Shown: positions 1-64,000 of the stretch, one piece after another
Layout: each line of letters opens with the position of its first letter
Numbering within the stretch: position 1 is the first letter of the stretch
Origin: Eledone cirrhosa
Lineage: Eukaryota
Reading direction: 5' to 3'
Assembly (NCBI GenBank): GCA_964016885.1
Contig: OZ024746.1
Coordinates: 59,396,001-59,460,000, forward strand
DNA: 64,000 bases
Position numbers and translations under genes: made by a program
Notes under the pieces: model-generated
What the model was told of the DNA's origin: nothing
Databases searched by the model: none
What the model saw: the letters and a program-made list of their open reading frames with translations, nothing else

Positions 1-79
1 CATGGAATATATAAGAGACAGAATACTTTTTTGTGAAAAAACATAATTTTATAAGGTAAGGAAATAATAAAGGGTATAA

Positions 80-128
80 AAAATGACCGGTTTCGATGGG
101 TCTGTAAAAGCCATCTTTTCAAATGTTG
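80..128 (-). ncRNA. Degenerate minimal hammerhead ribozyme motif (PLE pseudo-LTR remnant)
   Basis: Minus strand reads aacat-TTGAAAA-gatgg..ccatc-GAAAC-CG-GTC-atttt. Stem II GATGG/CCATC and the palindromic GAAACCGGTC end are intact; the CUGANGA box carries 2 substitutions. Confidence 0.5.
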
Positions 129-269
129 ATTAATATTAAGAAAAATTAATAATAAGAAGAGTTAAAATTTGAGATTTGAAAATTCAAGTATAAAATTCAT
201 TGTGGGATTTCATAGTAGTTTTTATCTTGGTAGCACTAGTTGACTGCTGTGTGCCTTTCTGGTAGTGAA

Positions 270-308
<39 letters not shown>

Positions 309-388
309 TATCAGATTAATGTTTAAGCAAAGAGTCGCTGCTTTCACTCTTATATATATATATATATATATACGATATATATATATAT

Positions 389-615
389 ATACGATATTAA
401 CAAATGGAAACTATATATATAAAACCATATTTATTTCATTATACATATTTCAAGAACTTGGTGTCCTTGAAATATGTATAATGAAATAAATATGGTTTTA
501 TAAATATAGTTTCCATTTGTTAATATCGTATTTTTACTCCAAATATTTGTTGAGTGCTTTATATCAGTTATAAAAATATTTGCTTGTTGTATCCCAACAA
601 TTTAAATAGAACTTT

Positions 616-618
<3 letters not shown>
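389..618. repeat. Fold-back (66-bp arms 389-454 / 466-531) plus an ~87-bp one-sided tail, between (TA)n tracts; probable PLE-end remnant
   Basis: Near-perfect inverted repeat with an 11-nt loop. The tail 532-618 resembles the reverse complement of 33241-33340. Confidence 0.75.
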
Positions 619-656
<38 letters not shown>

Positions 657-997
657 GGTCGAAAGGACTAGGATGACAGGATTGGGGAGATAAGTTGAGC
701 CACTTCTAATTTATTACATGCCCCATGTAGATATCATCTGCTAGCCAAACTCCTACAGTTTGGCTTCCTGTACTCATGTTCAAAACAGATGGCAGGTGTT
801 AAAGGCGAATCTCTGGCGCCTCAAAACCCGACTGCTCTGGGCATGTGAGGCTCGTCAGCCTTGTTAGGCAACCTATTCGGGAGGAGGGAAACTTTGTACG
901 TATGCATTCCCTCTTTCTCTTAACATTGAGTAAATTTTTGACCGGCCATCTTCTCGGTGGCAAGAAAGCAAAGTGTTGTCGTCTCTTGCGTATGCTT

Positions 998-1620
998 TCA
1001 TCCTTTGAATCGTAAAAATGTTTCATAAACTTTGAAGGTTCCAGATATTGCGGCCATTTCTAGATTATGAATTAAGGAGCAACGTTCTTTCTCCACAAAT
1101 CCAAGTTCAGTTATACTTTCGACAAGGTGGTTTGGCATATAGCCTGTAGTTCCAATAATAACTATTTCTACTATTGGCACAAGGCCAGCAATTACCCAGT
1201 GCATTATTGGTACTTTATTTTATTGACCCGTAAGGATGAAAGGCAAAGTTAACCTCGGCGGGATTTGAACTCAGAATGGCAAGGTCCGTAACGTCAAAGC
1301 ATGGCGTCCGACCCTCTACCGATACTGCCAATCTACCACCAATAGTTTCAATAATAATGGGTATGAAACTGAACGTCTTTCTTGGATATTGGATCTGCAA
1401 ACTCCTCATCAATGGTCCGTAGATATCCTCCTCTTACGTTTTTCTTACCATATTGACATCAACTGGAGAGCTGACTTCTAAAACAGAGCATGTTTTTAAG
1501 ATGTCCCAAACAACAATATCAGGCTGGTTGTGCTTTAATTCAGTGGCAGTTTTTATTTTTACATTTCACCAGTATCCCTTTGAGTCATTTGTTTCAACAT
1601 ATTCCTCTCTATTTATGCAC
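998..1620 (-). mobile_element. 3' fragment of a non-LTR retrotransposon with a restriction-like endonuclease (R4/Dong/NeSL-type), interrupted by a SINE
   Basis: Minus-strand translation with stops: KIKTATELKHNQPDIVVWDILKTCSVLEVSSPVDVN..YGPLMRSLQIQYPRKTFSFIPIII / GTTGYMPNHLVESITELGF..LEMAAISGTFKV. This gives a PD..D catalytic motif followed by a typical RLE C-terminus. Confidence 0.75.
1161..1342 (-). mobile_element. tRNA-derived SINE (family A) with a 14-bp target-site duplication
   Basis: B-box GAGTTCAAATCCC and core GCCTTTCATCCTTACGGGTCAATAAAATAAAGTACCA on the minus strand. TSD is tagttccaataata (1147-1160) / tagtttcaataata (1343-1356). Confidence 0.9.
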
Positions 1621-1845
1621 GTACATATATGGTGATTGGCAGAATCGGTGGAGCTTCGGACAAAATACCTTCCAGTATTTCTTCCGGCTGTTTATTTTCT
1701 GTGTTCTCATTACGTAACAGTGGTGCCAAGCTGCATTGGGTGTTAGCCTCCCTTGAAAACATGGAAGGGGGAGTATGAGCAGCAACTAGTATTCCATAAA
1801 AAAATGAACCATGCCTAAATTCTTGGTCAATTATTATCGATGGTG

Positions 1846-1928
<83 letters not shown>

Positions 1929-2071
1929 ATGCGTGTGTGTGTGTGTACTTTTGCACACTAGTGTAGATCGATAGTTGATTAGATAGGTGGGTAGATAGCT
2001 AGGTAGCTATACACATACACAATATGTATATAAATATATATAATATATATATGAATATATATATATATATT

Positions 2072-2102
<31 letters not shown>

Positions 2103-2104
2103 TT

Positions 2105-2172
<68 letters not shown>

Positions 2173-2916
2173 GCTTACATACTTATACATACATATATAC
2201 ATACATATAGGCATACATACACATATACAACACAGCGCTAGAAATTATCTTCCACGCCTCAGGATAATTGAAAATCATGAAATACGATAAATACGATGAA
2301 CAGAGTTAATTATAGTCGTGACTTTATGGAAATATAACAGATTCACCAGAAGGGAGAGAAAAAAAGAATGAATAGTAATTCATTAAAATATAGGGCACCA
2401 TTTTCCCCCGAAATAGTAATTTGGAGATTTAATGAGCTGGAATGTTCGTGAAGTGTTCTGTTCGTGTCAAATTTGTTTAAAATAACGACGCCTAACAACT
2501 CGGTTTATAAACCGGATGTTAACTTTGAGTTATATTTTTAGTTTTAATTCTTTTTTTTTTTTTTTTTGTAAATTAAATACCTATTTTTAACTAATCTCCC
2601 CGCTTTTTTATTTTTTATTTTTTATTTTTTTCAAGTTATTTCTTTTAAGGTTAAGATGAAGGACATGACAAGATGACTACATGATTACAAAATTGTTTCG
2701 TTCGATTTATTTTTTTCCTCTATTATATTTTCGAGTTTGACAAATGTAAAGTTTTTGATTTTTTTTTGATTTTTTTGTAAAATAAATGCCTCCTTTAAGT
2801 AATACCTTAAAATACCCTCTTTTTCACGATTTCTTTTAAAGTTTAAAATAAAAAACAATATTTTAAGAATATTTAGCTGAAAAAAAGATTCCATTTCGTA
2901 ATTTGTACACATAATA

Positions 2917-4140
2917 TGGTGGTGGTTCAGTGGAATTGTTAGAGCATCGGACAAACTGTTTTGTGGTATTATAAAATGTCGGAACATTTTACGTTCTGAG
3001 TTCATATCCTGCCGAGATCAATTTTGCCTTTCATCCTTCCGGAATCGATAATACCAGTCAAATAGTGAAATCAATGTAACTGACTGCTCTCTTTCCTCGA
3101 AATTGCTGGTCTTGTGTCGAAATTAAAAACCATTATTATTACACATATGTAATAATAATGGTTTTTAAGGGGATTGGCAGTATCGGTAGAAGGTCGTAGG
3201 CATAGAGTTACGCCCCTTTATGGTCTGAGTTCAAATTCCACCGAGGTTAACTTTGCCTTTCATCCTTACGGGATCGATAAAATAAAGTACCAGTAATACA
3301 ATGAGATAATTGCTGGCCTTGTGCCAAAAGTAGAAACAATTATTATTACACATATGGCGGTGGATTGGCAGTATCGGTAAAGTGTCAGACACCATGCTTT
3401 GCAGCATAGAGTTATGGCCCTTTGCGTTCTGAGGTCAAATCCCGCCTAGGTTAACTTTGCCTTTCATCATTACAGGGTCGATGAAATAAAGCACCAGTGA
3501 TACACTGGGGAAATTTCTGGCCTTGTGCTAGAAGTAAAAACAATTATTATTACATATTTATATATGTAGGAGTTTGACAAATGCCGACAATGCTGTAAGA
3601 TCAATTGGGGGGGGGGGGGGGCGAATTAAATTCTTATTTTTAATTAGTCCCCTGAATATAAGAAGTTTTCTTTCAAGATAAAAATGACAACACGACTACA
3701 TATTTAATTTTTTTTTTTTTTCGATTTAATTTTTCGCAATAATACATATAATATGCGTGACTTTAATAAATGATGTAACGTGTACTAATGAATTTTTTAA
3801 ATAAATGCCTATTTTAAGTAATCCCCTAAATACTTCTTTTTTTTTTTTAGAACAAAATGAATTATATGACTATATGAATATATGACTACAAAAATATTCT
3901 CTTTTGTAAATGTACTTAATAAAGTAGTGGGGTGGCAAAATCTAAAGAACGTCGAACAAACTGCTTTGCCGTATTTGACGCGGTTTTTCCGTTCTGAATT
4001 CAAATCCTGCCGAGGTCAGCTTTGCTCTCAATTCACCCGGAATCGATAACATAAAATATCAGTGAAGAACTGTGATCGATGTAATCGACTGTTCCTCTTT
4101 CTCCCATCCAACTTTGTACCTAAATTAGAAACCCTTATTT
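2917..4140 (+). mobile_element. Cluster of four family-A SINE copies (~2917-3140, 3169-3348, 3355-3550, 3925-4140)
   Basis: Each copy has a variant of ggattggcagtatcggtaga..GAGTTCAAATCC..gcctttcatcctt..gtaccagt..ggccttgtgccaaaa; the first and last are more diverged. Confidence 0.85.
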
Positions 4141-5573
4141 TTTTACGTGTTATTATCATTTGTGGAATATTAACAAAGGACATCAGATTTTCTTTTTTCC
4201 TTTTTTTTTTGTAAATTATATACCTATTTTTAACTAATCTCCCAAAATACGCCCTCATTTCAGATTTCTTTCTTTTATATAACTAAGAAATATATATAAC
4301 AAAAAAATGCAAGGGAACCGATCGTCCGATTGAACCAAAGAAATTATTTTTCCATTAGTCTGATACTCTCTGCTGATTACAATTCTTACATGACCACCAA
4401 ATTATTGTCTTGCGTTATTTTTAATCATTATTATACGTGGAAGTTTGACAAATGACGTGACTGTATGCAGAGAAATTCTTAACCATTCAGCCATGATGTA
4501 TTCTAGACTATCATTACCACACTAATGATGGTATCTAATTTAGACACAAGGGCAACAATTTGGGGATGGTGAGTGAGTAAAAATTGACTCACTAATAATA
4601 ATAATGATCAACATTTCTTTGTTTGCTACAAGAATAAATGAAAATAACAAAACGAAAAGATATTTAATTTTACGTTAAGTTTCACTTTAGCAGTTAGTTA
4701 GCGTGGCCAATGCGGGGAATTGACAGCAACGTTAGGGGGCTTTTATATTTGTTTCGTATCTCTGTGCTCCGTGTTCAAAACACACCGAGGCCAATTTTTG
4801 TTGTTCATCCTTCTGGGGCCGATAAATAAAGTATTAATCCAGAGCCGCTGAATTGGGTAATTGTAAAAGAATCAAACAGAGTGCCTTGTGATATCTGATC
4901 TGGCTCAGTGCATTCTGAGTTCAAATTCTGCCTCCATCTGGTGGTAGTGGCGGTGGTTATATTAGTGATGGAGGTTGTATTAGTGGTGTTTCTGTTATGT
5001 TTCTGCTCAATTACTTCTCTGTCTCTCCAGTTCCACTCTCTTTCTCTCTGTTTGTCTATCTAACTTTCCCACCTCTCTCTCCCACTCCACTCCACTCCCT
5101 ACCTCTCTCCCACTCCACTCACTCTTTTTCTTTCTCTTTGTCTACCTATCTCTCCCACCTCTCTCTCCCATTCTTCTCTCTCTCTCTCTCATTATCTATC
5201 TCTCACATTTCTCTCCCCACTATCATCTATCTCTCCCATATCTCTCTCTCTCTCCCACTATCTATCTATCTTTCCCACATATCTCTCCCACTATTTATCT
5301 ATCTCTCCCACCACTCTCTCTCTATCTATCTATCTATCTATCCTCCCATCCACCCTCTCTCTCCCACCTCTCTCTCTCAATTCTATCCATTATCTATCAT
5401 CTCTCCCACCTCTCTCTCTCCCACTATCTATCTCTCTATCTATCTATGTCTCCACCTCTCTCTCACCTTCTATCTATCTATCTCAATGTTTTGGACGACA
5501 AAATCAATGATTTTCTTTCTCCGTATTTTCTAATATTTTCTCATCTATTTATTATTTTATTTGGAATTTTAAA

Positions 5574-6625
5574 CATCCTTACCTTTTGTACCCTTGCCTT
5601 TTATATCCTTACTTGTTTATCCTTACCGTTTATATCCTTACTTGTTTATCCTTACCTTTTATATCCTTACCTTTTGTACCCTTACCTTTTATATCCTTAC
5701 TTGTTTATCCTTACCGTTTATATCCTTACTTGTTTATCCTTACCATTTATATCCTTACCTTTTATATCCTTACCTTTTATATCCTTACCTTTTATATCAT
5801 TACCTTTTATATCCTTACCTTTTGTATCCTTACCTTTTGTATCCTAACTTTTTGTATCCTTACCTTTTATATCCTTACCTATTATATCCTTACCTTTTTA
5901 TCCTTACCTTTTATATCCTTACCTATTATATCCTTACTTTTTTATATCCTTACCTATTATATCCTTACCTTTTGTATCCTTACCTGTTGTATCCTTACCT
6001 TTTATATCCCTACCTTTTGTATCCTTACCTTTTGTATCCTTACTTTTTGAATCATTACCTTTTATATCCTTACCTTTTGTATCCTTACCTCTTGTATCCT
6101 TTCATTTTATATCCTTACCTTGTGTATCCTTACCTTTTATATCCTTACCTTGTGTATCCTTACCTTTTGTATCCTTACCTTTTGTATCCTTACCTTTTGT
6201 ATCCTTATTTTTGTATCCTTTCCTTTATATCCTTACCTTTTATATCCTTACCTTTTGTATCCTTACCTTTTATATCCTTACCTTTTGTATCCTTACTTTT
6301 TGTATCCTTACCTTTTGTATCCTTACCTTTTGTATCCTTACTTTTTATATCCTTACCTATTATATCCTTACCTTTTGTATCCTTACCTGTTGTATCCTTA
6401 CCTTTTATATCCCTACCTTTTATATCCTTACCTTTTGTATCCTTACCTTTTGTATCCTTACCTTTTATATCCTTACCTTTTATATCCTTACCTTTTATAT
6501 CCTTACCTTTTATATCCTTACCTTTTGTATCCTTACCTTTTATATCCTTACCTTTTGTATCCTTACCTTTTGTATCCTTACCTTCTGTATCCTTACCTTT
6601 TGTATATTTGCCTTTTGTACCCTTG
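5574..6625 (+). repeat. 15-bp minisatellite (TATCCTTACCTTTTR)n, about 70 copies
   Basis: Direct tandem repeats; the source of the spurious YPYLL/ILTF/ISLPF ORFs. Confidence 0.95.
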
Positions 6626-6691
6626 ACTTTTGCTGGTTTTTATATCGAGATTTCTCTTTCCTCTTGTTCTTTTTGTCTTATTATCCTGTTA

Positions 6692-7105
6692 GAGGATTGG
6701 CAGTATCTGTAGAGGGTCGGACGCCACGCTTTGCGGTCCTTTACTGTCTGAGTTCAAATCCCGCCGAAGTAAACTTTGCCTTTCATTCCTATGGGGTCGA
6801 TAAAATAAAGCATGGAGAGTTTAGAAATATAACTAACTGACACATAATTAAGCTGGTGGATTGGGCGGTTGATTGGCTGTATCGGTGGAGCGTCAGACAC
6901 CATGCTTTGCAGCACAGTTATGGCCCTTTACGTTCAGAGTTCAAATCCCGCCCAGGTTAGCTTTGCCTTTCATCCATACGGGATCGATAAAAATAAGCAC
7001 AAGTTTAGCTCTGGGGTCGATTTAATCGACTTTCCCCTCCTCCAAAATAGCACCAGTAATGCACTGGGGTAATTGCTGACCTTGTGCCAAAAGTAGAAAT
7101 CGTTA
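6692..7105 (+). mobile_element. Two family-A SINE copies (~6692-6812, ~6853-7105)
   Basis: Same head, B-box and core as the other family-A copies. Confidence 0.85.
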
Positions 7106-7352
7106 TCCTGTTCTTTATCATCATCATCATCATCATCCTTATCTTCTTTTCCTCGTCTTTTCCTTCCTCGTCTTTTTAATATTCATCTTCTGTTTGTTAT
7201 CTTCATTTTCTTCGTTTCGTTTTAGTTTTTCTTTTTCATTTTCATCTAATTCCCTTTGTCTTCGTCTTTCATTTCTTCTTCTTCGTCTTCTTCTTCTTCT
7301 TCTTCTTCTTCTTCTTCCAATACTTATTTTCCTACAACTACTTCTTCGTCTT

Positions 7353-7398
7353 TACTACTACTACTACTACTACTACTACTACCACTGCTACCACTACT

Positions 7399-7437
<39 letters not shown>

Positions 7438-7513
7438 GCTTCTGCTACTACTACCACTACTACCACTACTATCACTACTACCACTACAACTACTACTGCT
7501 ACTACTACCACTA

Positions 7514-7574
<61 letters not shown>

Positions 7575-8152
7575 CACTACTACTACTACTACCACTACTA
7601 CCACTACTACTAATACTACTACTACTACTACCACTACTACCACTACTACCACTACTACTACTACCACTACTACCACTACTACTACTACTACCACTACTAC
7701 CATTACTACTACTACTACTACTACTGCTGCTACTACCACTACTACCACTACTACTACTACCACTACTAATACTACTACCACTCTACCACTACTACCACCA
7801 CTACTACTACTACCACTACTATTACTACTACTACCACTACTGCCACTAGTACTACTACTACCACTACTACTACAACTACTACTACCACTACTACCACTAC
7901 TACTACTATTACCACTACTACCACTACTACTACTACTACCACTACTACCACTACAACCACCACTACTACCACTACTACTACCACTATCACCACTACTACC
8001 ACTACTACCACTACTACTACTATTACTACTACTGCTACTTCTACCGCTACTACCACTACCACTACTACTACTACTATTACTACTACTACTGCTGCTACTA
8101 CTACCACTACTACCACTACTACCACTACTACTACTACTACCATTACTACTAC
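7353..8152 (+). repeat. (CTA/CCA)n trinucleotide repeat array
   Basis: About 800 bp of ctactaccac-type triplets. Confidence 0.95.
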
Positions 8153-9103
8153 TTCATCATCAGTCTCGTTTCTTCCTTTTCGCGTTCATTTTAGCCTCCG
8201 AAACCTTTCTCTCATTCCAATGTTTTCCCTCTTTTTCTATCGTCTCTTCCTTTTCTCCCATGACATCTTTTTCTCTCTCCTTCCACCCCCTCCTCCTCCT
8301 CTCCATCCTCTTCCTCCTCTTCCTCATCCTTCACCACCATCTTTTTTTTCTTCTTCTTCCGACTTGGGGTTTTCTTTGATTTCTGTCTTCTTCATTTTCT
8401 CTTCCTTCTCCGTCTTCTTTTCTCTCTCCTTCCACTTCATTTTCTTCTCTTTCTTTCTCACCTCAGTCATCATCATCATCATTATTTTCTTCCTCTTATT
8501 CTCCTTCTTCTTTTCTTCCTCCTCCCCCTTCTTCTTCTTCTCCTTCTTCTTCTCATCCTCCTCCTCCTTCTTCTCCCCCACCCTTCCCCCTTCTCCTCCT
8601 TCTTATTATTCCCCTCCTCCGCCGCCTCCTTTGCCTCCTCCTCCTTCTTCTTCTTTTTCTTCTTCTTCTTCTTCTTCTTCTTCTTCTTCTTCTTCTTCTT
8701 CTTTTGTCAACTCTCTCCTGTCATTTCTTATCGAAATATGTCAACTGTAGTCGTTAGTTTCTATGAAAGAATGAAATTGGAGAGGAAAGACAACACGAAA
8801 CAAAATAAATACCTTAACAAAACATTATGGTGCAAAAAAATTAAATAGACCCATAAAAAACAACAATAATAATAATAATAAGGTCAGCAATTAAAACAAA
8901 AACAAAAACGATAACAACATACAACAATAACAACAACGACAGCAACAGCATCATGGTTAAGAAAAAAAATGAGATAGTTTAATCATTATTCTAAAGAAAG
9001 ATTAAACTGAGTATTAATTGAATTCTATTGTAACATGACATCTTGCACTCCTCTTCATTTCTACTGCCATACACCACAATAGTCATATGGAGAATCCACA
9101 CAT

Positions 9104-9136
<33 letters not shown>

Positions 9137-9769
9137 ATATATATATATATACTTTGATTATAGGTATTTGTTATTTAACACGCCAAACTTCACATGCACT
9201 GAATGAATGACTGAGCTTATATAGTGTTTACAGAGTCAAAATAATTGTTTCTACGTTTGGCACAAGGCCAGAAATTACCCAGAGCATTACTGGTACTTTA
9301 TTTTATCGACCCCGTAAAGATGAAAGGCAAAGTTAACCTCGGCGGGATTACAGAGTCAAAATAATATCTGTTAATAAGTCTTTCTGCTTTTGGTACAAGG
9401 CCAGCAATTTGAAGAGAAAGAGAAAGTTGTCTTGGTTGTGTCACGCCATATTGCAGTGACGTTTGGCGATCTTATTCGCGCCAATTACCAATCTGGTACT
9501 TTTCTCAGACCCACGAAGACTAGGCTTTTTTAGAGATGGCATCTACTCGACTCGTCGTAGCAACATCACTGGGTTGTGAGAGTTTTCTTGGGAGCTAAAG
9601 GTGTCACACATTGCACTACCTCCTTTAGTCGTTTTCCGCTGTTGTTTCGGGGTTGATTATATGTCTGGCAAGTACCTTCTTATATCGCAACTAGCCATCA
9701 TATCTGGTGGTCGTATTGCTATCCAACACCTGCAACCTGTTCTCTAGCAGAACAGCTCTACCGAGAATG

Positions 9770-10538
9770 GTTTTTCGCTCCGCACGCAGCACAGCCGTCC
9801 AAATATTCATACGCCGCCAGTTTTTTAAGAAATCGTGTGAGTACTGCCAAGAGGTGTATGCTTGCTTCGAATACCTCGAAAAGGCATACGATCGCGTGTG
9901 GTGAAGTTCAAGTATCACGGAGCCGTGGTCACGTGTGATGGAAGACAGGAGACTGAATTTATTGCAAGGATTGCTGGAACTAGTGCAGTAATGCTCGAGC
10001 TTCAGCTTTCGGTAATCAGAAGAAGGGATGTACGTGTAAAAGCCAAACACGTTATCAATTTGGTATTCGTGCCCACTCTTACCTAAGGTCATGAATCTTG
10101 GGTAATGACCGAAAGAATACTATCGCGAATACAAGCAGCCGAAATGAGGTTCTCTGAAGGGTCTTTCGAGTAACGTTACGCGATAGAGTTCGTAGTTGGG
10201 AGATCAGAGAGTCACTCCAAGTAGATCCGCTACTTCTCCGACTTGAGAGATTACAGTTCCGATGCCGATGCCACGGACATGTGGTTAAAATTGTCCCTGG
10301 AAAGAATCGCTGGACAGATTTTTCGAGCGAAATCAACAAATAGGAGACCCAGTGGCCGATCCTGTGTAAGATGGCTGGATAACATCAATGAGCTCGACAG
10401 GTCCTGCTTGGAGATCCAGACGGATCAATTGGAAACGGTTGCTTCTGACATGTCACGCTGGATTGAGTGTTTGTGAACTCTGCCAAGAAGAAGAAGAAGA
10501 AGAAGAAGAAGAAGAAGAAGAAGAAGAAGAAGAAGAAG
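9770..10538 (+). mobile_element. Internally deleted RTE-like LINE remnant with a (GAA)n tail
   Basis: FIRRQFFKKSCEYCQEVYACFEYLEKAYDRV resembles the RT motif F.DLEKAYDRV. The C-terminal RRPSGRSCVRWLDNI..VASDMSRW is followed by (GAA)n at 10486-10538. Confidence 0.8.
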
Positions 10539-10695
10539 ATCATATCGACCCTAATGCGTTACTGGTACTTTATTTGATCGACTCCGTAAGGATCAGTGGC
10601 AAAGCTAACCACAGTGGGATTTGAACTCACAACGCCATGGGCCGTAACTATATGCTGCGAAGCATGTTGTCCAACGCTCTACCGATCCTGCCAAT
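10539..10695 (-). mobile_element. Family-A SINE (diverged)
   Basis: actggtactttatttgatcgactccgtaaggat..gggatttgaactc..ctaccgatcctgccaat. Confidence 0.8.
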
Positions 10696-11693
10696 AAATA
10701 GAAAGAGGGGCATTTTTGTCATAGCTGCGAAGCTACACCAGGTTTTCCGAGCTTAAACGCACTCTTTAAAAGTATATACAGGTCTACCTCACCTTACGTC
10801 CTTTCGCGTTTCGTCATTGTCGGCGATACTGCAGTTTTTCTTAATGTTATATGCCAAAAATAAACCATGTTTCTTGGTAAATTTAAAATAGTTATTCTAC
10901 TACATTTATCTTTTTGCAGTATATAGAGAGGTAGGTTTGACATTCGTCTTTTTTTACTTAAATTTTGACTTCTGGAACCAATTAACGACATAGGGTGAGA
11001 TATACCTGTATTTAAGAAGCGGGTTTAGGCCTTTAGTCACCATACGCTTTAGAACACAAAACCAGTTGGTCTTTGGCTACCTTTAACAGATTTTACGATA
11101 TTGCAAATATTCGTGTCTGAGAGAGATGTGGGGCGTTCCACGTCCTAATGTTTTGTAACCCCCTCCTACAGACGATCGTTCAAGTAGTGGAGGCATTTGC
11201 TGAATCAATCTCACATGCCTGGTAGGAAGGAGAGGCATGCTACAGTTTCTGAGCAGTACGCCTTCTCCTCTTTCCACTGACTGACTTATAAAAAATATAG
11301 GAAAGTTAAAATGGTGTGAATGATTGAATTAGAAGCTAGTAATGGCAATAGTAAAGATATGTTCAGTTAAATAGATCAACGATCGATGATAGCTTTTGTG
11401 TCGAAGAAATTAGGAGATGGGTGCTCATTGTTCTTCTATTGATCCTATACCTGTGTGGTTGCTATCAGTGTGTAGCTTGTAATTTGTGCTTTCATCTGAG
11501 CTTTAGAAATGTTATTAACTATGTTAGGCTGCTCTTTATTTCTCTTGATATCTTGCCAAATATAATGATTTCATACATTGGCACAAGGCCACACACACAC
11601 ATATATTTAAATGCAGAACATATATTCGATATAAGCACCTTCCAGTATATTACTGGTATCACGGGTACTTATTGTAGACAATTATTAAATATA

Positions 11694-11732
<39 letters not shown>

Positions 11733-11895
11733 AGGCCATTGTTAATTAATAAATAAATCAACTAATACCTTAACACTTCACACAAAGTAAAACATTTTGT
11801 TTTAAACATTTTCTAACCCAGAAAAAAGAAAAAAAAAAAAAAGGGAAAAAAATATTTTTTTTCTTCCTAATAATCGTCTTTGTCTTCCTATTTTC

Positions 11896-11997
<102 letters not shown>

Positions 11998-12992
11998 GAC
12001 CCCGATGGTTGGGCTCCGGCCGTTTCGATAGCTCTAGATCCGAACTGTTACCCACTCTACTACCTTAAGTATCGAGAACTCTGGTGCGTTATGGTCCACC
12101 TGGTATCTTACCACACCTTCTTTGTTATTTTTATATATGTGTGTGTGTTTGTGTGTGTGTTAGTTAGTGTGCATGTGTATATGTATATATATTTGTATAC
12201 ATGTGTGTGTATATTTATGAATATGTGTGGTTGGATGCCTGTGTCTGTGTGAGTATGAAGTGTTCTCGGTATGGAGACCGATAATACCACTGACCAAAGT
12301 AGTATTCGGTGCATTTTTAGACAGATTCAGTATAGAAATTCAATAAAATGCCAACAGAGAGGGCCTCTCCGTTTCGACTGGGCTACTAGCCTGCTCACTT
12401 CGAACGAACTAGTCATGTGTGTGAGTGCGTACTTGTGATATTTCTCCTTCTATATTCATCTATCTATCTTTTATCTCCCCTCTCTCACTTCTCAATACTG
12501 CCATACATACCACTTCCTTTCAAGCCTGTGTCTCATTCTTTTGTGATTTGACCCGTGACCTGGTCAGTGCAGTTTCGCCGTGTCTCTTGCGTAATACTGT
12601 TTGTTCTAAGGTGATTGCTCGAACTAAGTTGTATTAATTTAATTAGTTTCTTCATTCCTATCACGGTTATCTACCCACATTTGTGTCTTGCTTTTGATTG
12701 TAGCAATTTTCATTATCCTGTCTCATATCTGTATATAGATATTTCATCTTTTTTTTTCTTTTTGTCCAACATCTGAATAGCTATGTTTGGATACTATTGA
12801 TGCACTGATGGTAAATAGTCCTGTCTTTTAAAATCATCCAGAACTATAATAATCCCAGCAGAGAGACAATGAGTGAGAATTGTCTGTCCATGTGCTTGTG
12901 ACTTCCTAGTTTCTTCTTTCCTGTGTTTGTTTCACGGGTTTTTTAATGATACTATCATTGTAACCCACAATGAAATTGTTGTTTATATATAT

Positions 12993-13463
12993 CAGAGGTT
13001 CTCAAACGTTTTGGGCCACTGTACCCCCCTCCCCCCTCACCGCACCCCACCAACCCTATTTCCAGAGAGAGCTGCCTACACGCAAATTGTAAATAATATA
13101 TAATAAATAAAATCGGTAATTCATATGTGATAAATGATGGTTTCTTATATAGGCACAAGGCCAGCAATTTTGGGGGAGGGGAAAGTCGATTAAATCGAAC
13201 CCAGTATGTGACTGGTACTTTATTTTATCGACCCTGTAAGGATGAAAGGCAAAGTTAACCTCGGCGGGATTTGAAATCAGATCAGAAAGGGCCGTAACTC
13301 TGCTGCAAAGCATGGCGTCTGACCCTCTACCGATACTGCCAATCCTATATTCTATCATTTAATATTTAATATACTATTATATCATCTCTACCAACACCCC
13401 ACCGCTCCCCGGACCTTCTCAACGCTTCCCCGGGCGAGGTAGCGCCCACTTTAAGAACCTCTG
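12993..13463. mobile_element. hAT-type MITE with a nested family-A SINE (~13135-13345, minus)
   Basis: TIRs CAGAGGTTCTCAAA / TTTAAGAACCTCTG. 8-bp flanks atatatat / atgtatat fit a hAT TSD. Confidence 0.75.
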
Positions 13464-13974
13464 ATGTATATATGTACGAAATGTTTGGCACCAAGTAATA
13501 TTTCACAGTAAATGTTTCAGCTTTTATCATACATTTGATAGATTAGCATAGATTTTATTTCCATTCACCAAACAAATGATGTTTAGTAAGGATACTGTCT
13601 TAGACATATCATCTTGTCTATAGCTTGATAAATATTTGAAGGCCTTGCATAGTGCGCCATTCAATTATTAAGCAAGACACTTTTAAACTGAAGCAGCGTG
13701 AATATTTACCCTTCTATTCATAAAATGTAAAGGCATGTGGTTTAGTGTTTAGGGTTCATGGTCGTAAGGTCATGAATTATTGAGCAAGACGTTCATTTCA
13801 TGTTGATTCAGTCCACTCATCTGGTAAAAAATGAGGTGCACTTGTCATTAAAAAGGCCAGCCTTGTCACACAGTGTACGCTTAACAAACAAGCTGTCAGC
13901 ATTTCGGTTAGTTTTCGAAAATAATAGTGCACGGAGAACATTCCATTAGGTATGTATATACTGTATTTTAACAC

Positions 13975-14074
<100 letters not shown>

Positions 14075-14398
14075 ACGTGTGTGTGTGCATGAATATGTTT
14101 ATACATATGCATTATTTATACATATAGATATACACATGTAGATAGATAGATGGATATACATACATATACATATAGACATAAATGTACATATATATATATA
14201 CATATAGACATAAATGTACATATATATGTATATATAAATATAGACATGAATGTACATATATATATATATATATATACATATAGACATAAATGTACATATA
14301 TATGTATATATACATATAGACATAAATGTACATATATATATATATATATATATACATATAGACAGAAATGTACATATATATATATATATAGACATTAA

Positions 14399-14466
<68 letters not shown>

Positions 14467-14903
14467 CAACAATATATACACATGGCAAGCTGTTAAAACC
14501 GAAGCTCGACAAGGCCGAAATGTTTTTATTGCCATCTGTTTTCCGATTACAACTAAACGAAACAACATTTAAGTAGAATCTATGTCTGACATTCGATTTC
14601 TTTCGAATATTGAACTGCCTCCACCTACAGCTACACATCACATACGTACACACACACACACACACATAAATACGAATGTATGTAAATATATATGTGTGTG
14701 TGTGTGTGTGTATGTGTGTACATGAGTGTATATATCTGTATATATATATTATATATATGTGTGTGTGCGTGTGTGTGTACGTGAGTGTATATATCTGTAT
14801 ATATATATATATATGTGTGTGTGTGTACGTGGGTGAGTGTGTATATCTATATATAAATATATATATATATGTGTGTGTGTGTACGTGAGTGAATGTGGAT
14901 ATC

Positions 14904-14934
<31 letters not shown>

Positions 14935-15250
14935 ATGCGTATGTGAGTGAGTGTGTATATCTATATATATATATGTGTGTGTGTGTGTGTACGTGAGTGA
15001 ATGTGGATATCTATATATATATATATTTGTGTGTGTGTGTGTATGCGTATGTGAGTGAGTGTGTATATCTATATATATATATGTGTGTGTGTGTATGTGA
15101 GTGAGTGTGTATATCAATATATATATATGTGTGTATGTGTGTGTGTGTATGTGTGTGTATACCTGCTTACATATATCTATGTATATATATAATATAATAA
15201 CGCATACTTTTTTATATATATATACCGCTTCGCGTACATGATATCGTACC

Positions 15251-15290
<40 letters not shown>

Positions 15291-15865
15291 GTGTGGGGGC
15301 GTGTGTGTGTAGCTGCATGTGTAGATGTGTGTATGTGTGTGTATGTGTGCGTGTGTGTGTGGGGGTATTTGTGTATGGATGTGTGGGTGTATCTGTATGT
15401 CTGGATGTATGTGTGTATGTGTGGATGTGTGTGTGTGGATGTATGTGTGTGTGTGTGTGTTTGTGTGTGGATCTGTAGGTGAGCCCGAGAAACCCAGAAA
15501 CCAGAAACATTATTAGATACTATATCACTATATCAGATGCATTTATCGTGTTACTAACCGTGCAACCACTTAAAGCAAAGCTAGCTATTGTAAATGTGTC
15601 GCAGAGTAAAAAAAAAAATGTCTGTCTGTCTGTCCCAATTGAGAACCCATACTGAAAGCTATAAAACTTATATAGCTTGTCTAAGCTACATTGATTCTAG
15701 ACATGGTCGCCATCGCTTTCGTCTGCTCCCTTCCATTTATGGGTTGCAATCAAATAGTTTGCCAATATACACTCTGCTAAAACGATTACCGTTTTTCTAC
15801 CCAACCTTTTGTACAATGACATTTATTTCTTCCATTATATAAACGTTAACAACTATATACATATA

Positions 15866-15966
<101 letters not shown>

Positions 15967-16040
15967 GTGTATATATATATATATATGTGTGTATGTGTGT
16001 GTGTGTATTTATATATAAATGGATGTGTATATTTATGCAT

Positions 16041-16112
<72 letters not shown>

Positions 16113-16424
16113 TGCGGTTTTATTCGCAGAGGTTTGTTTTAGTGGCAATTACGAACTAATTGGGCGCGAATATATTTTCCTATAACCTCGCTCAATTATC
16201 AGCACCAACACACACAAATGCTGAAATTAAAAAGGCCAATGGCTAACTTCTATATGGCGGCCATGTAACTATGTCACTACCTAACGACCTACTCTTTATA
16301 CTTACAATTAAACTACGCTTTTTCACATATAATCTTTACCTATTCTGCCTCACTTCCTCGATTTTTTCCGTATCTGTTTGTTTGTTTGTGTGTGTGGTTA
16401 TGTGTATATATGTATGTATGTATG

Positions 16425-16489
<65 letters not shown>

Positions 16490-16510
16490 GTATATGTGTG
16501 TGTATGTGTG

Positions 16511-16606
<96 letters not shown>

Positions 16607-16750
16607 AAAGGTAAACAGAAAAAACAAAATTAACAAAACAAAGGCACAGTGCATGTAAGCAATATATTAGTTTAACTATATGTATGTATATATATATATA
16701 TATATTGCACATATATATATATACATATACACATGCATACACACTTACAC

Positions 16751-16783
<33 letters not shown>

Positions 16784-16916
16784 AAACATACATATTTATT
16801 TATTTTAAAGTAGTTGACTGTGACTTCGAATTGTCACAGAGGATGTCTTCTCATCTGAAAGCTTATATATAGATGTAGGTGCGCATATACATACACGCCT
16901 TGTCTATATATATACA

Positions 16917-17022
<106 letters not shown>

Positions 17023-17388
17023 GCACCCAAACACACATACAATAACTCACATACGAGCTCGCACTCATACACCCCACACGCACATACAAACATATATGAA
17101 AGTTTTTAGTTTGATTTTCTTTATAGTTTTCTCCCTTTAAAGCACTCTTCTCTAAATCTTTTACAGTAACAATCTATAGTCTAGATGTATCCTACATTTA
17201 TTTTGTTCGAAATAGAGTTGGTTTTACTTTTTTTCTTTTCATCTTTTCAACAAACGTCTTTACAGAGATATATAATCTTCAATAATCTACATCGCCGTCT
17301 CTCTCACTCTCTCTATCTAACTCTCTCTCTCTCTCTCTCTTTCTCCCCATCTATCTATCTCTGTATATATATATATATATTTATATAA

Positions 17389-17520
<132 letters not shown>

Positions 17521-17549
17521 ATATATATAATATATATATATATATATAT

Positions 17550-17620
<71 letters not shown>

Positions 17621-17988
17621 CTATTCAGAGAAATATGCAGATGTAGCTTAAAATTCTGTGTATTATTTCCGTAGGACTTCAAACATCGTTCGTGGTAAAA
17701 TTAGGATATATCTATAGCAGCAAACCTTAAAGTATGGTTGAATGCAGTTGAAGCTGATATATGTATATATATATAAATAGTATATGTGATTTAGTGAATT
17801 ATTGGTGGTGGTACTTTTTGTTGAATCATCAGTATGATGGGAAGATATCTATACTGGTGTCGGGTCCATAATTTCTATTGGTGACCTTGCGCCAATCCTC
17901 TGCGAAATGCACGTAACAGGTCGATACAAAATAAAAACATAGATACATGTAAACACGGGACTTCAGTTTTTCTTTATATATATATATA

Positions 17989-18057
<69 letters not shown>

Positions 18058-18763
18058 GTGTGCGTGTGTGTATGTGTATATATATATATATCAAATTGCA
18101 AAATATGAGGAAATAGTAGACAAAAATATACCTATTTTTCTTTTGTTTCAAAGTCCCGACTGCAATTTCGCCGATCCGTGTGCAACATTTTCTGCACTAT
18201 AAACATGCAGCATCGTGAGGTTGATACGGCTTATCAAGAGACCCCTCAGAAAAAACGACTGTTTCTTGACGCGTTCGTTGCAAGAGAGAAACTCTCTAGA
18301 AGTGGAGGGAGGAATTAATACTTGATACAGTGGTCACAGAAGGGTAGTAAGGTGGACAGTGAGCGAATAACGTATTTGCTAGAAAAAGCAGTTAATGAAC
18401 TCCTGGATTAACTTGACCATAGGGGAGTTTGGGACAATATAATAATGAAATAATAATGTGTGTGTGTGTGTGAGATAGAGAGAGAGTGTGTGTGTGTGTG
18501 TGTAGTATCCACCTTAACAAGTTTTGTATATATATATGTATTATATATACCATTTATGTTAGGTTTTTTACCAATAGGTTGAACTGGTGGTTCGGGTTGG
18601 TAAACAATGATGCAATAAATTAATTAAAGCACTCAACATTATGCAAATCATTCATCGTAGATGTGGTATCCCGTGGCTTGTGCAGGAAAGGAGTTAAGTA
18701 TTCATTAAAACAATAACAGAAAGCCGGACTGAAAAATTTATTTTAGAATTTTAACTCTGCGTA

Positions 18764-18844
18764 AACACTATATATATATATATTTCGATGGCCCGGCTCC
18801 ATCACCCGATTATGATGTAAAACTATACAATTTCATCAGATGTT
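18764..18844 (-). ncRNA. Hammerhead-like motif whose stem III is a (TA)n run
   Basis: Minus strand: aacat-CTGATGA-[aattg..gatggagccgggccatc]-GAAA-(TA)n-gtgtt. Stem I is aacat/gtgtt; the base of stem II is imperfect. Confidence 0.45.
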
Positions 18845-19542
18845 ATTTGTGTAACAGAATTACGTTGAGCTCAAGCATAGAATAGAAAAAAGAAGATAGA
18901 AAATAGAGGACCGATTCGGGGACGGCCTGCCAATTCGGTGTTATTTAACTTTGCCTTTCATTCTTACGGGGTCGATAAAATAAAGTACCAGTAATACACT
19001 GGGTGTTTGCTGGCCTTGTGCCAAAATTAGAAACAGTTATATATGTTCTGGCTCGTTAATTTATTAACCTGCTATAGAGCCACATTGGCATATGGTTGGA
19101 TAATACATGTGTCCCTATTCGTTTTTTGCGTGTAGGGATATATACTTTATTATTATTATTAATCTCCCCCTCGTCGAGATGAAATCTGGTCGTTTGACTG
19201 CTACTATTTTTAGTGGTAGTAGATTGATCTCCCTGCCTCTGCCTCTATCTTTGCACTCGGCACTGGACAGAATTGCTTCCACATCATTTATTCTCATCTC
19301 GGGAACAATTTTGAATAGCGCCAGTTCGTAATTTGAACTCGGGAATTTTATATTCCCCGAGTGAAAAGAACCTTCTGACGATATATATATATATATATAT
19401 GTATCTATTTTATATATATATAACTGTTTCTACTTTTGGCACAATGCCAGCAATTACCCAGTTATTCCGGGTTGAATCGGAGGTAACCACAGTAAGTAAG
19501 GTACTCAATACATAGCAGAGTATAAAAGTTTTAATATAGAAG

Positions 19543-19593
19543 AGCTTCTACAGGACTAGAACTGTTTCATTCGGGAGAAATCATCAGGGAGCT
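19543..19593 (-). ncRNA. Type-I hammerhead ribozyme motif
   Basis: agctcc-CTGATGA-tttctcccgaat-GAAA-CAG-ttctagtc-CTG-TA-gaagct. Confidence 0.75.
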
Positions 19594-20125
19594 GGCTGTC
19601 CAAGTAAGTAGTGGTATTTATATCTTTTTTTTTTCTGGTGGTAGGAGAGGTTGGGGATTGGGATGAGTGGAGGTCATTGGTTGAAGGATTTAAAGAAAAG
19701 GGAGTTCATTAAAAGCTAATTCTTTAAAGCTATAGTATTAACAAAGGCAGAAAGAATACTGTAAACAAAATCAAAATTGGAATACCAATCCTTGTTTATC
19801 ACTTCGACTAACAATGCCTGTAAGACAGGTGTCTACAGGATGGGTGGGGTTCAATGGTTTAAAGAAAAGGGAAATTCTTTAGAAGCTAATTCTGAAAGCT
19901 GGAATAAGGGTGAGAAAGGCAGAAAGGGTTCCATCAACAAATTCAAGTGGTATTCCAAATTTTATTTTGTTTACAGTATTCTTTCTGCCTTTGTTAATAT
20001 TATAGCTTTAAAGAATTAGCTTTTAATGAACTCCCTTTTCTTTAAATCCTTCAACCATCCCAATCCCCACCCTCTCCTACCACCAGAAAAAAAAGATATA
20101 AATACCATTACTTACTTGGACAGCC

Positions 20126-20176
20126 AGCTCCCCGATGATTTCTCACGAATGAAACAGTTCTAGTCCTGTAGAAGCT
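20126..20176 (+). ncRNA. Type-I hammerhead motif with a core mutation (CCGATGA)
   Basis: Mirror copy of 19543-19593 with one substitution in the CUGANGA box. Confidence 0.65.
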
Positions 20177-20190
20177 CCTCTATATTAAAA

Positions 20191-20263
<73 letters not shown>

Positions 20264-20308
20264 TTGAAGACTAAAATTCAAAGAGGGCTCGATAGGATAT
20301 AAATATAT

Positions 20309-20355
<47 letters not shown>

Positions 20356-20414
20356 ATATGTATATATATAAACATAGAGCAAACATACATACATATATAT
20401 ATATGTATATATCC

Positions 20415-20630
20415 TGTTAAGATATGCTCACCGACATCCAGAGTTGACATTGCACTCAGTGCTCCTGTCGGAGCCCCTACATGGGCACACTGGAAGAGGA
20501 AGACCAAGGTTAACGTATGTTGATGCCCTAAGGACAGACACTGGTCTGTTGGAGACGCAGGACATGGCAGCGATAATGAGGGACAGAGACCGCTGGAGAG
20601 AACTCGTCCATGGATCTCGGGAATTTTATG
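20415..20630 (+). mobile_element. 3'-terminal fragment of an RTE-like LINE
   Basis: LLSEPLHGHTGRGRPRLTYVDALRTDTGL..MAAIMRDRDRWRELV is a typical RTE ORF C-terminus (GRP..T..D, M.DR..WR). Confidence 0.7.
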
Positions 20631-20750
<120 letters not shown>

Positions 20751-20874
20751 TGTGTGTGCGTGTGTGTGCGTGTGTGTGTATACAAATACATATATATATA
20801 CATCTACATACTCATATATACATATATGTATGTGTGTGGTCGTGTGTAAAGAGAGATGATGAGCGAGATAGCGA

Positions 20875-20918
<44 letters not shown>

Positions 20919-20941
20919 GAGAGAGGAATAGAGAGAGAGAG

Positions 20942-21053
<112 letters not shown>

Positions 21054-21874
21054 GGTTTATAGCACCCGATGCAGTTCCGTGTTTCGAATATTCTGAATAA
21101 ACAATAGTATGAAGTTATAATAGCACACTATGGTATCAACTCATGCCCGAGAGTATTTGTATTAAAAGATGAGAGTGAGTGAAATTTCCATTTAACCAAT
21201 TTTTATTCTCATACTCACGTTACACATGTTTCGCAATTGCGCAGCACAAATCTTGTTGTGGTCACATAATGTCCCTCCAAACGACTCTCCTGAAGTAAAT
21301 TTTAAGCATTACGATACATTTCTAATTTTAGACAAACTTGAAACTCAACAACACTTTTGATAGGAACTGTTTATTTGTTTGTTTTGTTGTTGGTTTTGAT
21401 TTTGGTTTCTTTTGTTGTCGAGACATCATATCTCCTCGTCTTTATTGAGGCTAATATAAGCCTGAATCTAATAGATTTCAATATGCAATACGTACATTTA
21501 TATGTATATCGCTATGTCAGAGCACTAATACAAATTTTTAATTTAATCCTGGCTGGCTACCGCTCCGTATGCAAATGAATTTCATCAGCTCATAAACATA
21601 TGCTGAAATTTATAAGAGTCTAAATTACATTAGCATCAACAAAGACGGGGAGAGATGTAGTCTCTATAACCGAGAAATGAGTCGATTACTTCACTTTGTT
21701 TTTGCTGAAGCTGGGTGTGTAACGATGGTTACAACATTAAAAATTCATAGTGAAAGGGCTTCAAATGTTTTTCATAAATATCCCGTATATTATTCAATAT
21801 ACAATACGAACCTTTATTATATGTATATCGCTATGTCGGAGCACCAATACAGATTTATATATATATATATATAA

Positions 21875-21938
<64 letters not shown>

Positions 21939-21981
21939 CTTCGTGCAAGCTTCGAATTGTATATATATATATATATATATA

Positions 21982-22150
21982 TACGAGGGTCAGTTGAAAG
22001 TTTCATAAGCTGACTATGAAGGAGATACATTAATTTCAACTCTTCTTATTAATAACTACATTGTTTCTTTCCAGGGACTATGTTTAAAAATAAACCTCAT
22101 TTGGTCATTCCATGAAAGTATTTTGGTCAGCCTATGAACATTTCAGCCGT
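21982..22150. mobile_element. Tc1/mariner-type MITE remnant
   Basis: Starts TACGAGGG after a TA run. Imperfect TIRs: gttgaaagtttcataagctgac / gtcagcctatgaacatttcagc. Confidence 0.65.
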
Positions 22151-22166
22151 GTGTGTATATATATAT

Positions 22167-22256
<90 letters not shown>

Positions 22257-23532
22257 GTGCATTATATACATCTATAATGGCCAAGGAGTACGTTAGTGGG
22301 GTAGATGGTGGAGGGGTCACATCAGTGGTTTCTCAATATGAAAGAAGATATGGTGGTGGGTGGGTGGTGGTGGTGGTGGTAGTGGTGGACGGTAGTCAGT
22401 CAGATGAAATAGCGAGGAAGGAGGAGTGTGGGTAAAATGAGGAGAAGGGAGAGGAGGGCGTGAGAAGAAGGTGTAGGAAAGAGTGGGGTGGGGGAGGAGG
22501 AGAGGGCAGAAGAGAGAAACAAACAGATCGATATTGGTCTATTTGTCTGGGAGGATATTGATTTCGTTAGACCTAACAACCTAACTTAACAACAATACAT
22601 ACTAAAATAAATAGAATCTACAAATTAGGCTTTGATTGAATTACACTTCTCTACCAGTCTCTAGCATTCTCTCTCTCTCCCTTATTCATTCTCACCCTCT
22701 CTATTTTTCTCTCTCTTTCTTCCTCTCAATCTCTCACTTTCTCTCCTTCTCTCTTATCGCCACTTGCTATTGTTTCGGCTATTTTATCCTTTTCATTTTT
22801 CATATTTGTTGTTGGTATGTGTTTTTCTTCTTTTTTTTTTTTGTGTGTGTGTGTGTTTTGTTTTTTTGTCTTTTGTTTTTTTTTTCCTATAGCTAGACAG
22901 AAGTTGTTAAAGAAAGCATCGCTTCCGTTCACTGCCCTCTCTCTCTCTCTCTCTCTCTAGCTCTCTCTCTCTCTCTCTTTCTTTCTCTCTCTTTCTCTCT
23001 CTCTCTTTCTCTCTCTCTTTCTTTCTCTCTCTTTCTCTCTCTCTCGCTCTTTCTCTCTCTCTCTCTCACCCTCTCTCTCTCTTTTTCTCACGCTCTTTCT
23101 CACGAACTCTCTCTCTCTCATTCTCTCTCTCTCTCTCTCTCTTTCTCTGCCTCTCGCGCTCACTGTCTCTCTCTCACGCCCCCCCCCTCTCTGTCTCTCT
23201 CTCTCTGCCTCTCTCTCTCCTCAATCAGACTTCAAACATATGACGGGAGCCTACTTTAGTCGAGATAAGACTAACGCGATTGTTTTTACCTTTCTTCGTG
23301 CTACAAGAAGAACAACATTAAGAAGAAGAACAACATTATGAAGAAGAAGAACAAAAACCAGAAGAACAAGACAAGACTTGAGTAACTTGAAACGTAAAAA
23401 TAATTATTCTAATTATTAATTTAAAATCCTCGACCCGACCCCCCCCCCCCCCAACCATCCTTCAAACCGCACCCGATTCAGACTGATCACCACCCACCCT
23501 GTACATAGATAAATATACCCGGTATATATAGA

Positions 23533-23632
<100 letters not shown>

Positions 23633-23676
23633 GAGAGAGGCAGATAGAGATATATAGATAGATAGATAGATGGATG

Positions 23677-23761
<85 letters not shown>

Positions 23762-23904
23762 GAGGCAGATAGAGATATATAGATAGATAGATAGATGGAT
23801 GGATAGATAGATAGATAGAGAGAGAGAGAGCGAGAGAGAGAGAGAGAGTAAGGGAGAGAGCAAGAGAGAGAGAGGCAGATAGAGAAAGATATATATATAT
23901 AGAG

Positions 23905-23936
<32 letters not shown>

Positions 23937-23996
23937 AGAGATAGAGAGATAGAGAGTGAGGGAGAGAGCGAGAGAGAGAGAGGCAGATAGAGAAAG

Positions 23997-24029
<33 letters not shown>

Positions 24030-24079
24030 TATATAAAGAGAGAGAGAGATTAAATAGATAGATAGATAGTTCGATAGAG

Positions 24080-24112
<33 letters not shown>

Positions 24113-24317
24113 AAGAGATTAGAGAGATACATACATACATACATACATACATACATACATACATACATACATACATACATACATACATACATACATACAT
24201 ACACACGCACACATACACACTAACCACTATGAAAGAAATATATCGAATATACTACCAATGTGAAAATAATTATTGCCCAGGCAACGAGATCGGATACAGA
24301 GAGTAACCTGTCTGTGC

Positions 24318-24445
<128 letters not shown>

Positions 24446-24549
24446 ACGTGTGTGTGTTTTACATACATATGTGTATATTACATATTATTTATTATATATA
24501 TTATACATAATATATTTATGTACACGCACACATACATATATATACATAC

Positions 24550-24597
<48 letters not shown>

Positions 24598-24637
24598 ATA
24601 TATATATGTGTGTATAAATATATATATATACGTGTAT

Positions 24638-24668
<31 letters not shown>

Positions 24669-24807
24669 ATATATATATGTATGTGTATATTATATATATA
24701 TATTTATATATATATATATATACACACACATATATATGTATGTGTGCGTGTACATAAATATATTATGTATAATATATATAATAATATATATATATAATAT
24801 ATATATA

Positions 24808-24887
<80 letters not shown>

Positions 24888-25472
24888 CTGCGCGCGCGTG
24901 TATGTGTGTGCATTGTGCCAAGATCGATAAAGACTTACATATATACAAAACAGTGTTTCTCAGTAAACAGTATATGTACCTATATACACATTATATCGTG
25001 TTAATATACACATATACGTACATACACGTAGAAACGCATATTATATTGAGTTAATATACACATACACACACATTATACTGCTAATACACCAACACCTGAT
25101 ATATAGTGATAATATACTCACACACAAACATACACAAATACACGAACGCCTATATATACACACATTTATGTTTGGTGTATGAAAAGATTATCTGTCTGTC
25201 TCTGTGTGTGTGTGTGTGGTGTGTCTGAGTGTGTCTGTGTGAGTGTGTCTGTGTGTGTCTGTGTGCGTATGTGTGTGTGTGAATATTTTTAATGGACGCC
25301 CAATGAATAATTATGATTACATAATAATGATTATTCTCAGCTCATTTGCATAAAAATAGACTAATTTATAGAGATTTGGACAGTTGGTAATTAATTAATC
25401 CGGCAAATAACATACTTGAAAGTGAATAGAACGACGTATTTATGGCGGGGTTGGAAAGAGGGAGAAGGGGGA

Positions 25473-26230
25473 GTGGTGGTGGTGGTGGTGGTGCTTTTGG
25501 TGGTGGTGGTGGTGGTGGTGGTGGTGGTAGTAGTGGTGGTGGTGGTGATGGTGGTGGTAGTGGTAGTGGTGGTGGAGGTGGTGGTGGTGATGGTGGTGTT
25601 AGTGGTAGTGGTGGTAGTGGTAGTGGTGGTGGAGGTGGTGGTGGTGGAGGTGGTGGTGGTGATGGTGGTGTTAGTGGTAGTGGTGTTAGTAGTAGTGGTG
25701 GTGGTGGTGGTGGTGGTGGTTAGTGGTGGTGGTGGTGGTGGTGGTGGTGGTGATGATGGTGGTGGTGGTAGTGGTAGTGGTGGTGGTGATGGTGGTGGTT
25801 GTTTTGGTGGTGTTGGTGGTGGTAGTGGTAGTGGTGATGGTGGTGGTGGTTTTGGTGGTGTTGGTGGTGGTAGTAGTGGTGGTGGTGGTGATGGTGGTGG
25901 TAGTGGTAGTGGTGGTGGAGGTGGTGGTGGTGATGGTGGTGTTAGTGGTAGTGGTGTTAGTAGTAGTGGTGGTGGTGGTGGTGGTGGTGGTTAGTGGTGG
26001 TGGTGGTGGTGGTGGTGGTGGTGGTGGTGGTGGTGGTGGTGGTGGTGGTGATGGTGGTGGTAGTGGTAGTGGTGGTGGTGGTGGTGGTGGTGGTGGTGAT
26101 GGTGGTGGTAGTGGTAGTGGTGGTGGAGATGGTGGTGGTGATGGTGGTGGTTGTTTTGGTGGTGTTGGTGGTGGTAGTGGTAGTGGTGATGGTGGTGGTG
26201 GTTAGTGGTGGTGGTGGTGGTTAGTGGTGA
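25473..26230 (+). repeat. (GGT)n-based compound trinucleotide array with internal block duplication
   Basis: ggtggt/ggtagt/gatggt units; the source of the poly-V and poly-G ORFs. Confidence 0.95.
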
Positions 26231-26547
26231 TGGTGGTGGTGGTGTCGGTTGGGGTGGTTAGTCTAGTGGTGATAGTCGTGGTGGTTATTGTGGTGGCGGT
26301 AGTGGTGGTGGTTAGTGTGGTGGTGGTCACGGTAGAGGTGGTGGTGTTTGTGCTTCTGCCGTTGCTGCTGGTGATGCTGTTGTTGCTGCTGTTGCAGCTG
26401 TTGCTGCTACTACTGCTGCTACTGTTGCTACTACTGTTGCTATAGTTGCTGCTATTGCTACTGCTGGCGGTGGCGGCGACGGCGACGATTGGGGTTGGGG
26501 TGATGATTTTTTTTTTTTTTTGCTCATTTTAGTTTATTTTATTTTAA

Positions 26548-26944
26548 ATAATTGTTTCTACGTTTGGCACAAGGCCAGCAATTATCGAAGTGCATTACTG
26601 GTACTTTAATTTATCGACCCCGTAAGGATGAAAAGCAAAGTTAACCTCGGCGGGATTTGAACTCAGAATGGCAAGGGCCATAACTCTATGCGTCAACGCA
26701 TGGCGTCCGACCCTCTACCGATACTGCCAATCCAAAAATAATGATTTATTTTATGGCAGATAATTGTTTCTACTTTTGGCACAAGGCCAGCAATTATCCA
26801 GTGCATTACTGGTACTTTATTTTATCGACCCCGTAAGGATGAAAGGCAAAGTCAACCTCGGCGGGATTTGAACTCAGATCGTAAAGGGACGTAACTATGC
26901 TGGAAAGCATGGCGTCCGACTCTCCACCGATACTGCCAATCCAA
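26548..26944 (-). mobile_element. Two tandem, near full-length family-A SINEs (~26548-26733, ~26760-26944)
   Basis: Reverse complements of the family-A consensus. Both are followed by ataatgatttattttatggcagataa. Confidence 0.9.
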
Positions 26945-27549
26945 TGGCAGATAATGATTTATTTTATGGCAGATAACAAGGCAGGTGATTGAATCAACCC
27001 CAGTATTTAACTGGTTCTTATATAGCCTAGGATGTTTTTTAACGCACAAAGTAGTATTCGTAGATTTATGAATGTAGAACGTAAATTGATATCATAAGAT
27101 TCCACGCTCTTCTAATAAGTGGTAGTGTTGTTAAAGCGTCGGATTAATAGGCATTGTGTTGTCTTTTCCGTCATTCTGCACTTCAAGTTCAAATCCCAAC
27201 GCGGTCTACTTAGGATTCGATAAATAAAGCATCATTTCAGAGCGGTGAACTTGATAGAATGTCGGACGTGATGCCTTGCAGTATCTTTTTCATACCTTTA
27301 CCACTGATACCAAACTGTGACAGCCTTTGCCTTTCACTGGACTAGATCGTTGGTGGGGAGGGGAGAAACTTAATAAAAAAAACACCTTGACCAAGAAGAT
27401 GTCTTGGAAAGGAAAATTCTAGGTTCATATATATGCCCAGCTATGACAAAAGGAGACCTCAAATATAGCTTCTAAATGTACGAAGCCACCACTCCCGAAA
27501 GAGACGTTTACGAGTAGAAAAGGCTAACTCCACTAGCTCGATAAAAATA

Positions 27550-27765
27550 ATTCTTTCTACTTTAGGCACAAGGCCAACATTTGGGGTGGGGGAGTCGATT
27601 AAATCGATCCCAATACGTTACTATTACTTTATTTTATCGACCCCGTAGGGATGAAAGGCAAAGCTAAACTCGGCGAGATTTGAACTCAGAATCTGAAGAG
27701 CCGTAACTATATACCGCAAAGCATAGTGACCGACACGCTAGCGATATGGCCAATCAACCGCCCTT
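27550..27765 (-). mobile_element. Family-A SINE
   Basis: ggcacaaggcc..ttttatcgaccccgtagggatgaaaggcaaag..gatttgaactcagaa. Confidence 0.85.
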
Positions 27766-28295
27766 AGCTCCATAAACACAATGTTTTCTAATGCAGGCAT
27801 CAGGCCATATCTCGATAAAATATTTCCATCGCTTCATATGTGCAAGACCTGGAAATCATGTTCAGAGTATTTTGACTATTCTGTTTCGTTAAAATTAATC
27901 ATAACTTCCATAGGTACAAGATGACATGTCCAGGGCGCCATCTTTTGTAAACGTTGATTCTACTGCTTCGTTAAAAAATAATCATAGGTGGGATATGAAC
28001 TAACAGCATCGAGAGCCTGAACAAATACCATAAAGTATTTTAATCCAACGTTCTTAAGACTCAACCAAAAAAGACAAAAATTATCTGCAGAGAATGTTAA
28101 CATAATTGTTCGATAAAAACCAAAATTTAAAAATAACGTTGTGAAGTTTTTTAATAAAATAATATATTTAAAAAGTAGCCAACATTTCAAGTGATTTATG
28201 GAACTTATTTTAGTGGCGTTTTCCAGTCGTTTTCAAGGAGTCTGTTCAATATTGTTGTTATTTATATATTTACTTATGTTTTTACTTTATTTAGT

Positions 28296-28415
28296 GAAGG
28301 CGTGTGGCTGATTGGTTAGAGAACTGGATTCACAATCGTGAGAGGTTGCCAGTTCGATTCCTGGACCGGGCGATACGTCGTGTACTTGAACAAGACACTT
28401 GATTTCACGTTGCTA
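28296..28415 (+). mobile_element. tRNA-derived SINE family B (related copies ~13730-13880 plus, ~48300-48390 minus)
   Basis: A-box-like TGGCTGATTGGTTAGAG and B-box AGTTCGATTCC, followed by ttgaacaagacactt. Confidence 0.7.
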
Positions 28416-28669
28416 CTTCTACCTGGAATTGCGGCTGATAGATAGTATTAGCAATTCGAAAGACCAGCGGAAATATTGTTTCCTCGGTCCGATTTGACGA
28501 AAGGCGATCGAGAATTTTTTTACTTTATTTATTTATTCGCAGGCGGTGAACTTGAAGTGTCTTTATGAGATTAGATTAAATATTATACTATTTGTTTCGG
28601 CTTATTGCACTCTCCGTTCAAATCTCCGCGTGGTAAAGTCTTCTTTCATTTTCCCGGTGTTTATAAAAT

Positions 28670-30105
28670 AATGTTTCTACTTTTAAATTATCACAGTGCA
28701 TTACTGGTACTTAATTTTATCGACCCCATAGGGATAAAAGGCAAAGTTAACCTCGGCAGGATTTGAAGTCAGACCGTAAAGGACCGTAACTCTTTGCTAC
28801 AATGCATGACGTCAGACCCACTACCGATACTGCCAATCCACCGCCCATTGTTTATAATATAATTGTTTCTACTTTTGGCACAAAGCCAGCAATTATCCAG
28901 TACATTACTAATACCAGTCAATTACTGGGGTCAAGATAATCTACGTTCTCCTCCCTTAGGAATTGCTAATATTGTGACTATATTAGAAAACATTATTCTC
29001 ATCATCACAGCCACCTGAAACAAGAATCGTTAAGTTAGAAATCACCATCAATGATAATAATTGTTTCTACTTTTGGCACAAGGCCAGCAATTATTCCAGT
29101 GCATTACTGGTACTTTATTTTATCGACCCCGTAAGGATGAAAGGCAAAGTTAACCTCGGCGGGATTTGAACTCAGACCGTAAATGGAGCGTAACTCTATG
29201 CTGCAAACCATGGCGTCTGATACTGCCAATCCACCGCCCTAATGATAATCAAAAAACCTTTAATGATAATAAACTAATTTGGGGGGAGGGGAAAGTCGAT
29301 TAAATCGACCCCAGTGCGGGACTGGTACTATATTTCAAGTACTGAGATCGATTTAATCTACGTTCCCCTCACTCCAAATTGTTGGCCCTGTGCCAAATGT
29401 AGAAACAATTATTATTCTTATTATTATTATTGAGGGTGGTAGAGTGCCGGACACCATGCTTTGCAGCATAGAGTTACGGCCCTTTATGATCTGAGTTCAA
29501 ATCCCACCGAAGTTAGCTTTGCCTTTCATCCTTAAAGGGTCGATTAAATAAAGTACCAGTCACGCACTGGGGTCGATTTAATCGACTTTCCTCTCCTCCA
29601 AAATTGCTGACATTGTGCCTATATAAGAAACCAATATTATTGATGGTGGTGAATTTGCAATATTGGGAGTGCGTCAGACAAAATGCTTTAAGGTTACAGC
29701 TTTAAAATGCTTTACAGACAAAATGCTTTAAGTTACAGCTCAGTACGTTCTGAATTTATATCCCGCTGGGGTTAGTTTTACCTTTCATTCTGACGAAGTC
29801 GATGAAATAAAGTATCAGTAATACACTCGGGTCGATTTAGTGGACTTTTTCCTCCCTAAAAAATTATTGGCTTTGTGTCTAAATCAGAAACCATTATTAG
29901 GGCGGTAGAGCGTCGGGCAAAATGCTTTGCGGCATATAGTTATGGCCCTTTACTCCCTGAGTTCAAATCCTGCCCAGGTCAACTTTGCCTTTCATCCTCA
30001 AGGGATTGATATAATAAAATACCAGTAATGCAGTGAGGTTGATCTAGTCGATTTCCCCTTCCTTTCAAATTACTGGCCTTGTGCCAAAAGTAGAAATAAT
30101 TATTA
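28670..30105. mobile_element. Dense family-A SINE cluster (minus ~28670-28846 and ~29057-29240; plus ~29434-29640, ~29641-29900, ~29900-30105; plus fragments)
   Basis: Repeated B-box, core and tail motifs in both orientations. Confidence 0.85.
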
Positions 30106-31375
30106 TTTCTAACTTAATACTAATTATTACTACCATCATTAATTTTTTTTTAATTGATATGAGCGCATGAACACCATGACAACTCTGTTTTGTGTTCCCA
30201 ATGTCACCTTCAGAACATTCTAGAATGTTCCAATGAATGTGCTGATGTAGACAGTACTAGACACAGTTGAGACAGAATCGCTGCGTCTATCATCTGCTCC
30301 ACTGGACAGTATCCAAGTGAGGTTTTCAACACATTAGACTAGAATAAACTACAAACAACGTTAAACAAATTCCTCGACAATGGCTGGAAAACGTTTCTAA
30401 AATGCCAGTTCCATAAATCACTTGAAAAGTCAGCTATTTTATTTTTTTTAATATTATTTTATTCACATGAACTTGCCAAGTTATTTTTAAATTTTGGTTT
30501 TTATCGAAACAGTTTAATCACGTTTTCTAAAGATGGCTTCCTGGTCTGTTGGTCTTGTACCTATGGAAGCTGTAGTTATTAAAAAATAAAAATAAATAAT
30601 GAAATCATTATCATCAAGACATTGGAGTCAACGTACTTTTCCATCGATTTGGTGACTTGTGACTAAGAAATTATCATTATTAAGTTTTCAAAAAATTCAT
30701 ATGGGTTTCGGTTGCACCATCAGCTAGCGACACAGAAGAAAACAACCACAAACCAGATGGTTGAAAGCCGTACAAGAAGATGCTTCATAGTCTGCATTGA
30801 ACGGCACACAATCGATAGCCTGAAATATAATAAAACATAGCCTAACATTATAAGAGAGCCTAAGAATGGCCACAGCACTTGAAACGGGAAAAATCTGTTC
30901 ACAGGTTTCCACTCAGCTGAACAACTACACCCTAACGTAAATGCCTGAACTCTATCCTATTGGCTACTGTTGACGCCATTGAGTTATTATACAGCGTCAA
31001 AAACAACATGATCAAAATCTAGGCTTGATTTACAACACATTAATGAACATATAATGTATAAGATTGTGTCAATATTATTGAGTAAGACGCCATACTCTAA
31101 ACTGTCCATTAAATAAAATAAAAATCTGTTAAATTTTTAATGCCGTATCATAGAAACATAAAAACACTGTTTTCGTTTTGGTTTTAATTTGCTGTTATAC
31201 AAATACACGCACACACGCACATACACATACATATATACACACACACATACACACGCGCGCGCGCACGCGCACGCACACATACATATATATATATATATAT
31301 ATGCTCTTTTACTCTTTTACTAACCGACTTGCTGAGGCCATGCTGTGTCACCGCCATTAACATAACATTCCACGC

Positions 31376-31500
<125 letters not shown>

Positions 31501-31637
31501 AGTGAACATTAACAACAACAAAACAAAACAAAGATTACCAGGTAACTTTTTCGTTACCTCATCTTACAATCCATTTTGCATTGTTATATATATATATATA
31601 TATATATAGTTATGTAATAAACAACATAAGGCAATTA

Positions 31638-31698
31638 TTTCATTTACCAGTGGTTTCTTAAAAGCAAAAAAATGTTGTTTTCAATCATCAGAATGAAA
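31638..31698 (-). ncRNA. Type-I hammerhead ribozyme, intact core
   Basis: tttcatt-CTGATGA-ttgaaaacaac..ttgcttttaa-GAAA-CCACTGG-TA-aatgaaa, with a 7-bp stem I. Confidence 0.85.
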
Positions 31699-32089
31699 AA
31701 ATCCTGATGTATTTATTGGCGTTGGATTTTAAAAATAAAAATATAATCTATATGAAAGTGAGGCGGGAAAAGGAAGAAGGAAAGGAAAATGAAAACACAC
31801 ATGCAAACACACACACACACACAATTATATACATACACATATATATATACATACACACATACATACACACACACATACACACACACATACACACATACAC
31901 ACACACACATATATATGTGTATATATATACATACACATACATATACACATACATACACACATAAATATCAACATATCCATACATACACATACATCAAATA
32001 CACAAACGTGCATACACACACATACATGCATATATATATATATACATAAACATATATATACATACATACACACATACATATATATATAT

Positions 32090-32136
<47 letters not shown>

Positions 32137-32395
32137 CATATACATACATATATACATACACATACGTATATACACATGTACATACATACACATACATACA
32201 CACATATATACACGCATACATACGCATGCACAAATATAGAAATATATACACACACCTACATACACACACACACAAATAAATAAAAGAAAAAATATATAAT
32301 ATTAAAAAAATAAAAATGAATATAAATATTAGTATAGTGTTGACAGCGATACAGGCAACAAATAAATGAACAAACACACGTGGTAACAATACACA

Positions 32396-32595
32396 NNNNN
32401 NNNNNNNNNNNNNNNNNNNNNNNNNNNNNNNNNNNNNNNNNNNNNNNNNNNNNNNNNNNNNNNNNNNNNNNNNNNNNNNNNNNNNNNNNNNNNNNNNNNN
32501 NNNNNNNNNNNNNNNNNNNNNNNNNNNNNNNNNNNNNNNNNNNNNNNNNNNNNNNNNNNNNNNNNNNNNNNNNNNNNNNNNNNNNNNNNNNNNNN
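32396..32595. other. Assembly gap (200 N)
   Basis: N run. The same 18-mer acgtggtaacaatacaca lies on both sides. Confidence 0.99.
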
Positions 32596-32777
32596 ACGTG
32601 GTAACAATACACACAAATGCACGTACACATACATACGTAAAAATAAATACATACACACACTCTCACACATACACATACAAATACAAATACATAAACACAT
32701 ACATACGCATACACATATACACACACACACACACACTATATATATACATATATACACACACATACATATACATATAT

Positions 32778-32808
<31 letters not shown>

Positions 32809-32822
32809 ATATATATATATAT

Positions 32823-32859
<37 letters not shown>

Positions 32860-32989
32860 CATACATATTCATACATATATACACATACATATACATACAT
32901 ATCACCAACACATACATACAATTCAAACACATATATATATGTGTGTAAAACTCATTCTTAGATAATTCATATGAACCTTGTTTAACTCT

Positions 32990-33051
<62 letters not shown>

Positions 33052-33395
33052 TTATATACATATATATATATATACATATATATACCTACACACACATATA
33101 CATACACATACGTATACATACATACACACACACACATATAATTATATATATATATATATAAGAAAGAACATAAATATTATATATATTAAAAAACCTAAAT
33201 ATTGTATATATAAAAATAAAAATAAAAATGAAAATAAAAAGTTGGGAATACGACAAAATAATAAATAAAAATATATTTAGAAAAGGGTATAAATGTTTAT
33301 AGCAGAATTAGAGCACTCAACAAGTTCCTGGAGCAAAAGATCAATTAAAATAAGCATTAAATCACTGTATGTAATTATGCATATACATACACACA

Positions 33396-33462
<67 letters not shown>

Positions 33463-33881
33463 TATAATATATATATAGTATATATATACATTACATACAC
33501 ACACACATACATATACGTATATATATATATACACACACATAGGAAAAAGTTTGACCCCACGGCAGAGCTCAAGCCGTTTCTAAGGCTATTATATATATAC
33601 ACACAGTGTATATAAAAGTACAATAAAGTACCAGTAATGCACTGGGTAATTTGCTGGCATTGTGCCTAAAGTAGAAACAATTATATATATACACACAAAA
33701 CCATTATATAAAAAATACATATACACGCACAAATATACACACGCCCATACACACACGTACAAATCCAACAGAAGTATATAATATGCAATTATATATACAT
33801 ATACATATACATACAGATAGACATAAACATACATACACACACCATATACATACACATATACATATACACACACATATACAT

Positions 33882-33926
<45 letters not shown>

Positions 33927-34164
33927 ACATATACATACATATACGGAACACACAAAACAATAAATATCTAAAAATAAAAAAATTGGTACGTGAAGGGTAA
34001 GGCAGAAAGTAGGGGGGGGGTAATAAATGATATAGGAAAAGGTTTAAATATAAGGGGAGATAAGGGAGAAAGAGAATACGAGAGTACAGAACGTGGATTC
34101 AGCAGGTAAAAAAACCGTAGTGGAAGTAAAGAGCAGAGGAGTTCAAAGTGGTTGAGTTATCGTA

Positions 34165-34450
34165 GGAATGTCAATCCAGTTACAGATCAGATGTGATTTC
34201 AGATGAGAACAACATCTGAAGATCTCAGTCTTCGATTTCAGGCAAGCAGAAGTGGCTTTCAAGTTTAGCAAAATCCTATATTTTTTCCGTGGTACACAAA
34301 GAACAATTCTTTGTGCCCCTTTGGTACTCCCTCGAATGGTCTAAAATAGACCAATCGATAGAGTACGGGATATTTTTATCCTTGAATTCCCACACCTTAC
34401 TTGCGAGGGCCGTTGCTGTTCGTTTATTGGAGTGCTTAAAAGAAGCGACG
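34165..34450 (-). pseudogene. PLE GIY-YIG endonuclease C-terminal remnant (one frameshift)
   Basis: ASFKHSNKRTATALASKVWEFKDKNIPYSIDWSILDHSREYQRGTKNCSLCTTEK / YRILL..LKSKTEIFRCCSH aligns by eye with SIKHQSQRNVTTLAEKAWTLRD..LKWEKL..FCKLCNLEIYYII..LNNRIERTLFCRH of the 45.3-46.4 kb ORF. Confidence 0.85.
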
Positions 34451-34681
34451 AATTGTTGCCTGTATCGCTGTCAACACTATAATAATCTTTATATTCATTT
34501 TTATTTTTTTATTATTATATATTTTTTTCTTATATTTATTTGTGTGTGAGTATGTAGGTATGTGTATATATTTCTATATTTGTGTATGCGTATGTATGCG
34601 TGTATATATGTGTGTATTTATGTGTATGTATGTACGTGTGTATATACGTATGATTGTGTGTATGTATGTATGTGTATATAT

Positions 34682-35401
34682 CTGGACCACGCATATAAGC
34701 AGCAAAGTTGACATGGCCCGCAGAATGTGTTCCTGGATCCTCAGAACCTTCCAGTCGAGAGATTCCCGCACCATTATCCTTCTCTTCTCTACTTTCGCCC
34801 GACCACACCTTGAATACTGTTGTCCACTGTGGTCTCCCCACACGAAACAAAGTATCATGAAACTTGAAGCTCCTCAAAGGGCAATCACAAAAAAGATAGA
34901 TGGCATGTCAGACCTTGACTACTGGGGTCGATTGGAAAACCTGAAACTTTACTCACTCCAACGTCGCCGTGAGCGTTATATTATCTGCATGATGTGGAAA
35001 ATGTTCCATCATCACTGCCCAAATGATGTTGGCATCGCCTTCAAGATACACCCAAGGCTTGGGCCCCGTGCTATCCGTCCCATTCAAAAATCTAAATCGC
35101 AACTCATAACAACAATACGGCACAATTATTTCACCTCAATCGGCCCTGCTCTCTTCAACATCACACCAGGACACGTCAAAACAGAAACTGACCACACAAA
35201 ATTCAAGAAATCTTTGGACAAATTCCTCCAAGTAATCCCGGACAAACCACCCACACCCGGATATGTCTCCGCAAACAGTAATTCTCTTCTCGAATGGGCC
35301 ATGGTGCCCAAATCCTGAATTGAAAGACTTCGCCAGGTGGTGCTATTAAGTTAGACATGGCCTGGGCCAATACTGGCCAAAACATTTCAAAGTCAAAGTT
35401 A
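34682..35401 (+). mobile_element. 5'-truncated CR1/L2-clade LINE (post-RT C-terminus, uninterrupted frame to 35318)
   Basis: [83 protein letters not shown]. Candidate TSD tatgtatgtgtatata at 34665-34680 / 35402-35417. Confidence 0.9.
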
Positions 35402-35410
35402 TATGTATGT

Positions 35411-35444
<34 letters not shown>

Positions 35445-35483
35445 ATATATATGTATGTGTGTGTATGTATGTATATATATGTT

Positions 35484-35601
<118 letters not shown>

Positions 35602-35897
35602 CACGTCTGTGTATTTGTATGTATGTCTATGTATGGATATGTTGATATTTATGTGTGTGTGTATGTTTGTATGTATGTTTATATGTATGTGTATATATAC
35701 ACACATATATGTGTGTGTGTGTATGTGTGTGTGTATGTGTGTATGTATATATATATGTGTATGTATATAATTGTGTGTGTGTGTCTGTGTTTGCATGTGT
35801 GTTTTTATTTTTCCTTTCCTTCTTCCGCCTCACTTTCATATAGATTATATTTTTGTTTTTAAAATCCAACGCCAATAAATACACCAGGATTTTTTTC

Positions 35898-35954
35898 TCA
35901 TTCTGATGATTGAAAGCAACATTTTTTTGCTTTTAAGAAACCACTGGTAAATGA
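35898..35954 (+). ncRNA. Type-I hammerhead ribozyme, intact core
   Basis: tcatt-CTGATGA-ttgaaagcaa/ttgcttttaa (10-bp stem II)-GAAA-CCACTGG-TA-aatga. Confidence 0.88.
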
Positions 35955-36049
35955 AATAATTGCCTTATGTTGTTTATTATATAACTATTAAGCTCTGTTA
36001 CCTACATAGACCACTCTTTTTTCCTGGACTTTTCCGACGGAATTACTTC

Positions 36050-36115
<66 letters not shown>

Positions 36116-36348
36116 CATATATTATTTTATTCTGAGTTAAGGCTCTATTGATTTTTCCCTGGATTTCACAAAATTCTGTGGATGAATCTGTCTTGATTCT
36201 TTTTGAATTGAATTTCAATTATTTTCCCACACCTTACGTTAACTATTTTTCCATTTTGACGCTATAGTCACTTATATATTATGAAATACTGTTGGCTTCA
36301 CGCTCACAACAATTTCTATACTTTTCATTTATATAAATATAGAGAGAG

Positions 36349-36702
36349 AGAATTCACAGGAATCAAAGTTATGTTCAAACCATTTATTAGCTTACAATTG
36401 TTTCATCCAAAAATCATATTAAAACAGAATCATGATGTATTTTAATTTTAATTCTGCTTTGATTCTGTTTTAATATGATTTTAATTTTTGAATTTAAATT
36501 GCCATTCAGAAATAATATAATATATGTAACTCCACTGTGCATCAATATATACATATGTATCTGTATGTCTCTTGCGTTGGAAAGGAGGTCATGAATGTAT
36601 ACAAACATAAAATAATGCTCCGAAGACATCAAGCCACGGTTTGGATGAAACAATTGTAAGCTAATAAATGGTTTGAACATAACTTTGATTCCTGTGAATT
36701 CT
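36349..36702. mobile_element. Small PLE-end fold-back (perfect 63-bp arms 36349-36411 / 36640-36702)
   Basis: The right arm overlaps an HHR motif; the left arm abuts (GA)n. Confidence 0.8.
36617..36661 (+). ncRNA. Minimal hammerhead motif (CCGAAGA variant, palindromic stem III CAATTG)
   Basis: gct-CCGAAGA-catcaagccacggtttggat-GAAA-CAATTG-TA-agc. Confidence 0.65.
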
Positions 36703-36862
36703 ATATAACTGCTCTGTAGAACAACTGATGTTATTACATTGAGCTATTTATCTTACTGGTAATAAGGTAGTAATAAATTACTGTCTTTCACTGTTTAGGG
36801 TTTAAAATATATATAACTATAAAAAGTTTTAGTATATACATAACCATAAATAGTATCCTTAA

Positions 36863-36896
<34 letters not shown>

Positions 36897-36899
<3 letters not shown>

Positions 36900-37091
36900 T
36901 TTATCCTGGTTTCAATCGGGGTTAACCACAGTAAGTAAGGTACTCAATACATAGCAGAGTATAAATAATTAATATAGGAATGACTTCTACAGGACTAGAA
37001 CCGTTTCATTCAGGAGAAATCATCATGGGCTTCCTGAGGATTTCTCCCGAATGAAACAGCTCTAGTCCTGTAGAAGCCATTCCTATATTAA
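36897..37091. mobile_element. Minimal fold-back PLE-end insertion (arms 36969-37025 / 37035-37091, tail 36897-36968) between (TA)n tracts
   Basis: Same family as 19461-20193; the duplicated part is essentially just the HHR. Confidence 0.85.
37028..37078 (+). ncRNA. Type-I hammerhead ribozyme motif
   Basis: ggcttc-CTGAGGA-tttctcccgaat-GAAA-CAG-ctctagtc-CTG-TA-gaagcc, with a perfect 6-bp stem I. Confidence 0.8.
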
Positions 37092-37096
37092 ATATG

Positions 37097-37180
<84 letters not shown>

Positions 37181-37211
37181 GTAATATATATATATATATA
37201 TATATATTTAG

Positions 37212-37407
<196 letters not shown>

Positions 37408-38990
37408 GCCAAAATTTCTTTTGGGTGCGATATAAGCTAGATAGACTAAAACATATAAATATATAATGTTCCCTTGTGGCCGAAACTGATTAGCGAGAAA
37501 CCATGTGATTAATTTTCTTCTTAATATGTATGATTAATTCCCCAGTCATGGATGTATTGACCAATAGGTATATACTTACCTATCCAGTCTTGACAGTAAA
37601 CATACTCACTGCTGTGACGACTGGAACAACCAGGAATTACGCCACAGTATGTTTCTTCTTCTTGATTACACAATATACAGTTGAGGTTAGCCTCTTGTTC
37701 TTGTATATTATATTTTACTAGTATGTGTTATGGTTATGCATCGATTGATCCTATGCAGCTAAAATTAGAGCTTCCGCTTCTGCCATTAATCCAGAACTTC
37801 TGAGCTTTTGTTAGTTTTTATATTGATTCATTTCCTCTCTGTCCAGTCTTACGGGTTATTGACCATGGAGAGGTTTTTTTTTTTCTTTTTGTTTGCTTTT
37901 TTTCTCCATTTCCTCTTTATTATTTTCTGGATTTCCGTTTTGAATTCATCCTTTTATTTTTAGAATAGTTATTTGGGGGTTTGTCTATCTGATTATTTTG
38001 TCTATTCTGTGGCCTTAAAATCTTCAGCCAACTCTTGCTTGACTCTAATTACTTTTCCCTAGTAATTGTTATTTATTCCTATTAACACGTCGTATCTAAA
38101 TGACCCGGGGTGCCTGTTCTTACTCCTATGAAGCAATATAAAAACCACACACACGTATACATACACACACATACAGTGTGTGTGTATGTGAATGAGTGTA
38201 GTACAGGAAGTTTAAGTATCATTGGTGTATGCTAGTGTGACTGCCAATGTATTGATTCCAAATTTGTAAAGTGTGTGTGCTCGCGTTATATTAAAAACAC
38301 GACTGTCTGCTAGTTTTTACTTTGCTTCTTTTCATATTTTCTTATGAGTCCCCCGTAGTTGGTTTGGAAACAATAAAGTTCCTAAATCCACCATCAACAT
38401 TGTTTATGCTATGTAACCCATACCGTCAGGCTCGTATCATTGGGGTAACGATGGTTGAGTATTCGTTCTCATGCATATAAATGCATATATTATATATAAC
38501 AGTCGATTAAAAAGATCCCAAACCTCATTTGCTTAACGAGTGGTTGTGGGGGAGAGCTTCTCAATCGGACCGAGGAAACGATGTTTCCATTGGTTTTTCC
38601 AAGTGCTAATACTATCTACCGGCTGCAAATCCAGGCAGAATATATATTATATATAAGGATAAATTAACGGAGGCATATGCCCTCGCTATTTCTTGTAAAT
38701 AATGTGCTCAAAGGAGAAGAGATCCTGAGCTCTTTAAAATACAATATGTTGAAAAGGTAACACACTAGAGAGAGATATATAGTGCGTTATCAATAATACA
38801 GGGAAAAAACCACCAGTGTATGGAATCTATAACCTATGAAAGGCAGACTATAGACACGATAATTAAAAATATAAATTAAAGCGTAAATAAATACCTCTAT
38901 AACTATATAACACACGTACAAATCCAAAGATATGTTTCACCAAAAATTTGTTGAAAGAAATGGTCTAGTCTCGGTTCAACATATTATATT

Positions 38991-39048
<58 letters not shown>

Positions 39049-39061
39049 GTTTGAACCGAGA

Positions 39062-39836
39062 ACGGTTGGAGGGTCACTGATGAAGGACCTACTTTTCACA
39101 TGCCCCACCATTTGCAACGGGCAGCCTATTATTTTCATATTTACACATAATTTTTATTCTGCTGCCACTCGTCTATTCGTTTTTACCCTTTCTAGCAGTC
39201 TCTTTCTCTGTTAGCCTCCTCCTCAACTTTCACTCACTCATTCTCTGTCCACTACCTCTCCTCCTCCTCTTTCCTCCTCCTCCTTCAAGTTTGACCTGTG
39301 TGTAATTCTTTTCTCGCGCGGTCTTGACCAAGCTGGTATGGAAATTTTTTTCTCTCTCTCTTTCGTCTGCGACTTCACAAAACTTACGTTTACCGAATTC
39401 GTAGACCAGACCCTTTATCTTCTTCTTCTTTCTTCTTCCTCTTCTCTCTTTTCTCTCTCTTCCCCCCCCCCCCCCACCCCCCCCCCCCCCCCCCCCCGTC
39501 AAACTTGGGCGAAATTCTTTCTTGCTCACATTTCAACCAGGTTTGATGGTCTTTTGTCTCTTGTTCACGATTTCACCGAGTTTATATTCATAGAGATCTG
39601 GGACTTGTCTATTTCTTCTCACTTTCCGTTGCTTAAACTTTTTTGTTTGTTACCCTGGCGTCCCCTTTGTTTACGTGTCCCAACGACTTTTTTTAGCCGT
39701 TGTTCGCACCAACCTGAGGCATATGGCCCTTAAAGCGATGAAATGCCTGGGACGGTTGGAGGGTCATGATGAAGGACCTACTTTTTCACATGCCCCACCA
39801 TTTGCAACGGGGAGCCTATTATTTTCATATTTACAC

Positions 39837-39840
<4 letters not shown>
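39062..39840 (+). mobile_element. Non-coding element bounded by ~89-bp direct repeats (39062-39150 / 39752-39840), between (TA)n tracts
   Basis: Near-identical direct repeats. The first contains CTGATGA, but no convincing GAAA box follows. Confidence 0.65.
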
Positions 39841-39885
<45 letters not shown>

Positions 39886-39911
39886 TATAATATATGTGTG
39901 TGTGTGTGTGA

Positions 39912-39945
<34 letters not shown>

Positions 39946-40122
39946 ATATATATGTGTGTGTGTATATATATATATAAATATATATGTGTGTGTGTATATA
40001 TATATATATATATAAATATATATGTGTGTGTGTGTATATATATATGCTGAAGTAAAAGTTAAGTGGAAATATCCAAGGGTAAGAGCACTCAGTCAATAGG
40101 ACGAGTTTAGTATAAATAATTA

Positions 40123-40188
40123 CAACAGTGACATGAGCAGGTACTCAAGTTTCGCTGGATTCTGGGCCCCAATTTCTTCAGCCTGTTA
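40123..40188 (-). ncRNA. Type-I hammerhead ribozyme motif (diverged stems)
   Basis: taacagg-CTGAAGA-aattgg..ccagc-GAAA-CTTGAG-tacctg-CTCATG-TC-actgttg. Confidence 0.65.
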
Positions 40189-40757
40189 TGAGAACAACGA
40201 AAAACTAAAATCTTTGTTTTTCATATATATATATATATATGATGGCTGCCCCCTCGTTATCGAGAATGGCCATTGCACCATATAACAATATTAATAATTA
40301 TCAATTAATTTTATCGTGCAATGCCTGTGCGTGAAAACAATTTTTTTTTAGGTGAGGAAAGGCTGTGCACTGAGCCAATCCCACTCTCTGAGCGACAAGA
40401 AGAAAAGATCAACATCATCGGTAACTACTGAGCCGCGGGTTTCATGTCGGAGTGATCCCAGTTTCCTGATTTGCCTTCTCCTAGAAGAATTCCCCGACAA
40501 AAGCTAGGGGTCCTTCCCTTTCAGTGGCTTAAGCGCACGATCAAGTATCCAGCCCGATTGCTTCTGTGTCCCCGCGCATATATACACATATGTATACATG
40601 TATATACATATATACATACATACATATATACATATGTATATACATATTTACACATTTTTGGATGGCCGTTGATTCTTATGAGTTCTTCTGCCCTTTGACA
40701 AGTTTTTCTTTTGTCCTGCCGGGTGTCCAAAATTACCCTCCTCACCAGTAAACTTGG

Positions 40758-40848
40758 TGGGGTTGCCGGTTTAGTCGCCGACGACCCGACCATGCGACAG
40801 GTTGTGCTGGGCATGGTCGTGTCGTCGGCGACTAAACTGGCAACCCCA
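40758..40848. repeat. GC-rich hairpin, 38-bp arms with a 15-nt loop
   Basis: tggggttgccggtttagtcgccgacgacccgaccatgc / gcatggtcgtgtcgtcggcgactaaactggcaacccca (2 mismatches). Confidence 0.9.
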
Positions 40849-41546
40849 TACATACATACATGCATACATACATACATAAACATTCCAAAAAATGTGCATC
40901 TAATAACTGCATATACACATGTACAGATACAAATATACACATGCACACATACAACTCAAAACATCCACATCCACACATACAATAACATCCATATCTACAC
41001 ATGCAGACATACATACATATCTACCTAGTTGATGTTGTGTAAATTCCAATGAGAGAGTCGTGTGTCTATGTTAGAAACCGACTCTCTCTCTATTGGTAAA
41101 ACTTTGTAAAATTATAAAACCAGAAGAACATACATACATACATACATACATACATACATACATACATACATACATACATACATACATACATACATACATA
41201 CATACATACATACATACATACATACATACATTGGTCTAGGAGGGAAGAGAAAGATAGTGTAGCAATTGTTTCTGCACTAAATCTCATGAACTTGTCAACC
41301 CCCCTCTCTCTCTCTCTCTCCTTGTTTTTCTCCTCCCTCTCTTTTTTTCATTTACACACGCATGCGCAACACTATAAACCGCTATAAACTGTCTGAAGTT
41401 CCGTTGTTCTTAAAATCTGTTTGTTAGTTTCTCTATTATTTTTGTGCATTTGTTTATTTTTATAAGTTGTTGGGAGCGCTCTCCTGTATATATATATGTG
41501 TGTGTGTGTGTGCGCGCGCGCCTGTGTTTGTTGTGTATTACACACA

Positions 41547-41577
<31 letters not shown>

Positions 41578-41582
41578 GGTAC

Positions 41583-41622
<40 letters not shown>

Positions 41623-41703
41623 CACATATACATACATATACACACACTCATATATATATATATATATACATACACACACATACACATATATATATATATA
41701 TAA

Positions 41704-41782
<79 letters not shown>

Positions 41783-42417
41783 CATACATATATACATACA
41801 TATATACATGTATGTGTGTGTGTTATCCCTGTTTTCAACTTATATCAGTATTCTTATGTAATTATTAGATCTTCTTCCCACTACGTGTACACGCCACATA
41901 CATTTTACGTTGCGATACCTGCAGTTATACTGATACAAAAAATATATACCATAGTCTTTCAAGTGTTATTTATTGTAGGCAGTAGAGAAAGGGACAACCA
42001 AAAATAAATATAAATTGTAGGTGTAAACGTGATAAATTTATACTCTGTTTCATTTGATAATAGTTTTAAAATCATGGCTGTATTTTATAAAATTCTATTC
42101 AAGTGTCGTCTCTCCATCTTGGAAGTTAACTAAATAATGTAAATGTTAGCTCTTTATATGTCTTTTCATTTCTAGCTCCGCTCTCTATCTATCTATCTAT
42201 CTATCTAGATCTTTCTTTCTTTATTTCTGTCTCTCTACCTGTCAATCTATCTATCTATATATCTATCTATCTATCTATCTATTAGTTTTATTTTCATATA
42301 CCTGTATGTAAACTCCCCATTTGTATTTGTCCCCTTCTTTTGTGCCCTTGTGGCTAATAAAGAAATTTATCTATCTATCTACCTATCTATCTGCCTATCT
42401 ACCTATATATCTATGTT

Positions 42418-42448
<31 letters not shown>

Positions 42449-42504
42449 GTCTACCTATCTATCTACCTATCTATCTATATATCTATCTACCAATCTCTCT
42501 CTCC

Positions 42505-42602
<98 letters not shown>

Positions 42603-42630
42603 GTGTGTGCGTGTGTGTGTGTGGGTGGGT

Positions 42631-42675
<45 letters not shown>

Positions 42676-42794
42676 CGTGCGTGTGTGTGTGTGCGTGTGT
42701 GCGTGCGTGTGTGTATGTGTGTGTGTGTGTGTATGTGTGTGTGTGTGCGTGTGCGTGTGTGTGTGTGTACATATATATGTGTGCTGTTTTAACC

Positions 42795-43031
42795 ATAAGA
42801 TGATGCCATCCCACTGGCTGGGCCGGCAGGCCGGTACCTCTTCAGTTTAGCTAGCTTTTGAACTCTAGAAGATGATGAATCATCTCTAGGACCACTAGTC
42901 TGATACCTGTGTATACGATTGGGAATACATGGATGAGGAAAGCACGATCCAGAGAGGAATGGACGGCGTGCTGTGACCAGCGGCGCTGAATGGACGCCCG
43001 ACAGACTGGTCGGTCAAGGTGATCAAGGTGA
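42795..43031 (+). mobile_element. LINE 3'-end remnant (RTE-like) with a (TCAAGGTGA)2 tail
   Basis: WMRKARSREEWTACCDQRR* followed by a short tandem tail; sits between microsatellites. Confidence 0.45.
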
Positions 43032-43110
43032 TATATGTGTGTGAGTATTTTACTGTCACTCGTCGTTTTGCTTTATATTCCAATATTTTACACCCCTGTT
43101 TTAACTATAG

Positions 43111-43146
<36 letters not shown>

Positions 43147-43183
43147 GAAAGATTTGAATGGATACAGTTTAGTTGAAAGGAAT

Positions 43184-43300
43184 TTATTGACACGTGTTTC
43201 TATAACAGTTACATAACCTAAAACAGCTATCTACAAACTTTTAGTTATGCAGACATTCAATATTTCAATGTTATTGTTTACTGTCATTTCATCAGAATAA
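43184..43300 (-). ncRNA. Hammerhead ribozyme motif (mirror of 47329-47445)
   Basis: Reverse complement of the plus-strand copy. Confidence 0.7.
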
Positions 43301-43892
43301 TATTACTGAGGACCTATTTAGTTTTTATAGAGAATATTAGGAGGAAGGGGTGAAGTTGTTAGAAGAATAGTTGAAGGAGTGGTTTTTCGATAGCAGTGAG
43401 AATTCTTGGTGGCAGTGATTAATTAGATTCCCATCTGTTGTTTTGACATTTTTTATAGAATATATTATTGGTTATTTTTCTAAATCTATAGAAGGATTAG
43501 AGATAGTAAAGATATGCGTGGTTGGTTTTGTGTTTGCACTTAACATTCAGACTTAAATTTTTCTTTCAAGTGTACGTATTCTTTCACCCACGCATTCACA
43601 CACAAATATATTTGCACACCTCTACAAAATACATATACTCACAATTCACATATTCATACTTACATATATATACACATGCATACACATATATATACACACA
43701 TGTATTCATGTACATACATACGCGCTCATGTGTATACATTTTCATACTCAACTTATCTTTATATATACACACGTATAGACACACACATATATACATACAT
43801 ACTCTAGTCCATGTGTACACACATACACATACATACACATCCATATACACATACATACATACACATATATATATATACATATATACATATAC

Positions 43893-43947
<55 letters not shown>

Positions 43948-43964
43948 CATATATACACACATAT

Positions 43965-43997
<33 letters not shown>

Positions 43998-44266
43998 AGC
44001 ACTTTAATACATGAATACACTTACATCTAACTATACACATCAAACATATATATATATTTACTTATTTATATACATTTTCACATATATATACATACTTATG
44101 GACGTTTTTAGACACATTCATTATCGCATATTTGTACCTATTCTCATCAGCATATCTTTTCATTATTAGTATGGTAATTTAAGGTTATTAATATATGTTG
44201 AAAAGAGATTGTTTTTATATTTTTCTAACTAGATTAAGGTTTATATAGTTGGGGGATGTCCCTCTT

Positions 44267-45301
44267 TTATGTAATATTCGGCTTGTAGTGGGAAAAAAGG
44301 GTTTTAGTTCTGTGACGGCAGAATAATGTTCGTTCAATTCTGTTATTCAGCAGTTTCTTCTTGTGTGTGATTATGTAATAAATCTCAAGATTACACAATT
44401 TGCAGAAATTTTGGCTCCTGGAAAAGCTTTGGGTTTTAGCTAATTTTTCCCATTTTAGGGTAAACTTTTGATTGCTATCCCTGAGCGTCCAAGCTTTCTC
44501 TGCTAAAGTTGTTACATTTCTTTGGCTCTGGTGTTTTATTGAGTAAGAATGCCTATACAATCGAGATTTAAACGATGTTGCCGTTGATCCCACGTAATAC
44601 CACTCGTTGCCTCCGGATTTAATGGTACACTTATAAATAATATTTTTTTCCAGGCAGTTATTGCCGAGGGGGCAGTTGTCAGGATAGGTGCAGTTACAGT
44701 TGTGTACGTTGGGTTTTCTCTGGAGTAGTATTGCGGACGAACTTAGGTGTGGTTTATTTATGTTCTGTAGTGTATTGTCTACTGTTTTTTTGGGGTTCTT
44801 TGTACTTAAGTTCTTAGTGTTTTCGTTTAACCTTCTAGTATTGATCTTTTTTATGTGTTGTTCAAGGTTTAACGCTGTAGAGTATGACAGTCTTATAGTG
44901 GTAGGGTTTAGGATTTTGTGGTATTTGTGTGATGTGGGAAAATGTCTTTTAATTATTTTAAAGAAGAGTACTGGTAAATTTGTACTAATGGAGCTATTGT
45001 ATTCGGGGTTATACCATAAGTACTCTTTGCATCGCTTTCTATTAGTTTTGTTTGTTGGTTTACTGGTGTGCATACTATGGTAGTAAGTGTGGTTTGGTGT
45101 TGTGTTATTATATCTACCTATGTGGGATTTATTTTGGGTGTTTTGATTGTTCCCATCTATGTACTCTATTTTGTTGAGGTAGCCTGCTTTACTAAGGGCG
45201 TTATCGTAGTACTCGGCGTGTTCCTTAAATACTTGTATGTTAGAAGATAGACCCGAGATTCTAAGGGAAATATTTTTAGGGATAGATTTAATTATAGAGA
45301 T
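44267..45301 (-). pseudogene. Inverted duplicate of the truncated PLE ORF
   Basis: Encodes the same 268-aa product as 45556-46362. Confidence 0.9.
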
Positions 45302-46362
45302 ACGTAAATGTTGGGTCTAACCACCCCATCTCTATAATTAAATCTATCCCTAAAAATATTTCCCTTAGAATCTCGGGTCTATCTTCTAACATACAAGTAT
45401 TTAAGGAACACGCCGAGTACTACGATAACGCCCTTAGTAAAGCAGGCTACCTCAACAAAATAGAGTACATAGATGGGAACAATCAAAACACCCAAAATAA
45501 ATCCCACATAGGTAGATATAATAACACAACACCAAACCACACTTACTACCATAGTATGCACACCAGTAAACCAACAAACAAAACTAATAGAAAGCGATGC
45601 AAAGAGTACTTATGGTATAACCCCGAATACAATAGCTCCATTAGTACAAATTTACCAGTACTCTTCTTTAAAATAATTAAAAGACATTTTCCCACATCAC
45701 ACAAATACCACAAAATCCTAAACCCTACCACTATAAGACTGTCATACTCTACAGCGTTAAACCTTGAACAACACATAAAAAAGATCAATACTAGAAGGTT
45801 AAACGAAAACACTAAGAACTTAAGTACAAAGAACCCCAAAAAAACAGTAGACAATACACTACAGAACATAAATAAACCACACCTAAGTTCGTCCGCAATA
45901 CTACTCCAGAGAAAACCCAACGTACACAACTGTAACTGCACCTATCCTGACAACTGCCCCCTCGGCAATAACTGCCTGGAAAAAAATATTATTTATAAGT
46001 GTACCATTAAATCCGGAGGCAACGAGTGGTATTACGTGGGATCAACGGCAACATCGTTTAAATCTCGATTGTATAGGCATTCTTACTCAATAAAACACCA
46101 GAGCCAAAGAAATGTAACAACTTTAGCAGAGAAAGCTTGGACGCTCAGGGATAGCAATCAAAAGTTTACCCTAAAATGGGAAAAATTAGCTAAAACCCAA
46201 AGCTTTTCCAGGAGCCAAAATTTCTGCAAATTGTGTAATCTTGAGATTTATTACATAATCACACACAAGAAGAAACTGCTGAATAACAGAATTGAACGAA
46301 CATTATTCTGCCGTCACAGAACTAAAACCCTTTTTTCCCACTACAAGCCGAATATTACATAA
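45298..46362 (+). CDS. 5'-truncated PLE polyprotein: RT thumb end + linker + Cys-rich motif + GIY-YIG endonuclease (Naiad-like)
   Basis: The frame is open from 45298, upstream of the annotated ATG at 45556: RYVNVGSNHPISIIKSIPKNISLRISGLSSN..YYDNALSKAGY..LWYNPEYN..CNCTYPDNCPLGNNCLEKNIIY..YYVGSTATSFKSRLYRH..CKLCNLE..LLNNRIE..CRH. The RT catalytic core is absent. Confidence 0.88.
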   Translation, partial: RYVNVGSNHPISIIKSIPKNISLRISGLSSNIQVFKEHAEYYDNALSKAGYLNKIEYIDGNNQNTQNKSHIGRYNNTTPNHTYYHSMHTSKPTNKTNRKRCKEYLWYNPEYNSSISTNLPVLFFKIIKRHFPTSHKYHKILNPTTIRLSYSTALNLEQHIKKINTRRLNENTKNLSTKNPKKTVDNTLQNINKPHLSSSAILLQRKPNVHNCNCTYPDNCPLGNNCLEKNIIYKCTIKSGGNEWYYVGSTATSFKSRLYRHSYSIKHQSQRNVTTLAEKAWTLRDSNQKFTLKWEKLAKTQSFSRSQNFCKLCNLEIYYIITHKKKLLNNRIERTLFCRHRTKTLFSHYKPNIT

Positions 46363-46631
46363 AAGAGGGACATCCCCCAACTATATAAACCTTAATCTAG
46401 TTAGAAAAATATAAAAACAATCTCTTTTCAACATATATTAATAACCTTAAATTACCATACTAATAATGAAAAGATATGCTGATGAGAATAGGTACAAATA
46501 TGCGATAATGAATGTGTCTAAAAACGTCCATAAGTATGTATATATATGTGAAAATGTATATAAATAAGTAAATATATATATATGTTTGATGTGTATAGTT
46601 AGATGTAAGTGTATTCATGTATTAAAGTGCT

Positions 46632-46664
<33 letters not shown>

Positions 46665-46681
46665 ATATGTGTGTATATATG

Positions 46682-46736
<55 letters not shown>

Positions 46737-47328
46737 GTATATGTATATATGTATATATATATATGTGTATGTATGTATGTGTATATGGATGTGTATGTAT
46801 GTGTATGTGTGTACACATGGACTAGAGTATGTATGTATATATGTGTGTGTCTATACGTGTGTATATATAAAGATAAGTTGAGTATGAAAATGTATACACA
46901 TGAGCGCGTATGTATGTACATGAATACATGTGTGTATATATATGTGTATGCATGTGTATATATATGTAAGTATGAATATGTGAATTGTGAGTATATGTAT
47001 TTTGTAGAGGTGTGCAAATATATTTGTGTGTGAATGCGTGGGTGAAAGAATACGTACACTTGAAAGAAAAATTTAAGTCTGAATGTTAAGTGCAAACACA
47101 AAACCAACCACGCATATCTTTACTATCTCTAATCCTTCTATAGATTTAGAAAAATAACCAATAATATATTCTATAAAAAATGTCAAAACAACAGATGGGA
47201 ATCTAATTAATCACTGCCACCAAGAATTCTCACTGCTATCGAAAAACCACTCCTTCAACTATTCTTCTAACAACTTCACCCCTTCCTCCTAATATTCTCT
47301 ATAAAAACTAAATAGGTCCTCAGTAATA

Positions 47329-47445
47329 TTATTCTGATGAAATGACAGTAAACAATAACATTGAAATATTGAATGTCTGCATAACTAAAAGTTTGTAGAT
47401 AGCTGTTTTAGGTTATGTAACTGTTATAGAAACACGTGTCAATAA
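47329..47445 (+). ncRNA. Hammerhead ribozyme motif with extended stem II and minimal palindromic stem III
   Basis: ttatt-CTGATGA-a-atgacagt..(~70 nt)..actgttat-a-GAAA-CACGTG-TC-aataa. Confidence 0.72.
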
Positions 47446-47592
47446 ATTCCTTTCAACTAAACTGTATCCATTCAAATCTTTCTATTTTTCTCCGGATTAC
47501 TTTTGGAACTACAACTGGAACCGTCGAGCAAACTCTACGTGAGCTGAAAATCTACTGTGTGTAATATTTATATTACAACACAACGGAAAAAA

Positions 47593-47628
<36 letters not shown>

Positions 47629-48639
47629 CTCTCTCTATCTCTCTTTTTTCTCTCTCACTCTCTCTCTCTCTCTCTCTATCTCTATCTATCTAGAAAGTTA
47701 CCTATTTGTCTATCTACCTTTTTATCTACCTCTTTGTCTTTCTCACTATCTGTCAGTTTGTTTGTCTGCCAGTCTATTTATATATCTATCCCTACTCTCT
47801 ATCCCTTTTCTCTCTCTTTCTCTCTTTCTTTCTTTCTTTCTTTCTTGTTCATTCTCTTTCATATTCTCTCTCCCTTTCTCCTAATTTCTCTCCTAATGTG
47901 CCAATCAGTTGGGTCGTAAATATGTGTGTCTGTGTGACTGTACGTGTGTCTGTGTGTCTGTGTGACTGTACGTGTGCCTGTGTGTGTGTGTGTGTGACCT
48001 ATCAATTCCATAAATAGTGTTCAGTAAAATTTATTAAGTAACAATCTGAAATACGTACTGGAGTGATATGTCTGACTCATGAAACCCTTTATGGTCTTGT
48101 TCCAATATGGCCACGATCCAACGTCTGAAACTAGTTGTAGAGTAAAATAGTTGTGTGAGTTGGACCGCCATCAGTTCCGACGAACAGTTTTCCAATTGAT
48201 TCGACGGCAGGAGATTCATCATGGTACTGTGTGTGTGACAAGTATAGCTTTTTGAATCACATATATGTGCATTCCAACTGGGTGGAATGGACAATGCTAA
48301 GTAACGTGTGTTGCTCAAGGCCACAACGTATTGAATTCATGACCTTATGAACGTGTGTCCAACACCCTAACCACTATGCCATGCGGCTTCTCATACTAAG
48401 ATAATAAAATATAGAATATCATATAAAGTGCACAGCATTGTAAATGGTCATTTACCTTCTCTAGTCATCCATTGATAAATTCCAGCATTACTTGTTGGAA
48501 AGTTTCCCAAATTACTTCAACTCATACCTGATGGAATATTCTAGATTTGACTTCTTGGCAGTGTGTACAGTGTTCTTGTCGTTGTTATCGTTTCTGTTTT
48601 CGGTACTGTTCTCATTGACATTATTGATGCTTTGTCCTT

Positions 48640-48920
48640 GTTATTATTGTTGTTGCTGTTGTTGTTGTCTTAGTGAATGTTCTAGTGCTTTTTGTTGTTG
48701 TTGTCGTTGTTGTTGCCATTGTGAGTGTTCTAGTTATTGTAGATGTTGCTTCTGTTGTTTTTATTATTGTTGATGTTGTTATCGTTGTTGTTGTGAGTGT
48801 TTTTGTCGTTGTTGCCGTTATTGCTGATGTCACTGTCGTTTTTGTCATTGTTGCTAGTGTCATTGTTGCCTTTGTGCTGTCGTCGTTGCTGTCGTTGTTG
48901 TTGTCGAAGTCGTTGTTATT
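48640..48920 (+). repeat. Degenerate (GTT)n low-complexity tract
   Basis: ttgttg/ttgtcg triplets. Confidence 0.85.
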
Positions 48921-49239
48921 AAAGACCCAGAATAGACTTGATTGAGCAAACATGAATGATCATTGTCTTTCCAGTCGAACCTATGCTGTCTTTTTATATA
49001 TACCATGCAATAGACTATACTATATTGTAACGTAGTGAATATGGTATTGGTCCATGATCGCAAGATCATGGATTAACAAAGTAATGAGCTCCATCGAGTA
49101 AGCTTCTGGCAAGCTGTGTTCACAGCCTAGATTTTGATAGCTGATTCACTTACCTTGCCAATTTTTTTCTCAAATAAAGCTCTTCATTCATGACATTTAA
49201 AACTTCATGCAAATGTTCTCTAACGACTCAGTAGACCTG

Positions 49240-49960
49240 CATGTTGGAGGTTATGGCGTTGTTGTATGTACTGCTGTGTCTATGTTGGTGATTGTGGTTG
49301 TGTTGAATGTACTGCAGTGTTGGATCTATGTCAGTAGTTGTGTTGTTGCTGGATGTAGTGTGTTGTAGTCTCTATATGGGGTGGTGTGGTGTTGCATGCG
49401 GTGTAGGATCTGTGACAGTAGTTGTGATATTGTTGGGTGTAGTGTGCTGTAGTGTCTATGCTGGTGGCTACGGTGTTTTTGTGTGTATGTACTGTAGCGT
49501 CTACGTTGGTAGTTGTGGTGTTGTATGTATGTACTGTAAAGCCTATGTGGGTAGTTGTAGTGTTGCTGTATGTATTGCAATATAGTGTATATGTTGGTAT
49601 TGTGATGTTATTGAATATACTGTAGTATCTATGTTGGTAGTTGTGGTGTAGTTGTATGTCTGTACTGTAGTGTGTAAGTCAGTAGTTGTGGTACTGTTGT
49701 ATGTACTGTAGTGTCTACGTTGATGGTGGTTGTATGTATTGCACTGTAATGTCTATGCTGTAGTGTTCTTAGATATAATGTACTGTAGTGTCTATGTTGG
49801 TGATTATTGTGCAGTTGTATGTATTGTATTGTAGTGTCTATGTCAGTAGATGTGGTGTCATTGTATGTACTGTAGTGTCTATGGTGGTAGATGTGGTGCT
49901 GTTGTATGTATTGTAATGTCTATGTTAGTACTTGACGTGTCGTTGTAGGTATTGTAATGT
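49240..49960 (+). repeat. Diverged proximal edge of the 45-bp satellite
   Basis: Irregular units sharing tgtagtgtctatgttggtagttgtggtg. Confidence 0.8.
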
Positions 49961-52900
49961 GGTGTCTATGTTAGTAGTTGTACTGTTGTTGACTGTATGT
50001 TCTGTAGTGTCTATGTTGGTAGTTGTACTGTTGTTGACTGTATGTTCTGTAGTGTCTATGTTGGTAGTTGTACAGTTGTTGACTGTATGTTCTGTAGTGT
50101 CTATGTGGCTAGTTGTGGTGTTGTTGACTGTATGTTCTGTAGTGTCTATGTTGGTAGTTGTACTGTTGTTGACTGTATGTTCTGTAGTGTCTATGTAGGT
50201 AGTTGTGGTGTTGTTGACTATGTTCTGTAGTGTCTATGTTGGTAGTTGTACAGTTGTTGACTGTATGTTCTGTAGTGTCTATGTTGGTAGTTGTGGTGTT
50301 GTTGACTGTATGTTCTGTAGTGTCTATGTTAGTAGTTGTAGTGTTGTTGACTGTATGTTCTGTAGTGTCTATGTTGGTAGTTGTAGTGTTGTTGACTATG
50401 TTCTGTAGTGTCTATGTTAGTAGTTGTGGTGTTGGTGACTGTATGTTCTGTAGTGTCTATGGTGGTAGTTGTGGTGTTGTTGACTGAATGTTCTGTAGTG
50501 TCTATGGTGGTAGTTGTGGTGTTGTTGACTGTATGTTCTGTAGTGTCTATGTGGCTAGTTGTGGTGTTGTTGATTGTATGTTCTGTAGTGTCTATGTTGG
50601 TAGTTGTGGTGTTGTTGACTGTATGTTCTGTAGTGTCTATGTTGGTAGTTGTGGTGTTGTTGACTGTATGTTCTGTAGTGTCTATGTTGGTAGTTGTACA
50701 GTTGTTGACTGTATGTTCTGTAGTGTCTATGTTGGTAGTTGTGGTGTTGTTGACTGTATGTTCTGTAGTGTCTATGTTGGTAGTTGTACAGTTGTTGACT
50801 GTATGTTCTGTAGTGTCTATGTTGGTAGTTGTGGTGTTGTTGACTGTATGTTCTGTAGTGTCTATGTTGGTAGTTGTAGTGTTGTTGACTCTATGCTCTG
50901 TAGTGCCTATGTAAGTAGTTGTGGTGTTGTTGACTGTATGTTCTGTAGTGTCTATGTTGGTAGTTGTGGTGTTGTTGACTGTATGTTCTGTAGTGTCTAT
51001 GTTGGTAGTTGTGGTGTTGTTGACTGTATGTTCTGTAGTGTCTATGTTGGTAGTTGTACTGTTGTTGACTGTATGTTCTGTAGTGTCTATGTTGATAGTT
51101 GTGGTGTTGTTGACTGTATGTTCTGTAGTGTCTATGTTGGTAGTTGTATAGTTGTTGACTGTATGTTCTGTAGTGTCTATGTTGGTAGTTGTATAGTTGT
51201 TGACTGTATGTTCTGTAGTGTCTATGTTGGTAGTTGTACTGTTGTTGACTGTATGTTCTGTAGTGTCTATGTTGGTAGTTGTAGTGTTGTTGACTGTATG
51301 TTCTGTAGTGTCTATGTTGGTAGTTGTATAGTTGTTGATTGTATGTTCTGTAGTGTCTATGTTAGTAGTTGTGGTGTTGTTGACTGTATGTTCTGTAGTG
51401 TCTATGGTGGTAGTTGTGGTGTTGTTGACTGTATGTTCTATAGTGTCTATGTTAGTAGTTGTACAGTTGTTGACTGTATGTTCTGTAGTATGTATGTTAG
51501 TAGTTGTGGTGTTGTTGACTGTATGTTCTGTAGTGTCTATGTTGGTAGTTGGGGTGTTGTTGACTGTATGTTCTGTAGTGCCTATGTTGGTAGTTGTAGT
51601 GTTGTTGACTGTATGCTCTATAGTGTCTATGTTGGTAGTTGTGGTGTTGTTGACTGTATGTTCTGTAGTGTCTATGTTGGTAGTTGTGGTGTTGTTGGCT
51701 GTATGTTCTGTAGTGTGTATGTTAGTAGTTGTGGTGTTGTTGACTGTATGTTCTGTAGTGTCTATGCTGGTAGTTGTGGTGTTGTTGACTGTATGTTCTG
51801 TAGTGTCTATGTTGGTAGTTGTGGTGTTGTTGACTGTATGTTCTGTAGTGTCTATGTTGGTAGTTGTGGTGTTGTTGACTGTATGTTCTGTAGTGTTTAT
51901 GTTGGTAGTTGTGGTGTTGTTGACTGTATGTTCTGTAGTGTCTATGTTGGTAATTGTGGTGTTGTTGAGTGTATGTTCTGTAGTGTCTATGTTGGTAGTT
52001 GTAGTGTTGTTGACTGTATGTTCTGTAGTGTCTATGTTGGTAGTTGTACTGTTGTTGACTGTATGTTCTGTAGTGTCTATGTTGGTAGTTGTACAGTTGT
52101 TGACTTTATGTTCTGTAGTGTCTATGTGGCTAGTTGTGGTGTTGTTGACTGTATGTTCTGTAGTGTCTATGTTGGTAGTTGTACTGTTGTTGACTGTATG
52201 TTCTGTAGTGTCTATGTTGGTAGTTGTGGTGTTGTTAACTGTATGTTCTGTAGTGTCTATGTTGGTAGTTGTACAGTTGTTGACTGTATGTTCTGTAGTG
52301 TCTATGTTGGTAGTTGTGGTGTTGTTGACTGTATGTTCTGTAGTGTCTATGTTGGTAGTCGTACTATTGTTGACTGTATGTTCTGTGGTGTCTATGTTGG
52401 TAGTTGTACAGTTGTTGACTGTATGTTCTGTAGTGTCTATGTTAGTAGTTGTGGTGTTGTTGACTGTATGTTCTGTAGTGTCTATGTGGATAGTTGTGGT
52501 GTTGTTGACTGTATGTTCTGTAGTGTCTATGTTGGTAGTTGTGGTGTTGTTGACTGTATATTCTGTAGTGTCTATGTTGGTAATTGTGGTGTTGTTGACT
52601 GTATGTTCTGTAGTGTCTATGTTGGTAGTTGTACAGTTGTTGACTGTATGTTCTGTAGTGTCTATGTTGGTAGTTGTGGTGTTGTTGACTGTATGTTCTG
52701 TAGTGTCTATGTTGGTAGTTGTACAGTTGTTGACTGTATGTTCTGTAGTGTCTATGGTAGTTGTGGTGTTGTTGACTGTATGTTCTGTAGTGTATATGTT
52801 GGTAGTTGTAGTGTTGTTGACTGTATGCTCTGTAGTGCCTATGTAAGTAGTTGTGGTGTTGTTGACTGTATGTTCTGTAGTGCCTATGTTGGTAGTTGTG

Positions 52901-55900
52901 GTGTTGTTGACTGTATGTTCTGTAGTGTCTATGTTGGTAGTTGTACAGTTGTTGACTGTATGTTCTGTAGTGTCTATGTTGGTAGTTGTATAGATGTTGA
53001 CTGTATGTTCTGTAGTGTCTATGTTAGTAGTTGTGGTGTTGTTGACTGTATGTTCTGTAGTGTCTATGGTGGTAGTTGTGGTGTTGTTGACTGTATTTTC
53101 TATAGTGTCTATGTTAGTAGTTGTACAGTTGTTGACTGTATGTTCTGTAGTATGTATGTTAGTAGTTGTGGTGTTGTTGACTGTATGTTCTGTAGTCTCT
53201 ATGTTGGTAGTTGGGGTGTTGTTGACTGTATGTTCTGTAGTGCCTATGTTGGTAGTTGTAGTGTTGTTGACTGTATGCTCTATAGTGTCTATGTTGGTAG
53301 TTGTGGTGTTGTTGACTGTATGTTCTGTAGTGTCTATGTTGGTAGTTGTGGTGTTGTTGGCTGTATGTTCTGTAGTGTGTATGTTAGTAGTTGTGGTGTT
53401 GTTGAATGTATGTTCTGTAGTGTCTATGCTGGTAGTTGTGGTGTTGTTGACTCTATGTTCTGTAGTGTCTATGTTAGTAGTTGTGGTGTTGTTGACTGTA
53501 TGTTCTGTAGTGTCTATGTGGGTAGTTGTGGTGTTGTTGACTGTATGTTCTGTAGTGTCTATGTTGGTAGTTGTGGTGTTGTTGACTGTATGTTCTGTAG
53601 TGTCTATGTTAGTAGTTGTGGTGTTGTTGACTGTATGTTCTGTAGTGTCTATGTTGGTAGTTGTGGTGTTGTTGACTGTATGGTCTGTAGTGTCTATGTT
53701 GGTAGTTGTAGTGTTGTTGACTGTATGTTCTGTAGTGTCTATGTTGGTAGTTGTGGTGTTGTTGACTGTATGTTCTGTACTGTCTATGTTGGTAGTTGTG
53801 GTGTTGTTGACTGTATGTTCTGTAGTGTCTATGTTGGTAGTTGTAGTGTTGTTGACTGTATGTTCTGTAGTGTCTATGTTGGTAGTTGTGGTGTTGTTGA
53901 CTGTATGTTCTGTAGTGTCTATGTTGGTAGTTGTGGTGTTGTTGACTGTATGTTCTGTAGTGTCTATGTTGGTAGTTGTGGTGTTGTTGGCTGTATGTTC
54001 TGTAGTGTGTATGTTAGTAGTTGTGGTGTTGTTGACTGTATGTTCTGTAGTGTCTATGTTGGTAGTTGTAGTGTTGTTGACTGTATGTTCTGTAGTGTGT
54101 ATGTTAGTAGTTGTGGTGTTGTTGACTGTATGTTCTGTAGTGTCTATGTTGGTAGTTGTGGTGTTGTTGACTGTATGTTCTGTAGTGTCTATGTTGGTAG
54201 TTGTACAGTTGTTGACTGTATGTTCTGTAGTGTCTATGTTAGTAGTTGTGGTGTTGTTGACTGTATGTTCTGTAGTGTCTATGTTGGTAGTTGTGGTGTT
54301 GTTGACTGTATGTTCTGTAGTTTCTATGTTGGTAGTTGTGGTGTTGTTGACTGTATGTTCTGTAGTGTCTATGTTGGTAGTTGTGGTGTTGTTGGCTGTA
54401 TGTTCTGTAGTGTGTATGTTAGTAGTTGTGGTGTTGTTGACTGTATGTTCTGTAGTGTCTATGTTGGTAGTTGTGGTGTTGTTGACTGTATGTTCTGTAG
54501 TGTCTATGTTGGTAGTTGTGGTGTTGTTGACTGTATGTTCTATAGTGTCTATGTTAGTAGTTGTGGTGTTGTTGACTGTATGTTCTGTAGTGTCTATGTT
54601 GGTAGTTGTGGTGGTGTTGACTGTATGTTCTGTAGTGTCTATGTTAGTAATTGTGGTGTTGTTGACTGTATGTTCTGTAGTGTCTATGTTAGTAGTTGTA
54701 CTGTTGTTGACTGTATGTTCTGTAGTTTCTATGTTGGTAGTTGTGGTGTTGTTGACTGTATGTTCTGTAGTGTCTATGTTAGTAATTGTGGTGTTGTTGA
54801 CTGTATGTTCTGTAGTGTCTATGTTGGTAGTTGTACAGTTGTTGACTGTATGTTCTGTAGTGTCTATGTTGGTAGTTGTGGTGTTGTTGACTGTATGTTC
54901 TGTAGTGTCTATGTTGGTAGTTGTGGTGTTGTTGACTGTATGTTCTGTAGTGTCTATGTTGGTAATTGTGGTGTTGTTGATTGTATGTTCTGTAGTGTCT
55001 ATGTTGGTAGTTGTAGTGTTGTTGACTGTATGTTCTGTAGTGTCTATGTTGGTAGTTGTGGTGTTGTTGACTGTATGTTCTATAGTGTCTATGTTGGTAG
55101 TTGTGGTGTTGTTGACTGTATGTTCTTTAGTGTCTATGTTGGTAGTTGTGGTGTTGTTGACTGTATGTTTTGTAGTGTCTATGTTAGTAGTTGTACTGTT
55201 GTTGACTGTATGTTCTGTAGTGTCTATGTTGGTAGTTGTACTGTTGTTGACAGTATGTTCTGTAGTGTCTATGTTGGTAGTTGTACTGTTGTTGACTGTA
55301 TGTTCTATAGTGTCTATGTTGGTAGTTGTACTGTTGTTGACTGTATGTTCTGTAGTGTCTATGTTGGTAGTTGTACTGTTGTTGACTGTATGTTCTGTAG
55401 TGTCTATGTTGGAAGTTGTGGTGTTGTTGACTGTATGTTCTGTAGTATCTATGTTGGTAGTTGTACTGTTGTTGACTGTATGTTCTGTAGTGTCTATGTT
55501 GGTAGTTGTACTGTTGTTGACTGTATGTTCTGTAGTGTCTATGTTGGTAGTTGTACTGTTGTTGACTGTATGTTCTGTAGTGTCTATGATGGTAGTTGTG
55601 GTGTTGTTGACTGTATGTTCTGTAGTGTCTATGTTGGTAGTTGTGGTGTTGTTGACTGTATGTTCTGTAGTGTCTATGTTAGTAGTTGTGGTGTTGTTGA
55701 CTGTATGTTCTGTAGTGTCTATGGTGGTAGTTGTGGTGTTGTTGACTGTATGTTCTATAGTGTCTATGTTAGTAGTTGTACAGTTGTTGACTGTATGTTC
55801 TGTAGTATGTATGTTAGTAGTTGTGGTGTTGTTGACTGTATGTTCTGTAGTGTCTATGTTGGTAGTTGTGGTGTTGTTGACTGTATGTTCTGTAGTGTCT

Positions 55901-58900
55901 ATGTTGGTAGTTGTAGTGTTGTTGACTGTATGTTCTGTAGTGTCTATGTTGGTAGTTGTGGTGTTGTTGACTGTATGTTCTGTAGTGTCTATGTTGGTAG
56001 TTGTGGTGTTGTTGGCTGTATGTTCTGTAGTGTGTATGTTAGTAGTTGTGGTGTTGTTGACTGTATGTTCTGTAGTGTCTATGCTGGTAGTTGTGGTGTT
56101 GTTGACTGTATGTTCTGTAGTGTCTATGTTGGTAGTTGTGGTGTTGTTGACTCTATGTTCTGTAGTGTCTATGTTAGTAGTTGTGGTGTTGTTGACTGTA
56201 TGTTCTGTAGTGTCTATGTTGGTAGTTGCGGTGTTGTTGACTGTATGTTCTGTAGTGTCTATGTTGGTAGTTGTAGTGTTGTTGACTGTATGTTCTGTAG
56301 TGTCTATGTTGGTAGTTGTGGTGTTGTTGACTGTATGTTCTGTAGTGTCTATGTTGGTAGTTGTGGTGTTGTTGACTGTATGTTCTATAGTGTCTATGTT
56401 GGTAATTGTGGTGTTGTTGAGTGTATGTTCTGTAGTGTCTATGTTGGTAGTTGGGGTGTTGTTGACTGTATGTTCTGTAGTGCCTATGTTGGTAGTTGTA
56501 GTGTTGTTGACTGTATGCTCTATAGTGTCTATGTTGGTAGTTGTGGTGTTGTTGACTGTATGTTCTGTAGTGTCTATGTTGGTAGTTGTGGTGTTGTTGG
56601 CTGTATGTTCTGTAGTGTGTATGTTAGTAGTTGTGTTGTTGTTGACTGTATGTTCTGTAGTGTCTATGCTGGTAGTTGTGGTGTTGTTGACTCTATGTTC
56701 TGTAGTGTCTATGTTGGTAGTTGTGGTGTTGTTGACTGTATGTTCTGTAGTGTCTATGTTAGTAGTTGTGGTGTTGTTGACTGTATGTTCTGTAGTGTCT
56801 ATGTTGGTAGTTGTGGTGTTGTTGACTGTATGTTCTGTAGTGTCTATGTTGGTAGTTGTAGCGTTGTTGACTGTATGTTCTGTAGTGTCTATGTTGGTAG
56901 TTGTGGTGTTGTTGACTGTATGTTCTGTAGTGTCTATGTTGGTAGTTGTGGTGTTGTTGACTGTATTTTCTGTAGTGTCTATGTTGGTAATTGTGGTGTT
57001 GTTGAGTGTATGTTCTGTAGTGTCTATGTTGGTAGTTGTAGTGTTGTTGACTGTATGTTCTGTAGTGTCTATGTTGGTAGTTGTGGTGTTGTTGACTGTA
57101 TGTTCTATAGTGTCTATGTTGGTAGTTGTGGTGTGGTTGACTGTATGTTCTGTAGTGTCTATGTTGGTAGTTGTGGTGTTGTTGACTGTATGTTCTGTAG
57201 TGTCTATGTTGGTAGTTGTAGTGTTGTTGACTGTATGCTCTGTAGTGCCTATGTAAGTAGTTGTGGTGTTGTTGACTGTATGTTCTGTAGTGTCTATGTT
57301 GGTAGTTGTGGTGTTGTTGACTGTATGTTCTGTAGTGTCTATGTTGGTAGTTGTGGTGTTGTTGACTGTATGTTCTGTAGTGTCTATGTTGGTAGTTGTA
57401 TAGTTGTTGACTGTATGTTCTGTAGTGTCTATGTTAGTAGTTGTGGTGTTGTTGACTGTATGTTCTGTAGTGTCTATGGTGGTAGTTGTGGTGTTGTTGA
57501 CTGTATGTTCTATAGTGTCTATGTTAGTAGTTGTACAGTTGTTGACTGTATGTTCTGTAGTATGTATGTTAGTAGTTGTGGTGTTGTTGACTGTATGTTC
57601 TGTAGTGTCTATGTTGGTAGTTGGGGTGTTGTTGACTGTATGTTCTGTAGTGCCTATGTTGGTAGTTGTAGTGTTGTTGACTGTATGCTCTATAGTGTCT
57701 ATGTTGGTAGTTGTGGTGTTGTTGACTGTATGTTCTGTAGTGTCTATGTTGGTAGTTGTACTGTTGTTGACTGTATGCTCTGTAGTGCCTATGTAAGTAG
57801 TTGTGGTGTTGTTGACTGTATGTTCTGTAGTGTCTATGTTGGTAGTTGTGGTGTTGTTGACTGTATGTTCTGTAGTGTCTATGTGGGTAGTTGTGGTGTT
57901 GTTGACTGTATGTTCTGTAGTGTCTATGTTGGTAGTTGTGGTGTTGTTGACTGTATGTTCTGTAGTGTCTATGTTAGTAGTTGTGGTGTTGTTGACTGTA
58001 TGTTCTGTAGTGTCTATGTTGGTAGTTGTGGTGTTGTTGACTGTATGGTCTGTAGTGTCTATGTTGGTAGTTGTAGTGTTGTTGACTGTATGTTCTGTAG
58101 TGTCTATGTTGGTAGTTGTGGTGTTGTTGACTGTATGTTCTGTACTGTCTATGTTGGTAGTTGTGGTGTTGTTGACTGTATGTTCTGTAGTGTCTATGTT
58201 GGTAGTTGTAGTGTTGTTGACTGTATGTTCTGTAGTGTCTATGTTGGTAGTTGTGGTGTTGTTGACTGTATGTTCTGTAGTGTCTATGTTGGTAGTTGTG
58301 GTGTTGTTGACTGTATGTTCTGTAGTGTCTATGTTGGTAGTTGTGGTGTTGTTGGCTGTATGTTCTGTAGTGTATATGTTAGTAGTTGTGGTGTTGTTGA
58401 CTGTATGTTCTGTAGTGTCTATGTTGGTAGTTGTAGTGTTGTTGACTGTATGTTCTGTAGTGTGTATGTTAGTAGTTGTGGTGTTGTTGACTGTATGTTC
58501 TGTAGTGTCTATGTTGGTAGTTGTGGTGTTGTTGACTGTATGTTCTGTAGTGTCTATGTTGGTAGTTGTACAGTTGTTGACTGTATGTTCTGTAGTGTCT
58601 ATGTTAGTAGTTGTGGTGTTGTTGACTGTATGTTCTGTAGTGTCTATGTTGGTAGTTGTGGTGTTGTTGACTGTATGTTCTGTAGTTTCTATGTTGGTAG
58701 TTGTGGTGTTGTTGACTGTATGTTCTGTAGTGTCTATGTTGGTAGTTGTGGTGTTGTTGGCTGTATGTTCTGTAGTGTGTATGTTAGTAGTTGTGGTGTT
58801 GTTGACTGTATGTTCTGTAGTGTCTATGTTGGTAGTTGTGGTGGTGTTGACTGTATGTTCTGTAGTGTCTATGTTAGTAATTGTGGTGTTGTTGACTGTA

Positions 58901-61900
58901 TGTTCTGTAGTGTCTATGTTAGTAGTTGTACTGTTGTTGACTGTATGTTCTGTAGTTTCTATGTTGGTAGTTGTGGTGTTGTTGACTGTATGTTCTGTAG
59001 TGTCTATGTTAGTAATTGTGGTGTTGTTGACTGTATGTTCTGTAGTGTCTATGTTAGTAGTTGTGGTGTTGTTGACTGTATGTTCTGTAGTGTCTATGGT
59101 GGTAGTTGTGGTGTTGTTGACTGTATTTTCTATAGTGTCTATGTTAGTAGTTGTACAGTTGTTGACTGTATGTTCTGTAGTATGTATGTTAGTAGTTGTG
59201 GTGTTGTTGACTGTATGTTCTGTAGTCTCTATGTTGGTAGTTGGGGTGTTGTTGACTGTATGTTCTGTAGTGCCTATGTTGGTAGTTGTAGTGTTGTTGA
59301 CTGTATGCTCTATAGTGTCTATGTTGGTAGTTGTGGTGTTGTTGACTGTATGTTCTGTAGTGTCTATGTTGGTAGTTGTGGTGTTGTTGGCTGTATGTTC
59401 TGTAGTGTGTATGTTAGTAGTTGTGGTGTTGTTGAATGTATGTTCTGTAGTGTCTATGCTGGTAGTTGTGGTGTTGTTGACTCTATGTTCTGTAGTGTCT
59501 ATGTTAGTAGTTGTGGTGTTGTTGACTGTATGTTCTGTAGTGTCTATGTGGGTAGTTGTGGTGTTGTTGACTGTATGTTCTGTAGTGTCTATGTTGGTAG
59601 TTGTGGTGTTGTTGACTGTATGTTCTGTAGTGTCTATGTTAGTAGTTGTGGTGTTGTTGACTGTATGTTCTGTAGTGTCTATGTTGGTAGTTGTGGTGTT
59701 GTTGACTGTATGGTCTGTAGTGTCTATGTTGGTAGTTGTAGTGTTGTTGACTGTATGTTCTGTAGTGTCTATGTTGGTAGTTGTGGTGTTGTTGACTGTA
59801 TGTTCTGTACTGTCTATGTTGGTAGTTGTGGTGTTGTTGACTGTATGTTCTGTAGTGTCTATGTTGGTAGTTGTAGTGTTGTTGACTGTATGTTCTGTAG
59901 TGTCTATGTTGGTAGTTGTGGTGTTGTTGACTGTATGTTCTGTAGTGTCTATGTTGGTAGTTGTGGTGTTGTTGACTGTATGTTCTGTAGTGTCTATGTT
60001 GGTAGTTGTGGTGTTGTTGGCTGTATGTTCTGTAGTGTGTATGTTAGTAGTTGTGGTGTTGTTGACTGTATGTTCTGTAGTGTCTATGTTGGTAGTTGTA
60101 GTGTTGTTGACTGTATGTTCTGTAGTGTGTATGTTAGTAGTTGTGGTGTTGTTGACTGTATGTTCTGTAGTGTCTATGTTGGTAGTTGTGGTGTTGTTGA
60201 CTGTATGTTCTGTAGTGTCTATGTTGGTAGTTGTACAGTTGTTGACTGTATGTTCTGTAGTGTCTATGTTAGTAGTTGTGGTGTTGTTGACTGTATGTTC
60301 TGTAGTGTCTATGTTGGTAGTTGTGGTGTTGTTGACTGTATGTTCTGTAGTTTCTATGTTGGTAGTTGTGGTGTTGTTGACTGTATGTTCTGTAGTGTCT
60401 ATGTTGGTAGTTGTGGTGTTGTTGGCTGTATGTTCTGTAGTGTGTATGTTAGTAGTTGTGGTGTTGTTGACTGTATGTTCTGTAGTGTCTATGTTGGTAG
60501 TTGTGGTGTTGTTGACTGTATGTTCTGTAGTGTCTATGTTGGTAGTTGTGGTGTTGTTGACTGTATGTTCTATAGTGTCTATGTTAGTAGTTGTGGTGTT
60601 GTTGACTGTATGTTCTGTAGTGTCTATGTTGGTAGTTGTGGTGGTGTTGACTGTATGTTCTGTAGTGTCTATGTTAGTAATTGTGGTGTTGTTGACTGTA
60701 TGTTCTGTAGTGTCTATGTTAGTAGTTGTACTGTTGTTGACTGTATGTTCTGTAGTTTCTATGTTGGTAGTTGTGGTGTTGTTGACTGTATGTTCTGTAG
60801 TGTCTATGTTAGTAATTGTGGTGTTGTTGACTGTATGTTCTGTAGTGTCTATGTTGGTAGTTGTACAGTTGTTGACTGTATGTTCTGTAGTGTCTATGTT
60901 GGTAGTTGTGGTGTTGTTGACTGTATGTTCTGTAGTGTCTATGTTGGTAGTTGTGGTGTTGTTGACTGTATGTTCTGTAGTGTCTATGTTGGTAATTGTG
61001 GTGTTGTTGATTGTATGTTCTGTAGTGTCTATGTTGGTAGTTGTAGTGTTGTTGACTGTATGTTCTGTAGTGTCTATGTTGGTAGTTGTGGTGTTGTTGA
61101 CTGTATGTTCTATAGTGTCTATGTTGGTAGTTGTGGTGTTGTTGACTGTATGTTCTTTAGTGTCTATGTTGGTAGTTGTGGTGTTGTTGACTGTATGTTT
61201 TGTAGTGTCTATGTTAGTAGTTGTACTGTTGTTGACTGTATGTTCTGTAGTGTCTATGTTGGTAGTTGTACTGTTGTTGACAGTATGTTCTGTAGTGTCT
61301 ATGTTGGTAGTTGTACTGTTGTTGACTGTATGTTCTATAGTGTCTATGTTGGTAGTTGTACTGTTGTTGACTGTATGTTCTGTAGTGTCTATGTTGGTAG
61401 TTGTACTGTTGTTGACTGTATGTTCTGTAGTGTCTATGTTGGAAGTTGTGGTGTTGTTGACTGTATGTTCTGTAGTATCTATGTTGGTAGTTGTACTGTT
61501 GTTGACTGTATGTTCTGTAGTGTCTATGTTGGTAGTTGTACTGTTGTTGACTGTATGTTCTGTAGTGTCTATGTTGGTAGTTGTACTGTTGTTGACTGTA
61601 TGTTCTGTAGTGTCTATGATGGTAGTTGTGGTGTTGTTGACTGTATGTTCTGTAGTGTCTATGTTGGTAGTTGTGGTGTTGTTGACTGTATGTTCTGTAG
61701 TGTCTATGTTAGTAGTTGTGGTGTTGTTGACTGTATGTTCTGTAGTGTCTATGGTGGTAGTTGTGGTGTTGTTGACTGTATGTTCTATAGTGTCTATGTT
61801 AGTAGTTGTACAGTTGTTGACTGTATGTTCTGTAGTATGTATGTTAGTAGTTGTGGTGTTGTTGACTGTATGTTCTGTAGTGTCTATGTTGGTAGTTGTG

Positions 61901-64000
61901 GTGTTGTTGACTGTATGTTCTGTAGTGTCTATGTTGGTAGTTGTAGTGTTGTTGACTGTATGTTCTGTAGTGTCTATGTTGGTAGTTGTGGTGTTGTTGA
62001 CTGTATGTTCTGTAGTGTCTATGTTGGTAGTTGTGGTGTTGTTGGCTGTATGTTCTGTAGTGTGTATGTTAGTAGTTGTGGTGTTGTTGACTGTATGTTC
62101 TGTAGTGTCTATGCTGGTAGTTGTGGTGTTGTTGACTGTATGTTCTGTAGTGTCTATGTTGGTAGTTGGGGTGTTGTTGACTGTATGTTCTGTAGTGCCT
62201 ATGTTGGTAGTTGTAGTGTTGTTGACTGTATGCTCTATAGTGTCTATGTTGGTAGTTGTGGTGTTGTTGACTGTATGTTCTGTAGTGTCTATGTTGGTAG
62301 TTGTACTGTTGTTGACTGTATGCTCTGTAGTGCCTATGTAAGTAGTTGTGGTGTTGTTGACTGTATGTTCTGTAGTGTCTATGTTGGTAGTTGTGGTGTT
62401 GTTGACTGTATGTTCTGTAGTGTCTATGTGGGTAGTTGTGGTGTTGTTGACTGTATGTTCTGTAGTGTCTATGTTGGTAGTTGTGGTGTTGTTGACTGTA
62501 TGTTCTGTAGTGTCTATGTTAGTAGTTGTGGTGTTGTTGACTGTATGTTCTGTAGTGTCTATGTTGGTAGTTGTGGTGTTGTTGACTGTATGGTCTGTAG
62601 TGTCTATGTTGGTAGTTGTAGTGTTGTTGACTGTATGTTCTGTAGTGTCTATGTTGGTAGTTGTGGTGTTGTTGACTGTATGTTCTGTACTGTCTATGTT
62701 GGTAGTTGTGGTGTTGTTGACTGTATGTTCTGTAGTGTCTATGTTGGTAGTTGTAGTGTTGTTGACTGTATGTTCTGTAGTGTCTATGTTGGTAGTTGTG
62801 GTGTTGTTGACTGTATGTTCTGTAGTGTCTATGTTGGTAGTTGTGGTGTTGTTGACTGTATGTTCTGTAGTGTCTATGTTGGTAGTTGTGGTGTTGTTGG
62901 CTGTATGTTCTGTAGTGTATATGTTAGTAGTTGTGGTGTTGTTGACTGTATGTTCTGTAGTGTCTATGTTGGTAGTTGTAGTGTTGTTGACTGTATGTTC
63001 TGTAGTGTGTATGTTAGTAGTTGTGGTGTTGTTGACTGTATGTTCTGTAGTGTCTATGTTGGTAGTTGTGGTGTTGTTGACTGTATGTTCTGTAGTGTCT
63101 ATGTTGGTAGTTGTACAGTTGTTGACTGTATGTTCTGTAGTGTCTATGTTAGTAGTTGTGGTGTTGTTGACTGTATGTTCTGTAGTGTCTATGTTGGTAG
63201 TTGTGGTGTTGTTGACTGTATGTTCTGTAGTTTCTATGTTGGTAGTTGTGGTGTTGTTGACTGTATGTTCTGTAGTGTCTATGTTGGTAGTTGTGGTGTT
63301 GTTGGCTGTATGTTCTGTAGTGTGTATGTTAGTAGTTGTGGTGTTGTTGACTGTATGTTCTGTAGTGTCTATGTTGGTAGTTGTGGTGGTGTTGACTGTA
63401 TGTTCTGTAGTGTCTATGTTAGTAATTGTGGTGTTGTTGACTGTATGTTCTGTAGTGTCTATGTTAGTAGTTGTACTGTTGTTGACTGTATGTTCTGTAG
63501 TTTCTATGTTGGTAGTTGTGGTGTTGTTGACTGTATGTTCTGTAGTGTCTATGTTAGTAATTGTGGTGTTGTTGACTGTATGTTCTGTAGTGTCTATGTT
63601 AGTAGTTGTGGTGTTGTTGACTGTATGTTCTGTAGTGTCTATGGTGGTAGTTGTGGTGTTGTTGACTGTATTTTCTATAGTGTCTATGTTAGTAGTTGTA
63701 CAGTTGTTGACTGTATGTTCTGTAGTATGTATGTTAGTAGTTGTGGTGTTGTTGACTGTATGTTCTGTAGTCTCTATGTTGGTAGTTGGGGTGTTGTTGA
63801 CTGTATGTTCTGTAGTGCCTATGTTGGTAGTTGTAGTGTTGTTGACTGTATGCTCTATAGTGTCTATGTTGGTAGTTGTGGTGTTGTTGACTGTATGTTC
63901 TGTAGTGTCTATGTTGGTAGTTGTGGTGTTGTTGGCTGTATGTTCTGTAGTGTGTATGTTAGTAGTTGTGGTGTTGTTGAATGTATGTTCTGTAGTGTCT
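49961..64000 (+). repeat. 45-bp tandem satellite GTTGGTAGTTGTGGTGTTGTTGACTGTATGTTCTGTAGTGTCTAT, about 310 copies, running off the window end
   Basis: Homogeneous head-to-tail units with point variants. Confidence 0.98.

Follow-up and report, generated by a model that had tools for sequence, protein, structure and literature searches.

Two 5'-truncated Penelope-like element copies stand head to head in a (TA)n tract of Eledone cirrhosa as a 4.3-kb palindrome

Introduction

The origin of inverted ends and one-sided tails in Penelope-like elements (PLEs) is stated as open in PMC8557442 and PMC11167929. For a Poseidon PLE in vitro, PMC11167929 describes cleavage and extension of both target strands and RT starts at two sites bounding the tail. 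The tail in that system is 30–40 nt, start sites did not differ between the strands, and the excerpted text does not model the inverted product. The in vitro work alone leaves a one-sided tail unexplained, because it concerns another clade, a 30–40 nt tail and strand-equal start sites. Craig et al. (PMC8557442) ascribe the tail to endonuclease resolution of a hairpin.

Here we describe a locus in a window of 64,000 nt (contig OZ024746.1, Eledone cirrhosa), where two 5'-truncated PLE copies lie head to head in (TA)n. For a known PLE insertion pattern, its symmetry is unusual and the insertion is likely recent.

Results

In the window sequence, the left arm (43144–45301, minus strand) is the exact reverse complement of the right arm (45328–47485, plus strand). 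The arms of 2158 bp show 0 mismatches, the first mismatch falls at 43143/47486, and a 26-nt spacer (45302–45327) lies between them. Each arm contains eight perfect dinucleotide runs, the longest being (TA)19, with lengths equal across both arms in 8/8 cases. Arm identity including microsatellite lengths, as claimed by a sequence-only reading, is thereby borne out. The palindrome is far beyond chance, because the next longest exact inverted match within 1–49240 is a simple repeat of 75 bp.

The whole palindrome of about 4.3 kb sits inside (TA)n, with (TA)n at both ends. The left target tract (43123–43143) is preceded by (TC)6, and three bases (43144–43146) are compatible with both this tract and the element end. 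The right tract, (TA)15.5 at 47596–47626, is followed by degenerate (CT)n. Between right arm and right tract lies a 110-bp tail (47486–47595, plus strand) that the left arm lacks, in agreement with the earlier description of both tail and tracts; the tail end, 47595, is located just past an AC-rich predicted stem-loop. Flanking DNA is not duplicated, and a target duplication is unreadable because both insertion ends lie in (TA)n. In a six-frame listing, a clear host exon did not appear on both flanks, and the listing thus gave no proof that the flanks are contiguous.

The right arm comprises the ORF, a 1.1-kb 3' region and a hammerhead motif (47329–47445, plus strand), and runs to a short terminus. 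The left arm is an inverted, tail-less copy from the thumb to the same short 3' terminus, with the mirrored hammerhead motif at 43184–43300 and the mirrored thumb–linker–GIY-YIG coding region at 44267–45301 (both minus strand). A TA/TG microsatellite-rich stretch of the 3' region (46536–46967) is the same in both arms. Within one arm, no complementarity of more than 10 bp was found between ORF and 3' region.

The plus frame 45298–46362 reads R, then YVNVGSNHP, then 345 further residues and a stop, and the ORF is open across 354 codons. The unpaired spacer is native sequence and encodes the YVNVGSNHP thumb motif in frame on the plus strand, as had been proposed; the last left-arm base (45301) is the first base of the thumb Y codon. 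The 3' part of the PLE ORF (45301–46362, plus strand) carries WYNP, the linker (45931), IIY (45988), YVG (46033), CxxC..E (46225) and CxH (46309). Its alignment to a 759-aa homolog starts at homolog residue 422. Therefore the earlier assignment to a PLE with RT and GIY-YIG stands for thumb and endonuclease and fails for the RT catalytic core, which is absent. The Hydra clade is further characterised by RWK and DKT motifs and a divergent RT4. Among homologs of at least 650 aa, DK[T/S] occurs in 22/24 and RW[K/R] in 13/24; the window copy is without that region and, lacking the RT core, cannot move by itself.

After the thumb there is a C-terminal GIY-YIG domain that aligns to homologs, with IIY/YVG and the R, H, E and N region. 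The linker has CxCx5C of the Hydra type (CNCTYPDNC, residue 212) rather than Cx2-5CxxC. A CCHH motif is absent from the endonuclease, with a single cysteine (235) between IIY and YVG, in contrast to Neptune, Nematis or Penelope/Poseidon PLEs. Moreover, CxxC stands ahead of the conserved E (CKLCNLE at 310), and CxH past the conserved N (CRH at 338). These motifs place the element in the Hydra clade of PLEs, with truncation in the RT thumb. Pfam returned 0 families for the window ORF and 0 for three other frames; with five homologs nothing exceeded the cut-off, and one of the five gave a sub-threshold GIY-YIG match. A search for homologous proteins gave 0 matches among 1960 longer candidates, and two matches at 29% among 1543 near-length candidates were not of the window's PLE family.

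The hammerhead motif at 47329–47445 consists of a 5-bp stem I, a CUGAUGA core, an 85-nt hairpin as stem II, GAAA and a short stem III, with a pattern-based predicted cut after 47440. A scan for the pattern found four sites in 1–49240, all within this PLE pair and a second one described below, and 0 in 200 resampled sequences. Rfam gave 57 and 6 sub-threshold matches, none of them a hammerhead; miRNA matches among them were attributed to the hairpin and the microsatellites. The two ends of the palindromic insertion lie 45 nt (47485) and 155 nt (47595) past the predicted cut, and those of the second pair 39 and 103 nt past theirs. According to numbers from the data of PMC8557442, published Hydra consensus ends fall at 30–48 nt in 10/24 and at 88–153 nt in 11/24, although such ends mirror the choices of curators. 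TAT occurs 149 times in arm and tail, 20 times beyond 47050, and only once within 28–50 nt after the cut, at 47485, this interval having been picked post hoc. The spacing between hammerhead and left-arm end is thus typical of the clade, which would be expected if priming or cleavage had a second site and not if a recopy had become exhausted.

The second inverted PLE pair (31606–36052), about 7 kb away, is older. Its arms have diverged, their alignment having 172 matches, 4 substitutions and 12 gap columns, and its 64-bp tail is on the shorter arm. It also contains 18-bp repeats at 32345–32362 and 34453–34470. We had considered this pair as proof against a snap-back origin of the palindrome and dropped the argument, as the 18-bp repeat permits a later deletion.

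Family contigs from four public sequencing runs were compared with the palindrome centre; runs with a share of 0.06 or less were not used. Contig depths add up to 22 in X1, to about 1000 in X3 and to thousands or tens of thousands in X12, and were not taken as copy number. The X1 contig matches 45300–46530 with 3 differences in 1231 sites and then runs 1267 nt further 5', and the X3 contig leaves upstream of 45300 with the same loose end. Right arm plus spacer are hence the native-orientation, 5'-truncated copy that had been proposed, and 1267 nt upstream with 2296 nt in the window give a full length of at least 3.56 kb. Both arms share the 3 differences, and X12 and X21 carry them as minority alleles, which argues for a single donor for both arms.

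The same contigs refine the joint. Before the thumb Y codon the native sequence is AAAT, not AGAT, in two of the four runs, those listed with a loose end at 45300. Native microhomology at the joint is then 2 bp (AT at 45300–45301, the final left-arm bases that also match the native element), or 4 bp with one G.T wobble. AGAT had stayed possible because R precedes the thumb Y in 6/87 homologs bearing the motif; the family contigs then read K. Of the AGAT/ATCT bracket reported for the spacer, AGAT is present in the window; since the family natively reads AAAT, it was largely the inversion that created the bracket. A donor copy could have carried the AGAT variant.

Other joints exist in the family. 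X12 contains one opposite-strand head-to-head joint (45560/45955) with an asymmetry of about 395 bp and no shared letters, which argues against a short loop as a family rule; two further 5' ends in X12 run into (TA)n.

Known artefacts include fold-back chimeras that have a short loop and microhomology, and an assembly or library error could have fused two different near-identical copies through one fold-back read. Arms without a single difference, microsatellites included, would fit such an error, other samples abound in near-identical copies of the family, and a record bridging the palindrome centre was found in none of the four runs compared there. However, a fold-back read would end symmetrically, while the left arm exits at the clade-typical terminus into a different flank, and the error requires another copy without a difference along all 2158 bp. 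Moreover, the older pair 7 kb off has the same layout with diverged arms and cannot be a read fold-back. We regard an artefact as very improbable.

Arm-to-arm conversion occurs in palindromes, and symmetry could have arisen after insertion. A less symmetric pair or a single copy would then have come first; the arms would have been equalised and the centre shortened afterwards, by a template switch during replication or by gene conversion between the arms. Asymmetric joints are also made by the family, as in X12. Little time has elapsed since insertion, however, because 354 codons are open and only 3/1231 sites differ from the X1 contig, and the flanking DNA is not duplicated. Long palindromes also tend to lose central symmetry, according to the relevant part of PMC1851657, which counts against this course of events as well. 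It is therefore rather improbable. The insertion is probably young, as had been proposed.

Discussion

We favour, with a probability of about 0.55, one recent insertion event, with cDNA primed from both target ends at two fixed sites of the RNA and a local fold-back that closed the centre. The GIY-YIG endonuclease would nick both (TA)n strands. From the right target end, cDNA would be primed where the tail ends (47595), and from the left target end at the short site (47485), whose final TAT is able to pair with the target. Synthesis of the right cDNA would stop within the thumb, and its 3' end may then fold back across 26 nt, held by 2 bp (4 with wobble). The spacer holds a small internal 4-bp stem of weak predicted stability (-2.6 kcal/mol), which would bring the cDNA end close to its partner. 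The short fold-back extension would then pair with the left cDNA, and fill-in would complete both strands. The fold-back step is added because stopping points no more than 26 nt apart would not be expected of two independent cDNAs.

Another course, advanced in the sequence-only reading, involves only one cDNA, with priming at the tail end. After snapping back it would have been recopied over 2.16 kb, the hairpin then joining the left target end via TA microhomology or after fixed-site endonuclease cleavage. Such a snap-back directly accounts for both the 26-nt loop and arm identity, and the tailed arm is the one extending further 5'. Published proposals invoke self-priming where palindromes occur at inverted junctions of PLEs (PMC3846280) and self-annealed cDNA hairpins in the case of L1 fold-backs (PMC11702581). 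When an endonuclease resolves a hairpin, a fixed end can result as well, in keeping with this course. On the other hand, native microhomology is 2 bp, not 4, and a left end at the clade-typical short terminus demands an extra site-specific step. The tail on the shorter arm of the second pair is a weak objection, as later deletion between the 18-bp repeats could explain it. Central fold-back is thus a plausible part of the proposal, and recopying of nearly the full length is unlikely. The idea of a preserved second-strand intermediate is given up: the insertion is finished, and its layout is a described PLE insertion pattern.

Extending two-ended priming to the clade is more tentative. Hydra-clade PLEs might insert by obligatory priming at both target ends, about 40 and 100–155 nt past the hammerhead, bridged by cDNA fold-back. 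Fresh insertions would be palindromes of several kilobases, nearly perfect at first and deprived of their centre over time, and the window would hold the fresh (43144–47595) and aged (31606–36052) forms next to each other.

One locus is insufficient to settle the mechanism, and the pattern is already known. The locus nevertheless offers two precise candidate sites of RT start or cleavage in a clade without biochemistry, and in an abundant young family the models are separable by counting inverted pairs. In addition, a retroelement-made, near-perfect palindrome of 4.3 kb may act as a fragile site or a source of double-stranded RNA.

The family is new and the insertion pattern known. With Hydra-clade PLEs (Craig et al. 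2021, PMC8557442) the element shares CxCx5C, absence of CCHH, CxxC/CxH around E and N, a 3' hammerhead and a (TA)n target. Penelope-13_HM (PMC8557442) likewise has an inverted 5'-truncated copy at its 5' end (nt 1–966) and a hammerhead on both strands. Hydra-1_Obim, Hydra-1_Amil and Hydra-2_Amil, compared by eye, are families distinct from the window element. The clade is described as 'generally <3 kb', whereas the window family has at least 3.5 kb, exceeding 3 kb because its 3' region is long; this 1.1-kb, microsatellite-rich region is unlike those of the Hydra-clade references. Stem II is an 85-nt hairpin, compared with loops of 3–10 nt in the Hydra motifs listed in PMC8557442, and the arms are nearly equal in length, unlike those of the references including Penelope-13_HM.

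Pen2a_Av of Adineta vaga (PMC3846280; PMC8557442) has in common with this locus a head-to-head inverted copy, a one-sided tail and a palindromic inverted junction. Against the canonical PLE unit, the tail is 110 bp instead of 30–40 bp, a direct pseudo-LTR is lacking and the whole insert is palindromic, with 2.16-kb arms. PAc (Poseidon, Anolis; Frangieh et al. 2024, PMC11167929) shares with our model the cutting and extension of both target strands and two RT starts bounding the tail, and with the window element an AT-rich target and an AC-rich stem-loop at the start site; it belongs to another clade, and its RT starts fall within the beginning of the following unit's ORF. In L1 twin priming (PMC11702581), the reciprocal target end likewise starts a second RT and the joint is closed on short microhomology, and at L1 fold-back junctions (PMC11702581) cDNA also self-anneals into a hairpin. 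In L1, however, each cDNA is made from its own part of the RNA and an inversion without duplication arises, whereas here the same 3' part is copied and a palindrome results.

RESULTS

Extension outward from the 26 unpaired bases of the spacer (45302–45327) gave 2158 complementary pairs with no mismatch between the left arm (43144–45301, minus strand) and the right arm (45328–47485, plus strand); the runner-up exact inverted match in 1–49240 was a 75-bp simple repeat. All perfect dinucleotide runs (8/8) had equal lengths in both arms, and the plus frame 45298–46362 was open for 354 codons, starting with R-YVNVGSNHP and carrying the thumb motif in frame across the spacer. Beyond the right arm there was a 110-bp tail (47486–47595) followed by (TA)n at 47596–47626, and another (TA)n (43123–43143) directly preceded the left arm. 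The identical arms, the in-frame thumb motif, the one-sided tail and the (TA)n at both ends had been noted in a sequence-only reading, and this observation is confirmed.

Zero differences in 2158 bp place arm divergence below 0.14% (95%), or an upper age bound of about 70,000–700,000 years if the rate is taken as 1e-8 to 1e-9 per site and year, from which the host's own rate may differ. A low age also fits the matching microsatellite lengths, the intact frame and the 99.8% identity with a contig from the public sequencing run X1, and the insertion is probably young. Conversion or assembly could also erase arm differences. Arm-to-arm conversion is familiar in palindromes, and later homogenisation of these arms would be an improbable source of their identity.

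Pfam gave no match to the protein of the palindrome, whereas phmmer returned 5866 relatives at E ≤0.001 (best 6.7e-51). The alignment with the best relative starts at residue 422 of 759 (33% identity); the protein therefore covers the thumb, the linker and the endonuclease but lacks the RT core. Among 152 relatives examined for RT motifs, 24 had at least 650 aa, and of these 22 carried DK[T/S] and 13 RW[K/R]. The protein has CxCx5C, a single cysteine within the GIY-YIG core, CxxC..E and CxH, the set that is diagnostic of the Hydra clade (PMC8557442, section 11 and Fig. S7 text), and by these motifs we assign the element to the Hydra-clade Penelope-like elements (PLEs). A pattern scan predicted one hammerhead motif per arm, that at 47329–47445 having an 85-nt hairpin as stem II and a predicted cut after 47440; the scan found four sites in 1–49240 and none in 200 resampled sequences, and Rfam gave no hammerhead match. 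The 85-nt stem II is far above those of listed Hydra motifs, and size-limited motif searches would miss such a site.

The centre region (45262–46530) was compared with 4 of 23 listed public runs. A 2622-bp contig of X1 matched 45300–46530 with three differences and extended 1267 nt upstream, which is about the 421 codons missing relative to the best homolog; run X3 had the same loose end among the loose ends listed (23 of 91). This continuation reads ...N-L-K before YVN, so AAAT, in place of the window's AGAT, is the native sequence. The sequence-only interpretation is partly supported. It holds for a PLE of probable youth; its test of a native AGAT before the thumb motif fails in these copies (X1 and X3, among the listed loose ends), although the donor copy could have differed there. 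Native AAAT reduces the microhomology to 2 bp, or 4 with one G.T wobble. The left arm carries the same three differences from X1 (46131, 46156 and 46427) in mirror image, and they are minority alleles in runs X12 and X21, indicating that both arms came from one donor variant.

One opposite-strand joint in X12 (45560/45955, no shared letters, ~395 bp asymmetry) can be read as head-to-head. This family therefore produces inverted joints, not all of them with a short loop. Two other 5′ ends in X12 pass straight into (TA)n. No record in the four runs bridged the palindrome centre; because the data are thin or come from other samples, this speaks neither for nor against the locus. Fold-back reads are a well-known source of chimeras, and an assembly or library artefact could produce such a palindrome, although we consider this very unlikely here.

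Near-identical family copies (45300–46530) in X1, X2, X3 and X12–X15 had word shares of 0.50–0.69 under four different organism labels, those in X1, X3 and X12 being about 99% identical to the element. Summed depth was very unlike between runs, and in X12 it climbed towards the 3′ end. The family is young, and either it was amplified unevenly or run labels are wrong.

Measured from the predicted cut, the left arm terminates at 45 nt and the tail at 155 nt. In Files S1 and S2 of PMC8557442, consensus ends of 24 of 27 Hydra families (distances within about 1 nt) lie 30–48 nt past the cut in 10, 63–70 in 2, 88–153 in 11 and 355 in 1; two families lacking a hammerhead row, one with its motif listed near the 5′ end, and the antisense row of Penelope-13_HM were left out. 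An older head-to-head pair of another, Hydra-like family (31606–36052, in (TA)n at both ends) has a long minus-strand left arm that contains an endonuclease remnant (34279–34470, tblastn E down to 3e-10) and a short right arm from 34453, which alone bears a tail (64 bp, 35989–36052). Its hammerhead motifs lie on opposite strands (31691–31645, minus; 35903–35949, plus), its ends are 39 and 103 nt past the cut, and its arms have diverged, showing indels and about 98% similarity over the unique 3′ part. CTAT closes the short ends of both insertions before (TA)n, and of 20 TAT sites beyond 47050 just 47485 lies 28–50 nt after the cut, a range drawn after the fact. Taken together, this suggests that the left arm stops at a fixed, clade-typical terminus.

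At the joint of the older pair, an 18-bp stretch (34453–34470), endonuclease coding on one strand, recurs inverted at 32345–32362 in the element's 3′ region. This could reflect a long microhomology native to the element, or else a past deletion or nested inversion. The right arm of this pair holds a ~715-bp insert (34685–35399) with an open 212-codon frame (P0153), for which Pfam gave no match; the frame looks like the 3′-terminal part of a CR1-type LINE. The 200-N gap at 32396–32595 is flanked on both sides by identical 18 bases; the adjoining contigs therefore probably overlap, leaving no real gap.

Elsewhere, a 45-bp unit is repeated in array over 14.7 kb (49241–64000), its copies being about 93% alike; the array is open for 4556 codons on the minus strand (Thr/Asn-rich 15-residue repeats) and 4504 on the plus strand, and is either a mucin-like exon or a satellite. 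At least 12 dispersed SINE-like copies (150–400 bp, both orientations, 68–94% alike) occupy 1154–30107, and self-comparison gave a 267-bp inverted match (19521–19787 and 19948–20198, 91% identity), which may be simple repeat.

DISCUSSION

For a Poseidon PLE in vitro, both target strands are cut and extended, and RT starts at two sites bounding the tail (PMC11167929). By analogy, the right target end would prime RT at the tail end (47595) and the left target end at the short site (47485), a two-ended priming to which we give a probability of about 0.55. Two separate cDNAs would not end 26 nt apart by chance, so the centre requires coupling. Both cDNAs might have reached one broken end of the RNA; a simpler route would be that the end of one cDNA folded back, assisted by a weak 4-bp stem within the spacer, and that its extension paired with the other cDNA.

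The sequence-only reading had proposed that one cDNA snapped back on microhomology and was recopied along nearly its whole length, which we regard as doubtful but worth retaining, because endonuclease resolution, which Craig et al. propose as the origin of the tail (PMC8557442), could likewise yield a fixed end, and because in vitro start sites are alike on both strands (PMC11167929). A tail on the short arm, as in the older pair, is impossible under pure snap-back; however, the 18-bp joint repeat permits a subsequent deletion such as has been reported for palindromes (PMC1851657), and that pair thus decides nothing between the models.

A two-ended model of PLE insertion was not found in the literature searched, and older Penelope papers may contain one. 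Self-priming has been proposed for palindromes at PLE junctions (PMC3846280), and L1 twin priming and fold-backs are mechanistic analogues (PMC11702581). No prior statement of the two-distance pattern of Hydra ends was found in the portions of PLE literature compared. An inverted 5′-truncated copy with a one-sided tail is a described PLE layout (PMC3846280 and PMC8557442), which Penelope-13_HM shows inside the Hydra clade (PMC8557442). The present locus looks like a real insertion of an undescribed Hydra-clade family at the symmetric extreme of this layout, from which it differs in its near-equal 2.2-kb arms, 110-bp tail, long hammerhead stem II and two-distance pattern of ends.
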